A stretch of DNA of 55,618 nt, from assembly GCA_043820105.1 (NCBI GenBank), contig JBDREC010000001.1, positions 62,001 to 117,618 on the forward strand, given 5' to 3'. The notes below the pieces were generated by a model. It made no database searches and was not told the DNA's origin. It was given only the letters and a program-made list of their open reading frames with translations. Below are positions 1 through 55,618 of this stretch, piece by piece. Position numbers and translations under genes: made by a program. The first letter of the stretch is position 1, and every line of letters begins with the position of its first letter. Source of the stretch: Pseudomonadota bacterium. Its GTDB lineage: Bacteria; Bdellovibrionota_F; JAHFAK01; JBDREC01.

Positions 1-83
1 TTTACAAATTTTTCAGCTAGCACACTTCCATATTTGGGATCTGCTATGATGGGTCTTTTGGGTACTTCTCTTCTTCTTGGCAT
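1..83 (-). CDS. rpsG: 30S ribosomal protein S7, 5' part (runs off window)
   Basis: Minus-strand ATG at 83 translates MPRRREVPKRPIIADPKYGSVLAEKFV, the S7 N-terminus; directly downstream of rpsL. Confidence 0.95.
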   Translation of the reverse strand, partial: MPRRREVPKRPIIADPKYGSVLAEKFV

Positions 84-101
84 ACTATAACCTCTTTTAG
101 T

Positions 102-470
102 TTACGATTTCTTTGCGCCGTATTTTGAACGACTTTGTTTTCTGTCAGCTACACCTACTGTATCAAGTGTTCCTCGAACAACGTGATATCTAACACCAGG
201 TAAATCTTTAACTCTTCCGCCTCTGATTAAAACAACTGAGTGCTCTTGAAGATTGTGACCAACTCCTGGAATGTAAGTTGTAACTTCAAATCCATTGGTT
301 AATCTAACCCTTGCAACTTTTCTCAAAGCTGAGTTAGGTTTTTTGGGTGTTACAGTATAAACTCTAAGACAAACTCCTCGTTTTTGAGGGCATTTTTTTA
401 GTGCAGGAGACGATGTTTTTACTTTAATTTTTTTCCTGCCTTTTCTAACTAACTGATTAATTGTTGGCAT
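102..470 (-). CDS. rpsL: 30S ribosomal protein S12
   Basis: [33 protein letters not shown] signatures. Confidence 0.99.
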
Positions 471-657
471 TTAAACCTTCCTATAACATATTATAACTTA
501 AGCAAATATCAAAAAAGTAGCTGGGCTTATAGCAGTGAAACCCAGGCTTGTCAACATAAAAGGTCGAAAAAAAATCTGAACTTGCGCACTTGCCTGATTT
601 CCTTTTCAATAAAATCAGGCCAATATTTTCATAAAAAATAAGTGTGTGAAATGGCGG

Positions 658-1548
658 TTAAATATCGATAGTTACGATTTTTTTGATAACGAAAAAAGCT
701 AGACCTATGATACAACATGCAGCTATTGTTAAGCCTAAACCAATTGGAGTTGTTACAAAAAGCTTCATTTCGTCTGGGTTTGAAAGATAAAACATGCCAG
801 CTAAAGCAAAAGGAAGGCATGAAAGCATGGCACCTTGAAAAAGGCCTAAGTGTGTGAGGGATTTGATTTTTCCATCAATCTTTTTTCTTTCACGGATTGT
901 GTTTGTCAAGGTGTCAAAGGTTTCTGTTAAATCACCACCAGTTTCTCGTAAAATAGTAATTGAGCTAACAACCATATGTAAATCGTCAGAAGGAATTCTT
1001 TCACCTAATGATTCAAGTGCTTCATCAATTGACGATCCAATTTGCTGTTGATGTAGGACTAGTTGAAATTCCTGGGACACTGGGTTTGGCATGTTTTTTG
1101 ATATTAACTGCATGCCTTGAAGAAAAGATAGACCTGACTTTAATGTGTTTCCAAGCATTGCAAGACAGTCCACTAATTGTGCATCAAATTTAGCTACTCG
1201 TCTATTAAAAAGAAAACCAACGATGAATTTAGGGGCTACCCAGGCTATTATACATATTAGTGCTGTAAGTACTATGGCAACAATGAAATGCATGTTTGAT
1301 AAAAACATCATTATAACGCCCAAAAGCAGACAAGCAACAAATGGACCAAAAGAGAGGATATAGATTCTTTCAATAGGCCATTTATCCTTAATAAACATTT
1401 TTTCAAATTTATCTTCAAAAAATTCGATTCTATTTCTATATTTATTTGCTGCCCAAGACTCCATTCCCTCATATGAGCCTATGACAAAAATAAAAACTGC
1501 AAATCCAATAATTATTGCAATGACTGTTGTTAGTCCAAAGAAAAACAT
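658..1548 (-). CDS. tadB: Tad pilus inner-membrane platform protein (TadB, T2SS-F family)
   Basis: TM segments plus LKSGLSFLQ...EF..V...G.S..EAL, ETGGDL; downstream of CpaF ATPase. Confidence 0.85.
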   Translation of the reverse strand: MFFFGLTTVIAIIIGFAVFIFVIGSYEGMESWAANKYRNRIEFFEDKFEKMFIKDKWPIERIYILSFGPFVACLLLGVIMMFLSNMHFIVAIVLTALICIIAWVAPKFIVGFLFNRRVAKFDAQLVDCLAMLGNTLKSGLSFLQGMQLISKNMPNPVSQEFQLVLHQQQIGSSIDEALESLGERIPSDDLHMVVSSITILRETGGDLTETFDTLTNTIRERKKIDGKIKSLTHLGLFQGAMLSCLPFALAGMFYLSNPDEMKLFVTTPIGLGLTIAACCIIGLAFFVIKKIVTIDI

Positions 1549-1562
1549 AATTCGCCTTTCAT

Positions 1563-3749
1563 TTAAGCTTTTGGTGTAAACATACCCTTGGGCAATCTTA
1601 TACCCTTTTCTTTTAGTGTTGTTACGAATTTTGGAATTAAACCAGTTGAAATGTATTCACCGATTACCTTGCCTTTTGCATCAACCCCTTTTTGTTTGTA
1701 TAAAAAGATATCCTGCAATACAACTGCGCTTCCTTCCATGCCAGTTATTTCAGTAATATGAGTTATTTTTCTTGAACCATCTGAAAATCTGTTAAGTTGC
1801 ACTACCATATGAACTGCCCCAGCGATTTGTTGCTTGATTGCAGTTGAAGGCAGATCAAAACCAGCGAACATAACTAAGGTTTCAAGTCTTTGTATACAAT
1901 CTCTAGGAGTATTTGAGTGAATTGTTGTTAATGAACCGTCATGCCCTGTGTTCATGGCCTGGAGCATATCAAGGGCTTCAGCGCCACGACATTCTCCAAC
2001 AACAATTCTGTCTGGTCTCATTCTCAAGGTGTTTTTGACAAGGTCCCTGATGGAGATTTCACCTTCTCCCTGGAGATTTGGAGGTCTTGTTTCCAATGTT
2101 CCAACGTGTTCTTGTGGAAGTTGAAGTTCAGCTGAGTCTTCAACGGTCAAAATTCTTTCTGTTTCAGGAATAAAAGAACCAATAGTATTTAAAAGTGTAG
2201 TTTTACCAGATCCAGTACCACCAGAAACAATTATATTCAAGTGTGCTTCAACACAGGCTCTGAGAAAGTCTGCAATTTCTTCAGTCATTGAGCCAAATTT
2301 AACTAGATCTTTATATGTAAGTTTTTCTTTGGCAAATTTTCTAATTGTTAGCATTGGCCCTTTTAGGGAAAGTGGAGGAATAATTGCATTAACACGAGAT
2401 CCGTCTTTTAGTCTTGCATCAACCATTGGAGATTTTTCATCGATTCTTCTTCCAATTGGTGCAACAATTCTTTCCAAAACACCCATAAGGTGTTTATTGG
2501 TTGTGAATTTAAGATTTGTTAATTTTAACTTGCCACTTTTTTCAGCATATATCTGATCTTTATGATTAACCATGATCTCCGAAACATCAGGATCCGCCAG
2601 TAACTCTTCAATGCAGCCAAGACCAATAGCCTCGTCGTAAATATCTTTAGCTAATCTGCGTTTATCTTCCATGCTTTTAATTATAGAAGATTCTTTGTCC
2701 AGGAGTTGGTTTATTACATCTTTTGTTTTGTTTTGTAATTCTAAAACTTTTTTCGGATCTTGTTCACCTTCTTCTGTAATGTGATCCATTTCGACTAGCT
2801 CTACTAACTTTTTGTGAACTCTTAATTTTATTTCAATATATAAATCAGCCTTTTCATCAATTTTTCTAGTAAAAACATCTCTTGTAGGGCCTTGCGCTCC
2901 TCCACCTCCTCCGCTGGCTCCCAGTAAAGGATTAAGAATTGAAATAATATCACCACCAATTGAACCAGCTCCTTCAGGAACTCTAAGGTTTCTAAGGGTA
3001 GTATCTTTGATAAGATATCTTGATAATTGATCAATGCTTTTAGTTAGAGCGTGCTGTGGTGCTGCAGTGACAAAGGGTTGAGCATTGTTTATAGAGTTGG
3101 TAATTGTAACAGAATCTTCAGGGATGGTTAAGAGCACATCCTTTTTAATTTTTTGACCAATGAGTTGCTTATTAATAATTGATTTAGCATTAAATTTATT
3201 ACAAATAACCCAAATCATATCCCCAGGCAGCTGCATCGCTTGAAAAGCCTGTATTTTTTTTGCAGCTAAATTAACGGTCAAAAGTTCTTGAGACATTATA
3301 AACATTATTAAGGATGAATATTCATAAGGTTTTATGGTGAATTGATTGAAATGTGCTCCAGTATCAATTATTACGAAATTAAACATCATGGAAAGCTGCT
3401 TAAAAAGCTTATCTAGCTCAAGTGGGTTATATGCTTTTAATTCAGCTGTACTGTTGTATAAAGGAATTAGCCCAAGCCCAGTTTTTGTTTTTCCTATTAA
3501 ATTATAAAGACCTTTTAAATCAAGTTTAGATAGTTTAGGAGTAATATCCGTTGCAGCCGGGGCTTTGTTCACACCCATTAAGAGTGCGATGTCACCTGCT
3601 GCCTCTGTATCAAAATCCAGGATGCAAACTCTTGCATTAGTTTCTCTTTGTAAGCTAAGGGCAAAGTTAGCTGAAAAAATTGATGCTCCGGATCCTGTTT
3701 TTGCACTTGTTACTGTAATGAATATTGGTTTTTTATTTGGGGCGGCCAT
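1563..3749 (-). CDS. cpaF: CpaE/MinD-like domain fused to CpaF/TadA pilus assembly ATPase
   Basis: N-terminal degenerate P-loop SAKTGSGAS and IIDTG; C-terminal SGGTGSGKTT, LRMRPDRIVVGECRG, AMNTGHDGS. Confidence 0.92.
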   Translation of the reverse strand: MAAPNKKPIFITVTSAKTGSGASIFSANFALSLQRETNARVCILDFDTEAAGDIALLMGVNKAPAATDITPKLSKLDLKGLYNLIGKTKTGLGLIPLYNSTAELKAYNPLELDKLFKQLSMMFNFVIIDTGAHFNQFTIKPYEYSSLIMFIMSQELLTVNLAAKKIQAFQAMQLPGDMIWVICNKFNAKSIINKQLIGQKIKKDVLLTIPEDSVTITNSINNAQPFVTAAPQHALTKSIDQLSRYLIKDTTLRNLRVPEGAGSIGGDIISILNPLLGASGGGGGAQGPTRDVFTRKIDEKADLYIEIKLRVHKKLVELVEMDHITEEGEQDPKKVLELQNKTKDVINQLLDKESSIIKSMEDKRRLAKDIYDEAIGLGCIEELLADPDVSEIMVNHKDQIYAEKSGKLKLTNLKFTTNKHLMGVLERIVAPIGRRIDEKSPMVDARLKDGSRVNAIIPPLSLKGPMLTIRKFAKEKLTYKDLVKFGSMTEEIADFLRACVEAHLNIIVSGGTGSGKTTLLNTIGSFIPETERILTVEDSAELQLPQEHVGTLETRPPNLQGEGEISIRDLVKNTLRMRPDRIVVGECRGAEALDMLQAMNTGHDGSLTTIHSNTPRDCIQRLETLVMFAGFDLPSTAIKQQIAGAVHMVVQLNRFSDGSRKITHITEITGMEGSAVVLQDIFLYKQKGVDAKGKVIGEYISTGLIPKFVTTLKEKGIRLPKGMFTPKA

Positions 3750-3764
3750 TAATTTTTCCTTAAA

Positions 3765-5189
3765 TTATTGTCCAGTTGGATAAACTTCATAAAGGTTAAA
3801 ATAATCTTTGAGGTCTTTGTTTGCTTCTCCTGCGTACTCCAGAATTTTTGGAGTTACAAAGATTAAAAACTGTTGTCTAGCAACATTTGTATCAAGAGTT
3901 TTGAAAAGGTTGAACATTCCGACAGCTTCATCTGGCTTGTCTGAGTCTGGTTGTCTGTCTTTTGAATATGTTCTTGAAGTTCTTATGATACCTCCAATTA
4001 CCACAGATTCGCCATTTCTAACAAACTGATGAGTTGTAAGATTATTAGTATCCATTGTAACATCGCCTTTTGCGGTTGGTTTTCCAAGACTGGATGCATT
4101 TACTGTAATGTTTAAATCAATATCATCTTTATAAACTGTTGGAGTAACTGAAAGAGTCATTCCAACATTTTTTGAACCCATTGACGCGGTTCCATTTGCC
4201 TGAGCAATTGGAATCATGATTTCTGTTCCAGAAAAAAGATTTGCGGATTTTCCTGATTTAACTGAAAGCATTGGGTTTTCAAGGTTTCTAACCAGACCAA
4301 TTGATTTCATATAATTTAGTCTTGGTATCAAAGATGAAAATTGTGCTGTTAAGGTGCCTGTAAATTGGGTTGACCCAGTTTGTGGATTCATGTTCATAAA
4401 GGCATTAGCGCTAGTTTCGGGAAAGGGGGCCCATTTAAATAAGAAATTTTTATCTATTGCTTTATTTAATACAACATAATGCACTGAAACCTGAATCATT
4501 TTTGCTCTTTCTGGAGGCTTTGATTCTTTTCTAACTTCAATAATGCTTTGAACCTTAGCTGGTGGCCAAAAAAGTTTAGCAATTTTTAAAGCTCTTTCTT
4601 CCTGGTCTTGTTGGTATACTTTTCCATCAAGAATCATCATATCTTTAAATGGTTTAACATAGACTTCAGCTAAGTCGATTTCATTTTCTATTTTCTTTGC
4701 AATAATTCTTTGTGCGTTTCTGGAAAGCTTAACAAGGTTTACAACAAAGGGAACATCTTTTACAACTTTGTCTACAGTCGCGAGATCTTCACTGAGAAAA
4801 ACCTCACCTTCAACAACAACTTTTGTTTCAACTTGATATATTTTTAAGCCTTCTACTGATGAAAGTATTTTTGTGAGCTCTTTTATGTATCGGTTTAAGT
4901 TTTTGGAGGATACTACAATGGTTATATTATCTCGTTGTTTTCCTGCATTATCATAAACCAAAACAGAAGTTTCACCTGCTGTGTTAGGAAAAAGTGTAAT
5001 TTTATTGGTTTTTCTGTCGACTTGAAAATTACATATTTGTGGATTACCGATATCAACTCTACCAATTTGAAAATTAAAATTCAAATTTTTGGGGGCGCCT
5101 TCAGTTAGGTACTGTGTTGGATAAGCGTTTAAGATAACAGGAACTAATATTAATATTGAAACAATAAAAATTTTTTTAAAAAAACTCAA
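3765..5189 (-). CDS. cpaC: Tad secretin (CpaC/RcpA-like) with pilus-formation N domain and BON-like domains
   Basis: Signal peptide, IGNPQI..GETSVLVY N domain, NPMLSVKSGKSA and VRNGESVVIGG...IFVTPKI secretin motifs; TTG start with GGAG RBS. Confidence 0.85.
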   Translation of the reverse strand: MSFFKKIFIVSILILVPVILNAYPTQYLTEGAPKNLNFNFQIGRVDIGNPQICNFQVDRKTNKITLFPNTAGETSVLVYDNAGKQRDNITIVVSSKNLNRYIKELTKILSSVEGLKIYQVETKVVVEGEVFLSEDLATVDKVVKDVPFVVNLVKLSRNAQRIIAKKIENEIDLAEVYVKPFKDMMILDGKVYQQDQEERALKIAKLFWPPAKVQSIIEVRKESKPPERAKMIQVSVHYVVLNKAIDKNFLFKWAPFPETSANAFMNMNPQTGSTQFTGTLTAQFSSLIPRLNYMKSIGLVRNLENPMLSVKSGKSANLFSGTEIMIPIAQANGTASMGSKNVGMTLSVTPTVYKDDIDLNITVNASSLGKPTAKGDVTMDTNNLTTHQFVRNGESVVIGGIIRTSRTYSKDRQPDSDKPDEAVGMFNLFKTLDTNVARQQFLIFVTPKILEYAGEANKDLKDYFNLYEVYPTGQ

Positions 5190-5271
5190 TTTAGTTCTCC
5201 TTATTTTTATTTAAGCTGTATTAAACAAAATTTGTGTCTTGCGGTCAATTAAATAGTATTCTTCTCTATTC

Positions 5272-5438
5272 ATTAATTATTAATTGTTAATTATTAATTA
5301 TTAATTATTTTAAAAACGCAAATCGCATCCAAAACATCGCTTGTTCTTAAAAACGAATTAGCAATAATTAATAACGAAATAATTAATAGCAAAATAATTA
5401 ATAACCACTAATTAATAATTAATAATTAATAATTAATT
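5272..5438. repeat. AT-rich heptamer (TTAATTA/TAATTAA) tandem tracts in inverted arrangement
   Basis: TTAATTA-type tract ~5272-5310 and complementary TAATTAA-type tract ~5363-5436 flanking a ~50-nt core. Confidence 0.7.
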
Positions 5439-7961
5439 TTACTTACCACAACACTTTTTATATTTTTTCCCACTTCCGCAAGAACATGGATCATTTCTTC
5501 CAACTTTTTCAACTTTTCTTTGAACAGGTTGTTTAGGACCACTTGAGCGACCAAATTGCATGTTTCTTTGATTTTTCTTTGGAAAATCTATTTTCCGGGC
5601 ATCTTCTTCTTGCCTAAGTTGGATTTTAAAAAGTTGTTCAATTACATTTACTTTAATATGCCAGAACATATCGTCAAACATATTAAAGCCTTCTTTTTTA
5701 TATTCTAGCAAAGGATCTTTTTGAGCATAGCCTCTTAATGATACACCTTCTTTTAAGTGATCCATTCCTAATAAATGTTCTTTCCAGGAATTGTCCATGT
5801 TTTGTAGAGTTAGTACTCTTTCAAGGTGCCTCATGGCATCTAAACCGACTTTTCCTTCTTTTTCTTCATATGCCCGTACGACTTCTTTTATAACAAATTC
5901 ATAAAGATCCTCGGTTTTTAGGATTGTAAGGTCAGGAGCCTGATCAGGCAGATGTATGTTGAATTGAGCAAAGACAGCCTCACATAGGGCTTTATAGTCA
6001 AAAGTATTTTTATCAATTTTATCTCCTGTTGCAGTAAAGACTACTTCATCAGTGACATCTTCTATCCACTCCATTGTGTTAGAACGAAGGCTTTCACCAA
6101 GGAGGATTTCTTTTCGTTTTTTATAAATGACCTTTCTTTGCTGATTCATAACATCATCATATTTTAATAAGTGCTTTCTAATGTCAAAGTTATGACCTTC
6201 AACTCTTTTTTGGGCATTGGCAATAGCTTTTGATATGAAATTGTGTTCAATAGGAGTGCCTTCTTCAATGCCCAATCTGTCCATAAAAAGAGATATTTTC
6301 TCTGAACCAAAAATTCTTAAAAGATCATCTTCAAGGGATAAATAATATTTAGATGATCCCATGTCTCCTTGTCGACCTGATCTTCCTCTTAACTGATTAT
6401 CAATTCTTCTGGATTCATGTCTTTCTGTACCTAAAATATGCAAGCCTCCAAGGTCAGCCACACCTTCACCAAGTACAATGTCAGTACCACGGCCAGCCAT
6501 ATTTGTTGAAATGGTAACTGCGTATCGTTGGCCAGCTTGAGATACAATTTCTGCTTCTTTATCATGTTGTTTAGCGTTTAGAATATGATGTTTAACACCA
6601 TGTTTTTTTAGTAGCTTGCTTAAATGTTCTGATTTTTCAATAGAGATTGTGCCTACTAAAACTGGTCTTCCAATTGCGTTTAATTCTTGAATTTCTCTAA
6701 CGGCTGCGTTGAATTTTTCTTTTTCTGTTTTATAAATAACATCAGGCTTATCTGCTCTTGTCATAGGTTTGTTTGTAGGAACAACAACAACATCAAGATC
6801 ATAAATCTTTTTAAACTCAGCTGCTTCAGTGTCTGCTGTACCAGTCATACCAGCTAGTTTTTCATACATTCTAAAATAATTTTGGAAGGTAATTGTAGCA
6901 AGCGTTTGGTTTTCTCTTTCTATTTTTACTTTTTCTTTTGCTTCAACAGCTTGATGCAGACCATCTGACCAGCGTCTTCCTGGCATTAAGCGACCTGTGA
7001 ATTCGTCAACTATTTGAACCTGGTTGTCGTTTACAACATAGTCAATGTCTCTTCTAAAGCATTTGTGAGCCTTTAGGGCCTGATTAATATGGTGTAGGGT
7101 TTCCATATTTGCTGGATCATAAAGGTTCTCAACGCCGAGTATTTTTTCAACTTTCGCCATGCCATCTTCAGTTAAGGCTGCATTTTTTGATTTTTCATCC
7201 AGAGTAAAGTCTGTGTCTTTCTGGAGCCTTGGAATAATTGTGTCTAATTTAAAATATTTATCAGTTGAATCATCAGTTGGTCCGCTGATGATTAATGGAG
7301 TTCTTGCTTCATCAATTAAAATGGAGTCAACTTCATCCACAATAGCATAATGAGGAGTTTTTTGAACATACTCTTGAATTTCAAATTTCATATTATCTCT
7401 TAGATAATCAAATCCGAATTCATTATTTGTTCCATAAGTTATGTCAGAACCATAGGCTGCTTTTCTTTCTTGATCACTTAAGCCATGGATAATTGTACCA
7501 ACAGAAAGGCCCAGAAAATTAAAAATTTTCCCCATCCACTGGGCATCACGATTTGCAAGGTAATCATTTACTGTAACCAAGTGACATCCCTTGCCAGTAA
7601 GGCCATTTAAATACATTGGAAGGGTTGCAACAACGGTTTTTCCTTCACCAGTTTTCATTTCAGCGATTTTTCCTTCATGAAGGATTAAGCCACCTATTAG
7701 TTGAACATCAAAATGCCTCATTTGCACGGTTCTTTTTGATGCTTCTCTAACAACTGCAAAGGCTTCAAAAAGAATATCATCAAGGCTTGCACCATTTGCC
7801 AGTTTTTGTTTAAGCTCTGGTGTTTTTGCCTTTAGCTGATCATCTGTTAGTTTGCTTATTTGTGGTTCTAACTCATTGACTCTATTGATGACTTGATAGT
7901 ATCTTTTCAATTCTCTTTCATTATGACTACCAAAAATTTTCTGTCCAATTTTATTAAACAT
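5439..7961 (-). CDS. secA: Preprotein translocase subunit SecA
   Basis: [36 protein letters not shown]-terminal [23 protein letters not shown]. Confidence 0.99.
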
Positions 7962-8140
7962 GAATTTGTCCTAATTTTTTTAAATATAAATGAAATGTAA
8001 TTTTAATAATCTATAGTATGAAAGTCAATCTAGCATTCTGATATTCAATAAATCTCCTATTCATTTATTCCACTATTTTCTTGTTATATTTTAAAAGTCC
8101 GTTTAAATTTATATAAAAACATTAAGGATAATAAGCGAGA

Positions 8141-11100
8141 ATGGATGAGATAAAAAATTTTATTACCAAGCTTTTGTTGCTTGAAAAAAGTGTGAAAGAA
8201 GCCAATGTTTCTGACAAACTTTCTTATTCAATTTTAAATCTAGTTGAAAAAATAATAAAAGATAAAGATCTGTTTAAAATACGCAAACAGGATTGGTTTA
8301 GGTATCTTGAGGCGAGCAGGACATCTTCTTTTTTACTTTCTTTAAAAGAAACTGATTTGAGATATAGATGGGCTGAAACTACTTTTGTTCTAATTAAGGA
8401 ACTTAAATATAGCTTTAAAGATTTATTCAAAAATAGAGTTAAATCTCACCCTAAAAAGGTGCTATTTAAGGAATTCGAAGCAGAAGATGAAGTTGATTGG
8501 ACTTATCTGCAAATTGATAAGAAACTAAAGCAAATCGCTTCCTGTCTTATTAAAGGAAGAAAAGAAAAACCAAGAGTTGCTATTATTTGTCAGAATGGAA
8601 TTGAATCTGCTTGTTGTGATTTGGCTTGTTTGATTTATGGAATTTTTATTTCACCAATTAATGTACATTCCAATGTTGAAACCTTGAAATATATTTTTGA
8701 AGAATTAGATCTTAACCTGGCCATTATTGATTCTGAAGAAACAGTTGACAAGCTTTTGTTGCTTAAAAATATGCTTAAGAAAAATATTAAGATCTATAGT
8801 GTTAATCCAGGGTTAGCTCTGGAAAAAGATGAAGCTCGTTTATTTCAAGAAGAGTATATAAAAATTACACCTGAAGAAGAAAGCTTGCTTGATAATTATA
8901 AAGGAATAGATATTGAACATGTTTCAACCTGCATGTTTACCTCTGGTAGCACTGGAATGCCAAAGGGGGTTGCTTTTACCAATTATAATTTAACAACAAA
9001 GCGCTTTGCAAGGGCTGCTGCTTTGCCTGAAGTTGGACCAGGGCAGGTGTTTTTAGCTTATTTGCCTCTTTTTCATACATTTGGTCGCTTTCTTGAAATG
9101 CTTGGAGTTATTTTTTGGAATGGTACTTATGTTTTTGCTGGAAATCCTTCTTATGAAACTTTTATCAGTAAGATGAAAAAGGTTCAGCCAACCGCTTTAA
9201 TAAGTATTCCTATAAGATGGGTTCAGATTCGCAATGACTACAAAGAGCAAACAGAAGGAATTAAAGATTCTAAGCAGAAGCAAAAAATCTTTCGTGAAAT
9301 AGTTGGTTCAAGGCTCTATTGGGGCTTGTCAGCTGCTGGTTATTTGGATCCAAAGGTTTTTAAGTTCTTTCAAAGGGAATCTGTTAATCTCTGTTCTGGT
9401 TTTGGAATGACAGAAGGCACAGGAGGTATTACCATGACACCTCCTCATCAATATAAAGAAAACACAGTAGGCACAGCCTTGCCAGGGGTTCGTTTGAAAT
9501 TCACAGAGCTTGGTGAAATGCATATTTCAGGTCCTTATATTGCAAGATATCTAGATGAAATCGACATTAATAAGAAGATAGATTCATTATATAAAGACGT
9601 TTGGCTACCAACTGGAGATATTTTCACAAAACATGAAAATGGATATCTTGAAATTGTTGACAGAATTAAGGATATTTATAAAAACAGTAAGGGCCAAACC
9701 GTTGCACCTAAAAAAGTTGAAAAAGAATTTGAGCATGTGCCTGGCATTAAATCAACGTTTTTAGTGGGTGATGGAAGGGATTATAATGTCCTGCTCATTG
9801 TGCAAGACTCAGCAGATACAGTTATTGCAAATTCTCCCAGCAAGGAAGCAATAGATGATTATTTTTCTCGAATAATCATTGAGGCAAATCTAAACCTGCC
9901 TCCTTATGAACGAGTTATTAATTTTTCAAAACTTCCCCGAGAATTTGATTTAAATAAAAAAGAGCTTACACCAAAGGGTTCTTTTAATAGAAAACAGATA
10001 GAAACAAATTTTAAAGATGTTATTGATAAGCTTTATAAAGACCGTGAAATAAGACTTAAGTATAATGACTTTACACTTCTTATTCCTTTATGGGTTTATC
10101 GAGATTTGGGGATTTTAGAAGATGGTTTTATAATAAAATATGATTCGATTTGTAATTCTCATTATAACGTAGCTCTAAAACTCGCTTATAAAAAGAAGAC
10201 TAAAAGAGTCCAAATTGGTGATTTAGAATATTTTATAAAAGGAAAAGTCATTGATTTGGGGGCTATGATTAAACAACCAAGGCTCTGGGCGTCTAATCCA
10301 GCCTTTATAAATTTTTTCCCATGTAAAGAAGGTTGGGATAGTAGTTATCCAAAAATATCAAAGCAAGTCGCCCTACCAAAAACGAAGGGTGAAATTTATC
10401 CTAAATCTTTTAAAGTAAAATCAGCTTTTATTAAAGATAAAAACTTAGCAAATGTTAGTTTTGTTTGTTCACAAGTGATGTTCTATGAACCTAAAGTCGC
10501 GATGCAGTCTATATTAAAGCTTGAAACCTTGTTAGAAGTATCAGATGCCAGATTACAGGAAGTTATAAAAAGAAGATTAGAGGCCTGTGCTTATCATTTT
10601 AATTTTGATATAAGGGGAAACGCATATCGTATACTTCTTATGGATCAACCAGGTCGCAACTATAGCAAGCACTTTCCTTCATTTCTTGATTCAGGCTTGC
10701 CATTTTTAGATGATAAGCTTATTGATGAAATCTCTCAGGCGGACTTAACCTTGCCAAGGCTTTCAGCTTTAAGACAAAGAATGCATAGTTATAGGATTAC
10801 ACTAAAATGGCCAACAAATGAAGGAAGAAGAAGGCAATTTAGTGACCTTTTTAAACTTCTTGTTAAATATGTTCAATATCACCCTGAATATTATTCAACT
10901 GTCAGGTCTATGTTAATTGGTTGGATTGTAAACCCTGTTGATCATATTTTGGCTGCTTCTGCTGAAAAAAACTTTAATAAACTTAAAACATGGCTTGAAA
11001 AATATATTAAAGAAAAACAAAAACTAAGCACAAGCTTTTTTAATAAAAATTTTAATAAAAAAGTTTTATTTACTGATGAATTAACTAAAGCTGAAAAACA

Positions 11101-12745
11101 TCAAATAAAAAAGATTTTAACAAGTCCAGCTTTTATTGAAGAATCATTAATGCATGCTTTTGATGCCCATCAATTCAATCTTCAAGAAATTAATGATCAT
11201 TCAATTTGGATTTCAAGGATTTCTTCTATTCAAAATGAATATTCCTATAGAATTAGCATTACTACAGCTCACGGTAAGCATTATAATCTTCAACTAATTA
11301 TTATGAAGGATCATGAGAAAACTAAAGAAACAATTCAATGGATGATTTCAGAGAACGCATATCCACGTGAAAAGACTGTTTTGCCTGCTGTTGGAGCATA
11401 TCGCAGAGAGTTGAACGCCTTTTCTTTGGCCTTTGTAAATGAGTTGACAACCTGGCAAAGAATTCAATCTCTATCTAATCAACTTATACCAAAAATTGAC
11501 AATCAAAATGTGTCGCTTTGGGAAAACTATTTTACACGGTCATTTATTGCCTTGTTTACAGCATGGATAAACAGTGAGTTTAAAATAGTTCCTGGCATTA
11601 TTTCACCAAATAATATTATTGTTTCCCAACAGGAGTTTAGAGAAGATTCATTAATCTTATCTTTGCTTGGTTGGAAAAAATATAAAAATACTCTTTCTTT
11701 AATTCGTCCGATTATAAAGAATTTTTACCTTTTTACAATAAATCATTATCCGTGGTGTAAACATGAACTGAACTTTGATTGGCTTTTTAATGCTTGTGTT
11801 GAATCTCTTGGCAGGGAAAAGGCTATTGATTTTCTATGCCTTTTAAGGCAAGAGTTTGAGAGAGATTGTGATGTTACATATAAAGATAAATTTTTACAAA
11901 AGCTAGATATCTATATAAAACGGTTTAATATGATTTTCATTCCTAATCTGTCCACCAAGTTCGCCATTGACAGATATCATAAGTGGTTAAGTTTAAATTC
12001 AGAAGCAACATATATAGCAAAGTGTCAAATAATCGAAGAACTTTGTGAACTATATAAAATACATAAATTCGCTGATGTTTATAGATTTTACCTTTATAGA
12101 AAAACCTATTTCAAAAGATCTTCTAAGCTAATAAAAATGAGGTTTGATAAGTTAATTCATAGACTACATTTTTCAACTCGAAAATTTAGAGTTCAAATGG
12201 AGGAGCTTTCAGAATTACAGGATGTTATTACAGAGTTTGAAGACAGAGTTGTTTTCAGTCATCTGGTGTTTCCTAAGACTGGAATGAAAAAGGTTTTCGA
12301 TGTTTCATCAGTTGGATATACTGGTAGTAAGACGATGTTTGTTAAATCAGAAATTGAAGACTTAGATGGTGATAAGTTTGTTGTTCGCGAACCTGTTCAT
12401 GCCTCTGAGATAGGCATTCTTTATAAGATATTTATTAAAGCCGACTTTCCTAAAAAGATGTCTGAAAAAAGCAAATTTATACTTTTAATTGACCACCAGG
12501 ATGAAATTGTTGGAGGAATATCTTATGGTGCTTATGAAACTGATTCAGTAGAAATAGATGGTATTATCATCGTGGACCACCTAAAAAACAAGGGTCTTGG
12601 AACAGCGCTTTTAGATGATTTCATTAGTCGTATGAAGAATCAAAATGTTAAGACCCTTAGAACACCTTTTTTGCTAGTAGATTTTTTTCAATCAAGAGGT
12701 TTTGTTTTGAACAAGAGATGGGGGGGGCTGGTTAAGAAGCTTTGA
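8141..12745 (+). CDS. Long-chain acyl-CoA ligase (AMP-binding) fused to a large unknown region and a C-terminal GNAT domain
   Basis: FTSGSTGMPKG, GFGMTE, TGD, IVDRIKD adenylation motifs; C-terminal KNKGLGTALL acetyl-CoA-binding motif. Confidence 0.8.
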   Translation: MDEIKNFITKLLLLEKSVKEANVSDKLSYSILNLVEKIIKDKDLFKIRKQDWFRYLEASRTSSFLLSLKETDLRYRWAETTFVLIKELKYSFKDLFKNRVKSHPKKVLFKEFEAEDEVDWTYLQIDKKLKQIASCLIKGRKEKPRVAIICQNGIESACCDLACLIYGIFISPINVHSNVETLKYIFEELDLNLAIIDSEETVDKLLLLKNMLKKNIKIYSVNPGLALEKDEARLFQEEYIKITPEEESLLDNYKGIDIEHVSTCMFTSGSTGMPKGVAFTNYNLTTKRFARAAALPEVGPGQVFLAYLPLFHTFGRFLEMLGVIFWNGTYVFAGNPSYETFISKMKKVQPTALISIPIRWVQIRNDYKEQTEGIKDSKQKQKIFREIVGSRLYWGLSAAGYLDPKVFKFFQRESVNLCSGFGMTEGTGGITMTPPHQYKENTVGTALPGVRLKFTELGEMHISGPYIARYLDEIDINKKIDSLYKDVWLPTGDIFTKHENGYLEIVDRIKDIYKNSKGQTVAPKKVEKEFEHVPGIKSTFLVGDGRDYNVLLIVQDSADTVIANSPSKEAIDDYFSRIIIEANLNLPPYERVINFSKLPREFDLNKKELTPKGSFNRKQIETNFKDVIDKLYKDREIRLKYNDFTLLIPLWVYRDLGILEDGFIIKYDSICNSHYNVALKLAYKKKTKRVQIGDLEYFIKGKVIDLGAMIKQPRLWASNPAFINFFPCKEGWDSSYPKISKQVALPKTKGEIYPKSFKVKSAFIKDKNLANVSFVCSQVMFYEPKVAMQSILKLETLLEVSDARLQEVIKRRLEACAYHFNFDIRGNAYRILLMDQPGRNYSKHFPSFLDSGLPFLDDKLIDEISQADLTLPRLSALRQRMHSYRITLKWPTNEGRRRQFSDLFKLLVKYVQYHPEYYSTVRSMLIGWIVNPVDHILAASAEKNFNKLKTWLEKYIKEKQKLSTSFFNKNFNKKVLFTDELTKAEKHQIKKILTSPAFIEESLMHAFDAHQFNLQEINDHSIWISRISSIQNEYSYRISITTAHGKHYNLQLIIMKDHEKTKETIQWMISENAYPREKTVLPAVGAYRRELNAFSLAFVNELTTWQRIQSLSNQLIPKIDNQNVSLWENYFTRSFIALFTAWINSEFKIVPGIISPNNIIVSQQEFREDSLILSLLGWKKYKNTLSLIRPIIKNFYLFTINHYPWCKHELNFDWLFNACVESLGREKAIDFLCLLRQEFERDCDVTYKDKFLQKLDIYIKRFNMIFIPNLSTKFAIDRYHKWLSLNSEATYIAKCQIIEELCELYKIHKFADVYRFYLYRKTYFKRSSKLIKMRFDKLIHRLHFSTRKFRVQMEELSELQDVITEFEDRVVFSHLVFPKTGMKKVFDVSSVGYTGSKTMFVKSEIEDLDGDKFVVREPVHASEIGILYKIFIKADFPKKMSEKSKFILLIDHQDEIVGGISYGAYETDSVEIDGIIIVDHLKNKGLGTALLDDFISRMKNQNVKTLRTPFLLVDFFQSRGFVLNKRWGGLVKKL

Positions 12746-12747
12746 AG

Positions 12748-12782
12748 GGGGAACAAGGGAACAAGAGCGCAAGGGGACAAGG
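12748..12782 (+). repeat. Octamer tandem repeat (GGAACAAG-type)
   Basis: ggggaacaagggaacaagagcgcaaggggacaagg; related copy at 21570-21620 shares gggaacaagagcgcaag. Confidence 0.7.
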
Positions 12783-12823
12783 TGTGGATTGTTTCTGAGG
12801 TCTGAATTGTGGATTCTTAATTC

Positions 12824-14401
12824 TTAATCCTTTTCTTCCCTATCAACTCTTCTAAAAAGCACATGATATCTTTCATCATCGAATTTGGTTGAAAACAGTT
12901 GTTGATAATTTTCATTGAATTCTTTGTTAAAGGCAAAGGCCTTTGAATATCTTGCCATTCCTTTTTTCATTGCTGAAGTATCCAGGACTGGAAGGTTAGA
13001 ATATAAAATAATAAATTTAGGTTTTTTTGAAAGTATTATGTTTGGATTTAATCTTCCATAAGACATGTTTTGTGTCGCTATTTCAATGTTTGCAAGGCCC
13101 CACCAATCAAGAACTTTGCCTTTATATGAGTACGACATTCTTCCGACATCAGAACACGCAACAGTATCATATTTTAATTTTGTTAAATTGTTAAGAAGAT
13201 TGACCATTTCTGTTAAAGAGCTTTCTTCGGCTTGCTGTAAGTGCTTAAATTGAGGATGTGCAAATTTATATATCGAAATATTTCCGTGAACAAAGAAAAA
13301 AACATAAGCAGTGCAAACAATTGCAGTCATAGTGTTTACTATTAATGTATTATATTTTCGTTTTTTAATTTGCCAGAAAAGATAGATGAAAACTTCAAAC
13401 AATAATATTATTATTAAAGGAATGATATGGCTTATAAATCTGCCATTTGGCATCCAGTCACCACCTACTTTAATGATGAATAAAAATTGAGCAGAAATCA
13501 GTGCTATTAAAATGAAGTTCAAACTGTTTTCAATTAATAAAAGCCGTAATTTTTTAAGATCTTTTTTGAGTTTTAAAATGATCAAAAGTGTAAAAGAAAT
13601 AAGACTTATTAAAAAGGTTATTGTAAATATAAATGAGGAATAGTTTGTAAGATAATTTAAGCCAACAAAATATGATTTATGAATTCCTAATTTCGCCATA
13701 GCAGAACAAGGTAATAAATAACCATAATACAAGAAACCAAAAATTTCATAAGCCCCTATTAAAAGAATAAGTACAGCTAACCATGTTAAAAGCCATCTTT
13801 TAAGTTTGTCTTGATAAACAAAAAAGTAAAATATTCTAAAAAAAGCAAAAATTATAGCAAACATAAAGGCTTCAGGGCGTGATAAATATAAGAGAAAAAC
13901 TAAGACAGCAGAAAAATAACCTTTTTTTCGATTAGTCTCAAGATAGAATACAAACACAGATAAAATTAAAAATAAAGCAACTAAACTATTTTCCATGCCA
14001 GTGACAGCCCAAGACATAAAAGGCGATGATAGAATAATCAAAAAAGAAGCGGCTATTGACAAAAAGATATTACGGTTTCTTTTATAAAAAATTAAATTAG
14101 TAAAGATCAAAATAAAAAAAACAAAAATTATTCCCAAAACCTTTGAGCCAATGACTGCCCCATATGGAAGGGCATGTTCAAATGGAATTAGGAATAAAGC
14201 CCATAAAAAAGATGAGGTAGCTTCAATTTTACTGTCTTTTGAAAATACAAGCCCCTCTCCTTCAACATAGTTTTTTGTATGTGCAAAAGTAATATAAGCA
14301 TCATCAATGGTGAAAGGAATAAACTTTGCAAGGTGAATGTAAACAGATGTTATAATAAATATAAATGCAATAATTGCTAATACGAGTCTAAACATCTTCA
14401 T
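12824..14401 (-). CDS. Polytopic membrane GT-C-type glycosyltransferase-like protein
   Basis: IDDAYITF loop after TM1, GMEN, SRPEA and GGDWMPNGRF motifs; many TM helices. Confidence 0.75.
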   Translation of the reverse strand: MKMFRLVLAIIAFIFIITSVYIHLAKFIPFTIDDAYITFAHTKNYVEGEGLVFSKDSKIEATSSFLWALFLIPFEHALPYGAVIGSKVLGIIFVFFILIFTNLIFYKRNRNIFLSIAASFLIILSSPFMSWAVTGMENSLVALFLILSVFVFYLETNRKKGYFSAVLVFLLYLSRPEAFMFAIIFAFFRIFYFFVYQDKLKRWLLTWLAVLILLIGAYEIFGFLYYGYLLPCSAMAKLGIHKSYFVGLNYLTNYSSFIFTITFLISLISFTLLIILKLKKDLKKLRLLLIENSLNFILIALISAQFLFIIKVGGDWMPNGRFISHIIPLIIILLFEVFIYLFWQIKKRKYNTLIVNTMTAIVCTAYVFFFVHGNISIYKFAHPQFKHLQQAEESSLTEMVNLLNNLTKLKYDTVACSDVGRMSYSYKGKVLDWWGLANIEIATQNMSYGRLNPNIILSKKPKFIILYSNLPVLDTSAMKKGMARYSKAFAFNKEFNENYQQLFSTKFDDERYHVLFRRVDREEKD

Positions 14402-14619
14402 TTTTTATAAGTTTTAATCCTATTTCAATTTAAAAAAACGTAACATGAAAATCATATATAATTAAAATAACTAAGACAAGAATTATTAAAAGCGTTCATT
14501 AATTAATGTATAGGAAGTTATGAAAAGGGAACATGGATAATAATATTTAATAGAATATATAGTGTTATCTGATGTTATTGTGGCTTTATGAGTGAGTTGT
14601 TGTAAGATGAATGTTGTTA

Positions 14620-14745
14620 TTAAACACAGAGACACAGAGGTAAGAAAAAAACATATTTAAAGGTTACTTTAAATATGTTTTTTAGGTTTTATTTAAAAGA
14701 ATGAATTGTTTTATCTTCCTCTGTGTCTCTGTGCCTCTGTGTTAA
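14620..14745. repeat. Palindromic non-coding element (ACACAGAG...CTCTGTG) with internal hairpin
   Basis: acacagagacacagagg pairs with cctctgtgtctctgtg; internal perfect stem aaaaaacatatttaaag/ctttaaatatgtttttt. Confidence 0.75.
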
Positions 14746-14929
14746 AAGATCAACTTTCAACTATTCAAGAAGGTTGTTTTTACATAAAAATTTAAATATT
14801 GATTACTTTTGAGACATTTTTGTCCATAAGCTAGATTAAACCACATTGAAAACTAGCATTTTAACATAAAAATAAATTAATCTATTTCCTATCTTAGCAT
14901 AAACATAGGCTTTTTGCTGAAAGTGGAAT

Positions 14930-14945
14930 AGGCATTGAAATTGCT
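14930..14945 (+). promoter_or_regulatory. sigma54 -24/-12 promoter
   Basis: aGGcattgaaattGCt (GG-N10-GC) upstream of ORF at 15022. Confidence 0.65.
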
Positions 14946-15021
14946 TAATATCGTCTGGCTAAAACTACACAGATGTTTTTTGCTTAAATTTATTGCTTAA
15001 ACATGTGGGAAAGGGATTAGA

Positions 15022-16626
15022 ATGTTAAAATCAAAATTATTCATTTTATTTGTATTGCTTCAAATAATTATTCTATCTTCATTTTCGCTATCAGCTCAAA
15101 GCGCTGATAATTCGATTCCAGCTGATATGGAAAGCAGAATTGATGATATGGCTTATGAATTTGCTGATAGACTCAGAGAAATATTAGAGGGTGATATAGA
15201 TGTTTTAGTACCTTCTGAAGAGGTTGCGTTAGATGCACATGAGGTAATGATGCGGGGAACATTTGGTCAACTTGATTTATATCCTGAAGATGATAGTAGA
15301 TATGCGGAACATTATGAAGATAATGAAGTTAGAGGACATCCCGATAATGAAGTTTATGGAAGACATGAATACTTGTCAGATGCTGGTGATTATTCAATGG
15401 CAGAAGCTATAAATGAAGGAAGAATTAATCCAGAACGACTTGAGTTTTCAAGTCATGAGGTTTTAAGAGAGTTTTTGACGGAGTTTGGGCTCAATGAATC
15501 TGTAAGTCTATCCTTAAGGAGACAAATTAGAGCAATATTTACTGAAATGGCTTCAAGGCCAGGTCGTTGGGGCGGGCGAGTAACAACTATAGCAGTAGAT
15601 GAAAATGTAATGCTTGATCGTGTTTTAGAATTGATAATAGCAGATCTTGAAGAACATCATGAGTTATCTGAGATCGATATAGATACAATAGTCATAGTTG
15701 CTGAAGAGCAAATGAAAGCTGCTTTAATAAATGTTTATAAAGATCCTAATCCCAAGAGGGCTTTAATTGCCAAATTAAAAGATGTATTAAGCAAGGAAGA
15801 TGTGACTTGGGATTCTGAAAGAGGACTTGAAATATCACTTCAATCCAAGGTACGAGTAGTTGGAATTTTATCTTTCCTTGTATATGATGAAATTGTAAAA
15901 TTTGATCCAGTTGTTCTGTCTGAAATAATAGAGCCATTGATGCTTTTAACAATGTATTTTGATACTGAAATACAATTCGAGGCATTAAAGCTTTTTAGAA
16001 TCATTATAAGAGTTCACGGCAACAAGCTTGTCATTTCTCCTGACTTGGCCATGTATATCACCTTAACTCTAGGTGAAGCAATGAAAAGCAGCAATGAAGC
16101 TGTCAAGTTTCTGGCAGCAAGTACTGACGCCAGGTTTGAATGGGACTTTAAAGCAGAAAGAGAAAGGCGAAAAGTAGAAGGAATTACCTTGAGAGGATTG
16201 AAATCAAACGATCCTGATGTAAGAAGAGGCGCTAAATCTGGCTTACTATTAGCTTCCTCTGCTCCAAGGACTTTGATAAAGGAATTACAAATTATCATTG
16301 CCAGGGGGGGGCATGGAAAAGATGAGGCTGCCAATATTTTGCGTTCAAAAAATGTTATCACAGCAGCCGAAGAAGCTACTATCATTGGAAGTGGTAGAAG
16401 AAGTGCTGAAGCCTTTGATTTGTTATTAATAAATAAAGGCACTAAAGGTTCTGCTTCTTCATTTGACTTATCAGCAGCCACAGCTGTCGCAACCAGGCTT
16501 GAATCTGCTGACTTAGTAGAAGGAGAAGTAAGAGCAGGTACAGACGCGAAAAGCTTAGAAGATCCAGCCAAAGCAAGAGCTGATGCTCGAGTTAAACCTA
16601 GGATTGATGCAGTTAAAAAGAAGTAG
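15022..16626 (+). CDS. Secreted hypothetical protein with HEAT-like repeats
   Basis: Signal peptide; HEAT-like segments (MKSSNEAVKFLAA, LKSNDPDVRRGA). Confidence 0.7.
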   Translation: MLKSKLFILFVLLQIIILSSFSLSAQSADNSIPADMESRIDDMAYEFADRLREILEGDIDVLVPSEEVALDAHEVMMRGTFGQLDLYPEDDSRYAEHYEDNEVRGHPDNEVYGRHEYLSDAGDYSMAEAINEGRINPERLEFSSHEVLREFLTEFGLNESVSLSLRRQIRAIFTEMASRPGRWGGRVTTIAVDENVMLDRVLELIIADLEEHHELSEIDIDTIVIVAEEQMKAALINVYKDPNPKRALIAKLKDVLSKEDVTWDSERGLEISLQSKVRVVGILSFLVYDEIVKFDPVVLSEIIEPLMLLTMYFDTEIQFEALKLFRIIIRVHGNKLVISPDLAMYITLTLGEAMKSSNEAVKFLAASTDARFEWDFKAERERRKVEGITLRGLKSNDPDVRRGAKSGLLLASSAPRTLIKELQIIIARGGHGKDEAANILRSKNVITAAEEATIIGSGRRSAEAFDLLLINKGTKGSASSFDLSAATAVATRLESADLVEGEVRAGTDAKSLEDPAKARADARVKPRIDAVKKK

Positions 16627-16628
16627 GT

Positions 16629-18014
16629 TTAAGATTCTTTTATTGGCAGAGAAAAGTGAAACTTTGTTCCTAAGCCTTCAGTGCTTTCAACAAAAATATG
16701 ACCCGCATGGGCTTCAATAGCCATTTTGCAAAAAGCAAGCCCTAAACCAGTATCATATTGAGCATTTTTTGACTGATCTTTCACTTTGTAAAACTTGTCA
16801 AAAATTTGATTTAAATGTTTTTGACCAATGCCTTCACCAGAATCGATAATTTGAAAAATATATTTTCCCTCATCTTTGTTAATCATAAGACTTACTTTAC
16901 CTTTTTTCGGAGTATGCTTCACTGCATTTGTGATTAAGTTTTCTAAAATTCTTATAATAAGTTTTTTATCTCCAGATAATATCATTCCGGATTCTATTGA
17001 AAAATCCAGGCTTACTTCGTTTTTACGGGCATAATTTATTAGCCATTTAATATTTGTAATTAATTCTGTAGCTGGAAAAGTTGAAATTTGTGGGGAAAAA
17101 CTATTTTCTTCCATATTCTTAATTTGTAATATGTCCATAATTAAGTTGAAAAGCTGTTTTGCGCTTGATGAAACAGACTCAAGGTGATCGCGTTGTTGCT
17201 GGGTTAATTCACCAAAAATATCATCAAGAAAAAGTTCCATGGTCGTGGAAATATTAAAAAGGGGATTTTTCAGGTCATGAACAAGCATATGTGTTAAGTC
17301 ATCTCTTAATTTTTCAAGTTTTATTCTTTCTGTAATATCACTAATCATTGATAGATTTTTTATAATATTTCCATCTTCATCCGTCATTTCTGTTGAGACG
17401 ATTTCACCGTAAATAGTTTCATGATTTTTGTTTCTGAATTCAATAATACTAGCGCTACTATCATTTGGGTGATTATCTTCTAAAAGGTTTTTGATACGAT
17501 TCTTGCTTTCTTGAGTAATAAATGGTAAAGACTGGATATTGTTGTTTACTATTGTATCTGTCTTATATCCAGACCAATCCTGAATCCTGTCATTTGTTGA
17601 TAGAATATTTCCTGCTTTGTCCATTACCACAATTGCCTGAGGAGATATTTCAAAAATTGATTTATACTGTTTTTCTATATTCTGATAAAACTTGTTGATG
17701 GTCGCAGCCTCAGCTGACCATTTAATGGTTATTGTGATAATAGCTGCCATTGTTATGGCCCAGCCAATAAATATGGGCAAAACAATCATAACACCGGTTT
17801 CAAGGTTCTGATACATCGCCAGGGTTGCAACAACTCCCAGGCAGTACATAGTAAAAAGCCAGCCTGAAATCATTATCAAAACAAGTTTTCCAAAAACAAC
17901 TTTATTAACAGTTTGATAAAATCGATATGTCTTATATAATAGAAATAGGGATCCGGCCATCAGCACAGGCCATCCTGTTACCAAAATAAAAGATCTTAAA
18001 AATTCTAAATTCAT
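16629..18014 (-). CDS. Membrane PAS-domain sensor histidine kinase
   Basis: 3 TM helices, PAS, H-box HDLKNPL, N-box ENLITNAVKH, DSGEGI, TGLGL. Confidence 0.93.
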   Translation of the reverse strand: MNLEFLRSFILVTGWPVLMAGSLFLLYKTYRFYQTVNKVVFGKLVLIMISGWLFTMYCLGVVATLAMYQNLETGVMIVLPIFIGWAITMAAIITITIKWSAEAATINKFYQNIEKQYKSIFEISPQAIVVMDKAGNILSTNDRIQDWSGYKTDTIVNNNIQSLPFITQESKNRIKNLLEDNHPNDSSASIIEFRNKNHETIYGEIVSTEMTDEDGNIIKNLSMISDITERIKLEKLRDDLTHMLVHDLKNPLFNISTTMELFLDDIFGELTQQQRDHLESVSSSAKQLFNLIMDILQIKNMEENSFSPQISTFPATELITNIKWLINYARKNEVSLDFSIESGMILSGDKKLIIRILENLITNAVKHTPKKGKVSLMINKDEGKYIFQIIDSGEGIGQKHLNQIFDKFYKVKDQSKNAQYDTGLGLAFCKMAIEAHAGHIFVESTEGLGTKFHFSLPIKES

Positions 18015-18298
18015 TTTTTTTCTTTTGAATTCATTAATGTTATCTATATTTAGACGGGCTTCAAACCAAGGTCAATTAATTTATATTATCCACCTTCTGT
18101 CGCACTCCAATAATTTTACCATATAATTTTTTTCAGTTTAACATAAAAACCTGAGGATTTAGAAAATTGACTCAATAAAATCAAGGTGATAGCCGAATGT
18201 CCACCATGGCCTCTGTCTTGCTTTATTAATGCACCATGGAATTATAAATAAAATACTGCCCACATGTTTAAATGTATATAACAGGAAGGATTTTGGTA

Positions 18299-19813
18299 AT
18301 GGGTAAAGAGCAAAATTATTCAATATTATTTATATTTAGTTTAATAATTTCATTTCAATTTATTCTGAGTAGTTTTTTATATCCAGTTGCAGACGTACCA
18401 CCCCGGGACAAACTAAAGATGATTTATGTTGCATATCTCAAAAACGGGAAAATATATAAAACGCTTTATTTTAAGGATCGCTTAAAAAAAGCACCCTGGA
18501 TAAATGTTGATGGCCAGCTTATTGGTCTTTTTATTTTTTCCGAGCTTTCAGAAAGCCCAAAATTTTCCTTTCATGATAATAAAGAAAGCGTTTATATGGA
18601 GAAAACAGATGATTCAGCAGAAAAAGCAAACCTTGTTTTTATAAGAAATAATGCTGAAGGTGATCACGAAAGCTATGTTGCCATAACTTGTGCAGGCGGA
18701 TGTACTACAGTTTTCCAGGCCTTAAATCTTGCGATTAAACCAACAACTTATGATGAAGTCTTTTTTAAAAAATATTTGGATGTTCCTGGAAATGAAGCGG
18801 ATGAAGAATTTGATTATTTAAAAGCCCCACAAAACCTTAGTGGCGTTTATTCAATCGGGGCCCTGCCTTTTTTGGATTCTGACATGTATTTACAAGGTCT
18901 TCGTTTTGCCAATGATTTAATGGACCCAATCTTTCCCTCAATGCATCATAACAAAATGATAATTGAATTTGAGGATGGGCAGGAAAAATTCTTTGTTAAT
19001 ATAAACTATAAAAAAGCTGATTTGTTGCGGCTGGTTGAAAACAATGGTTTTCCAATTATTAAGGTTTTTGGAATAGGCAAGCTGGAAAATTTGCGAGCAG
19101 TTTATGGTTTTAATAAAAAAACAGATGCTATAATTGAAGGGATACAGGAAGTGAATGGGTTTATTGGGAGACCAACAATAAGCAAGGTTTATCTTGTGGA
19201 TGTCGGAAATTCCTATATCAACAGGAAGCCCTATGAAAATGATTTGTATATTTCAAGGCAGGCCTTGCAAGCACTGGATGTTTCCGCTCTGAAGTTCAGG
19301 ACTAAGCTAATGGCCCTGGCAGTTTCAGAGATTCAGGATTTTCAGTACTCAGATACTTTTAAAAAAATGTGGTCAGAAGAAAATGACCTTTTACAATTTC
19401 TCACAGGAAATGAATATACAGGCTATTTCATGTCACCCTATTTATATTATAATGAGTATTTTCTTTGCCATATTACTGACGATAATCTTAAGCTTGAGGA
19501 TATTTATTTAGCTTCATTTTATTTATCGATGCTTAATTTCGAAGTATTTGAAAAAAGGATCATATCAGAACAGATTCCTTATGATTATGCCCAAAATTCT
19601 GCTGAAGAAGATATTTGCGGTCCTGATAAAAGCCCTGGGCTTGTTTTTGAAAAGTTAAGTGATGAAACGAGAATTAACACACTTGAAAAATATATAAAAT
19701 TGGCATTAGGCTTTAAATCTTTCTATGAAGGCAATGGAAACAGGATGCAAGAGCTGTTGTGGAATGAGGTAATTGTTAAACTTAATAATATTATGGCCAA
19801 GATTAATTCTTGA
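18299..19813 (+). CDS. Exported hypothetical protein
   Basis: Long ORF; likely start MGKEQNY after GGAAGG; hydrophobic N-terminus. Confidence 0.65.
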   Translation: MGKEQNYSILFIFSLIISFQFILSSFLYPVADVPPRDKLKMIYVAYLKNGKIYKTLYFKDRLKKAPWINVDGQLIGLFIFSELSESPKFSFHDNKESVYMEKTDDSAEKANLVFIRNNAEGDHESYVAITCAGGCTTVFQALNLAIKPTTYDEVFFKKYLDVPGNEADEEFDYLKAPQNLSGVYSIGALPFLDSDMYLQGLRFANDLMDPIFPSMHHNKMIIEFEDGQEKFFVNINYKKADLLRLVENNGFPIIKVFGIGKLENLRAVYGFNKKTDAIIEGIQEVNGFIGRPTISKVYLVDVGNSYINRKPYENDLYISRQALQALDVSALKFRTKLMALAVSEIQDFQYSDTFKKMWSEENDLLQFLTGNEYTGYFMSPYLYYNEYFLCHITDDNLKLEDIYLASFYLSMLNFEVFEKRIISEQIPYDYAQNSAEEDICGPDKSPGLVFEKLSDETRINTLEKYIKLALGFKSFYEGNGNRMQELLWNEVIVKLNNIMAKINS

Positions 19814-19821
19814 TGAATTTG

Positions 19822-20544
19822 CTAAAAGGACCCGAACTTTACTGCGATTACTCCACTGATTCCACTTAATCCGGAATTATCATATCCTGCAGTATTGGTA
19901 AACAAGACAACTCTGTAACTTGTACCAAAATTAAGACGTAAAAAACTGACCACATTAATTTCCAGAGATACTTCAGGCTCTATTATCATGAGCGTATCAT
20001 TGATGGATTCAGAATCGTCCATAAGTGATCCTGAGCCGATAAGCACATTGCTCACCAGATGAAAGAGCTTGTCAGAATAAAAAATGCCTTCCAGGATGAA
20101 GCCTCCGTAAGTTAAAAATAGGGATGAGGTGCTGGACGGAATATCCAAATCATTAACAGTGGAATATCCTCCTCCCCCGACAGACAGCATATGATTTATT
20201 ATCCAGGCTCCTCTGCCGCCCATAAGCAGTCCAAATTCACCATTTACTTCACTGAACTTAATTACCGGCCCACCCATTCCATCAGAGCTGACAGAATTTT
20301 TATCAAACATAGTTTTTTCGCTTTTTTCCTTTTTGGGGTTTTCCTTTTCAAGGTCCACTTCAAACTCTGCATCCTCCTGATCCGTTATTGCTGGGTTTTT
20401 TGCGATATCCTGGGCGATTGCTTTTTCGGGGTCCTTCTGATCTTCAAGACCAGTGCTAGAATCATTATTTTCCTGAGCTTGAATACTAAAAGCTGAAAAT
20501 AAAAATAATAGGATTAATGTAATAAAAAGTTTTTTAGATTTCAT
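19822..20544 (-). CDS. Outer-membrane beta-barrel-like protein
   Basis: Start MKSKK after GGAGG; signal peptide; Gly/aromatic-rich strands; ends KFGSF. Confidence 0.7.
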   Translation of the reverse strand: MKSKKLFITLILLFLFSAFSIQAQENNDSSTGLEDQKDPEKAIAQDIAKNPAITDQEDAEFEVDLEKENPKKEKSEKTMFDKNSVSSDGMGGPVIKFSEVNGEFGLLMGGRGAWIINHMLSVGGGGYSTVNDLDIPSSTSSLFLTYGGFILEGIFYSDKLFHLVSNVLIGSGSLMDDSESINDTLMIIEPEVSLEINVVSFLRLNFGTSYRVVLFTNTAGYDNSGLSGISGVIAVKFGSF

Positions 20545-20611
20545 ATTCAGTAACCTCCAGTTAAGATTATAAATCCATCGGCATCGTAGCAAATGTTCCA
20601 TTTTGGGTCCA

Positions 20612-21331
20612 CTAAAGATCAAAACTTTTCACTTTCTTCTTATCATAATCAATTCGAACTTTTTTCTTTGAGGTCCAGGTTCTGTCGGCACTTCGATTAA
20701 CGATTCCTTCAATGATTTTTTCTAGGGCAGCATCAGCAAGCCACGCTTTAACTGAACTTGGAACAGATGTGCTCGGAACCACCAGGAATTCATATTGTAA
20801 AAAGAAATCATGCTCGCCTGGGTTTGAAATGGTCCAGCTTCCTTTATTAACAGTAGTTCTTCCAAAACCTTTTTCTTTTGGAAGATCTATGTTTGACCAT
20901 GTTTCAATTAATTTGCTTTTTGAAAGCTCAAAGGGATCAACTAAAGTCTGATATTTTAAATCATTACATGGCCATGGAAGATCCATTAATGCTGTTTGAA
21001 CAAATGTTCCATCTTTCTTTGGTGCTTCACAGACTGTTGGGAACTTTTTGCTTTGGCCAGGCAGAAAATTTGCATAGTTTTTCCAATCTCGTATAGCTCT
21101 AACAAAATTTTCTTTGGAAGTTGGTACGTACATTCTGGCAATAACTTGTGGAATGTCAGTTCCCTGGGCTTTTACTTTCATATAGTAAATTGGATAAGAA
21201 GTCCCATTTTTTTGCTTATATTTTGAACCATACTTATTATAGTAGTCATCTAAGTTTTCAGAAAAAGCTGTGAAGATAAATCCAAGGAGAAGTGAAAAAA
21301 TCATAATCTGTTTTATTAGCTTCATTTTCAT
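20612..21331 (-). CDS. Secreted START/SRPBCC-like lipid-binding protein
   Basis: Signal peptide; DWKNYANFLP, MDLPWPCND, NKGSWTI, VPSSVKAW pattern. Confidence 0.65.
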   Translation of the reverse strand: MKMKLIKQIMIFSLLLGFIFTAFSENLDDYYNKYGSKYKQKNGTSYPIYYMKVKAQGTDIPQVIARMYVPTSKENFVRAIRDWKNYANFLPGQSKKFPTVCEAPKKDGTFVQTALMDLPWPCNDLKYQTLVDPFELSKSKLIETWSNIDLPKEKGFGRTTVNKGSWTISNPGEHDFFLQYEFLVVPSTSVPSSVKAWLADAALEKIIEGIVNRSADRTWTSKKKVRIDYDKKKVKSFDL

Positions 21332-21490
21332 ATCCTCATTTTTTAAAAACTCTTAATATCATTTTCAACGGACTTGTCAATTGTCTAGATGTGTGGAATT
21401 TTGCTATTTTCACACATAAATTATGTCAATGTGTGATTAAAATGATTTCCAAAAATCTGACATCTAAATATCTAAGTTCATAATTCTTAT

Positions 21491-21523
21491 ATCTTAATCT
21501 TAATCTTAATCTTAATCTTAATC
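21491..21523 (+). repeat. Hexamer microsatellite (ATCTTA)n
   Basis: atcttaatcttaatcttaatcttaatcttaatc. Confidence 0.85.
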
Positions 21524-21546
21524 TGTTTTTTGGGGTATCAAAGGTT

Positions 21547-21562
21547 TGGCATAAAAGTTGCT
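21547..21562 (+). promoter_or_regulatory. sigma54 -24/-12 promoter
   Basis: tGGcataaaagttGCt. Confidence 0.6.
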
Positions 21563-22160
21563 ATTACAAGGGAACAAGAGCGCAAGAGAACAAGGGAACA
21601 GTGGAACAAGAGAACAAGATGTTATAGAAGAAGTGCTTTTGGATAAAGAGCATTATTTTGAGTGTTTTGAATATAATAAAAATGAAGAAAATAATGTTAA
21701 AGTGCCAATAAGTTGTGATTTTTATAGAGGGGAAGAATTTGTTAATTTTGATATATCAGGTTTTTGCCAGGAGAAACTGCAAAGCTATATGATTGAATAT
21801 TTGGCTTCATTATTGCCCATTAAATTTCCGTTACCAATTGTAGTTGTTCCTTATTATCCTTATAATAGATATTATTGTACAACTTGCCCTGAGCTTGAAA
21901 ATGATGAATCTTGTTTTTACACTACAGCAGGTCTAAACATAGAAATCCCATATTATTATTTCAGATCCTTAATCAAGCTTTGGGATGGTTATTCAAATCT
22001 AGATAATTACTGTGGAAGTTACGAGGTAAAAGAAGAAATTGAATTTCGCTTAGCTGCCTGCCCAATTTTAAACGATTTTATTAGCAAAAAAACAGTAATA
22101 TCACCTGCCAGCAACCAGCAACCAGCAACTAGCAACCCAAAACCAGAAACCAACAACTAA
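21558..22160 (+). CDS. Hypothetical Cys/Tyr-rich protein (start uncertain)
   Basis: 200-codon ORF; both ends overlap tandem repeats. Confidence 0.5.
   Translation: MLLQGNKSAREQGNSGTREQDVIEEVLLDKEHYFECFEYNKNEENNVKVPISCDFYRGEEFVNFDISGFCQEKLQSYMIEYLASLLPIKFPLPIVVVPYYPYNRYYCTTCPELENDESCFYTTAGLNIEIPYYYFRSLIKLWDGYSNLDNYCGSYEVKEEIEFRLAACPILNDFISKKTVISPASNQQPATSNPKPETNN
22108..22136 (+). repeat. Heptamer tandem repeat (CCAGCAA)n
   Basis: ccagcaaccagcaaccagcaactagcaac; inverted counterpart near 23866-23886. Confidence 0.75.
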
Positions 22161-22240
22161 GAATCTAAATATTTTTCTTTATTTTTTTTCTTTATAATTT
22201 TAATAAACAATACCAATTATAAAACAGTAAGGAAAAAAAC

Positions 22241-23830
22241 TTGTCAGCAAAGAAAAAATCAGATGAAACAGGAAAAACAGTTGCCCATAGACTTGCAAAA
22301 AAACAAAGAGAAATAGGTGTAGCCGAATTCTTTTCAAGAAACAGACATCTTCTGGGTTTTGATAATAAACGAAAAGCCTTAATGACTACTATAAAAGAAG
22401 CTGTTGATAATTCTTTGGATGCCTGTGAAGAAGCTCATGTTTTGCCTGAAATAATCGTTGAATTAACGGACCTTGGTAATGATCGCTTTAGAGTTATGGT
22501 TGAAGATAATGGTCCTGGAATTTTAAAAAAGCATATTGGAAAAATTTTTGCGAAACTTTTATATGGAAGTAAGTTTCATACAATGAAGCAGAGCAGGGGA
22601 CAACAAGGCATTGGCATTTCAGCTTCTGTTATGTATGCTCAACTTACAACAGGTCGCAGTGCAACAATTATTTCAAAGATTAAAAAAGATGAACCAGCAC
22701 AAATGATGACTTTAAGAATAAATACAAAAAAGAATGCTCCAGAAATTTTAAAAGATGAAATAATTGAGTGGGAAAAAGATCATGGAACAAGGATTGAGCT
22801 TGAACTTGAAGCAAGCTATCAAGGTGGCTTTCAGAGCATTGATGAATATTTAAGGCAAACAGCAATTACAAATCCACATGTTACAATAATTTACAAAAAC
22901 CCAAAGCAAGAGCAAAAGGACTTTCTTAGAGTAACAGAAACTATGCCGCCTGATCCAAAGGAAATCAAACCTCATCCTTATGGTGTAGAGCTTGGTTTGC
23001 TACAACAAATGGCCAAGCACACTGAATCTAAGACCTTGCAAAGCTTTTTAATAAATGAATTTAGTCGTGTTGGTCCAGGAACCGCTAAAGAAATTTGCAA
23101 AAATTCAGAACTTGATCCTGCTTGTAAAGCGCATTTATTAAAAAGAGAACCTCTTGAAAGACTATTTGAGGGAATTAAAAAAACAAAAATAATTAACCCT
23201 CCTACAGATTGTATTAGTCCTATTGGCGAAGAACTAATTGAAGCAAGCTTGAAAAAAGAAATTGAAGCTGAGTTTTATTGTGCTTGTACCAGACCACCTT
23301 CAGTTTATAGAGGCAATCCATTTATTGTAGAAGCTGGCATTGCCTATGGTGGGAATCAAGAAACTGATAAGCTTATTAAGCTTATGCGCTTTGCTAATCG
23401 TGTGCCTCTTTTATATCAGCAATCAGCTTGTGCTGTAACAAAAACAGTAACGCAAACTTTATGGCGCTCATATGGATTAAGTCAAAGTCGAGGTGCTTTG
23501 CCATCTGGACCTGCGACTTTAATTGTTCATATTGCTTCTGTTTGGGTTCCTTTTACTTCTGAATCAAAAGAAGCAATAGCCCATTATCCAGAAATAAAGA
23601 AAGAAATAAAGCTAGCTTTGCAAGTTGTTGGAAGAAAGCTTTCATCTTATGTTAATAAGAAAAAAAGAATACATGCAGAGAGCAAAAAAAGAGATTATAT
23701 TTCAATATATATTCCACATGTTTCAGAAGCTCTTAGTGACTTGTTGGGAAAAGAAGTTGATAAGCCTAAGACGGAAGAGTTGTTGAAAGTTATTTTGGAG
23801 AAGCATCGTGGGAAATTGGAAGATGCTTGA
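22241..23830 (+). CDS. top6B: DNA topoisomerase VI subunit B
   Basis: EAVDNSLDACE, VEDNGPGI, GSKFH..KQSRGQQGIG GHKL motifs; RFANRVPLL; VPFTSESKEAIA. Confidence 0.97.
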   Translation: MSAKKKSDETGKTVAHRLAKKQREIGVAEFFSRNRHLLGFDNKRKALMTTIKEAVDNSLDACEEAHVLPEIIVELTDLGNDRFRVMVEDNGPGILKKHIGKIFAKLLYGSKFHTMKQSRGQQGIGISASVMYAQLTTGRSATIISKIKKDEPAQMMTLRINTKKNAPEILKDEIIEWEKDHGTRIELELEASYQGGFQSIDEYLRQTAITNPHVTIIYKNPKQEQKDFLRVTETMPPDPKEIKPHPYGVELGLLQQMAKHTESKTLQSFLINEFSRVGPGTAKEICKNSELDPACKAHLLKREPLERLFEGIKKTKIINPPTDCISPIGEELIEASLKKEIEAEFYCACTRPPSVYRGNPFIVEAGIAYGGNQETDKLIKLMRFANRVPLLYQQSACAVTKTVTQTLWRSYGLSQSRGALPSGPATLIVHIASVWVPFTSESKEAIAHYPEIKKEIKLALQVVGRKLSSYVNKKKRIHAESKKRDYISIYIPHVSEALSDLLGKEVDKPKTEELLKVILEKHRGKLEDA

Positions 23831-23837
23831 ATAAGCG

Positions 23838-23887
23838 GTAAGTGGTAAGCTATAAGTGGTAAGTTTAGTTGCTGGTTGCTAGTTGCA
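23838..23887 (+). repeat. Heptamer tandem repeats between top6B and top6A
   Basis: gtaagtg/gtaagct/ataagtg/gtaag followed by agttgctggttgctagttgc. Confidence 0.7.
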
Positions 23888-23927
23888 AGTGTAAAAAAAA
23901 AATATAAGAATAAAGGATTATTTGAAA

Positions 23928-25031
23928 ATGCCAAAAAAGATAAATAGTCAAAAAATTGTGCTTGAAAAGATTGAAAACATTGCTCGTAAAGTGCATAAAA
24001 AAATATTGAGAAAGGCTCAACCTGAGCTTACTTCTCCTATTCGGGCCCTATCTAATGTTAAATATGATAAGAAAGAAGGGTATTTCGCGATTTTGGGAAA
24101 GATGAAATCCAGAACCTTAACAGCGTCCTCAGTTAAGACCTTTGCACAGACTTTAAAATTGATGACTCTATCAAAGGAGCTTGTAAAAACCCATGATATA
24201 GCTACCAAAAGGGAAGCTTACTATGTTTCTAAAAACTGGGATTCGGCCCGTTTTAATGAACAGCCAGAGTCAGATGCTGTTATGGATGATGTGGAAGCAA
24301 TGCTGGAAGTTAATAGAGAGCAAATGGGCTTTATTCCAGAAGAAAAAGGTGGAGATGTTGCTGGCAAATTAATTGTAATAGATACAGACCTTGATACAGG
24401 AAAAGCTATTAAGATTGATTGTACAAAATTTGGATCAGGCGCTTATTCTGTTCCATCTTCTGTTGAAGAATTGAAATTTGAAACTAATGCAAAATATCTT
24501 TTAGCAATTGAAACATCAGGTATGTTCCAGCGTCTTGTTAAGCACAATTACTGGAAAAAGAATAATTGTATTTTAGTAAGCTTAGGCGGTGTTCCAACAA
24601 GGGCTTGTAGAAGGTTTATAAGAAGACTATCTGATGAGAAGAAACTTCCAGTTTACGTTTTTACAGATGGTGATCCTTATGGTTATTTAAATATTTATAG
24701 AACACTAAAAGTTGGTTCAGGAAATGCAGCTCACATTAATCAATATTTTTGTGTTCCTAATGCAAAGTTTATTGGTATTACTCCTAATGATATTGAAGAC
24801 TACAAACTTCCTTCGCATCCACTAAAAGACATTGATATAAAAAGGATTAAAGATGGGGTGAAGAATGACCCTTTTGTTAAGCATTATAAACAGTGGCAAA
24901 AGGCTTTATCAAAACTTGTTAAAATGAAGGTTAGGGCTGAGCAGCAAGCACTCGCAACCCATGGGCTTAACTTTGTAATTAGTGATTATTTGCCACAAAA
25001 GCTTAAGAATAAAAAAAGCTGGCTTCCTTGA
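23928..25031 (+). CDS. top6A: DNA topoisomerase VI subunit A (Spo11 family)
   Basis: TKREAYY catalytic Tyr motif, AIETSG and FTDGDPYG TOPRIM, AEQQAL; follows top6B. Confidence 0.96.
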   Translation: MPKKINSQKIVLEKIENIARKVHKKILRKAQPELTSPIRALSNVKYDKKEGYFAILGKMKSRTLTASSVKTFAQTLKLMTLSKELVKTHDIATKREAYYVSKNWDSARFNEQPESDAVMDDVEAMLEVNREQMGFIPEEKGGDVAGKLIVIDTDLDTGKAIKIDCTKFGSGAYSVPSSVEELKFETNAKYLLAIETSGMFQRLVKHNYWKKNNCILVSLGGVPTRACRRFIRRLSDEKKLPVYVFTDGDPYGYLNIYRTLKVGSGNAAHINQYFCVPNAKFIGITPNDIEDYKLPSHPLKDIDIKRIKDGVKNDPFVKHYKQWQKALSKLVKMKVRAEQQALATHGLNFVISDYLPQKLKNKKSWLP

Positions 25032-25042
25032 GAGGAAAATTT

Positions 25043-25939
25043 ATGTTTAAAAGATTGATTCTGTTATGTGTTTTTACATTTTTATTCAATACATGCCTAG
25101 AGTCATCTGGTAGCGCTAATGATGAATGCACTGGTGATTCGGATTGTGGTTCAAATTCAACCTGTGGTGAAAGTGATGTTGATTGCGATGGCTTTGATGA
25201 TGGAGGTACAGATTGCAATGATAATGATTCAGCAATACATGTAGGTGCTGATGAAATTGATGATGATAAAGACAATGATTGCAATGGATTAATAGATGAA
25301 GAGATGGTAAAGGAAAACGCAATATTAAATGAACTGATTTCTTGTTCCAGTGACTATCTTGCAAGTGCTGATTTTGTTTTTTTAGATGAAAATCAGACAA
25401 TTAGTATTTCATCTAATTCAAGTGATATTACAATCAATGAGGCTTTTAGTGAACTTTCATATTCTTCTGATTTCTTTGTATCCCAAACTTATTTAGATAA
25501 TTCATTAAGTGAAATAAGTAGTAATGAAACTTATAATGCTTTGAAGATTGAAGATGAAGATCAAACAACAAGCCAGGGGTTTTCTTTTTCATGGAATGTT
25601 GATGACCCACCCCAGCACCTTGACCATACATTATGGTTTGCAAAAGATAAAAGATTTAAACTACATACAACAGAATATGAATTCTGGGAGTATTATAACT
25701 CTGTATCATGTGAAAGCATATACATTAGCTTTTGGACTTGTAATGAGAATGGCGATTCTGATGTTTTTGCAGTTTTAGTTGTAAAAGCCGAATCCAATAT
25801 TATTTATGCTTTTGAGGAAATAATAGAAAATTATGATGATGACTATTATTTTATTTTAAATGGATGGTATTTTGATATTTCAAGTGAAATGTTTCTTAAA
25901 AAAGTCGATAGTTTAGATTTAATACAAGCCTTGTTTTAA
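25043..25939 (+). CDS. Exported/lipoprotein with MopE-like putative metal-binding motif
   Basis: DCDGF...DCNDNDSAIHVGADEIDDDKDNDCNGLIDE motif after signal peptide. Confidence 0.75.
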   Translation: MFKRLILLCVFTFLFNTCLESSGSANDECTGDSDCGSNSTCGESDVDCDGFDDGGTDCNDNDSAIHVGADEIDDDKDNDCNGLIDEEMVKENAILNELISCSSDYLASADFVFLDENQTISISSNSSDITINEAFSELSYSSDFFVSQTYLDNSLSEISSNETYNALKIEDEDQTTSQGFSFSWNVDDPPQHLDHTLWFAKDKRFKLHTTEYEFWEYYNSVSCESIYISFWTCNENGDSDVFAVLVVKAESNIIYAFEEIIENYDDDYYFILNGWYFDISSEMFLKKVDSLDLIQALF

Positions 25940-25974
25940 TTTTCTTTTAAATAACACTTTTTATTTAAAATTTA

Positions 25975-26226
25975 TTATGTTGGATCTGATCCTGGGATAG
26001 TATTGTCAACTACATATCTAGAGTCAATTGTTTTTTCTGCTTGAACCCAATCTTCAAAGTGGTCATTGCCATTAAAGCCTCTTTCCTCTGCCATGAAATA
26101 AGCTGTTTCTGCTATTTTCCTGTCTCTTTCCTCTGCAGTAATGTAAGTTCTAGATCTTTGAGTTCTGTTTCGTGTTGTTTTTTTTGTCTGGAAAGAGGAG
26201 TTGTTTGAAGTTGTTTTGGTTTTCAT
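25975..26226 (-). CDS. DUF2934 domain protein
   Basis: IAETAYFMAEERGFNG..HFEDWVQAEKTID. Confidence 0.85.
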   Translation of the reverse strand: MKTKTTSNNSSFQTKKTTRNRTQRSRTYITAEERDRKIAETAYFMAEERGFNGNDHFEDWVQAEKTIDSRYVVDNTIPGSDPT

Positions 26227-26369
26227 GATAATTCTCCTATTTGTTTTGACCGGTTATTAAAAATTATTAGCATAAAGAATAAGATTATTTCAATAAAAAA
26301 ATGATATGTTGTTGAAAATAATGATGAAACAATTCCAAGGCTTTGCGTGAAATGTCTAAGTTGATGCTT

Positions 26370-27671
26370 TTATTTTACTTTTATTTTACCTAATGTTGAT
26401 GAAAGTTTTCTGTTTCTAGCATTTTCAATTTTATCAATTTGAATATTATATTTAGCCGAAAAGTTAATCATTCCAAGTGAATTTAAGTCTTCTGCTGTAA
26501 TTGTACTTTCCCGGGATGTTGCTATAAATTCTTTCACAAGATACGCTTTGTCAATTTCGATATTTAACTTACTATAAAAATCAGCTTTCATAATATTTTT
26601 AATATCTTTTGCTACAATGCTGCTTTCTGTTGAATATAGCGTTAATTGGTCTATATTTTCTAAGTGCTGAGTGTGTATATTATACTTATTTGTTACATTT
26701 AGGAGCTTGATATTTGAAAAAGAATTTAAAACAATATTTCCTTCATCTCCTTTTATTTCAAGTCGTTCGATATCTTTAGCTTTATTAATAACAATTTTAA
26801 AATTTGATGAAATATTTGCCATGTTACAATTGGATATTGATTCAATTATAATTTCCAAGTCATTTGAGTTTAATTTTAACTTGTCTACAGAGTCGATATT
26901 ATTAATTTCAAACTTTTTTTCTGTTTTTATTTCAACATTTTTTATTTTAGCTATACTTTCAATATTTACCCACTGTGAATCAATTTCTAGGGTATCTTGG
27001 TTTTCAGGTAAAAATATTTCTATAAGAAGTTTTTTTTCAATATTCGCGTCTTTTTTTTCTTCAAGTTTTAAACCCTGAGCATTTAATTTTAATGTATTCT
27101 TTTTATAACTTTCACTGAAGTTTATTTTTCCAATTGCTTGCTGTTTTTCAAGATCTTCCTGTGAAAGCTCATCCTTTGATATAATTACAAGTTTTCTTAT
27201 TACTTTAAACGTATTGTCTGTTGATTTTGTTACCTTAAAGCCAATATCATCACCTTTTAAATAAATTTTAGCATTTTCAAGCTCATATTCTTTTTCATTT
27301 AAAATAATTTCAAAAGAAGGAGCCTCTGTTTGAGACTTTTCCTGATGTTTTTTAATAAGCTTCTTTATTTTATCAACCTTTCTTTCAATTTTACCCTTTA
27401 ATTTCTCAACTAGTCCTGCCTCTTTTGAGTATCCTTCTTTTATATCTTCTTTTTTCTCCTCTGTTGTTTTGATTTCCTCAGTATTCTCTTGATTTTGACT
27501 TGCTTCATTTTCTACACTTTCTTGTGTTGCTTCTGGAAGTAGAGCTTGTGTTGCTTGCGGAACCAGAGTCTCTTTGCTAGCTTGACCAGTGTCCTTATCC
27601 TGTGCAAAAGCAAGTGAAAAAATGAAAAGCACAGACATCAGATAACAATATATTAATAGTTTTTTAATCAT
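26370..27671 (-). CDS. Secreted beta-solenoid repeat protein (adhesin/DUF4097-like)
   Basis: Signal peptide, acidic linker, C-terminal ~21-22-aa Ile-rich repeats ending STLGKIKVK. Confidence 0.6.
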   Translation of the reverse strand: MIKKLLIYCYLMSVLFIFSLAFAQDKDTGQASKETLVPQATQALLPEATQESVENEASQNQENTEEIKTTEEKKEDIKEGYSKEAGLVEKLKGKIERKVDKIKKLIKKHQEKSQTEAPSFEIILNEKEYELENAKIYLKGDDIGFKVTKSTDNTFKVIRKLVIISKDELSQEDLEKQQAIGKINFSESYKKNTLKLNAQGLKLEEKKDANIEKKLLIEIFLPENQDTLEIDSQWVNIESIAKIKNVEIKTEKKFEINNIDSVDKLKLNSNDLEIIIESISNCNMANISSNFKIVINKAKDIERLEIKGDEGNIVLNSFSNIKLLNVTNKYNIHTQHLENIDQLTLYSTESSIVAKDIKNIMKADFYSKLNIEIDKAYLVKEFIATSRESTITAEDLNSLGMINFSAKYNIQIDKIENARNRKLSSTLGKIKVK

Positions 27672-27865
27672 GGGAAACTCCTTTTAAAAAAAATATTACA
27701 AATAAAAAAGATGCTACTTATATATCTTTTTGCTTTTATGGTCTAGATAAAAATCGAGATACAATTCAAGTTGACTTGAAATCACTTATATGAGAAAGGT
27801 CCATAATGAATTGATACATGCTTGCTTGGCATATTTTAATATTTATAAATATTAGTGAGGAAAAA

Positions 27866-28996
27866 ATGGCAGATGATAGAGTCATAGATTTAACAATTAA
27901 ATACCCAAATCTTATGAATGCACCTAAATCAGTTGATCTTTGTTTAACAGGACATTGCAATTTGAAATGTTCATACTGTTTTTATGCAGACAGTATGCAA
28001 GACAAGAAGGATTTAAACACTGAACAGTGGAAGGCTACAATTAAAGAACTTGGTGAAATTGGTGTGCAGGATGTTTGCCTGTCAGGTGGTGAAGTTTTTG
28101 TTAGAAAGGATTTTTGGGAACTTCTTGATAGTGTTATTGAAAACAGAATGAGATATTCTATTTTATCAAATGGAACTTTGATAACAGAAAAAACTATTGA
28201 AGAATTTGGAAAAGGCAAAAGAAGACTTAGAATGAATTCCATACAAGTTTCCATTGATGGATCATGCGCTGAAATTCATAATAAAAGCCGTCCTCATGAT
28301 AGCTTTGATAAGGCATTAAATGGTTTGAAATTACTTGTTAAAAACAAATTCCCAGCAACATGTAGATGCACAATCAATCATCATAATTATCATGATCTTG
28401 AAAATGTTGGAAAGCTTTTACTTGAAGAAGTTGGTTTAAGCTCGTTTTCAACAAATGAAGCAGAACAAATGGGAACTGCCCGTTGTAATGGACAAGATGT
28501 TGTTTTGTCAGTTGAACAAAGAACTCGAGCAATGAACGATCTTATGAATTTAAATGAAAAATATAAGGGAAGAATTCAAGCACAAGCTGGACCCTTAACT
28601 AGAGCCAAGGGTTTTAAAGAAATGGAAGCTTTAATTGAAAAGGGTGAACTAAAAATACCAGGAAGAGGAAATTTGGTTTCTTGTGGTGGCGTATTTTCAA
28701 AGATGGCTATTTTGCATGACGGAACAATGGTTCCTTGTAACATGCTTCATACCTTGTCAATGGGAACAGTTGGAATTAATTCAATTAAAGAAGCCTGGCA
28801 AAGACATCCTTCAATCAATGTAGTTAGAGATCGAAGAAAAATTTCATTAAGAGAATTTGAACAATGCAAAGATTGTGAATATGTTGAAATGTGCACAGGT
28901 GGCTGTCCAGCCTCGATTGCGGCTAGGTTTGATAAATTAAATGAGATTGATCCGCTTTCTTGTTATAAGGAATATTTGAAAGAGAAAAAGCTATAA
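27866..28996 (+). CDS. Radical SAM/SPASM maturase, SynChlorMet ScmE-like
   Basis: CNLKCSYC; SCGGVFSKMAILHDGTMVPC and CKDCEYVEMCTGGCPA SPASM motifs; GAGG RBS before ATG 27866. Confidence 0.8.
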   Translation: MADDRVIDLTIKYPNLMNAPKSVDLCLTGHCNLKCSYCFYADSMQDKKDLNTEQWKATIKELGEIGVQDVCLSGGEVFVRKDFWELLDSVIENRMRYSILSNGTLITEKTIEEFGKGKRRLRMNSIQVSIDGSCAEIHNKSRPHDSFDKALNGLKLLVKNKFPATCRCTINHHNYHDLENVGKLLLEEVGLSSFSTNEAEQMGTARCNGQDVVLSVEQRTRAMNDLMNLNEKYKGRIQAQAGPLTRAKGFKEMEALIEKGELKIPGRGNLVSCGGVFSKMAILHDGTMVPCNMLHTLSMGTVGINSIKEAWQRHPSINVVRDRRKISLREFEQCKDCEYVEMCTGGCPASIAARFDKLNEIDPLSCYKEYLKEKKL

Positions 28997-29007
28997 TAAT
29001 AACTGGC

Positions 29008-29805
29008 CTAGTTTGGGTAATTGCAGCTTTCAAAAACTTCAGCAAATTTTTGATAATCTATTGAAGAATTTAGATTGCTATTATAAAGTTGTAAAAATGG
29101 AATTCTCGCAATAATAACGCCATTTGAAAAAGAACAAACCTCAGCTTCTATACTTTCTGTTCTATATTTATAAAAAGGTTCTATTGTATCAATGAAAAAT
29201 GTTTTGTTTTCTTTTGAATCACCTATTTCATCTTTAAACCTTGAAATTATTTTACTTAATTCTGTCCTCCATTTTTTGCTTTGTACATGAATATAGCTTG
29301 TACTAAAACTACCACCATTATCATAATTTATAAATGTTTTAAATACAGTTGGAATTAATACTCCTTCAATACTGACAAAACCATTAAAGGTATTATTTGA
29401 GCTTGTTTCTTTTGGCCTTGGATGAAGCAGGTTTTGAATTTGATTTTTGTCTTCGATTAGTTCCTGCAATTTATCAGTAATAGTGTATTCAGTATATTCA
29501 TAACAATTTTGGGCTATCAAAGAACCACTTTTATTAAAAAAGAATTCAATCTTAGTATACTTGTCAGGAAACGTTTTGCTTGGAAAATAATTTGTCATTT
29601 TCATTTCTGAATATTCTTCAGTATAAATAGGGATTTCTCCTGCATAATCACTTGCTTCACATGGAATTATTATTTCATCTGTTTTAGTATCAAACATTTC
29701 GCCAGTCTCAACATTTACGACTTTTGTAAAATCTATTGAATAAGTAGATTGACTTAATAAGAAAAGACATAATAGATAATTTAAAATATTTTTTGTTTTT
29801 ATCAA
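29008..29805 (-). CDS. Secreted hypothetical protein
   Basis: TTG start after GGAGG; signal peptide. Confidence 0.7.
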   Translation of the reverse strand: MIKTKNILNYLLCLFLLSQSTYSIDFTKVVNVETGEMFDTKTDEIIIPCEASDYAGEIPIYTEEYSEMKMTNYFPSKTFPDKYTKIEFFFNKSGSLIAQNCYEYTEYTITDKLQELIEDKNQIQNLLHPRPKETSSNNTFNGFVSIEGVLIPTVFKTFINYDNGGSFSTSYIHVQSKKWRTELSKIISRFKDEIGDSKENKTFFIDTIEPFYKYRTESIEAEVCSFSNGVIIARIPFLQLYNSNLNSSIDYQKFAEVFESCNYPN

Positions 29806-29872
29806 TCTAGCCTCCTAAAAATATTTAAAATTGAATAATGTGTTAGTCCATTTGTTTGTTTGAATTTATAAA

Positions 29873-29888
29873 TGCAAGGTTGATGCCA
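29873..29888 (-). promoter_or_regulatory. sigma54 -24/-12 promoter
   Basis: Minus strand tGGcatcaaccttGCa upstream of 29805. Confidence 0.7.
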
Positions 29889-29972
29889 CTCTTGTCAATT
29901 AGAAAAAATTCTGTAAAATTAAATTGTTGCAGTATGGGTTTGTGGTTTTTATGTTAAATAAACTTAACTTTT

Positions 29973-31073
29973 GTACGGAGGTTCAGCTTCTATTTTAAGA
30001 TATTAAATTAGCTTTTAAAATAAAATTCCTAAAATCCTAATTGCACCATACATCTGATAAGTTGAGCTTTGAATGTCAACTATGTCAATGTTAGTATAGC
30101 CTTTTGTTGAAATATCTCTTTGGTACATATCAATGCGATCAAAGTTGGGGTTAGTTTTAAAGATTTTAATTAATTCTTGATTATCAAGCCAGTATGCAGC
30201 ACAAGTTTGGCAAAAGTCGATGAAAATATTTTCATGTGTATATTCACTCATTTTGCTTTTGCAGTTTAGGCAAGTTAGATTTTCAAGAATACCTTTGCAC
30301 TTAATGCAGCTGAACTCTTTTGAATCATTTCTTTTTCCACATAAATGGCAAATTTTTGTTTCTACTCTGTTTCTATTAAACCTGAACATTTCAGGAGATA
30401 TGACCTTTTTATTAAGGACTTTTTCAAGTTCTCCCTGGTCAAACCATAGGCCTTTACATTTTTTACATCCATCAATATGGACATCTTTATATTTTCCGGA
30501 GATAAGATTTTCAGAACAAATAGGGCATTGTTTATCAGAGATTGTAACTTTAACTTTTTCAGCTGCCATTATTATGTCCTTTTAATAATTTATTCTTAAA
30601 TTTTAGTAAAATATTTTGTCTTTGTCCATCGTTATTAATTGCTCTTAAGTACGGGGGTTCAAATTCTGCAATCTTTACACAATAACCTAGATATATAAAT
30701 ACAAGAAATTTAAGAAGAAATTTAAGTACGGAGGTGTCAAACCGATGAACACAGGTCCAAATTCTGGAATCTGCTCTCAAATTTCTGGAAAATATAGGGA
30801 TGTTTTTTTTGAATTTTACCGTAAGCTATTATTTTCTTTAACCTTAAAAATAGCCCTATAAAATTGGCATAGATTTTGAATATATTTTTTCTGAGTTTAA
30901 TTTTAAAAGGGTGATCTATGCCTTCTATTCCAAGATCTGCTATCTTAGAAAATGACTGTTACTTTCATGTAACCCTTAAGTTTCATAACTATGATTGGGC
31001 CTTACAGCCATATTGGGCAAAAAAGCTTTATTATAATCTTTTATGCAAACAATTCGGGCTTAAACCTCCGTAC
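29973..31073. repeat. Four dispersed GTACGG(A/G)GGT REP-like motifs
   Basis: Copies at 29973(+), 30649(+), 30726(+) and 31062-31073(-), clustered around a RAYT remnant. Confidence 0.7.
30015..30569 (-). CDS. Double zf-TFIIB zinc-finger protein with central zinc ribbon
   Basis: CPIC..IDGCKKCKGLWFDQGELE and CLNC..IDFCQTCAAYWLDNQEL; CHLC..CIKC between. Confidence 0.85.
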   Translation of the reverse strand: MAAEKVKVTISDKQCPICSENLISGKYKDVHIDGCKKCKGLWFDQGELEKVLNKKVISPEMFRFNRNRVETKICHLCGKRNDSKEFSCIKCKGILENLTCLNCKSKMSEYTHENIFIDFCQTCAAYWLDNQELIKIFKTNPNFDRIDMYQRDISTKGYTNIDIVDIQSSTYQMYGAIRILGILF

Positions 31074-31091
31074 AGATTTGGGTTTTTTTAA
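30918..31091 (+). pseudogene. Truncated REP-associated tyrosine transposase (RAYT, Y1/HUH) N-terminus
   Basis: MPSIPRSAILENDCYFHVTLKFHNYDWALQPYWAKKLYYNLL resembles RAYT N-terminus; ends before the HUH motif at a REP-like motif. Confidence 0.7.
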
Positions 31092-31151
31092 CTTTAATTT
31101 TGTGAAACTGTAAGGGAGGGTTGGTGCAATGCGGCAGGGCGCGTGGATTTG

Positions 31152-32294
31152 TTAAAAAGGATAAATGCTATAGTTTATGTCAATATATTCAATATATGAA
31201 TTTTCTGAATTTGTTTGAATATTTGGTGGATTATTTATGTCTATAAAATTATCAGGAAAGGTTTTTAGTAAAAACCAAGCAGGATCCAAATTGAAATATG
31301 CATTTATGTCTCGGTCATGTTGTGCCCACGGAGGTTTTACTTTGTTTTTTGGATGTTTAAAATACATTGGTAGGTCAGCGATATTAAGAAAGTCAGCTCT
31401 TATTAAAAAATCATCATCAAAGTCTTTTGAAATTGTTTTATCAGGGTTTATTGTATAAAGGCTATCATCAGCTGGCCATAGTGCTTTTGGATCTCCATTT
31501 GAATCTCTTAAGTCAAATGGAAGAGCTTCATATTCATTCTCTCCATTAGAAGAAAATACAAATCCTTCAAAACTATCAATTTCATCTATTTGAGTAAAAG
31601 CCCACATTCCATGTTCTCCAGATTCAGATAGAATTGCAGGATGGGAATCATTTATTATTAAAGGATATTCCTGGCCATATGCGTTGTGATTTTTTTCAGA
31701 TAGAGGATGAGCCCAGAGAAACCCATCAACACCATTAAAGTGGAAATTCATTAAACTATGATTTTCTGGTTTATTATATTCAATAGTCTTTTCAAAAAAA
31801 TCTTTTTTATCATTTGTAGTATAAATGAGCATCCAATTATGTGCTTGAGTAATGACAGCTGTAATTGTTCCCTTTTTGTAATTTTCAGAATAAAAAGTAT
31901 TTCTTTTAACTACCACCATGGCTGTTTCAAGGTCATTTGAATGAGAAGATTTTCTTCTTTTCTTTGTATCATAGGGGTAAAAATATGAATAAACAATGAA
32001 CCAGTGTGTTTTTGATGCTATAACATAATAATAAGAAACAGGGATTAAGGGTTCATGATCTAGGACTTCTGAAGGAATCCAATTTTTACAATCTCTTTCC
32101 CCGTGAAAATCGATGTATGTAGGTATATCCAGACTTTCATAACATTCTCCAGTTGATTGATAAAGATCTGGCAAAAAATGATTTGCAAGGTCATAGAAAT
32201 CAGCTTGTGTAGAAGGACTGGGATGAAGATTTGAGATTAAGATTAAGAATAAGATTAGGATTAAGATATATGATTTGTATTTAATATGCCCCAT
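31152..32294 (-). CDS. Secreted protein with NPP1/Vps62-like motif
   Basis: Signal peptide; FLPDLYQ, IVYSYFYPYD, SHSNDLETAMVVV, QAH, EHG motifs. Confidence 0.6.
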   Translation of the reverse strand: MGHIKYKSYILILILFLILISNLHPSPSTQADFYDLANHFLPDLYQSTGECYESLDIPTYIDFHGERDCKNWIPSEVLDHEPLIPVSYYYVIASKTHWFIVYSYFYPYDTKKRRKSSHSNDLETAMVVVKRNTFYSENYKKGTITAVITQAHNWMLIYTTNDKKDFFEKTIEYNKPENHSLMNFHFNGVDGFLWAHPLSEKNHNAYGQEYPLIINDSHPAILSESGEHGMWAFTQIDEIDSFEGFVFSSNGENEYEALPFDLRDSNGDPKALWPADDSLYTINPDKTISKDFDDDFLIRADFLNIADLPMYFKHPKNKVKPPWAQHDRDINAYFNLDPAWFLLKTFPDNFIDINNPPNIQTNSENSYIEYIDINYSIYPF

Positions 32295-32408
32295 GTTTAG
32301 TTTTTGTCCAGGAAAAATTAAAGACCTATTCGTATCAGTACTAACACTAGGAGTCAAGTGAGCATTGGTTTTAAAAACAAGGAAAATTTTATTGAAAGTA
32401 TTATTTAT

Positions 32409-33905
32409 CTACTTTCTAACTTCGCCTGGCTTTTCTTTGCCATATCCTGCTCCTCTACTTTCAAGCTTTGTCTTGGCTTGCTCAACTCTTGGGTTTCTTG
32501 TTCTAAATTCAACATCTCGTCCAGATTCATCAATAGTCATAGTGGCTGCAAGTGTTCTAGGATCAATTTCATGAAGGCAAATATCTTCAGTTCGAGGCAG
32601 TTGAATTATATTTGGTGTTGGGTCCCTTACCAAGTCTTCAGAGTTTACCCAGGCAAGCCTAATTTGAGCTTCTGGATTTTTAGTGTTTAAATATCTTGCT
32701 AAAAATTTTGCTCTAAGTTCTGTTGTTTCCATTATATAGGCTTGTCTGATTAAACCTGCATATAAAACACCAATTTTAGCATCAGTTCCGGTTCTTTTAT
32801 TTACAAAAACATCATGTAATTTGTTTTGAGCTGCTTGGGATTTCGCATAGCTTGCTGTTGTCATTACCTTGAGCCATGCTATAACATAAGATTTTAAAAA
32901 TACTTCTATTGAGCCGTGCTTTACTGCATCCCAAGTTCTATAATCAACAAAGTCTAAGATATCGCTCAAGTGCCATATTGCTAAATCAACATGTAAATCT
33001 TCACCATGTTGATACATGTCTTGATAAACACCTTTAAGCATTTGCACTGGGTCTTTTGAAAGATGGTGCAGGTTTGAATAAAGCTTTCTCTGATTTTGCT
33101 TTGTGCTATGTATTATTCCATCAAGGACATTTCTTATTGGCGAATCAATGTCAAAATTTTGCCTTATAGACTCAAAAACTTCAATGATTTCTTGTGGTTT
33201 ATAGGCTTCAGCTAGCATGCTGTTTTTTAGATTCTCTAGATCATCAATTGTTTTGACTTCCTGGGCTTGCCTTAGAAAATCTGAAAAACTAACTCGATCA
33301 ATGAATACACCTTCTGCTTTGTCATAGAGCTCCTCAGGGTTTGCCAGACCAGCATTAACTTCTCCCAAAGCTTTATAAAGCCATTGAATTTTTCCAATAG
33401 AAAGAAATGTTATCACTGAGTCCGTATTAATTACTTTTAGTATAGCTGCTCTTTTAACTGGATCCTCAAGAGTTTCTTTTATCTTTAAAAAGAAATCAAA
33501 TTTCTCAATAAGCCTTTTTTGTTCATGCCTGCTGGCCTTTGCATATTCTGTGATAAGATCAGCCCCTCCAAAATAAATGCCCTCAGACCAAAAATAATCA
33601 ATAACTCTTTCCCATTTTATTATAAGATCATTTAATAAGGGATTTTGTACTTTTTGGCTTTCTGTCTCTGCTTTCAAGCTTTGAATTTGGTCCTTTATTG
33701 GTTTATAATATTCTTCAGCATCAAAATCCTCACCTGTTGTAGCTTTATAAAAAACAACAGATAAAAATGCTGCTAAATTTTCCTGCTCTCCTGGGCTAAT
33801 TCCTTTGCTTACCACTGTGCTACCAGGATCTGGTGTCTGTGAAAAAAGCCAAGATGAGGAAAGAATAATTAAAGATAAAAATAAGGCGATTTTTTTTTTA
33901 TTCAT
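32409..33905 (-). CDS. Secreted helical hypothetical protein
   Basis: 498-aa ORF with signal peptide. Confidence 0.7.
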   Translation of the reverse strand: MNKKKIALFLSLIILSSSWLFSQTPDPGSTVVSKGISPGEQENLAAFLSVVFYKATTGEDFDAEEYYKPIKDQIQSLKAETESQKVQNPLLNDLIIKWERVIDYFWSEGIYFGGADLITEYAKASRHEQKRLIEKFDFFLKIKETLEDPVKRAAILKVINTDSVITFLSIGKIQWLYKALGEVNAGLANPEELYDKAEGVFIDRVSFSDFLRQAQEVKTIDDLENLKNSMLAEAYKPQEIIEVFESIRQNFDIDSPIRNVLDGIIHSTKQNQRKLYSNLHHLSKDPVQMLKGVYQDMYQHGEDLHVDLAIWHLSDILDFVDYRTWDAVKHGSIEVFLKSYVIAWLKVMTTASYAKSQAAQNKLHDVFVNKRTGTDAKIGVLYAGLIRQAYIMETTELRAKFLARYLNTKNPEAQIRLAWVNSEDLVRDPTPNIIQLPRTEDICLHEIDPRTLAATMTIDESGRDVEFRTRNPRVEQAKTKLESRGAGYGKEKPGEVRK

Positions 33906-33947
33906 TTGAGTTCCTATCCCTTGTTAATTTATAGCTCCCATGAGTAT

Positions 33948-33963
33948 TGCAAGGCATGTGCCA
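33948..33963 (-). promoter_or_regulatory. sigma54 -24/-12 promoter
   Basis: Minus strand tGGcacatgccttGCa upstream of 33905. Confidence 0.75.
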
Positions 33964-34172
33964 AAATTCGGTTTAGAAATTGATAAATGAAATCAAGACC
34001 ATGTAATGCCGCAATGCGCTATTTTATGTTAAATGACAGGTTTTTAAACACTGTTTTATTGATCAAGGGACATGTTTCTTAAAAACTTTTGTTTTCATAA
34101 AAATAAGATCTTAATTTACAAAAGTTAAATTTTCTGATAGGTTTTTTTCCTATTAAGCAATTGGAGAAATTT

Positions 34173-34616
34173 ATGAAGGTAATTATTACTGATATTATTA
34201 TTAATGAAAGAGTTAGAAAAGAGCTTGGGGAGTTAGATGGCTTAAAAAAGTCTATGAAAAATGAGGGATTACTTAATCCTATAATCCTTACTGAAGATTT
34301 CGAGCTTATTGCTGGATACAGGCGACTTGAATGTGCTAAAATTCTAAAGTGGAAAGAAATTGAAGCTAGATTGCTGCCTGTTGAAACCAGGCTTGAGAAA
34401 CTTATGATTGAAGCTAATGAAAATATTACACGAAAAGACTTTACAGACGAAGAACGAGAAGAAATTCTAGAAAAGATTCGCCTATGTCAGGTTAGCTTTT
34501 GGAATCGATTTAAGAATAATATAAAAATGTTTTTTCAAAGAGTTGGGGATTTTATAAAGGCAGTTTTTAAAAAAGATCTTATTCCTGAAAAGCTAAAAAA
34601 CATAAAGATAGGATAG
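34173..34616 (+). CDS. Small ParB/Srx N-terminal domain protein
   Basis: GLLNPIIL...LIAGYRRL...ENITRKDFT; GGAG RBS. Confidence 0.85.
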   Translation: MKVIITDIIINERVRKELGELDGLKKSMKNEGLLNPIILTEDFELIAGYRRLECAKILKWKEIEARLLPVETRLEKLMIEANENITRKDFTDEEREEILEKIRLCQVSFWNRFKNNIKMFFQRVGDFIKAVFKKDLIPEKLKNIKIG

Positions 34617-34625
34617 GTTTTTAAT

Positions 34626-34813
34626 TTGGCTATCGCTAAACCAAAAAAAAATATGAACCATGCGATTATGGATTTCAGCCCTGTACTTGCGATCATGGGC
34701 AGACAGCAGTGTCAGGATTTACATGCATAACAGGTCAATATGCAACAATCACTTGCTCTAGTGGAAATGTAGCTGGTGGAATTCCTTGTATTAGTGGGGG
34801 ATTGGCGATATGA
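34626..34813 (+). pseudogene. Frameshifted Cys-rich RiPP-like precursor peptide (CxxGxxA x4)
   Basis: TTG start plus A9 tract; adding one A gives MAIAKPKKKYEPCDYGFQPCTCDHGQTAVSGFTCITGQYATITCSSGNVAGGIPCISGGLAI. Confidence 0.55.
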
Positions 34814-34853
34814 GCATTAAAGGCATACTGCCTGGCCCCAGCGAAAACAAGAA

Positions 34854-35756
34854 TTATGTAATTTCATTCTGAACAAAAATGTGCTTAAAGTCTTTTGTGC
34901 TTAAATAATCGATTGCACTTTCATATTCTGTGCTTTTTAATTTGCGATTAATTTCTGGATAATTTTCTGCTTTGTGAGCCGGAAAATATTGGCCCATAAG
35001 ACTAATCCCAATATCGTTTCCTGTAATTTTCTCTATAAAATCGATTGCCTCAATAGTTGAACTCAGTTTATTGGGAAGCACCATGTGGCGAATTAAAAGG
35101 CCTTTTCTTGCAAGGCCGTTTTTGAGTTTTATTCCTCCAACCTGTTTATACATTTCAATAATTGCTGTGCTAGCAATTTCTTTATAGTTATCAGCCTCTG
35201 AATACTTTTTTGCGAAAGTATCCTTCATGTATTTCAGGTCAGGCATGTAAATGTCAATTATGCCATTTAAAAGTTTTAAGGCAGCTAGCTTTTCATAGCC
35301 AGAGGAATTGTAAACAAGTGGAATTTTTAATCCTTCATTTTTTGCAATTTGCACAGCTTCAATAATTTGGAGTATCATGTGAGATGGGCTTACAAAATTA
35401 ATATTATGCGCGCCCCTTTTTTGCAGCTTAAGCATCATGGCAGCCAGTTGTTTAGCATTTGCAAATTCACCATTTCTATAATGACTGATAGGGAAATTTT
35501 GGCAATAGACACAAGCTAAGTTACAGCCAGAAAAGAAAATAGTGCCAGAGCCTAAATTACCTGAAATTATAGGTTCTTCTCCATGGTGTATGTTGTAGCT
35601 TGCTACTTTTGCATATTTGCCTGTCCCACAGATTCCCAATTCGCCTGCATTTCTATCCACCTTACATTCTCTGGGGCAAGCGTTACATGGACTAATTCCA
35701 ATGGATTCTGTGTTGATACCAGGGAATCCATTAATATTTAAAGTATTTTTTTCCAT
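34854..35756 (-). CDS. PflX-like radical SAM protein
   Basis: CNACPRECKVDR..GICG, HHGEEPIISG..GSGTIFFSGCNLACVYCQN, IDIYMPDLKY. Confidence 0.88.
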   Translation of the reverse strand: MEKNTLNINGFPGINTESIGISPCNACPRECKVDRNAGELGICGTGKYAKVASYNIHHGEEPIISGNLGSGTIFFSGCNLACVYCQNFPISHYRNGEFANAKQLAAMMLKLQKRGAHNINFVSPSHMILQIIEAVQIAKNEGLKIPLVYNSSGYEKLAALKLLNGIIDIYMPDLKYMKDTFAKKYSEADNYKEIASTAIIEMYKQVGGIKLKNGLARKGLLIRHMVLPNKLSSTIEAIDFIEKITGNDIGISLMGQYFPAHKAENYPEINRKLKSTEYESAIDYLSTKDFKHIFVQNEIT

Positions 35757-35982
35757 CTGAATATTTTTATTTTAACCTTTGATAATATTAATTTTATAAT
35801 ATTTTACAAAAATAATAAAACAAGAACAAATTTACTTGCTCGAATTTGTGCTAAAATTCAGATACCTTTTCTGTTTTCATGTTCATTATGACACCAAAAA
35901 TCAAAAGCAAGGAAGAAGTAATCCCCTTTATATTTTATAATAATATCATGCTGATATCAAAATATTATCCGGATTTTTATTT

Positions 35983-35998
35983 TGGCACAAATCTTGAA
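35983..35998 (+). promoter_or_regulatory. sigma54-like promoter (-12 GA variant)
   Basis: tGGcacaaatcttGAa upstream of 36080. Confidence 0.5.
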
Positions 35999-36079
35999 AA
36001 TAGATTCTTATCAGAAACTTTTTGGGGACAATAAGCTTATTTTATTTATACAGTTATTAAGCAATTTATAGGGGATTTT

Positions 36080-37228
36080 ATGAAGTTATTAAAAATTATC
36101 ACAATTGTCTCATTTCTTTTTTTATTACTTTTCCAAATTATTTTAGCCTGTCCTGAATTAGATAAAAAATTAAAAATGCAAAAACAGTGCAAGGTTTTGG
36201 TTCCTGATGAAATGCTGGATATCAATCCTGGAATTTTGGAACTTTTAGAGGATAAGGGGTATTTCCCCAAAGAAAGGCCTTTTGAAATGGATGAATATCC
36301 AGTGGTGCGCAATCGCAAATTCCTTACAGCTGACTTCACAGAAATTCCCCAACAACGGTGGGTTGAGGCTGAATATGGTGACAGATATGTGCAACCTGTG
36401 TACAGACAGGTTTGTGATCCTGATGTTTATGATGATGTTTGGGTTGAGCCAGTATTCAGGCGAGTGTGTACCAAGGATGAATATAGAAGGATATGGATTC
36501 CAGCTGAAACCAAAAGGGTTTGCTGGGATGATAAATACGAAAGAGTTTGGGTTGATCCGGTTTACAGAGAGGAATGTACTCCAGATGTAACAAAACGTGT
36601 TTGTCACGACGCTGTTATAAAAGAAGTTTGCACTAAAGATGTTTACAAGCAGGAATGCAAGGTTGATCCAAGAACAGGAGAAAGAAAATGCAGGAGGGTA
36701 CTTGTTAAAAAGGGAAGCTGCGAAAAGAGAGTGGTCAAAGAAGCTTATTGTGAAACGATAATTGTGCAGAGGGGAGAATGCAGAAGGGTTGAAGTAAGAC
36801 CAGGGCATTATGAAAACAGACTGGTAAAAAGAGCCGGCTGTGATGATAGGATTATAAGAGAGGGATATTATAAAAATGAACTTATAAGAAGAGGCGAGTG
36901 TCATGATGAACTGGTAAGAGCCGGACATTATGAAAGAAGGTTAATAAGCAAAGGCATTTGCAGGCAGGTGCTAGTGAAAGAAGGCTACTGGGAAAGAAAT
37001 GTATTGTTAAAGCCTGCACACTACAAAAAACTTCCAAGCAGATTTGCCGCTGAAGTTGTAATGAGTGAAAAAGTTAGCAGAAAAGGAAATGTGTTCAAAT
37101 TTGATATAGAGAAATTATTTGATCCTTTTGTATCTGAGGAAAAAAATAAAGGGACTGCATTGATGGAAGCCCTTATGCAACTTATTTCTTGTGAAGAATT
37201 GCTGGCTTTGGAAGAAGAATCTGCTTAA
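36080..37228 (+). CDS. Secreted protein with mirror-symmetric Cys/aromatic repeats (predicted long beta-hairpin)
   Basis: Signal peptide; 9-aa repeats, turn CKVDPRTGERKC, then 10-aa repeats. Confidence 0.8.
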   Translation: MKLLKIITIVSFLFLLLFQIILACPELDKKLKMQKQCKVLVPDEMLDINPGILELLEDKGYFPKERPFEMDEYPVVRNRKFLTADFTEIPQQRWVEAEYGDRYVQPVYRQVCDPDVYDDVWVEPVFRRVCTKDEYRRIWIPAETKRVCWDDKYERVWVDPVYREECTPDVTKRVCHDAVIKEVCTKDVYKQECKVDPRTGERKCRRVLVKKGSCEKRVVKEAYCETIIVQRGECRRVEVRPGHYENRLVKRAGCDDRIIREGYYKNELIRRGECHDELVRAGHYERRLISKGICRQVLVKEGYWERNVLLKPAHYKKLPSRFAAEVVMSEKVSRKGNVFKFDIEKLFDPFVSEEKNKGTALMEALMQLISCEELLALEEESA

Positions 37229-37443
37229 AGAAGATTTGTCCACATCATTTTTTACTATCAACGCTAGAATTGAAAAGGAATATAAATTTATTGGCATCTA
37301 ATTATCGAATAACTCCTTGTCAGCACATTTTTTGAAACGAATTTGAAACAAATTGATTCAAAACTTAAAAAAAATTATAGCCATCCAAATTTAAACAAAT
37401 AACTTTCACATTGATTCTAAGAAGTTAAAACTTTTGTTCATTA

Positions 37444-37459
37444 TGGCACAGGCATTGCA
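37444..37459 (+). promoter_or_regulatory. sigma54 -24/-12 promoter
   Basis: TGGCACaggcaTTGCa, near consensus. Confidence 0.8.
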
Positions 37460-37475
37460 ATATCAAAAATCGTAT

Positions 37476-37603
37476 GACTGGTTGGTTTGGGTAAGTGGTA
37501 TTCCTAAAAAGGGATAAAGCCTTTCCCAATAAAACTCTCCTGTTATGGAGTTTTACAAATGCAGGCGGCTTGTTAATTTTTTACAAATCGCCTGCACCCG
37601 GTC
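37476..37603 (+). ncRNA. Candidate structured RNA / 5' leader (four-way junction)
   Basis: GACTGG/CCGGTC closing stem around three hairpins, starting just after the predicted sigma54 TSS. Confidence 0.45.
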
Positions 37604-37645
37604 CTTTTATTAATAAAAACTTTTTTAAAAATTGGGAGGTACTCT

Positions 37646-37834
37646 ATGAAAGCCGTAAATATGAAAAAATGTTGTGATCTTGATTATTTTTCATTTTATG
37701 AAAAACTTGAACCAGTAGCAAAAGCAAAAGAAAAAAATAAAGCAATTGTGAAAGCCAGAGAAAAAAGTAATGGTGAAAATATGGGTTCGGATTCTAAAGA
37801 TTATTACATGCACATGCTCTATCATAAATTGTAA
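37646..37834 (+). CDS. Small hypothetical protein
   Basis: 62 aa; GGAGG RBS; downstream of sigma54 promoter and structured leader. Confidence 0.6.
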   Translation: MKAVNMKKCCDLDYFSFYEKLEPVAKAKEKNKAIVKAREKSNGENMGSDSKDYYMHMLYHKL

Positions 37835-37903
37835 GAGCAAGATTATAGCAACATGCACGGATGTCCATCAAAGCAACGACCTCATGAGCAAGGGAGTGGG
37901 TGA

Positions 37904-38332
37904 TCAGTGATCTGTTTGCTCTTCAATTTTATCATCTTTTGATGTGGGAGTTTCTTCATTTTTTTCGTTATTAGAATTGCTGATGCTGGGACCATGTGGA
38001 GATTGAAATATAAATAAATATAAATTTATACTTAGCCAGAAAAAACAAAATACTAATGTTAGAAATTGTCCCAGAGGTTTAAAAGGACCAAAAATAATTA
38101 AGATAATTACAATTATTAACCAACAAGCATTAAGAAAGATCCCTGAATATTTTATTTTCTTGTTTAAATCAGGCTTTAGAATGAGATAGATATTTAGACT
38201 GAGGAAAAAGAATAAGAATATTGAAAAGCAAATTTGATCTAAAGCTAAGGGATGTAAAAAGATCAATAAGACAATGTTCCCCATTATCATAACTACATTG
38301 AAAAAAACACCAAGATATTTTAGAAACTTCAT
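37904..38332 (-). CDS. 4-TM membrane protein with internal two-fold duplication
   Basis: KYLGVFFN...LSLNIYL and KYSGIFLN...LSINLYL halves. Confidence 0.7.
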   Translation of the reverse strand: MKFLKYLGVFFNVVMIMGNIVLLIFLHPLALDQICFSIFLFFFLSLNIYLILKPDLNKKIKYSGIFLNACWLIIVIILIIFGPFKPLGQFLTLVFCFFWLSINLYLFIFQSPHGPSISNSNNEKNEETPTSKDDKIEEQTDH

Positions 38333-38450
38333 TTATATACCCTTTATGTAAAGTTATTATCAATTTGATTGAATTATATGTATTGTGGTCAATTTTCAAT
38401 GAAAGAATAGAAAACTGAGGAAAAATTTTATCTCAAGCCAAAATCATTCA

Positions 38451-38491
38451 CGCCCCCAATAGGAATCGAACCTATAGCTGAGGATTAGGAA
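38451..38491 (-). tRNA. 3' half of tRNA-Arg(CCT): island attachment-site duplication, not a full tRNA
   Basis: Minus strand TTCCTAA loop, TCCTC, ATAGG-TTCGATT-CCTAT T-arm, TGGGGGC-G acceptor; the 5' anticodon strand and D-arm are absent. Confidence 0.85.
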
Positions 38492-38721
38492 TTTGAACGG
38501 TTTGCGAGTATAAGGCTCTGTAATTTAAAGTTTTAAGCAATATTATTAACCAATTAACCATTGTTGTTACTTCATTCTATTTTTAGCTATTATTACGTAA
38601 TTTGAGGTATTGTTACGAGTAATTTACGAGGGAAAATGTGTGTTAAAATAATTTCACGGATATTATTGTTCTTGTTGTAACCCTAAATAATTATCAATCA
38701 ATAAAAAGTGCTAAAAACAAA

Positions 38722-39300
38722 CTAATATTTTAATAGAATAGCGTTTAGCCACTTTTCTTGGCGATCAGGGCGACGATCATCTGTTAACCATAGTTTTTTT
38801 ATTGTTACACTTGGTAAAGATTCTGCTAATGACGTCATTCCCTGTTCATTAAGATCCGTAAAAATTCTACCGTCTTTAACTCTTTCTTGTGTGCCGTGCT
38901 TAAAAGAGACATATGCTGCACCACCTGATTTTAAGGCATTAAGCAGTTTTAACATTATTGCAGATAATTCATTGTGAGGAACATGGAGTAAAGATGCACA
39001 AGCCCAGATGCCATCGTATATATTTTTTTCGTCTACTTCATTGAATGCCCTTAGATCAATTCTAACTCCTGTTAATTTATTAGCCATCTTCACCATTTCT
39101 TCTGAAACATCAAATGCACTGATTTTATATCCTTTGTCTAAGAAAGCTTTGCTATCTCTACCTGATCCACAGCCCACATCGAGAATGTAGCCTCCTTTTG
39201 GAATATATTTTAAAAACTCCCGATAGAAGGATTCCATATTAACAGAAACTGTATCGTTAAAAAACTTTTTAGCATTCTGATTATAATAATTTACACTCAT
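38722..39300 (-). CDS. Class I SAM-dependent methyltransferase
   Basis: ILDVGCGSGRDS, YDGIWACASLLH; start overlaps HNH stop (TAATG). Confidence 0.9.
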   Translation of the reverse strand: MSVNYYNQNAKKFFNDTVSVNMESFYREFLKYIPKGGYILDVGCGSGRDSKAFLDKGYKISAFDVSEEMVKMANKLTGVRIDLRAFNEVDEKNIYDGIWACASLLHVPHNELSAIMLKLLNALKSGGAAYVSFKHGTQERVKDGRIFTDLNEQGMTSLAESLPSVTIKKLWLTDDRRPDRQEKWLNAILLKY

Positions 39301-40325
39301 TAGAATATCTCAACTCCTTGTTTTGGTGGTTCCCATGTGTGAATTAATTGTTGAATTGCGAAATTATATTGTGTTTGCAGAAAAGAAATACGTTTATTTT
39401 CATTAATACCCGTTTGTCTGATGAGGGTTTCTCGTAAGGGGTGGTGGCTATTAATAAGATACTCATTGCGTTTATGCAGTCGTTTAAGCAATTTCAAAGA
39501 CGGAATTCTGGCAAATTTCCCGTTCTCTCCTCGATTGCAATCTTGGCATGCTAACACCAAATTCCATATCCCATTTATATTTTTCAAAACAGTATTTAAC
39601 ATCCATGGTAGAAAATGGTCAACCTCAACATCTATAGTATCAATTCTGGTATCTTTTTCAATCTTGATAGGATGGTAACAATAGAAGCATCGACCTTTCT
39701 GGTACCCATTCAGACTACTTCGACAGGAAGTTATGGTAACTCGTCTATTTTCATCCTCTGTAAATAGAACATTATTTGCTTGATCGTAATCAACTGTGAT
39801 AAGTTGACGAGAAATATTTAATCTCCAGCTTTCTTCAACTAGCCTCCATCTGGATTCAGTTTCATGTATTAAATTTTCAAACTGCATATCTTTAGCTAAT
39901 TTAAAAAAGTTTTCAGTAATTCGGATACCTTGAGACTGTCTGCGTTCATCAATGAAGAACAATTCAGGAACATTTTCTCTGTTTACTATATGAAAAGCAT
40001 CAATAACATTATTGAAACCCTGGTTGACCGTTATCTGGATGAGCTCGTCCTTTGTTATATTATTATTAATATATTTATTACATGCATCAAGAAAGCTGCT
40101 TGATTTTGATGTGATCTGTTTAGGAGAATGTTTTAAATGTTCACATAAATGCCTGCTAAACGGTTCAGCTAATTTTTCCAATGTAACAAGATCATTTTCA
40201 ATTTTTCCCATTTCCAAAAGGGCTTTAGCTAAAGCGAACTTATAGGATGCAACATTGCGACCAAAGAGGATAATCGCCCTCCAATAATTGTCTAGAGAGT
40301 TTTCTATAAGGTAAAACTTTGACAT
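39300..40325 (-). CDS. HNH endonuclease domain protein
   Basis: N-terminal YKFALAKAL; CFYC..EVDHFLPW..WNLVLACQDCN..K. Confidence 0.9.
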   Translation of the reverse strand: MSKFYLIENSLDNYWRAIILFGRNVASYKFALAKALLEMGKIENDLVTLEKLAEPFSRHLCEHLKHSPKQITSKSSSFLDACNKYINNNITKDELIQITVNQGFNNVIDAFHIVNRENVPELFFIDERRQSQGIRITENFFKLAKDMQFENLIHETESRWRLVEESWRLNISRQLITVDYDQANNVLFTEDENRRVTITSCRSSLNGYQKGRCFYCYHPIKIEKDTRIDTIDVEVDHFLPWMLNTVLKNINGIWNLVLACQDCNRGENGKFARIPSLKLLKRLHKRNEYLINSHHPLRETLIRQTGINENKRISFLQTQYNFAIQQLIHTWEPPKQGVEIF

Positions 40326-40604
40326 TGGGCTTTGTCTGCTTTTAATTATTATTTGATCTGAATTATATAATATAGTTTATTATCCAGGTCAAATCATAAA
40401 ATATCTTTTACAAAACACTGTATGGCTTTTGCAAGGCAGTATAGCATTTTAATTGTTGTATTAGGTTTCCAAATTCAATTGTATGTCTTATTGACAGTGT
40501 TTGTCCGTTATGCTATGAGAGTTCTCTGTATTTTCTTGAATCATATCTAAAGCAAGAAGGAATTTGAATAAGCTAAGTACTTTTAACTTTTAAAGAGGTT
40601 TTAT

Positions 40605-41369
40605 ATGTATAAGTTTATTATTTTTCTTCTTTCATCTCTTTTAATTCTATCATGTAATGAAGCAGGCACAACTGATCTAGGGTCTACAAGCGAAGGTGGA
40701 GTGACTATTGAGAGCTTAGAAGGAAATGGCTCTGATTCTGACATATTTATTGATGGAATGACGGTTTTGGGAAGTGGCTTTGATGAAACAGTTGAGGCAT
40801 TTCTTGATGATGAGTATGTTGAAACGCTTTACTTAAATGCAAGTGAGATTGAAGTGGTTTTTCCATCAGACATTGTTGAGGGTAAATATGCATTGTCTGT
40901 TGAAACTGATAGTGGCAAAGCAACCACTTCAGTTTACGTTCTTCAGGGAGAGCAAGGAGAAGTAGGAGAGAGTGGAGTAGATGGAGTAGATGGCGTAGAT
41001 GGCGCAGATGGAGAAGATGGTGTTACTATAGAGAGTCAGTATTATTGTGACTCTTCTAGTGATATAGATGATCGGCTAGGCATTGAAATGTTAGGATTAG
41101 AAGCTCAAATTATCTTGTTTAATGATGGAAGTTATTATATTTATTGTTTGTCTTATTTTGAATATACGACATATGAGTTTTGGGATTACACTGGTAATAG
41201 TGGATGGTATGCTTCTGATAGTGTTGCCGTTATGGAGAATGGAATTTTACACTGTAACTCACCTTATGCTAATGCTTATTATTCAATTGATAATAATACA
41301 GTGACATATGAGAATGAATCAGATGAAACACAATACGAAACTGTTTCATGCTCCCAAAGATATCCATAA
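40605..41369 (+). CDS. Lipoprotein with IPT/TIG-like domain and short collagen-like repeat
   Basis: Lipobox ILSC; TVLGSGF; (GXX)n GEQGEVGESGVDGVDGVDGADGEDG. Confidence 0.75.
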   Translation: MYKFIIFLLSSLLILSCNEAGTTDLGSTSEGGVTIESLEGNGSDSDIFIDGMTVLGSGFDETVEAFLDDEYVETLYLNASEIEVVFPSDIVEGKYALSVETDSGKATTSVYVLQGEQGEVGESGVDGVDGVDGADGEDGVTIESQYYCDSSSDIDDRLGIEMLGLEAQIILFNDGSYYIYCLSYFEYTTYEFWDYTGNSGWYASDSVAVMENGILHCNSPYANAYYSIDNNTVTYENESDETQYETVSCSQRYP

Positions 41370-41392
41370 TAAATTTTAATAATGATGGTCAA

Positions 41393-41809
41393 ATGCGAAT
41401 AATAGTTCTTTTCTTGTCTTTTTTAACGGTACTTGGTTGTGTAGAAACGACAAAAATAGATGTAAATGAATCCTATGAAAGCTATTGCTCAAGATATGTT
41501 AGAAGGATTTACACTTGCAGATATTATTTTGGAATATCTGTATTAACAACATCTGATCAATATACTTTAATGCAGCAATGTGAAGAAGCTAACGCTGAAG
41601 AATTTGAAGTATGTAATTATGAGAATGAATTTGCTTATGATATGGCTAACACTTTAGAAGAAATGTATGATTGTTTGTCTTGTCAGGAATTTTATGATTT
41701 CATGTCGTATATGTATGAGGATTCAACAACTGATGCTGAATTTGTGGGAGTGTGTGCTACTCAAAGTGACCTGGAAGAGGTTCAAGAACTTATTGAAGAA
41801 GAATGTTAA
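41393..41809 (+). CDS. Cys-rich acidic lipoprotein
   Basis: MRIIVLFLSFLTVLGC lipobox; multiple Cys. Confidence 0.65.
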   Translation: MRIIVLFLSFLTVLGCVETTKIDVNESYESYCSRYVRRIYTCRYYFGISVLTTSDQYTLMQQCEEANAEEFEVCNYENEFAYDMANTLEEMYDCLSCQEFYDFMSYMYEDSTTDAEFVGVCATQSDLEEVQELIEEEC

Positions 41810-41897
41810 TTTAAATGCCCATTTGTATGTTTTCTGCACCTTGAGCTTAAATATGCATTTATTGAATTTAGTTTAATAATTTTAGTGGAGAAAGAAT

Positions 41898-42476
41898 ATG
41901 AAGAAATATTTTTTGAGCTTTTTAATTGTTTTATTTCTACAATCATTTAATTTGTACTCATTAGAAGAAGAAATAAATGCCAAAGATGGAAGTTATAATT
42001 TTGATCACACATCCTTTAAGGATAAGGAATTAAATCTTGGGGCTATAATTTCTGAAGGCAGTGTTTCTCCTATGGTAAAATATTGGCCTTCTAGGTATTT
42101 TGGTTTTTTAGGCTATGTTGGTATTTCTAGGGAAAAATATGAGGTTGATTCAAATGAATACATTAATTTAACAAGTTTTGGATTAGGTGGAGCTGCTTTG
42201 TTTGGGTTTACAAAAGATATTTTTAGGCCTCATTTAGGGATTGGATTAAATTATGGATTGTCAAATAATTTGCTAACTGAAATTAGAGTGAGTGGATTAG
42301 ATTTATCTCCTTTTTTTGATTTAGATATTCTAGTGTCTGATCGTTTTTGCTTAACTTTGGGCTTATTTGGTTTTTCATATATTTTAAGTGGAACATATGA
42401 TGATGGTAGTACAGATAATATCACGGGTTATGATTTCTCTTTTCTAGATAATGTAACAATTGCATATAGATTCTAA
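41898..42476 (+). CDS. Outer-membrane beta-barrel protein
   Basis: Signal peptide, alternating strands, C-terminal IAYRF. Confidence 0.7.
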   Translation: MKKYFLSFLIVLFLQSFNLYSLEEEINAKDGSYNFDHTSFKDKELNLGAIISEGSVSPMVKYWPSRYFGFLGYVGISREKYEVDSNEYINLTSFGLGGAALFGFTKDIFRPHLGIGLNYGLSNNLLTEIRVSGLDLSPFFDLDILVSDRFCLTLGLFGFSYILSGTYDDGSTDNITGYDFSFLDNVTIAYRF

Positions 42477-42965
42477 GACATTATTTTATTCAATGAAACA
42501 AGCAACACTTGTTATTGTCAGAGTTGTAATAATTTTAATAATAATTATCTGTTAAAAAAGAAATTAGCCACTATAACTAAATGTGGTGCTTCCTCTAATT
42601 AGGAGTTTATGTGCATGCATAAGATATTTATAGCTTTTATATATATTTTGAGTGAAGATAGTTCCAGAGCAAACCCAATAATATAAAGTTCATTAATGAT
42701 TACATCTGTTCAACAATAATCACACCTCCGTCTTGAATATTGTTTGATAAGTATGCATTTAGCCTCTCTCCACCTATTACATTCAAACACTTAACTTACT
42801 TTAATGCCCTCATTCATACTATCATGATTTACTTGATTCAAACAATGAATAGAAATTTAAAACCTTGAGTTAAAATATAATATAGCTATAATATCAGAAA
42901 CTCAAAGCCAAATTGAGACATATTTTCCTTGAATTAATTTATTAACTTTAAGGTGAGAGTAAAAC

Positions 42966-45827
42966 ATGAACTTAATAGACCTTAACTACAATTCTGAATT
43001 GAAAAAATTTATTGACCAGGCAAAAACAGACAATCTCAAGACCAAGCATTTTCTTAACACATTTAATGATATTAGGATAAAGGTGAGTTTCGGCCAGGGT
43101 TCTGCTGCCAAAATTCCATGGATTGCCTTCCTGAAAGCGCCAAACACAGTCAGTGATGGGATTTATCCAGTTTACTTATTTTTCAAAGAGATTAACAAAC
43201 TTATACTAAGTTATGGTATTAGTGAAACAAATTCCCCTAAGCATAGTTGGAATATTGACCAAAAAATGCTAATTAAAGACTATTTTTTAGAGCATAATCT
43301 TGTAAATCCAGAACGCTATGGTGGTTCATACATATTCAAAGTGTACGATGTCAACAACATGCCCTCTGATGAGATATTAAACTCAGACCTATCTGAAATA
43401 TTGGAGTGTTACCGTTCTCAAAAATTTGAATTTGAGCCACCAAATAAGACTTGTTGGTTTGTAGGAGCCTCTTATAGTGATGCCAGCGAAGATCAAACTG
43501 ATCGATTTATTGATAACGGTATTTGGGAAAATGGATATGACGACAAGTATCTAGACTTAGTTCGCTCAATCAATGTTGGAGATCGGATTGCAATTAAATC
43601 AGCCTATACTCGTAAAAATAACTTATCATTTGATACTAATGGAAACATTGTATCTGTAATGGGAATAAAGGCAATAGGCGTTGTCACAAAAAACCATGGA
43701 GATGGAAAATCTATCGATGTGGACTGGGAACCACGATTAAACCCAGTTCGAGAGTGGTATTTCTATACTAATCGCTCAACAATATGGCGTGTTGTACCAG
43801 ATGAATGGATGTCCAAAGAACTTGTTAATTTCACTTTTAATAATGGCCCTCAAAGCATAAGTAAATTTAAAAACGCTCCCTTTTGGCAAGAAAGATTTGG
43901 TGATAAAAAAGAAAAAGAACAACGCTTCCAATGGACAGAATTTTATGAAGCCATAGCTAATAACATATTGGATTTCAAAGAAGATCGCTCAAAATTAATA
44001 TCTGAGATTCACAGGCTCTCTGCAAAATTCGATTGTATGAGCGTGTTAAATGATCATTTCATTGATGGATCAATTGGTTTACTTAAGGATATGTGCCCAT
44101 TTACAATTCTAGGTATTTTTAACCGGGGATTGACAGACAAAAATCGTCAACTGATAGCTAAAGAGCTTGCAACTTTTTTTAAGCTAGATATTCCAGCACC
44201 AGAAACATTTTTGGGAATACCTGTTCTTAATAATCAGCAGTCTTGGTTTTTTGCTTATGAAAATAAAAGAGAAAAATATGACATAGATAAACTCTGGGAT
44301 TTCTTCGAAACAGCAATAAACTTTTCTGATGAACAAGAAGATAACCTAAAAAGTACATTTATAAACAAGTATGATGAGGTTAATAATGTCAGAGGTGTGG
44401 GTTGGAATATCACAATGGGCTTGTATTGGATAAGACCCTGGTTTTATTTAACTCTTGATAGTCGCTCACAAAAATACATATCTGAAAGATTAGGGTTTGA
44501 AATACGTAAATCATCACCAAAAGGTCGATGCACTGGAACTGAATACATTAGCTTGTTAGATGAAATAAGCACGCGATTTAAGGAAGAAGCATATCCCGCG
44601 CATTCATTTCCAGAATTATCATTAAATGCATGGAAATCAGAGTACACTAGTGCTGAAAAGGATATTCAAACCTGGAAAAGCCTGGTATATCAAAAGATCA
44701 AAGAGCTTTGTGAAGAAAAAAACGACAGTTTATTCTCGATGCAAGAATTTCTAAATAAATACCAAAATGATTTTCAAACACTTTATCCCAGCAATAATAC
44801 TATTCAGGCTTCATTGGCTCGCAATTTGCAACTCTTACGTGATGAGGACCTAATTGAGTTTCTAAGCAATGGGCAATATCAATTGCTTGATTATACTGTA
44901 GATTCAGTTGAAGAATTTATTGCTTTACCAATACAACATGAACCATATAACCTAGAAAGTATTATTTCAGATGGATGTTTTCTTGAAACAAAAGAGCTAA
45001 AAATGATCCTTGAACGATTATATCAAAAGAAAAATATTATTCTTCAAGGCCCTCCAGGTACAGGAAAAACATGGCTGGCTAAGCGTTTAGGCTATGCTTT
45101 GATTGGATTTAAAAATGATGAAAAGTTAAAAGCTGTACAATTTCACGCAAACCTTTCATATGAAGATTTTGTTCGTGGCTGGCGCCCTTCTGCAGAAGGT
45201 AAACTTGCCTTAATAGATGGACCCATACTTGAAATTATTAGTGCTGCAAAAAAAGACGCAGAAACAAAACATGTTATTATTATTGAAGAAATAAACCGAG
45301 GAAACCCTGCGCAAATATTTGGAGAAATGTTAACGTTGCTTGAAGCTGACAAGCGTACACCAAGCGAAGCACTGGAGCTTAGTTATAGAAGAAATGAAAG
45401 TGAGCGTTTTTTTATTCCTAACAACCTTTATGTAATAGGAACCATGAATATTGCAGACAGGTCTTTGGCATTAGTTGATTTGGCTTTAATGAGAAGATTT
45501 GCTTTCATAAGTCTCAAACCAACATTTGGCCAACCCTGGAGAAACTGGGTTCACGAAAAATCTGGTATAGATATGCATATTCTAGAATCAATAGAACAAA
45601 GAATACTTAAGTTAAATTCTGAAATCGAAAGTGATAAAAATCTAGGACCTCAATTTAAAATTGGACACAGCTATGTAACTCCAGCTTTTAGCAATACTAT
45701 AAACGATCCATTAACATGGTACAAAGGTGTAGTCTCAACAGAGATTGCACCACTACTAAGTGAATATTGGTTTAATGATCCAGATCAAGCTAGAAAGGCA
45801 AAAGAAAAGTTGGTTGAAGGTCTTTGA
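42966..45827 (+). CDS. mcrB: McrB-family AAA+ GTPase with multiple N-terminal DNA-binding domains
   Basis: GPPGTGKT, YEDFVRG, IIEEINRG, MNIADRS, D.ALMRRF, IGHSY. Confidence 0.93.
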   Translation: MNLIDLNYNSELKKFIDQAKTDNLKTKHFLNTFNDIRIKVSFGQGSAAKIPWIAFLKAPNTVSDGIYPVYLFFKEINKLILSYGISETNSPKHSWNIDQKMLIKDYFLEHNLVNPERYGGSYIFKVYDVNNMPSDEILNSDLSEILECYRSQKFEFEPPNKTCWFVGASYSDASEDQTDRFIDNGIWENGYDDKYLDLVRSINVGDRIAIKSAYTRKNNLSFDTNGNIVSVMGIKAIGVVTKNHGDGKSIDVDWEPRLNPVREWYFYTNRSTIWRVVPDEWMSKELVNFTFNNGPQSISKFKNAPFWQERFGDKKEKEQRFQWTEFYEAIANNILDFKEDRSKLISEIHRLSAKFDCMSVLNDHFIDGSIGLLKDMCPFTILGIFNRGLTDKNRQLIAKELATFFKLDIPAPETFLGIPVLNNQQSWFFAYENKREKYDIDKLWDFFETAINFSDEQEDNLKSTFINKYDEVNNVRGVGWNITMGLYWIRPWFYLTLDSRSQKYISERLGFEIRKSSPKGRCTGTEYISLLDEISTRFKEEAYPAHSFPELSLNAWKSEYTSAEKDIQTWKSLVYQKIKELCEEKNDSLFSMQEFLNKYQNDFQTLYPSNNTIQASLARNLQLLRDEDLIEFLSNGQYQLLDYTVDSVEEFIALPIQHEPYNLESIISDGCFLETKELKMILERLYQKKNIILQGPPGTGKTWLAKRLGYALIGFKNDEKLKAVQFHANLSYEDFVRGWRPSAEGKLALIDGPILEIISAAKKDAETKHVIIIEEINRGNPAQIFGEMLTLLEADKRTPSEALELSYRRNESERFFIPNNLYVIGTMNIADRSLALVDLALMRRFAFISLKPTFGQPWRNWVHEKSGIDMHILESIEQRILKLNSEIESDKNLGPQFKIGHSYVTPAFSNTINDPLTWYKGVVSTEIAPLLSEYWFNDPDQARKAKEKLVEGL

Positions 45828-46939
45828 TGGAATCTATTGCTGTAGAAAAACAATCGAAGGATATTTCAACAAGGCTACTTGGAAAAATACCAGTTCGAAA
45901 CATTTGGTTATTAATGCTTTATGCTTCTAACTTGTACCGTCAACAAGGTTCTAATCAAGTAGCAATTGATGAAAATCCAGATAAAATTGCCGATCTAGTT
46001 GCTGAAATACTCTGCCATCAAGTTGAACAACGTTTATTTAGAAATCTCACATATGGATACCAAAACAAAACAGGTGAACTTACTCGGATTAGAGGCCGAA
46101 TAGATGCTCTATTTACTGAAAGTCATAGGTTGATGGAAAGAGGTAAGATTTGTTGCAAATATGACATGTTGACGGTTGACACACCAAGAAACCAATATAT
46201 TAGAGCAGCATTAGACCATATCAGTTCACTTGTATTTAACAAAGAACTTTCATGTAAATGTTGTCTATTAGCCAAAAGACTTCACAATATTGGTGTTTCC
46301 AAAAGCTTTCCTTATGGTTATAGCACTAGTCGTGAAAGATTTAATTGTAACGATGCAGAGGATAATAAAATGGTATCGGCAGCAGAGTTAGCTTTTTCAC
46401 TAGCTCTGCCTACAGAGTTTTTTGGGCGAACTTTATTACCAATACCAGACAAAAATATAGAATGGCTTCGTAAATTATTTGAAAAAGGAATCGGTGGTTT
46501 TTACTCTGCTGTGCTAGATAGGTCTAGATGGAATGTATTAACAGGAAAGCAGTTTAATTGGCAAATATGTAGCAAGACCAACGGAATGGATAAAATACTT
46601 CCTAGCATGAAAACAGATATAATCATTGACAATCAGGATACTGGTAATCGACTAATAATTGATACAAAATTTAATGAGATTACAACCAAAGGCTGGTACC
46701 GTACAGAGTCTCTAAGAAATACCTATTTATACCAAATGTATACTTATTTAAGAAGTCAGGAAAATATAGATGATCCTCAGTCACTCGCAACAAGTGGTAT
46801 GTTACTGCACCCTTCTATTGATAGAGATTATGATGAAAGTGTAACAATCCAAGGTCATCTTATCAGGTTTTGTACAGTTAATCTTGGGCTTGATGCTTTT
46901 AAAATAAAAGAAAGATTACTTCATTTATTAAAACAATAA
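45824..46939 (+). CDS. mcrC: McrC restriction endonuclease subunit
   Basis: IPVRNIWLLMLYA, RIRGRID, LFEK, TDIII..IIDTKF, YLYQMYTY; overlaps mcrB stop. Confidence 0.93.
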   Translation: MMESIAVEKQSKDISTRLLGKIPVRNIWLLMLYASNLYRQQGSNQVAIDENPDKIADLVAEILCHQVEQRLFRNLTYGYQNKTGELTRIRGRIDALFTESHRLMERGKICCKYDMLTVDTPRNQYIRAALDHISSLVFNKELSCKCCLLAKRLHNIGVSKSFPYGYSTSRERFNCNDAEDNKMVSAAELAFSLALPTEFFGRTLLPIPDKNIEWLRKLFEKGIGGFYSAVLDRSRWNVLTGKQFNWQICSKTNGMDKILPSMKTDIIIDNQDTGNRLIIDTKFNEITTKGWYRTESLRNTYLYQMYTYLRSQENIDDPQSLATSGMLLHPSIDRDYDESVTIQGHLIRFCTVNLGLDAFKIKERLLHLLKQ

Positions 46940-46949
46940 TATTCTAAAA

Positions 46950-47174
46950 TTAATCCAAAAAATTAGACAGTTTTACTTTAAAAATTTTGCTTATCTTAAA
47001 AACAGTGTATAGTGAAGGACTATGTTTGCCAGATTCAAGTTTTTGAAAGTGTCGATAATTAAAGCCATATTTAGAGGCAAATTCTTCTTGCGATATACTC
47101 TTAGCTTTTCTCAGCTTCTGTATATTCTTTGCTATTCTAACTAATAGCTTTTCGTAATCTTGTTCTTGGTTCAT
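46950..47174 (-). CDS. XRE/HTH_3 transcriptional regulator
   Basis: NIQKLRKAKSISQEEFA...LESGKHSPSL. Confidence 0.85.
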   Translation of the reverse strand: MNQEQDYEKLLVRIAKNIQKLRKAKSISQEEFASKYGFNYRHFQKLESGKHSPSLYTVFKISKIFKVKLSNFLD

Positions 47175-47189
47175 TTCATCTTTATATAA

Positions 47190-47229
47190 TATACGAACTT
47201 TCTTGACCACGTACTATTTAGTTCGTATA
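47190..47229. promoter_or_regulatory. Inverted-repeat operator between divergent genes
   Basis: TATACGAACT-N20-AGTTCGTATA perfect 10-bp inverted repeat. Confidence 0.55.
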
Positions 47230-47265
47230 GGGGTGTAGGCAATATATAATCTAAGGAGATGTTTT

Positions 47266-47862
47266 ATGAGAAAATTATTTATTATTTTATCAATCCTACC
47301 CATTTTATTCTCATGTTCTATCAAATCTAAAGACGGTTTCAATGCTACACCAGATGAGATTATTTTTAAAAGCCAAGACAATACTCCTGATTGGGCTGAG
47401 GCTAAAAAAAGGTTCATCAATAAAGAAAAATTATATATTGTTGGTATGGCGGAAATACCTGGTGATTCAAGCCCAGAAAAAGGAATTGAAATCGCTTCAA
47501 TGAATGCAAAGTCATCTCTTGCTCAAGAAATTAATACCAAACTAGAGTCACAGGTTCAAACGGCTTCCGAAGGGCTTGGAATTGATAAAACGGTTCTAAA
47601 TAAAATTATAGCAATTGGCAGTAAACTTGATAATTTAGTAGGAATTTTTACAGAAGAAACTTACTATCAAAAGATCGCAACTAGTGACGGATATACTCAA
47701 ACTACCAAATATCAATGTTTTGCTTTGGTTGGTATTGATCTAAAAGAATATCATAGGCAAATAAACATATCAATAGCTAATAGCATAGGTGACAAAGAAT
47801 TATCAGAGTCATTTAAGAAAAAAGTTGAAGCTCAATGGGACACTTTCTTTAATAGTAAATAA
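47266..47862 (+). CDS. LPP20-like lipoprotein
   Basis: Lipobox LFSC; TPDW; A..NAK..LAQEI. Confidence 0.75.
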   Translation: MRKLFIILSILPILFSCSIKSKDGFNATPDEIIFKSQDNTPDWAEAKKRFINKEKLYIVGMAEIPGDSSPEKGIEIASMNAKSSLAQEINTKLESQVQTASEGLGIDKTVLNKIIAIGSKLDNLVGIFTEETYYQKIATSDGYTQTTKYQCFALVGIDLKEYHRQINISIANSIGDKELSESFKKKVEAQWDTFFNSK

Positions 47863-47865
47863 ATT

Positions 47866-49380
47866 ATGAAGTATAAATTTATTATAATTATTTGCTTGTT
47901 TTGTCCTAGCTTCCTAATGGCTAATGATAAGCCATCTTGGACTAATAAAAGCTCCTGGCAAGAAAGCGAATATAAATACTATGTTGGTGTAAGCTCAAAT
48001 AACAAGACAGAAGAGGATGCAAGAAGAAAAGCCTATGAAAATGCCATCAACGAACTTGTTCAAAGCTCATTTGGCGGAATCCTTAAAATTGATATAAAGT
48101 CATATCAGACAATAAAAGATACTAGTTTCTATAGGGATATTTCATTTGAAGTTGATAGGGTTAATATTAGTGGCGTTGAAAGCATGGATATATATATTGA
48201 AAAAGATAAAAAAAAATATACCTGTTGGCGGCTATTAAAAATTTCAGACCTGGAAGTAGACAAAGAAAGAAACAGATTAAAAGATGCGTTGAAACTTGAA
48301 GGCAATAAGAAAGACATAACAAACATGTCTGATAATATTATTGGATTTAAAAATAAACATTCAAAGACAACAGGTAGTCTAAAAATTACAACATCTCCTG
48401 CAAGAGCTGAAATATACTTAAATGGGGAACCAATTGGATTTTCAAATATTTTGTTTGGTAAAATTTGGCCAGGTGAATATGAGCTATTAATTGATAAAAA
48501 AAGCTATAAGCCAATAAAACGTAAAGTTATCATTGCAAGTGGTATTAAGTCTAATTTAAATATAAAACTAGAAAAAGAAAAGGGTACTATAAAGATAGAA
48601 TCAAATGCTCCTAAAACTGAGATATTTGTGAATAATAAGTATGCTGGATTAGCGCCTACAAGTGTTAATCTTCCAGTCGACAGCTATAATATAAGGCTTG
48701 AGGCGATAGGATATTATCCATTAAAAGTAAAAGTTAAAGTATATCCCAATTACACAGAAGTGAAAAAACTTAATCTGGAACCTATTCCAGCTAAGTTGAC
48801 AATACTTTCTGATCCTGAATCAGCTAATGTTTTTACTTCAGAAATGAAAATGATTGGTAAGACTCCACTTAAAGGGCTAGACTATATGCCTGGAAAGCAT
48901 AAATTATTGATAACAAAAGATGGCTTTGAAAATCAGACAGTCCAAGTAAGCTTAGAACCAGGAAGGGGGAGCTCATACAAAGAAACCTTAGTCCCTGTTG
49001 ATAGTTTATCATTCAATGAAATTTCAACCGAATCAGAAAATGAGTTAATTGATAATCCTTCAGAGTACAAGGGGTGCAGGTTTATTAGCATATTGTTTTA
49101 CGGAACCAGTCTTGCATCAGGAATCATTGGAGCGATATCTGTTTTTGATGCAATTGAAGCCAAGGAAGATTATAATAACGCTAGTTCTGCTAGTACAGCT
49201 TCTTCTTATAGGGAACAAACTGAATCTGCTACTGAAAGAGCTTATATACTAGGGAGTGTTTCGGTTTTTTCTATGGCAATGGCATTAACTCTGGAAATAT
49301 TTGTTTTGCCAAAATATATGAAACCAACTGCTTTTCTAACAAAAGACTTTAAAGGAGTAATGTTAACATATGATTTTTAA
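47866..49380 (+). CDS. LPP20-like N domain plus three PEGA domains and C-terminal hydrophobic segments
   Basis: KPSW..YYVGVS; ITTSPARAEIYLNG, IESNAPKTEIFVN, ILSDPESANVF PEGA repeats. Confidence 0.85.
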   Translation: MKYKFIIIICLFCPSFLMANDKPSWTNKSSWQESEYKYYVGVSSNNKTEEDARRKAYENAINELVQSSFGGILKIDIKSYQTIKDTSFYRDISFEVDRVNISGVESMDIYIEKDKKKYTCWRLLKISDLEVDKERNRLKDALKLEGNKKDITNMSDNIIGFKNKHSKTTGSLKITTSPARAEIYLNGEPIGFSNILFGKIWPGEYELLIDKKSYKPIKRKVIIASGIKSNLNIKLEKEKGTIKIESNAPKTEIFVNNKYAGLAPTSVNLPVDSYNIRLEAIGYYPLKVKVKVYPNYTEVKKLNLEPIPAKLTILSDPESANVFTSEMKMIGKTPLKGLDYMPGKHKLLITKDGFENQTVQVSLEPGRGSSYKETLVPVDSLSFNEISTESENELIDNPSEYKGCRFISILFYGTSLASGIIGAISVFDAIEAKEDYNNASSASTASSYREQTESATERAYILGSVSVFSMAMALTLEIFVLPKYMKPTAFLTKDFKGVMLTYDF

Positions 49381-49933
49381 TAAAATATTAAAAACACTTT
49401 TTGTTTTAATAATATCTTTATTTTGTTTTGCCACCTGTTTAAGTGGTGAATTTGATAATCCTAATGATCCTGATTCTGATGATTACAATGGTAGCTCAGG
49501 GACTTTTGGTGACGGTGATGGAGATGGAGACGGAGACGGTGACGGTGATGGCGATGGTGATGGTGATGGTGATGATGTTCCTTCTTGTGGCGGGGAGAGT
49601 ACCACCTTTCCTTTTGAAGTTGGCCAAACAGGCATTATAACAAATTGCCTATCGGTTAGACTTAATGACTATGATTACAATTCCCATGTTACAGATGATA
49701 TTACCTTAAAAATAACAAACTCTACACAGCACATAATAAGTTATTTGAATTATTCTGTTTACGTTAGAGATTCGAGTGATATTGAGATAGCTTGGGATGA
49801 AAATAGATATACCAATACTGACATTGAAGTCGGCAGTTTTTCAATTTTTGAATTAACTTCCCTGGATGGTGATATCAATACTAATGGTGATACTTTAGAA
49901 TTCATGATTAATGATATTACTTTCTATGAATAG
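49370..49933 (+). CDS. Lipoprotein-like protein with (Gly-Asp)n linker
   Basis: Signal with FATC, DNPNDPD motif, about 11 GD units. Confidence 0.75.
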   Translation: MIFNKILKTLFVLIISLFCFATCLSGEFDNPNDPDSDDYNGSSGTFGDGDGDGDGDGDGDGDGDGDGDDVPSCGGESTTFPFEVGQTGIITNCLSVRLNDYDYNSHVTDDITLKITNSTQHIISYLNYSVYVRDSSDIEIAWDENRYTNTDIEVGSFSIFELTSLDGDINTNGDTLEFMINDITFYE

Positions 49934-50017
49934 CCACTAGAAAGCTCAATAATTTCTTTTCTTTTCTTCACAAATCCTTAAAAATAGTGTATAAAGGCAC
50001 TTAAGGAGGTTAAAATT

Positions 50018-50500
50018 ATGCAACAAAAAGACACACAATTTAAACCTACACCTAATATGCTGAAGTTGCTTGAAGCCGCTATTAATCCTGATGTAGCTCC
50101 AAATTTTTCAGCATGGTGTAAAGAATCAAATGTAGCACGCAGCCAGTGGTACAGATGGCAGAAACAGACTGGATTTCTTGAGTGGTTTAACAATGAATAT
50201 TCTAGGTCTTTGGAAGGTGCTAGAGCAGCACTTGTAAAAGTTGGTTTGCAAAAGGCATTAAGTGGTGATTTTCAGTTTTGGAAGGTAATGGTGGAAAAGC
50301 TTAACGAGTACAATCCTAAGATCCAGGCAGATTTGAATCATAAAGTAGAAGCGGATTGTCATGAAATTATGGTCCAGTCATATGAAACTGGGGAAGTAGT
50401 ACAGATACACCATTGTTGTGCAAACAAAGACCATGAACAAAAAATTATATGGAAAAAGAATGATGATGTTAAAGGAAAAGCCTTAATATCTAAAGATTAA
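50018..50500 (+). CDS. Terminase-small-subunit-like / phBC6A51-type HTH protein
   Basis: CKESNVARSQWYRWQK..GF..W HTH followed by QKALSGD motif; AGGAGG RBS. Confidence 0.65.
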   Translation: MQQKDTQFKPTPNMLKLLEAAINPDVAPNFSAWCKESNVARSQWYRWQKQTGFLEWFNNEYSRSLEGARAALVKVGLQKALSGDFQFWKVMVEKLNEYNPKIQADLNHKVEADCHEIMVQSYETGEVVQIHHCCANKDHEQKIIWKKNDDVKGKALISKD

Positions 50501-50521
50501 GAAAAGCAGTATGAATAATAT

Positions 50522-51778
50522 TTAATTTATTTGATGAGAATTATTTTTCAGATCTCTTTTTAGTCTTGTATAGGTATCAGAACTTATTTTTAACTTGTTC
50601 ATTATTTCTTTTCTAGTATATTTTTCACTAAGCAGGTGATTAAACCAGCGCAATTCAAAAATTCTTTTGCCTCTTTTAATATCTAATTTAAAAATATCAT
50701 TTATTTCAAATGGTATTTTTGGAATTGCTTGGTTATTAATTATGGAACTTTTATTAATTGAATTGGCAATATTTTCTAGTACCTCGCTAACATTGGGGGG
50801 TGCTTGCTCTTCAAAAAGTGAGGTTGCTTGATAAATTTCACTTTCATGTTGGCTTAGCAATTCTTTCTCCAGAAGCTGGAGAAAGATGTCTCCATATTCC
50901 ACGATTTTATTATTAATCAAATCATCAAGTTTAATTATTTCATCTTCATTTAAATATAGCCAATCGTCATTACTTAAATTGTAGTGTTTCGAGAAGTAAC
51001 TATTTGCTGTTAGGACTGTTGGTGTTTCTGAGATATCTAAAGGCAATGTGCTAATTTTATATTTATTCGGGTCAATGGACTTGCTTTTTAGTTTAAAATG
51101 AGTTGCAGGTGTAATCTCTTCCAGTATTCTAAGAAATTCTCGAATATTGCCTTTATACTCTAACTCATTTATTAGTATATCCCATAGAGTTGACGATAAA
51201 TAATCAATTCCATTTTGCTTTAAATACTCTATTAAAAAATATTTAATATCTAGTTTTCTAAACTTCAGAGGAAATATTTTTACTATTACTTCAAACCTAT
51301 CAACTAAATCACCTCTTAGTGATGAAATTTTATTAGTGGCTGCAATAAATTTAAAATCTTTAAATTTTTCAACTTTGGTGCTACCTATTCTAGAGAACTC
51401 TTTGTTTTGTAATAATCTCAAGATGCCAGATTGATTTTCTTCAGGCATATCACCAATTTCATCGAATGCTATGTTTTTCCCTTGTTCTACTAATCCAATT
51501 ACATCTTTGATCGCTCCAGTATATGCTCCTTTATCAGCTCCAAATAGTTCGAGTGTTAATGATGAGCTGGGTTGAGCACAATTGATAGTAACCCATTCTT
51601 CCTTCCCGTCAGTGATTTCAGTTCTTTGATTTATATAGAAGTTCATAAATATTTCTTTTCCAACACCTCTTTTGCCAACAAACAGAACTGTTTCACCGCA
51701 ATTTGCAGCTTCTATAGTTTTTTCCTTACTAGAGACTGCAGTGTGAGATCTCAATATATAGTCATTGAATTTAATCAT
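50522..51778 (-). CDS. sigma54 enhancer-binding AAA+ activator lacking an N-terminal sensory domain
   Basis: GKRGVGKE, INCA, ELFGADKGAYTGA, FDEIGDM, LRLLQ, IAATN, GNIRE; C-terminal Fis-like HTH. Confidence 0.88.
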   Translation of the reverse strand: MIKFNDYILRSHTAVSSKEKTIEAANCGETVLFVGKRGVGKEIFMNFYINQRTEITDGKEEWVTINCAQPSSSLTLELFGADKGAYTGAIKDVIGLVEQGKNIAFDEIGDMPEENQSGILRLLQNKEFSRIGSTKVEKFKDFKFIAATNKISSLRGDLVDRFEVIVKIFPLKFRKLDIKYFLIEYLKQNGIDYLSSTLWDILINELEYKGNIREFLRILEEITPATHFKLKSKSIDPNKYKISTLPLDISETPTVLTANSYFSKHYNLSNDDWLYLNEDEIIKLDDLINNKIVEYGDIFLQLLEKELLSQHESEIYQATSLFEEQAPPNVSEVLENIANSINKSSIINNQAIPKIPFEINDIFKLDIKRGKRIFELRWFNHLLSEKYTRKEIMNKLKISSDTYTRLKRDLKNNSHQIN

Positions 51779-51893
51779 AATATAATTAAAAATAATTGTT
51801 AATAATTATTATTATTTAACATTTGTTTTGTGGAAAATCAATCGAATTGTAATTGTGCTAATGATATCAGTACATTATGTGTGGATTGTGGGT

Positions 51894-51909
51894 TGGCACC
51901 TATCTTGCT
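51894..51909 (+). promoter_or_regulatory. sigma54 -24/-12 promoter
   Basis: TGGCACctatcTTGCt, divergent from the activator and upstream of 51953. Confidence 0.8.
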
Positions 51910-51952
51910 TTAAAGATAAGTATTATCAATTCTCATAGAAAGGGATTATACT

Positions 51953-52177
51953 ATGAAAGTAAGTAAAGCATTAATTACTGCTTATAAAACTTCAAAGATT
52001 AAAGGTTATAAAATTGCCCAAAAAGCAAAACTAAATCCTTCTACATTTTTTCAGATAATGAATAGCATCATACCTATTAAATATGAAGATGAAAGAGTTT
52101 TAAGGATTGCAATGGTTCTTGGAGTTGTAGCCAAAGATGCCTTTGAAAAAGTAAAGGAGGATAAAGTTGAAAAGTAA
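51953..52177 (+). CDS. Small Cro/XRE-like HTH protein
   Basis: YKIAQKAKLNPSTFFQIMN...RIAMVLGV. Confidence 0.7.
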   Translation: MKVSKALITAYKTSKIKGYKIAQKAKLNPSTFFQIMNSIIPIKYEDERVLRIAMVLGVVAKDAFEKVKEDKVEK

Positions 52178-52595
52178 AAAGGACGATCTTTTTATACCCC
52201 CAAAAGAAGATGAATTAGTTTTAGTTCCAGATGGTATTTATAAAGCAAGGTGCCTTGAGGGTAAACCAGTAAATTTTTATTCTCAAAGGAAGGTAAAATT
52301 AGATTTTATAATGGTCGATCTTGGAGAACAGTATGGAAAGAAGATTCCATTGTTTCTTAATATAGCACCCAAAGGCAAAAGGAATATTTCTTCAGGATCA
52401 TTCTATTATCTTTATTGGATAATTGCCAACAGAGGAGAAAAGCCAACTCGGCGAGATAGAATGACACCAGAAAAATTTAAAGACAAATTATTCAAAATTA
52501 AAACTAGAACTGTGAGTAAGAATAGAAAACAACAAAAATTACCTAAGAGTATGTGGCATTCTGTAGTAGACGCAATATTGGAGCTAATTGAGTGA
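52167..52595 (+). CDS. Phage-type OB-fold/SSB-like protein (DUF669-like)
   Basis: LVPDGIYKA...KVKLDF..GEQYGKKI pattern; AGGAGG RBS. Confidence 0.5.
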   Translation: MKSKKDDLFIPPKEDELVLVPDGIYKARCLEGKPVNFYSQRKVKLDFIMVDLGEQYGKKIPLFLNIAPKGKRNISSGSFYYLYWIIANRGEKPTRRDRMTPEKFKDKLFKIKTRTVSKNRKQQKLPKSMWHSVVDAILELIE

Positions 52596-52639
52596 TGATA
52601 GTAATGGTGAATGGAAGTGTGAAGGTTAGATAATATCTC

Positions 52640-52829
52640 ATCTTATCTAATCTTATCTTTTTCTATCTTATCTAATCTTATCCTAGTAACCCAATCACAT
52701 AGAGGGTGTGATTACTGGGATGTGGAGAATTTGATGTCAGCATGCAGGTCTGAAATATGATCTGCGCTTATGGCACTTTTGGGTGCCTATAAATTAAATA
52801 GTTGGGCACTCTCTAGCGGGGGTGCCCAA
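52640..52829. other. Iteron-like direct repeats followed by four hairpins (candidate origin or structured RNA)
   Basis: ATCTTATCTAATCTTATC at 52640 and 52665; stems at 52680-52721, 52744-52765, 52768-52792, 52802-52829. Confidence 0.55.
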
Positions 52830-52846
52830 TCCAAATTGAGGTAATA

Positions 52847-52871
52847 ATGAATGATGAAAAACATATGACAC
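52847..52871 (+). pseudogene. 5' stub of a gene interrupted by IS21 (possibly excisionase-type HTH)
   Basis: GAGGT RBS, ATG, MNDEKHMT, then the IS end begins. Confidence 0.45.
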
Positions 52872-53020
52872 TGCCAATCGGATTGAAAACTGGTCCACGA
52901 ATCGGACGCAAAAGTGGTCCACCTAGCCCAAAAATTTTTATCTAAAATTTTTATAAAAATTGCAACTCATAAATTAAAACTCCTTACATTAATATGTTAA
53001 AAATAATGAAACCAGTAATA

Positions 53021-53141
53021 AGGTTATCCACATGAGCAAAAATGCTATAGGCAAATATATAATGTTTGGGGCTAGGGCCATTAATAGCCCAGAAGCCCCA
53101 TCTACATTTGCCTGTGGCATTTTTGATCTTGTGGATAACCT
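53021..53141. repeat. Long palindrome inside IS21 bounded by inverted TTATCCACA boxes
   Basis: aggttatccaca...tgtggataacct with nested stems. Confidence 0.75.
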
Positions 53142-53180
53142 GGGCTTGATCTCCATCTATTACCCTGTTAATTCAAATAG

Positions 53181-53930
53181 TTATTTTTTCATCGCTTCCT
53201 TATGTGCTTTTGCCCTATAACTTTCTCCTTTTATCGATATTATCTGTGAATGATGAATCAATCTATCTATTATTGCTGATGCCAGAACTGGATCAAATAA
53301 TATGTTTCCCCAATCTTCAAACGGTTTATTTGATGTTATTATTATTGAGGAGTTTTCATATCTTTGATTTATTATTTCAAAAAGATCATCCACTGCATTT
53401 TGTGTAAACTTTTTAAATCCAAGTTCATCTATTATCAGTAAATCAGGTTTTTTATATTCTTCTATTTTTTTATAATATGAGCCATCTGCCCTTGATTGAT
53501 AAAGTTCCTGTATTAAATCATAGGCAGTTGTAAACAAAACCTTGTATCCTTTTAATAATGCTTTAAATCCTATAGCTGTAGCAAGATGAGTTTTTCCTGT
53601 ACCAGGTTTTCCTAAGAATATTATGTTTTCTTTTTTATACATAAATGAACATGTTGCTATATTCAATATTTGTGATTTGCTTACGCTTGGTTGAAAAATA
53701 AAATCAAAATCTTCTACTTTCTTTTGTCCTGTTTTGCTTATCTTTGATTTTGACATTCTCTTTCTCAGTGAATTGTTTTTTCTTGATAATTCTTCCTCAT
53801 CAAGGAGCTGATTTAAAAACTCCAAATGTGATATTTTCCCCTCTTTTACTGTTTCGATAATATCTTCCAATGACTTTGAAATTCCTGCCAACTTGAAATT
53901 TGTTAATTTCTTTTTAACTTCTTGTATCAT
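53181..53930 (-). CDS. istB: IS21 helper ATPase IstB
   Basis: FDFIFQP, GKPGTGKTHLA, LLIIDELG, IIDRLIHH, GESYR. Confidence 0.97.
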   Translation of the reverse strand: MIQEVKKKLTNFKLAGISKSLEDIIETVKEGKISHLEFLNQLLDEEELSRKNNSLRKRMSKSKISKTGQKKVEDFDFIFQPSVSKSQILNIATCSFMYKKENIIFLGKPGTGKTHLATAIGFKALLKGYKVLFTTAYDLIQELYQSRADGSYYKKIEEYKKPDLLIIDELGFKKFTQNAVDDLFEIINQRYENSSIIITSNKPFEDWGNILFDPVLASAIIDRLIHHSQIISIKGESYRAKAHKEAMKK

Positions 53931-53956
53931 AATTATTACCTCCTTTATTTTAATGT

Positions 53957-55450
53957 TTAATGAAGTTCATCGTATTTGCTTAAATCACTTTTGTAATACG
54001 CACTCTCTTTTTTTGAATCCATATTTTCCATATCAAACAGCTCATTTTCACGTATATATTTCTGGCTCAATATGTTTTTTATACATTTGTAACTGTAATT
54101 TTCATACTGAGTCGCTCTAAAACATGCATTTTCAAGCTTAACCCTACCATGCTTTTTGCCCAAAGAAATTATTCCCTGAATCATTCTGTAGGCCTCACAA
54201 TCTTTTTCAGAGAATAATTGCTGACAATAATTGTACACAATGTCTCCATATTTTTTCGCAGTGCTCATATAATATTCATAACTATTTGAACTTATAAGTT
54301 CGATCCATTCTGGAAAATGGCTTGCATGTTTAACCTTTTCTCCTGTTGAATTCGCGCGCTTATGAGTGTGAATTAGTTCTAAATTTCTATTATAAACCTT
54401 GATATAATTATTTGATTTTTGTGCATAAAGTTTTTCTCCAACATAGCTATATGGAGCTGAATATAAGGATTTATCTATCCTCAAATAGCAGTCAGGATGC
54501 AATTTATGCTTGGTCCATTCACTTGTATCAAAAATTTCAAATGGAAGTTTGTGCAATTTATTCTTTTCTTCATTTTCAAAAACTTCACCTGGAACCTTCT
54601 TGGTGGTGCCATGGATTCTTAAAGATTTTTCTTCCATCCATTTTCTTGATTTTTCTTTGCAATCATTTATATCTTTAAAAGTCCGACCTGCCATAAAATT
54701 ATTTTTGAAATATTTTATGCCGTTTTCCACCATTGCCTTATCTTTTGGTTTATAAGGTCGGCAAGTATTTGGTAGAAAATTATAATGTTTTGAAAATTCT
54801 AAATATTCTTTCTGGTAGGTCGGATCATAAAAATTTGCTTCCAAAACCCCTGCTTTTAGATTGTCAATGGTAACTTTTTTAGGGACTCCTCCAAAATGCA
54901 AAAACGCATTTTCATGACAGTTTATAAAAGTTTTTACTTTTTGATCTGTAACTATTTCAAAATAATCATACCTCGAATAAGCTAATCTCATGCAAAATAC
55001 ATAACTCTTTTTCATTTTCCCTTCATAAGGGTTATGTAATAATCCAACATATCCAAAATCGACATAAGCTTCATCTGCAGGAATATTATGATCAAATACA
55101 GGATATATCTGATTTGCTACCCTAAGCTTTTTCATATATTTTCTTACAGCATCATATTTATATTTAAATTCTTTCTCGTCCCTAAGCTTCTCCCAAATCC
55201 TTAAAGATGATAGTTTTGGTTCCTTATCTAGATAACTCAAAATGGTATCCTTATAATTTTCTACAACACTTACTTTTTCAATAACTGGATTTAATGAATT
55301 TTCACCTCTTTTCTTGTAATCCTTAATTATTTTATTCACCGTTGTTCTGGATATTTTTAAATCCTTTGCAATTTGTCTTGCTGATTTTCCAGCTTTTTTT
55401 AATGTAATAATCGTAATCCTCTCTGCCATTGTTTTCATCCCTTTCTCCAA
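53957..55450 (-). CDS. istA: IS21 transposase IstA
   Basis: N-terminal HTH, YVDFG, LAYSR, FGGVP..IDNLK, KDKAMVE, RIHGTT, YSAPY. Confidence 0.97.
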   Translation of the reverse strand: MEKGMKTMAERITIITLKKAGKSARQIAKDLKISRTTVNKIIKDYKKRGENSLNPVIEKVSVVENYKDTILSYLDKEPKLSSLRIWEKLRDEKEFKYKYDAVRKYMKKLRVANQIYPVFDHNIPADEAYVDFGYVGLLHNPYEGKMKKSYVFCMRLAYSRYDYFEIVTDQKVKTFINCHENAFLHFGGVPKKVTIDNLKAGVLEANFYDPTYQKEYLEFSKHYNFLPNTCRPYKPKDKAMVENGIKYFKNNFMAGRTFKDINDCKEKSRKWMEEKSLRIHGTTKKVPGEVFENEEKNKLHKLPFEIFDTSEWTKHKLHPDCYLRIDKSLYSAPYSYVGEKLYAQKSNNYIKVYNRNLELIHTHKRANSTGEKVKHASHFPEWIELISSNSYEYYMSTAKKYGDIVYNYCQQLFSEKDCEAYRMIQGIISLGKKHGRVKLENACFRATQYENYSYKCIKNILSQKYIRENELFDMENMDSKKESAYYKSDLSKYDELH

Positions 55451-55618
55451 AATTTTATTTATAATCTTGTGGCTTGTAAATTTATTATAAATTTACTTCC
55501 CAAATATCCCTTTTATAAATACTTAATTTTGGCTTCCTTCAATATTTTATTATTTTTACTTTGGTAGGTGGACCACTTTTGCGTCCGATTACTGGACCAG
55601 TTTATCGTCCGATTTGCA

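Follow-up and report, generated by a model that had tools for sequence, protein, structure and literature searches.

A mirror-symmetric repeat protein from a Bdellovibrionota_F bacterium predicted to fold as a long zipped beta-hairpin

The P0001 gene and its surroundings

The window, the whole stretch of 55,618 nucleotides that was analysed (contig JBDREC010000001.1 of assembly GCA_043820105.1), contains the gene P0001, whose features are collected in Table 1. The repeat region delimited in an earlier note (36359–37024) was in frame with this ORF and corresponded to residues 94–315, that is, 222 amino acids. Read by eye, the N-terminus presents an MKLLK n-region followed by a hydrophobic core and by I-L-A-C24, an arrangement which fits the lipobox pattern of bacterial lipoproteins, and residues 2–22 of this signal-peptide region formed a helix in the AF2 model. 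The sequence was consistent with the protein being secreted, as previously claimed, and P0001 is probably an exported, lipid-anchored envelope protein of a diderm bacterium. Additional helices of low confidence were predicted by AF2 in the C-terminal base (residues 355–368 and 371–381). The gene is present as a single copy in its own genome, and its product matched no Pfam family at E 0.1 or lower and no NCBIfam family. One DNA sequencing run had a word share of 0.08 and gave a single identical 159-nt contig at 37104–37262 plus two short unlike pieces; no RNA run was among those listed.

The sigma-54-like promoter proposed in the earlier note was partly supported: the −24 element has its GG, and the −12 element is imperfect, with the G and an A in place of the C (TTGA instead of TTGC). 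Four copies of the motif TGGCAC-N5-TTG are found in the window, where 0.38 would be expected; each of them is located upstream of a co-oriented ORF, and the three copies other than that of P0001 read TTGC. The genome has rpoN, and an enhancer-binding protein is encoded within the window. The same genome (92.9% complete) also contains a VKOR gene scoring above the family cut-off and gave four Omp85 hits, and no DsbB was found in it.

Table 1. Features of the P0001 gene and of its neighbourhood, in window coordinates.
Feature	Position	Strand	Remarks
Radical-SAM/SPASM gene	27818..28996		7 kb from P0001, unrelated genes between
Radical-SAM gene	34854..35756	divergent	323 bp upstream of P0001; no SPASM domain
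Sigma-54-like promoter element TGGCAC-N5-TTGA	35983..35997	+	83 nt upstream of ATG
Ribosome-binding site AGGGGA	36070..36075	+	4 nt 5' of ATG; read from sequence
CDS P0001	36080..37228	+	382 aa plus stop; sole long ORF at this locus
Signal peptide	36080..36151	+	lipobox-like I-L-A-C24 at its end; read from sequence, presumed lipobox pattern
N-terminal half of base	36152..36358	+	residues 25-93, holds C37; short helices in AF2, low confidence
N arm	36359..36658	+	residues 94-193, eleven 9-residue steps
Tip loop (CX10C)	36656..36691	+	C193-KVDPRTGERK-C204
C arm	36689..37024	+	residues 204-315, ten steps of 10 residues and a last one of 11
C-terminal half of base	37025..37225	+	residues 316-382, holds C371; helices in AF2, low confidence

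Repeat architecture of the protein

The key residues of the N arm (W94, Y103, C112, W121, C130, W139, C148, W157, C166, C175, C184 and C193) are spaced exactly nine residues apart, and those of the C arm (C204, C214, C224, C234, Y244, C254, Y264, C274, Y284, C294 and W304) exactly ten, the last one, Y315, following W304 by 11. Consequently, the 9-residue repeat previously described for the N arm held throughout, whereas the 10-residue repeat of the C arm held for ten steps and failed at the last. The C-arm units carry Gly at unit position 8. When the key residues were read outward from the loop, the class string was the same for both arms (CCCCACACACAA) and 12 out of 12 rungs matched, 7 of them as Cys-Cys and 5 as aromatic-aromatic pairs, which bears out the mirror symmetry that had been claimed. 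Alternative registers gave 4/11 matches for a one-rung slide, 8/10 for a two-rung slide and 2/12 for the parallel order. The chance of a 12/12 match for a random arrangement of 7 cysteines and 5 aromatic residues is 1/792, a null which is generous because an alternating super-repeat is present in both arms. The 14 arm cysteines (7 + 7) are all at key positions, none being found elsewhere within the arms, and besides these and the lipobox Cys24 only C37 and C371 remain in the protein. Since the latter two sit 75 and 77 residues outside C112 and C294, mirror-order pairing is possible for all 16.

The complementarity between the arms extended to the positions between the key residues. Placed in mirror register, the 88 non-key pairs comprised 17 hydrophobic-hydrophobic, 18 opposite-charge and 2 like-charge pairs, a count for which the bulge position was picked post hoc, positions 3–8 yielding similar numbers. 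The observed pairing was the best among 8 rotations, and in 5000 position permutations the excess of opposite over like charges equalled or surpassed the observed one in 0.16% of cases and the number of hydrophobic pairs in 10%. No repeat was detected at DNA level in the gene by Tandem Repeats Finder, and the mean identity among repeat units was 30% for protein and 48% for DNA. Despite this 30% unit identity, the spacing stays exact across approximately 100 residues per arm. Judging from their sequences, the repeats of P0001 are old.

Structure models

The AF2 model of P0001, built from the single sequence, had a mean pLDDT of 47 and a pTM of 0.21. Confidence was restricted to approximately residues 160–240 (pLDDT 73–88 for residues 161–240), and the outer rungs, 5 to 12, showed pLDDT values below 50. 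The strand or non-strand state was equal to that of the mirror partner at 99 out of 100 N-arm positions, while the agreement was 83–84 when the register was shifted by one residue, 72–75 when shifted by one rung and at most 73 in a parallel map. This mirroring persisted across an irregular gap of the model (141–151 / 250–262). At the tip, residues 196–201 were non-strand, between strands 188–195 and 202–210, and a strand break of 2–3 residues was present at every rung of both arms. We deduce the hairpin topology from this mirroring of DSSP states together with structural matches that are weak (Z below 4). Where the model is confident (roughly residues 150–252), its geometry is, as predicted, that of an extended two-stranded ribbon.

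The best Foldseek rows for the P0001 model had E values of 0.026 or higher, so none was significant; all of them were single long hairpins. With VIA-align, the confident part gave rows with Z 2.0–3.9 and rmsd 5.6–8 Å over 55–99 residues aligned within 149–252. The hairpins matched were the pore stems of CDTb, iota Ib, anthrax PA, lysenin and aerolysin, the tail knobs of phi29, P68 and Andhra, SasG and an HU-like arm, and no compact fold was found among the Foldseek and VIA-align matches. Comparison of the whole model with 48,161 representative chains by VIA-align matched the signal-peptide helix alone (Z 3.4 or lower). The ESM Atlas model had a pTM of 0.18, and the predicted complex of the separate arms (residues 86–198 and 199–320) scored 0.27 and 0.26, below the 0.34 mark, a result which weighs neither for nor against their pairing. 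The ESM Atlas leads had feature scores of 0.80 or lower and TM values of 0.16–0.31; one of them, the YTV repeat (PF07639), was discarded, as P0001 had no Pfam match and the whole genome no PF07639 match at E 10 or lower.

Remote relatives

No close homologue of P0001 was found among 40 related genomes, and the search of 1.84 billion representatives gave, beyond P0001 itself, only remote matches at repeat level (phmmer E 1e-4 to 1e-7). Twelve of the 16 non-self representative-library hits were inspected (P0015, P0018, P0019 and P0021 were left out). Six of these had a bacterial two-arm look (P0010, P0017, P0022, P0024, P0025 and P0028) and six resembled one-type low-complexity arrays (P0014, P0016, P0020, P0023, P0026 and P0027). 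The two-arm families studied were that of P0017 (alignment A2), with 25 hits, and a gut Oscillospiraceae/Ruminococcus family (alignment A1) of at least 610 proteins.

Comparison of P0001 with A2 by hhalign gave a probability of 97.1% (E 5.8e-11); the 110 aligned columns begin at the outer motif and extend past the loop into the start of the C arm. The A2 HMM matched only the P0001 gene in the genome (E 6.5e-12). As read from the sequences, P0001 and A2 share an N-arm period of 9, a C-arm period of about 10 and an export signal. Comparison with A1 gave a probability of 91%, over only 33 N-arm columns. Like P0001, the two-arm families carry a signal peptide or are tethered to the membrane, and their N arm, built from 9-residue units (xRVWVxPxx / xPAVTxxV type), is followed by a loop or knob and by a C arm of approximately 10-residue units (xxVVxxGxY type), and the bounding motifs are alike (RWVEAEY ... 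KPAHY in P0001, VWVxGHYE ... VWVPGHY in A2). However, P0001 has 12 rungs against about 3–8 in these families, a strict 7 + 7 cysteine ladder which they lack, and base segments of approximately 68 residues flanking both sides. Its tip is the small CX10C loop, 12 residues long, and the roughly 25-residue CxxC...C knob with a helix found in relatives such as those of A1 is absent from it. We regard P0001 as a distant and expanded representative, laddered with cysteines, of a group of secreted two-arm repeat proteins that has no name as yet.

The earlier note had anticipated that homologues would change both arms together, and such changes were observed at mirrored sites in both remote families. 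In A2, P0143 and P0144 have 3 residues fewer per arm, the gaps being 22 and 21 residues away from the apex of the loop. P0155 has gained about one unit per arm at two places, next to the loop (+9/+11) and close to the base (+9/+10). In the gut family, the N-arm and C-arm lengths (116 of 120 members listed) fell into the classes (24,33), (26,35), (27,36), (32,42), (35,45), (42,51), (45,54) and (51,61); across the 93 distinct arm pairs the correlation was r = 0.97, a value that counts lineages and not independent events because the members of these families are kin. The off-diagonal pairs were (33,51), (35,51), (32,45) and (33,41), with one protein each, and (36,42), with 7 proteins. Moreover, a 3-residue insert of the N arm (PAEPAVTK) and an insert of the C arm (TPAK) were both present in 13 of 116 members and both absent in the other 103, and the counts of HPAxT and AWxE units were equal in 99 of 116.

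The AF2 model of a knob-bearing relative (117 sequences) showed two continuous strands of 16–18 residues flanking the knob with pLDDT 89–94. Cysteines in A2 are sporadic and mostly unmirrored. Core cysteines occur in 11 members and are odd in number in 7 of these; in P0145 the N arm holds five and the C arm a single one, and P0141 is alone in showing a clean mirrored pair, at distances of 51 and 54 residues from the end anchors. A key-position cysteine is thus, taken alone, no evidence of a cross-arm disulfide. Pfam analysis of nine relatives and a PDB sequence search gave no match for the arms, and the Foldseek matches of the P0024 model were dominated by its Ig-like domain, none of them identifying the knob. 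Of the four loci found with P0145, two code for small repeat proteins of the WxPGHW type that lack the two-arm layout, and the other two have no matching ORF. Many gut two-arm proteins are fused to a membrane-tethered sigma factor.

Discussion

The reading that we favour, with a probability of roughly 0.6, is that P0001 is an exported envelope protein whose mirror-paired arms form one long two-stranded beta ribbon. The giant hairpin is supported in silico. Its antiparallel, mirror-order arm pairing, already part of the earlier note, is well supported by the rungs, the charge complementarity, the mirrored AF2 strands and the paired changes of the relatives, whereas the extended form that was also proposed held only in the confident part of the model, the outer rungs being of low pLDDT. 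The central 222 residues would fold back at the CX10C loop, the twelve 9-residue units of the N arm pairing antiparallel and in mirror order with the twelve 10-residue units of the C arm, with a kink or bulge at each rung and the extra residue of each C-arm unit located near the conserved Gly. Seven rungs would be Cys-Cys pairs, probably disulfides made by the VKOR system, and five aromatic-aromatic pairs, and hydrophobic pairs and salt bridges would face across between rungs. The two terminal segments, which carry C37 and C371, would come together at a membrane-proximal base, and the tip could project up to about 30–35 nm with a straight ribbon, or less if it is kinked. We infer the disulfides, the straightness, the monomeric state and the role as projecting stalk or spacer, and the ruler, strut and adhesin-stalk functions put forward in the earlier note are putative; P0001 is probably a repeat-built envelope stalk.

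The same mirror pairing would also exist in a ribbon coiled into a superhelix or stacked as two meander sheets, which would give a particle a few nanometres long and not tens. The breaks of 2–3 residues would produce a segmented ribbon able to bend at each rung, the 18/20-residue super-repeat of cysteines and aromatics would suit two-strand meander units, and the high rmsd on straight hairpins and the low confidence of the outer rungs point in the same direction. Nevertheless, we consider such compaction unlikely. Both arms follow an HH-PP-HH-PP pattern and not the alternation of a sheet with one buried face, and the break residues (DP, DA, EA) are, according to general turn statistics, poor two-residue hairpin turns. 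Strand mirroring holds through the irregular gap, a compact beta fold was never matched, and the strands of the relative's model are continuous. It is decidedly improbable that the hairpin is the subunit of an oligomer whose copies, edge to edge, form a long beta-barrel or fibre as in pore stems and phage tail knobs. Although the model resembles no structures other than hairpins of oligomeric barrels and both edges of a lone two-stranded ribbon are unsatisfied, those matches concern shape only and are weak, with Z at 3.9 or below; charged residues abound in the arms (K/R/D/E at 39/100 positions of the N arm and 43/112 of the C arm), which lack an alternating hydrophobic face for a membrane or barrel core. 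Furthermore, Pro and Gly bulges are features of edge strands that avoid association, and the N arm has 6 Pro and the C arm 9 Gly bulges.

The mirror pattern could also be a coincidence between two independent repeat arrays with local disulfides or none. Unpaired key-position cysteines do occur in relatives and, since a block-plus-alternation pattern is found in both arms, far fewer than 792 patterns are effectively available. Against this, the phase, the block length and the end of the pattern all coincide, the charge complementarity is specific to the mirror register, relatives show mirrored insertions and deletions, and tandem duplication would be expected to give direct and not mirror order. 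The number of cysteines per arm, seven, is odd, so at least one of them crosses or stays free, and the independence of the arms is very unlikely. Finally, the two radical-SAM genes of Table 1, one of them divergent from P0001, bring up a Cys-rich precursor receiving thioether or other cross-links from the neighbouring enzyme. This is scarcely credible given that P0001 carries an export signal and is 382 residues long, which sets it apart from known precursors, that the adjacent enzyme lacks a SPASM domain, and that the SPASM gene lies apart behind unrelated genes.

With regard to known systems, cystine-ladder beta-hairpin peptides and tryptophan zippers have 12–20 residues and 2–3 rungs two residues apart. 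As in the zipped hairpin predicted for P0001, an antiparallel strand pair is stapled in them by cross-strand disulfides or aromatics, but P0001 has 12 rungs, 9–10 residues apart, over 222 residues. The stems of pore proteins and phage tail knobs resemble the confident part of the P0001 model in being one two-stranded hairpin of about 40–50 residues per arm; however, they work only in oligomeric barrels and have neither sequence similarity to P0001 nor its repeat ladder. To our knowledge, no two-stranded ribbon that stands free and has arms of about 100 residues has been solved before, and no description of a hairpin stalk of this kind was found in open-access papers and preprints. In the stalk of streptococcal antigen I/II adhesins, an alanine-rich alpha-helical region runs beside a polyproline-II region, so that two repeat regions from the two halves of the chain lie side by side, as proposed for P0001, with the far end at the tip and both chain ends near the base (PMC6586375). 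In P0001, by contrast, Cys and aromatic pairs would zip two arms that are both predicted to be beta strands. It has no sequence relation to these adhesins, and its membership of that family was rejected, P0001 having no Pfam match and both arms being predicted strands. SasG (PMC4458895) and the Periscope proteins (PMC8201768) are stalks of small domains arrayed head-to-tail; like the stalk proposed for P0001, they are elongated projections built from repeats, the number of which determines the length, but P0001 could become longer or shorter only if two distant parts of its gene changed as a pair.

More generally, and tentatively, P0001 may be the extreme form, with a lipid-anchored base, of a principle for building envelope stalks in which one chain is zipped into a giant two-stranded beta-hairpin by a rung code of matched unit flavours. 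These flavours would be Cys-Cys, aromatic-aromatic and a Pro type (PAVT with PARTE/TPAK), and stalk length would evolve only through paired insertions and deletions at mirrored sites. Such mirrored changes would be an evolutionary signature usable to find more proteins of this kind, and the model is testable on the at least 610 gut-bacterial proteins whose two-arm module has no annotation. The simple, readable pairing code, a natural ladder of cross-strand disulfides and aromatic pairs, would be relevant to protein designers. If the fold is true, P0001 would be the longest free-standing beta-hairpin known and would represent a third design of bacterial stalk, next to the coiled coil and the head-to-tail array of domains. 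With 12 rungs and 7 disulfides, it would then be long enough to span or exceed a periplasm and could serve as a spacer, ruler or surface spike, and the stalk would bear on how the dimensions of the envelope are set.

Repeat layout of P0001

The sole long ORF at this place, 36080..37228 (+), is preceded by an AGGGGA ribosome-binding site and encodes the 382-aa protein P0001. The stretch for which an earlier note had proposed a secreted, disulfide-stapled beta-hairpin of 222 residues (36359-37024) is in frame with this ORF and corresponds to residues 94-315. Secretion is supported by a signal peptide, read from the sequence, whose last residues I-L-A-C24 agree with the lipobox pattern, so that the protein is a putative lipoprotein. 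Reading outward from the loop, both arms have the same class string of key residues, CCCCACACACAA, and the mirrored pairs (rungs) match in 12 of 12 cases, as the earlier note had stated. Matches decrease to 4/11 on sliding by one rung, 8/10 by two rungs and 2/12 in parallel order. A uniform null gives a chance of 1/792 for this match, a value that overstates the surprise because an alternating super-repeat is present in both arms. Since tandem duplication produces direct and not mirror order, the mirrored pattern requires selection.

All arm cysteines occupy key positions. In addition, C37 and C371 lie beyond the last Cys rung, at distances of 75 and 77 residues, and, as a consequence, all 16 cysteines after the lipobox are able to pair mirror-wise. 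The repeats are old, and no tandem repeat was found at DNA level in the gene; mean identity between units is 30% for protein and 48% for DNA. Despite this divergence, not a single residue of spacing has been lost over about 100 residues per arm.

Features of P0001 (residues) and of the surrounding window (nucleotides)
Feature	Position	Strand	Remarks
Signal peptide	N-terminus to C24		ends I-L-A-C24
Non-repetitive segment	25-93
N arm	key residues 94, 103 ... 193		spacing exactly 9 residues
Loop	193-204		C193-KVDPRTGERK-C204
C arm	key residues 204, 214 ... 304, then Y315		spacing exactly 10 residues, the last 11
Non-repetitive tail	316-382
Topoisomerase VI B and A subunit genes	22241-25031	+	adjoining, in a bacterial genome
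Radical-SAM gene	27818-28996	+	SPASM domain
Perfect TGGCAC-N5-TTGC	33950-33963	-	5' of 32409..33905 (-), 498-aa secreted-looking protein, no Pfam match
Second radical-SAM gene	34854-35756	-	divergent from the P0001 gene
Perfect TGGCAC-N5-TTGC	37444-37458	+	5' of 37646..37834, 62-aa ORF, strong RBS
Methyltransferase, HNH protein, McrB-like AAA protein with DpnI-type domain, McrC	38722-40325; 42966-46939	-; +
Sigma-54 activator gene (Sigma54_activat)	50522..51778	-
Perfect TGGCAC-N5-TTGC	51894-51908	+	5' of ORF 52167..52595

Probable contact between the arms

The mirror register was examined with residues not used in defining it, taking the key residues as anchors and skipping one C-arm residue per rung. 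The 88 non-key pairs comprise 17 hydrophobic-hydrophobic, 18 opposite-charge and 2 like-charge pairs, the best counts among 8 rotations. Of 5000 position permutations, 0.16% reached the observed excess of opposite over like charge and 10% the number of hydrophobic pairs, figures for a skipped position picked after inspection, with positions 3-8 yielding comparable ones. Net charge is negative in the N arm (17 K/R against 22 D/E) and positive in the C arm (27 K/R against 16 D/E).

The AF2 model of P0001, obtained without an alignment, was poor overall (mean pLDDT 47), with values of 73-88 at residues 161-240, which span the four all-Cys rungs together with the loop. Mirroring of the strands was judged from the DSSP string, the rung anchors being used to assign each N-arm residue its mirror partner. 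The state (strand or non-strand) was the same at 99 of 100 mirrored positions, even where it is irregular (non-strand at 141-151 and 250-262), against 83-84 for a one-residue shift, 72-75 for a one-rung shift and at most 73 in parallel order. In this model, such mirrored states would be forced by a two-stranded ladder and would not be expected of two separate sheets. The antiparallel ribbon of the earlier note is thus backed by the strand states and by a confident inner part, whereas its outer rungs are modelled unreliably. All in all, we give a probability of about 0.8 to pairing of the arms in mirror order; a two-stranded ribbon over the full length is only slightly favoured.

No significant match to the model was obtained with Foldseek. 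Its best rows (E 0.026 or higher) were pore forms of aerolysin, epsilon toxin, lysenin and anthrax protective antigen, and phage tail proteins. With VIA-align, run on the top 999 Foldseek chains, the part of the model from residue 149 to 252 was superposed on stem hairpins (CDTb, iota Ib, protective antigen, lysenin), on tail-knob hairpins (phi29, P68, Andhra), on SasG and on an HU-like arm, at Z 2.0-3.9 and rmsd 5.6-8 A over 55-99 residues. These matches say that the model looks like one long hairpin and do not indicate kinship. Among 48,161 representative chains, the signal-peptide helix was the only part matched.

Relatives with two arms

The P0001 gene is single-copy in its 3.8 Mb genome (92.9% complete) and was not detected in 40 related genomes, just three of them of the same class. 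No close relative was found among 5.8 billion and 1.84 billion proteins, which gave repeat-level matches only. Pfam, NCBIfam and PDB searches with P0001 gave no match, and the arms of its relatives were unmatched in Pfam and PDB. The two-arm architecture is common to P0001 and its remote matches. The best non-self match, P0014 (E 1.4e-17), is an agrin-like eukaryotic protein of 1151 aa with about 38 tandem 10-residue units of the C-arm-like GKKVxRGSC / GKKVTRGYC type and none of the N-arm type; it may reflect either convergence in composition or zipping by a similar principle.

The family of P0017 gave 25 matches, 18 of which were aligned (A2). With hhalign, A2 matched P0001 with a probability of 97.1% (E 5.8e-11); the match has 110 columns, beginning at the outer RWVEAEY motif and taking in the loop. 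The A2 HMM found only the P0001 gene in the host genome. Both arms change together in this family, as the earlier note had expected of homologues: P0143 and P0144 are 3 residues short in both arms, at distances of 22 and 21 residues from the apex of the loop, and P0155 has one more unit per arm at two sites, beside the loop (+9/+11) and towards the base (+9/+10), placed with an uncertainty of about one unit. No cysteine ladder was found in this family. Core cysteines occur in 11 members, in odd number in seven; in P0145 five fall in the N arm against a single one in the C arm, the pairs of P0151 and P0147 are not mirrored, and only P0141 has a clean mirrored pair. A cysteine at a key position may therefore merely substitute for an aromatic residue, and the disulfides of P0001 would rest on its own 7 + 7 pattern, without family precedent.

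Parsed by eye, unit flavours seem paired across the arms in several families (P0017, P0025, P0082, P0121), N-arm IPAVT/PAEPAVTK units facing C-arm PARTE/TPAK units and VWV units facing GxY/W units; P0025 has about five TIPAVTQTV and five PARTETVEV units in mirrored block order. Delta-proteobacterial MAGs encode two secreted proteins of only 126-127 aa (L005 3782-4162, L006 279-662) that have VPGHW/WVAGHYE-type repeats, lack the two-arm layout and share words with the P0017 family.

A second family, from gut Oscillospiraceae/Ruminococcus (610 matches, 120 of them listed; alignment A1), has the order N arm, CxxC...C knob, C arm, preceded by a lipoprotein signal, a Big_2 or dockerin domain, or an ECF-type sigma factor plus membrane helix. 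A1 matched P0001 with a probability of 91% over 33 columns and A2 weakly (26%). Arm lengths were compared in 116 of the 120 listed members, leaving out three truncated ones and one without start anchor. The (N,C) classes were (24,33) x13, (26,35) x10, (27,36) x2, (32,42) x10, (35,45) x43, (42,51) x25, (45,54) x1 and (51,61) x1. The lengths correlate with r = 0.97 across 93 distinct arm pairs (the members being kin, lineages were counted), a 3-residue insert in the N arm and another in the C arm are joint in 13 members and jointly absent in 103, and HPAxT and AWxE unit counts are equal in 99 of 116. Even allowing for kinship, several separate length changes would be needed to explain these sequence classes. 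Off the diagonal, (32,45), (33,41), (33,51) and (35,51) occur in one protein each and (36,42) in seven.

In P0024, a member of this family modelled by AF2 with 117 sequences, residues 150-220 (pLDDT 89-94) form two strands, of 16 and 18 residues in this order, with a helix-containing knob between them; the stretch with private extra units was poorly modelled. The CxxC...H...C knob resembles a zinc-finger-like strand-strand-helix unit. Among the family's proteins (P0003-P0136), those fused to the ECF-type sigma factor have the two-arm module after the membrane helix and a linker rich in Pro, Thr and Asn. The family may represent a sigma factor tethered to the membrane, its stalk acting as an extracellular sensor.

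Promoter and genome context

Four copies of the motif TGGCAC-N5-TTG are present in the window, where 0.38 would be expected, all of them 5' of co-oriented ORFs. The copy of P0001 (35983-35997) lies 83 nt from the ATG and reads TTGA where the other three read TTGC, so the sigma54-like promoter of the earlier note is supported in part, by its -24 element, the -12 element being imperfect. The host genome encodes sigma-54, a VKOR homologue above the Pfam cut-off and four Omp85 proteins, and no DsbB was found in it; these data make an oxidising periplasm in a diderm plausible. The neighbours (radical-SAM, ParB-N domain, HNH endonuclease, methyltransferase and McrBC genes) are functionally unrelated, and the P0001 gene looks monocistronic. 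The methyltransferase-to-McrC genes downstream look like a restriction or defence cluster.

Proposed assembly and role

After export and lipidation, the chain would zip outward from the CX10C loop and be fixed by VKOR-dependent disulfides at seven rungs and aromatic pairs at five. N-arm Pro, C-arm Gly bulges and high charge would prevent association of the free edges. The terminal segments would join at the base, where C37-C371 would clasp them. This would yield a rod, segmented and at most 30-35 nm long (taking about 0.33 nm for each of the 100-112 residues in an arm), on a lipid anchor, serving as stalk, spacer or spike. Its straightness, monomeric state and any function are what we infer, a stalk or spacer being a tentative assignment.

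Cystine-ladder peptides and tryptophan zippers use the same staples at a scale ten times smaller. No hairpin stalk of this kind was found described in the main texts of open-access papers and preprints. In its principle, the stalk of antigen I/II comes closest: a single chain there supplies two repeat regions that lie alongside each other, but as alpha plus PPII, unlike P0001 (PMC6586375); SasG and the Periscope proteins are head-to-tail domain arrays (PMC4458895, PMC8201768). The gut relatives carry a tip knob and hang on sensors or surface domains, which agrees with a projecting role of the module. On wholly computational support, we rate P0001 as belonging with the repeat-built envelope stalks.

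Follow-up and report, generated by a model that had tools for sequence, protein, structure and literature searches.

A mobile island of about 16.2 kb, which starts at position 38493 of the window (the whole stretch of 55,618 nucleotides that was analysed), has a control region in which the island's own sigma54 activator (bEBP) appears to switch a sigma54 promoter and with it a set of replication-associated genes and, formerly, probably the excisionase and integrase genes (xis-int). The probability of this reading is estimated at about 0.5. The bEBP would bind upstream of the promoter through its C-terminal HTH, and its ATP hydrolysis would activate the RpoN-holoenzyme complex, silent by itself, on the promoter at position 51894. 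The replication-associated genes of the island would stay off unless the activator were made or released, and xis-int would probably have been under the same control before an IS21-family insertion sequence arrived. Sigma54 control of excision, like the action of the bEBP on this promoter, is an inference. No description was found, for mobile elements, of a self-supplied sigma54 activator with a promoter that heads an excision/integration string. A search of the literature outside subscription journals and supplements found no phage- or island-encoded bEBP switch, and in PMC9601964 RpoN appears once, in the title of a reference.

The island is integrated in tRNA-Arg(CCT). Its 52-bp distal attachment repeat (38441..38492) is a copy of the 3' half of this tRNA gene plus 9 nt, and is identical at 51 of 52 positions, in the same orientation, to positions 1991-2042 of contig C67, where the repeat overlaps an intact tRNA-Arg(CCT) gene (C67 2000-2073). 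The tRNA end of the island, with an HTH_17 excisionase (xis) and a tyrosine integrase (C67 760-1923; PF00589, 3.2e-23), is on C67. The integrase adjoins the tRNA gene and a partial direct repeat of the tRNA lies at the far end, as in a tRNA-integrated island, and the mobile element core proposed by an earlier, sequence-only reading of this DNA was borne out by the repeat, the excisionase and the integrase. The window and C67 are linked by three independent lines of evidence. The 5-bp target duplication GACAC was found in one of eight candidate right-end contigs; 5-bp duplications also occur in four other left/right contig pairs. A Cys-rich ORF that is split between the two contigs stays in frame and is homologous to an ORF of a sibling island. 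The third line is the 52-bp tRNA repeat itself. From the target duplication, the reading frame and the repeat we infer that the window and C67 are one island.

The cargo of the island includes an McrB-like GTPase (953 aa) and McrC (371 aa), encoded at 42966..46939 on the plus strand (Pfam AAA_5 4.7e-25, MrcB_N 8.8e-17, McrBC 4.4e-20). Next to them, 46950..47210 on the minus strand encodes an 86-aa XRE-type HTH protein (Pfam HTH_3 6.8e-10) which matches phrog_8 and phrog_3, both regulator/repressor families, and which is, judged by these matches, a possible second repressor candidate in the island. The sequence-only reading had the activator standing in place of a CI repressor. This was overstated, because two XRE-type HTH proteins, the 86-aa protein and the orf74 product described below, are encoded in the island, and the idea of an island without any repressor-type protein was rejected. 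The element had also been called a satellite. A PICI-like satellite would combine an integrase, a replication module (primase/replicase and origin) and genes for packaging or capsid redirection, and would be induced by a helper phage. An integrase, iterons and a small-terminase-like (terS-like) ORF are present here, and the sole basis for the term is the terS-like ORF. Its 160-aa HTH product (50018..50500, plus strand, convergent with the bEBP gene) matches the terminase small subunit family phrog_24579 at 1.6e-8, and Pfam HTH_Tnp_1_2 at 1.5e-4, under the cut-off. However, no primase, replicase or capsid genes were found among the island ORFs scanned with Pfam and PHROG, and the island has no helper phage or capsid-remodelling gene that could be recognised.

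The bEBP is a protein of 418 aa encoded at 50522..51778 on the minus strand. Residues 12-150 match Pfam Sigma54_activat (PF00158) at 2.4e-27, with 96.1 bits against a gathering cut-off of 20.2. Alignment to FleQ, NtrC1/NtrC-family and PspF chains and to 13 homologues shows that the Walker A (GKRGVGKE), GAYTGA loop, Walker B (FDEIGD) and ATNK motifs are intact; the R-finger region has its two arginines, and sensor II (GNIRE) is also in place. The GAYTGA variant of the loop is present in 4 of the 27 bEBP motifs of the genome. The AAA+ domain begins at about residue 4-20, so the protein lacks an N-terminal sensor. Thus the bEBP first recognised by its GAYTGA loop, Walker motifs and missing sensory domain was confirmed in each of these features. 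Since receiver, GAF and PAS domains are absent, the bEBP would be controlled through transcription of its own gene or by a trans-acting partner.

The C-terminal HTH that had been claimed for this protein fared less well. The sequence matches are weak (Trp_repressor 0.0014 and HTH_28 0.08, both below the cut-off, and phrog_36 2.6e-4), but an AF2 single-sequence model has three helices at pLDDT 70-85, in the last ~45 residues only, and together these weakly suggest an HTH at the C-terminus. Residues 224-370 (~145 aa) have no confident fold in the model, in which the mean pLDDT of the C-terminal half is 48.2, and a trans-acting partner could bind here. The bEBP is also an orphan, with its best non-self match at 34% identity over 61% of the query. 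The host genome has 29 other bEBP loci, and the best HSPs in this genome are only 30-38% identical to the bEBP, so it was not recently copied from a host paralogue. The C-terminal half of the bEBP, compared with 1.84 billion representatives, matched itself and one repeat protein (P0122) only, and three other genomes of the same GTDB class had no relatives of this half or of orf142; the GTDB family consists of this genome only. Matches to the bEBP in PLSDB were generic. Elsewhere, on contig C6, a bEBP near an integrase was considered and rejected, being an ordinary response regulator with its kinase.

The sigma54 promoter TGGCACCTATCTTGCT (51894..51909, plus strand) was identified by a consensus scan and is an exact match to the -24/-12 consensus TGGCAC-N5-TTGCT, better than the near-consensus site first reported at this position. 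It is divergent from the bEBP gene, on the opposite strand and 116 bp from its start codon, and its estimated start site is 33 nt before the ATG of orf74. Its GG and GC are 10 nt apart in TGGCAC-N5-TTGCW, a gene lies downstream and rpoN is in the genome. Sigma54 sites with up to one mismatch number 8 in the window against 1.63 expected, a count reached by 0 of 100 shuffles. The genome as a whole has 69 exact sites where ~1.2 would be expected from base composition, 57 of the 69 with an ORF start at most 200 nt downstream, and one rpoN; the host therefore clearly uses this consensus. Within the island, 51894 is the sole intergenic site with up to one mismatch, the other (44815) being inside mcrB. 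Several further sigma54 sites lie just outside the island. An AT-rich dyad seen in the sequence, TGTTAA-N13-TTAACA (51797..51821), is centred at about -111 from the estimated start site and is a candidate enhancer (UAS) that may be due to chance; such dyads with N10-14 occur 7 times in the genome.

The first gene after the promoter is orf74 (51953..52177, plus strand), for an XRE/Cro-C1-type HTH protein. The assignment, which agrees with the Cro-like HTH at the head of the operon in the sequence-only reading, comes from the ESM Atlas only (features 0.97, 198 shared, TM ~0.7), and Pfam and PHROG searches with HMMs gave no match. The product of orf142 (52167..52595, plus strand) had been called SSB-like. 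By the ESM Atlas only, orf142 resembles DUF669-bearing (phage SSB-like) phage clusters, with a likeness of 0.95, a TM of 0.80 to unnamed viral clusters and a TM of 0.63 to one in which DUF669 makes up 89%. However, no Pfam/HMM match was found even at E<=10, PF05037 included, and the AF2 single-sequence model has a pLDDT of 38.8. In addition, a word search of 5.8 billion proteins found no relative of orf142, and a tblastn search of INPHARED (E<=1) found nothing. DUF669 proteins are SSBs according to PMC4889955 and PMC13687109. The repeat/hairpin region that had been described after this gene is evident as an iteron-like cluster (52627..52682) in which ATCTTATCTA recurs about every 10 bp in 4-5 copies, including an inverted one, followed by three successive G+C-rich hairpins without U-tracts (52683..52846, plus strand), a putative origin or regulatory spacer. 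The fold of the spacer (52596-52850) has z = -5.4, with equally stable structures in 0 of 200 shuffles, and Rfam gave no credible match, only a sub-threshold scaRNA.

The ORF at 52847, formerly taken for a probable xis stub, was rejected as xis. It is the 8-codon head of another gene, a Cys-rich ORF (putative zinc-ribbon) split by IS21. The head (52847..52871, plus strand) consists of 8 codons plus 1 nt, with a GAGG ribosome-binding site before it, and the ORF resumes in frame at C67 147-514, where it is followed by the true xis, the tyrosine integrase and tRNA-Arg(CCT). The IS21-family element itself (52872..55618, minus strand), which the sequence-only reading missed, is antisense to the operon and stops exactly at the contig end. 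It carries istB (53181-53930; Pfam IstB_IS21 2.6e-79) and istA (53957-55450; rve 5.7e-11), and identical ends are present on 17 other contig ends or copies, which suggests that its expansion was recent. The genes orf74 and orf142, the spacer, the Cys-rich ORF, xis and int form a co-directional string that terminates at the tRNA, and the last three genes are tightly packed, with 5-nt gaps or overlaps. The sigma54 promoter is the sole recognisable start of this string, and a simple scan of the plus strand, from the promoter to the IS and over C67 1-2000, called no intrinsic terminator. On the joined sequence, the Cys-rich ORF is broken after its eighth codon by IS21, which now lies between the promoter and xis-int. 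Thus the switch, if it once drove excision, is now disconnected from it, and because the insertion has been tolerated, the link between promoter and xis-int is dispensable for persistence of the island.

A sibling, island B, flanks the opposite side of the same tRNA-Arg(CCT) and shares with the island the Cys-rich ORF (44% identity, for the part on C67), xis (54%) and int (50%). The first gene of island B encodes an HTH_3 protein and is preceded by a near-consensus sigma70-type promoter (11/12, with TG), and no sigma54 consensus was found at the equivalent place. From the position of this promoter it follows that elements of this family carry the promoter for the xis-int string in the divergent intergenic region.

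Several other explanations were weighed against control of the whole string by the bEBP. It is possible, if on the doubtful side, that the bEBP and the promoter control only the orf74/orf142 module, which with the iterons would act in replication, recombination or immunity, and that the Cys-rich ORF, xis and int have their own promoter, so that excision is sigma54-independent. The structured spacer could halt transcription or hold an internal promoter, so that transcription from the sigma54 promoter may go no further than orf142. The three strong hairpins in the 250-bp spacer agree with this, but they lack U-tracts and the scan called no terminator. Likewise, a sigma70-like match is present at 52734-52761, but it scores 9/12, and such matches are no more frequent than in shuffles (16 found against a mean of 13.9). 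Control of the module only is also favoured by the sigma54 sites of phage contigs, which precede replication/recombination genes and not integrases, and by the tolerated IS21 between the two halves. Against it, the equivalent string of island B has a single strong promoter, located before the first HTH gene.

The two remaining explanations are each improbable in our view. One of the 29 other bEBP loci of the genome could supply the activator for the promoter at 51894, and the 418-aa protein would then be cargo or be active elsewhere, its divergence from the promoter being coincidental. The 69 consensus promoters of the genome, the several sites just outside the island and the tentative status of the dyad as an enhancer site are in keeping with this. 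However, bEBP genes commonly adjoin their targets, as is generally known, the island has no intergenic sigma54 site besides 51894, and the pairing of an element-borne bEBP with an adjacent sigma54 site recurs at 41 of 45 small viral bEBP loci. Alternatively, the island would be a decaying remnant, immobilised and with drifting orphan ORFs, in which the promoter match is now functionless. The operon is indeed interrupted by IS21, the bEBP has a very long branch and an unalignable C-terminal half, and no relatives of the bEBP or orf142 were found in the collections searched. Yet no ORF is truncated or interrupted by stops, the bEBP retains all its catalytic motifs, and the promoter fits the consensus exactly. 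The att repeats have a single difference in 52 positions, and the identical IS ends suggest a recent expansion.

The island bEBP, read as the switch of its own promoter, resembles PspF of Escherichia coli and HrpR/HrpS of Pseudomonas syringae in that it starts with the AAA+ domain, lacks receiver, GAF and PAS domains and probably ends in an HTH. Residues 14-255 of the island protein are matched by PspF chains at 4e-15, and HrpR/S also have the GAYTGA variant of the loop. PspF and HrpR/HrpS are controlled in trans by PspA or HrpV. The island bEBP differs from them in that it has ~145 extra residues between the AAA+ lid and the HTH, its gene is carried by a mobile island, its targets are DNA-handling/recombination proteins and not envelope-stress or secretion genes, and no PspA- or HrpV-like partner was identified for it. 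A second comparison is with the Gram-negative phage-inducible chromosomal islands, which are under positive control by AlpA, and with the CI/Cro switch of lambda. Such systems share with the island a tRNA site, a terS-like gene, int and an excisionase of the AlpA/HTH_17 type, and their decision region, too, lies between divergent genes and is followed by a Cro-like gene. In contrast, their promoters are of the sigma70 class and are governed by repressors or simple activators, whereas the promoter of the island is of a class that requires an ATPase activator.

To our knowledge, the decision circuits described for phages, satellites and islands are of the repressor/antirepressor or simple-activator type and act on promoters of the sigma70 class. 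Because a sigma54 promoter stays inactive until its ATPase is present, an element with its own bEBP would be virtually silent when off and would turn on sharply. We tentatively propose, as a generalisation that may well prove too broad, that mobile elements repeatedly adopted sigma54 as a leak-proof, self-supplied switch. A bEBP family, with an AAA+-only form (phrog_7998) and a long sensor-less HTH form, would be made early or on induction and would open promoters before replication genes and, in islands, excision genes; this island would be the first integrative element with its choice to stay or leave set by an ATP-driven activator and not by a repressor. Such an element would need a host with rpoN, and this would be a host-range determinant of a new kind. 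Dozens of contigs from uncultivated phages show this logic without being annotated for it, which points to a class of middle-gene control in phages that has gone unrecognised and offers compact, orthogonal activator/promoter pairs. The present case, a single IS-disrupted example from a poorly sampled lineage, is a lead and no demonstration: the arrangement is known from this one example, and the bEBP, orf74 and orf142 are all orphans in the collections searched.

The AAA+-only form is represented by phage family phrog_7998 ('unknown function'), which the island bEBP matches at 3e-13. Complete small bEBP ORFs on viral contigs (IMG/VR) are followed by a same-strand sigma54 site in 41 of 45 cases, at most 50 nt after the ORF in 38 of those 41, and on two annotated contigs the site is upstream of exonuclease, Sak4-like and DNA polymerase genes. 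Like the island, these are element-borne bEBPs with a consensus sigma54 site before replication/recombination genes. They differ in being 240-290 aa long, AAA+ only and without a DNA-binding domain, in having the promoter 3' of the bEBP gene on the same strand where that of the island is divergent, and in lying on lytic-looking contigs (helicase, DNA polymerase), with no integrase in the two annotated ones. INPHARED matches to a small phage bEBP and to P0006, one of the long proteins considered next, were discarded, being either records of host genomes entered as phage or fragments without annotation.

The long form comprises the bEBP of IMG/VR contig L099 and the proteins P0006 and P0023, which like the bEBP of the island have 414-435 aa, no N-terminal sensor, a 7-residue deletion after ATNK, a long C-terminal extension and an HTH-like end; their identity to it is 32-43% and confined to the AAA+ domain. 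In a free tree from a quick search, the island bEBP has a very long branch (2.25) outside the phage-linked group. A tree constrained to unite it with these three was not rejected (p-AU 0.761) and is better than the quick free search by 27.8 log-likelihood units, a grouping that may be partly long-branch attraction. A scan of genome contigs with a three-protein bEBP alignment gave 80 generic bEBP loci, none near P0006 or P0023. An alignment of the island integrase found no match among genome contigs and 14 loci among metagenome contigs, which at 21-43% identity were too distant and were rejected as the same element family. A parallel in gene order is contig L099, where genes for an integrase, an XRE protein and a sensor-less bEBP of 435 aa precede DnaD-like, primase/helicase and terminase genes. 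As in the island, the bEBP is beside an integrase and an XRE gene and upstream of replication genes, but all the genes of L099 are co-directional. Its sigma54-like site has two mismatches.

The unusual feature of island A is its wiring, in which a sigma54 activator (bEBP) encoded by the element and a consensus sigma54 promoter occupy the position taken by a sigma70 promoter and an HTH_3 protein in island B, its sibling in the same genome. The bEBP gene (50522-51778, minus strand) encodes 418 aa, and residues 12-150 match the Pfam sigma54 interaction domain at 2.4e-27 (96 bits, cut-off 20.2). NCBIfam gives domain-level matches to many named bEBPs, all well under the full-length cut-offs. In an alignment with the solved chains of FleQ, NtrC1 and PspF and 13 database homologues, the protein keeps all catalytic elements (Walker A, the loop that contacts sigma54, here GAYTGA, Walker B and the ATNK sensor I region), together with two arginines and the GNIRE sensor II. 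GAYTGA is found in 4 of the 27 bEBP loop motifs of the genome and is an ordinary loop variant for this organism. The AAA+ domain starts by residue 20, which leaves no room for a sensory domain at the N-terminus. The Pfam score and the structural alignments thus agree with the sequence-only reading of a sensor-less bEBP with GAYTGA and Walker A/B motifs. About 195 residues follow the AAA+ lid. In the AF2 single-sequence model the last ~45 residues form three helices (pLDDT 70-85), the only confident C-terminal part, and residues 224-370 have no confident fold; the sequence weakly suggests a C-terminal HTH. The protein resembles PspF and HrpRS in being a sensor-less activator, but differs from them in this extra segment without a confident fold.

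The sigma54 promoter, TGGCACCTATCTTGCT, lies at 51894-51909 on the strand opposite to the bEBP gene, 116 bp from its start codon. It had been described as near-consensus and divergent from the bEBP; the match is in fact exact to the -24/-12 consensus. The window holds eight sigma54 sites with at most one mismatch, against 1.63 expected, a number reached in 0 of 100 shuffles. The 3.8-Mb genome has 69 exact sites where base composition predicts ~1.2, and in 57 cases an ORF begins no more than 200 nt downstream. The genome also has one rpoN and 29 further bEBP loci. Therefore, the promoter match is of the kind used by the host. Additional sigma54-type sites precede ORFs in the host flank of the window at 21547, 29873, 33948 (-, exact), 35983 and 37444 (+, exact), near radical-SAM/SPASM genes (27818-28996 and 34854-35756) and ORFs without family matches; this flank is possibly a sigma54-controlled peptide-modification cluster.

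Two ORFs on the plus strand follow the promoter, orf74 (51953-52177) and orf142 (52167-52595). The earlier description of these as HTH and SSB-like proteins has a counterpart in ESM Atlas likeness but none in HMM or sequence matches, orf74 having no HMM match and orf142 being an orphan in sequence searches. In the ESM Atlas, orf74 resembles XRE/Cro-C1 HTH clusters (score 0.97, 198 shared features, TM ~0.7), and orf142 resembles viral clusters (0.95, TM 0.80) as well as one cluster in which DUF669 makes up 89% (TM 0.63). These likenesses are treated as leads, not as family assignments. PMC4889955 and PMC13687109 describe DUF669 proteins as single-strand-binding proteins of phages.

An IS21-family element (IstB 2.6e-79 and an rve-type IstA) occupies 52872 to the last base of the window. 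Its ends recur with 100% identity at many contig ends, which is why it breaks the assembly; many of the contig breaks in this genome are due to it. Copies with identical ends lie at the ends of about 17 other contigs as well as at 52872-55618, with 5-bp target duplications. The left flank in the window ends in GACAC, and of eight contigs that start with the IS right end only C67 goes on with GACAC; 5-bp duplications are also found in four other left/right contig pairs. A Cys-rich ORF starting at 52847, preceded by a GAGG ribosome-binding site, meets the IS after eight codons and continues in frame on C67 (147-514) with two CxxC-type repeats. This continuation rules out the 'probable xis stub' formerly read at 52847, which is the head of the split Cys-rich ORF. 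An HTH_17 excisionase gene, xis (7.5e-11), lies 5 nt past the Cys-rich ORF on C67 and is overlapped by int, a tyrosine integrase gene (PF00589, 3.2e-23; phrog_1, 1.3e-61). The tRNA-Arg(CCT) gene (C67 2000-2073, minus strand) is 77 nt beyond the integrase. A distal 52-bp repeat at window positions 38441-38492 is identical at 51 of 52 positions to a stretch spanning the tRNA 3' half, in the same orientation. Thus, GACAC, the reading frame, the xis-int-tRNA string and the repeat define an island of ~16.2 kb, excluding the IS. It is not recognisable from the window alone, because contig C1 has no integrase and the window no tRNA. As an element, island A is of an ordinary kind, integrated at a tRNA and carrying defence genes. 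The cargo as a whole includes a SAM methyltransferase, an HNH protein, McrBC, an 86-aa XRE protein, lipoproteins and a terS-like ORF. Within the lipoprotein operon, a 187-aa lipoprotein-like ORF (49370-49933) with a run of (Gly-Asp)n repeats adjoins a PEGA-domain protein (47866-49380).

Island B adjoins this tRNA on its opposite side, and its Cys-rich ORF, xis and int are 44%, 54% and 50% identical to those of island A. The first gene of its string encodes a 163-aa HTH_3 protein and is preceded by a sigma70-type promoter close to the consensus (TTGACG, 17 nt, TG-TATAAT; 11/12); the string is divergent from a 934-aa primase-like gene. The divergent region of island B contains no sigma54 consensus, whereas that of island A has the sigma54 promoter and the bEBP. 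The comparison shows that the divergent intergenic region is the start of the xis-int string in this element family. It is positional, and it offers the best support for the proposed switch. Island B itself lies at 2074-7806 of C67, on the 5' side of the tRNA, and a 42-nt copy of the tRNA 5' half is found on contig C16 (28668-28709); it thus seems that each island uses its own half of this one tRNA gene, with an overlap at the anticodon stem-loop.

The island bEBP has no close relative among 5.8 billion proteins, the best non-self match being 34% identical over 61% of its length, and a search of its C-terminal half against 1.84 billion representatives matched nothing beyond the protein itself and one repeat protein. 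The GTDB class comprises four genomes, and neither this half nor orf142 occurs in the other three. Judged by sequence, island A is a single, IS-disrupted, orphan example. Two database proteins, P0006 and P0023, share the architecture of its bEBP: they are sensor-less, 414-424 aa long, and have the same 7-residue deletion after ATNK, a long C-terminal extension and a terminal HTH-like segment. A 435-aa protein from the IMG/VR locus L099 shares 41% identity with P0006 along its entire length. Its gene has an integrase/toxin-antitoxin/XRE block on one side and DnaD-like, primase/helicase and terminase genes on the other; the gap after it holds a sigma54-like site with two mismatches. In a quick tree, P0006, P0023 and L099 formed a clade (SH-aLRT 98) and the island bEBP was unplaced on a branch of 2.25. 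A tree holding all four together scored 27.8 log-likelihood units better than the unconstrained quick search. The grouping is not rejected by the AU test (p 0.761), and long-branch attraction may lie behind it.

Scanning IMG/VR, a collection of uncultivated phage contigs, with an alignment of 14 bEBPs gave 98 contigs; 80 of them were retained (L100-L179), and L099 brought the loci examined to 81. A complete bEBP ORF was present in 68, and 45 of these were AAA+ only (at most 310 aa). Sigma54 sites were counted on the same strand, from -60 to +500 nt of the stop codon, with at most one mismatch and GG and GC kept. Such sites followed 41 of the 45 small ORFs, 38 of them within 50 nt, and only 2 of the 23 larger ones; the background was 0.09 sites per kb on both strands. 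The small bEBPs form 10 clusters at 50% identity, six with a site. In two annotated contigs, L157 (9884-10677) and L136 (9785-10680), with small bEBPs in the range of 240-290 aa, helicase genes precede the bEBP, and downstream of the sigma54 promoter come genes for exonuclease, Sak4-like annealing protein and DNA polymerase. The annotated small phage bEBPs, the island bEBP, L099, P0006 and P0023 all match phrog_7998, which PHROGs labels 'unknown function'. INPHARED contained no isolated phage with a close bEBP relative, its matches being host genomes deposited under phage or fragments that lack annotation. By sequence, the small-bEBP loci seem to represent a so far undescribed way of controlling phage middle genes through sigma54.

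The sequence shows the components, how they are arranged, that they are intact and that they belong to an island. The overall reading, a sigma54 switch for excision and replication, is given a probability of about 0.5. The bEBP would bind upstream of the sigma54 promoter, where an AT-rich dyad centred near -111 and TTGTGG repeats are candidate sites, and would activate RpoN holoenzyme, turning on orf74 and orf142. Lacking a sensor domain, the bEBP would be controlled through expression of its own gene or by a partner protein. That it is the activator of this promoter is probable. One of the host's bEBPs might instead cross-activate the promoter, or the region might be decaying; both are improbable. 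Other mobile elements show the same pairing of a bEBP with a sigma54 site, and all motifs and ORFs are intact.

Read-through into the Cys-rich ORF, xis and int would complete the switch, and that the transcript once reached xis-int is plausible, at somewhat under even odds. The IS21 element now lies antisense to the operon between the promoter and xis-int and cuts them apart, so excision here can no longer be driven from 51894. The main rival, which we consider unlikely, is that transcription from the sigma54 promoter stops at the structured spacer after orf142 and that a separate promoter serves excision. The repeat/hairpin region noted there earlier is real: the 250-bp spacer carries four to five copies of ATCTTATCTA at helical spacing and three G+C-rich hairpins, and its fold (z = -5.4) was equalled in stability by 0 of 200 shuffles. 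It has no U-tracts, and a terminator scan calls none. Searches of literature mostly outside subscription journals found no description of a phage-, satellite- or island-encoded bEBP switch. The switch idea is directly testable, and the phage parallel makes it more than a one-off.

Elsewhere in the genome, adjacent ORFs of 487 and 640 aa on contig C6 (positions 1137-4435 of the segment 30000-49999, L002) look by eye like an archaeal-type GatD/GatE amidotransferase, a pair that would be unusual in a bacterium.
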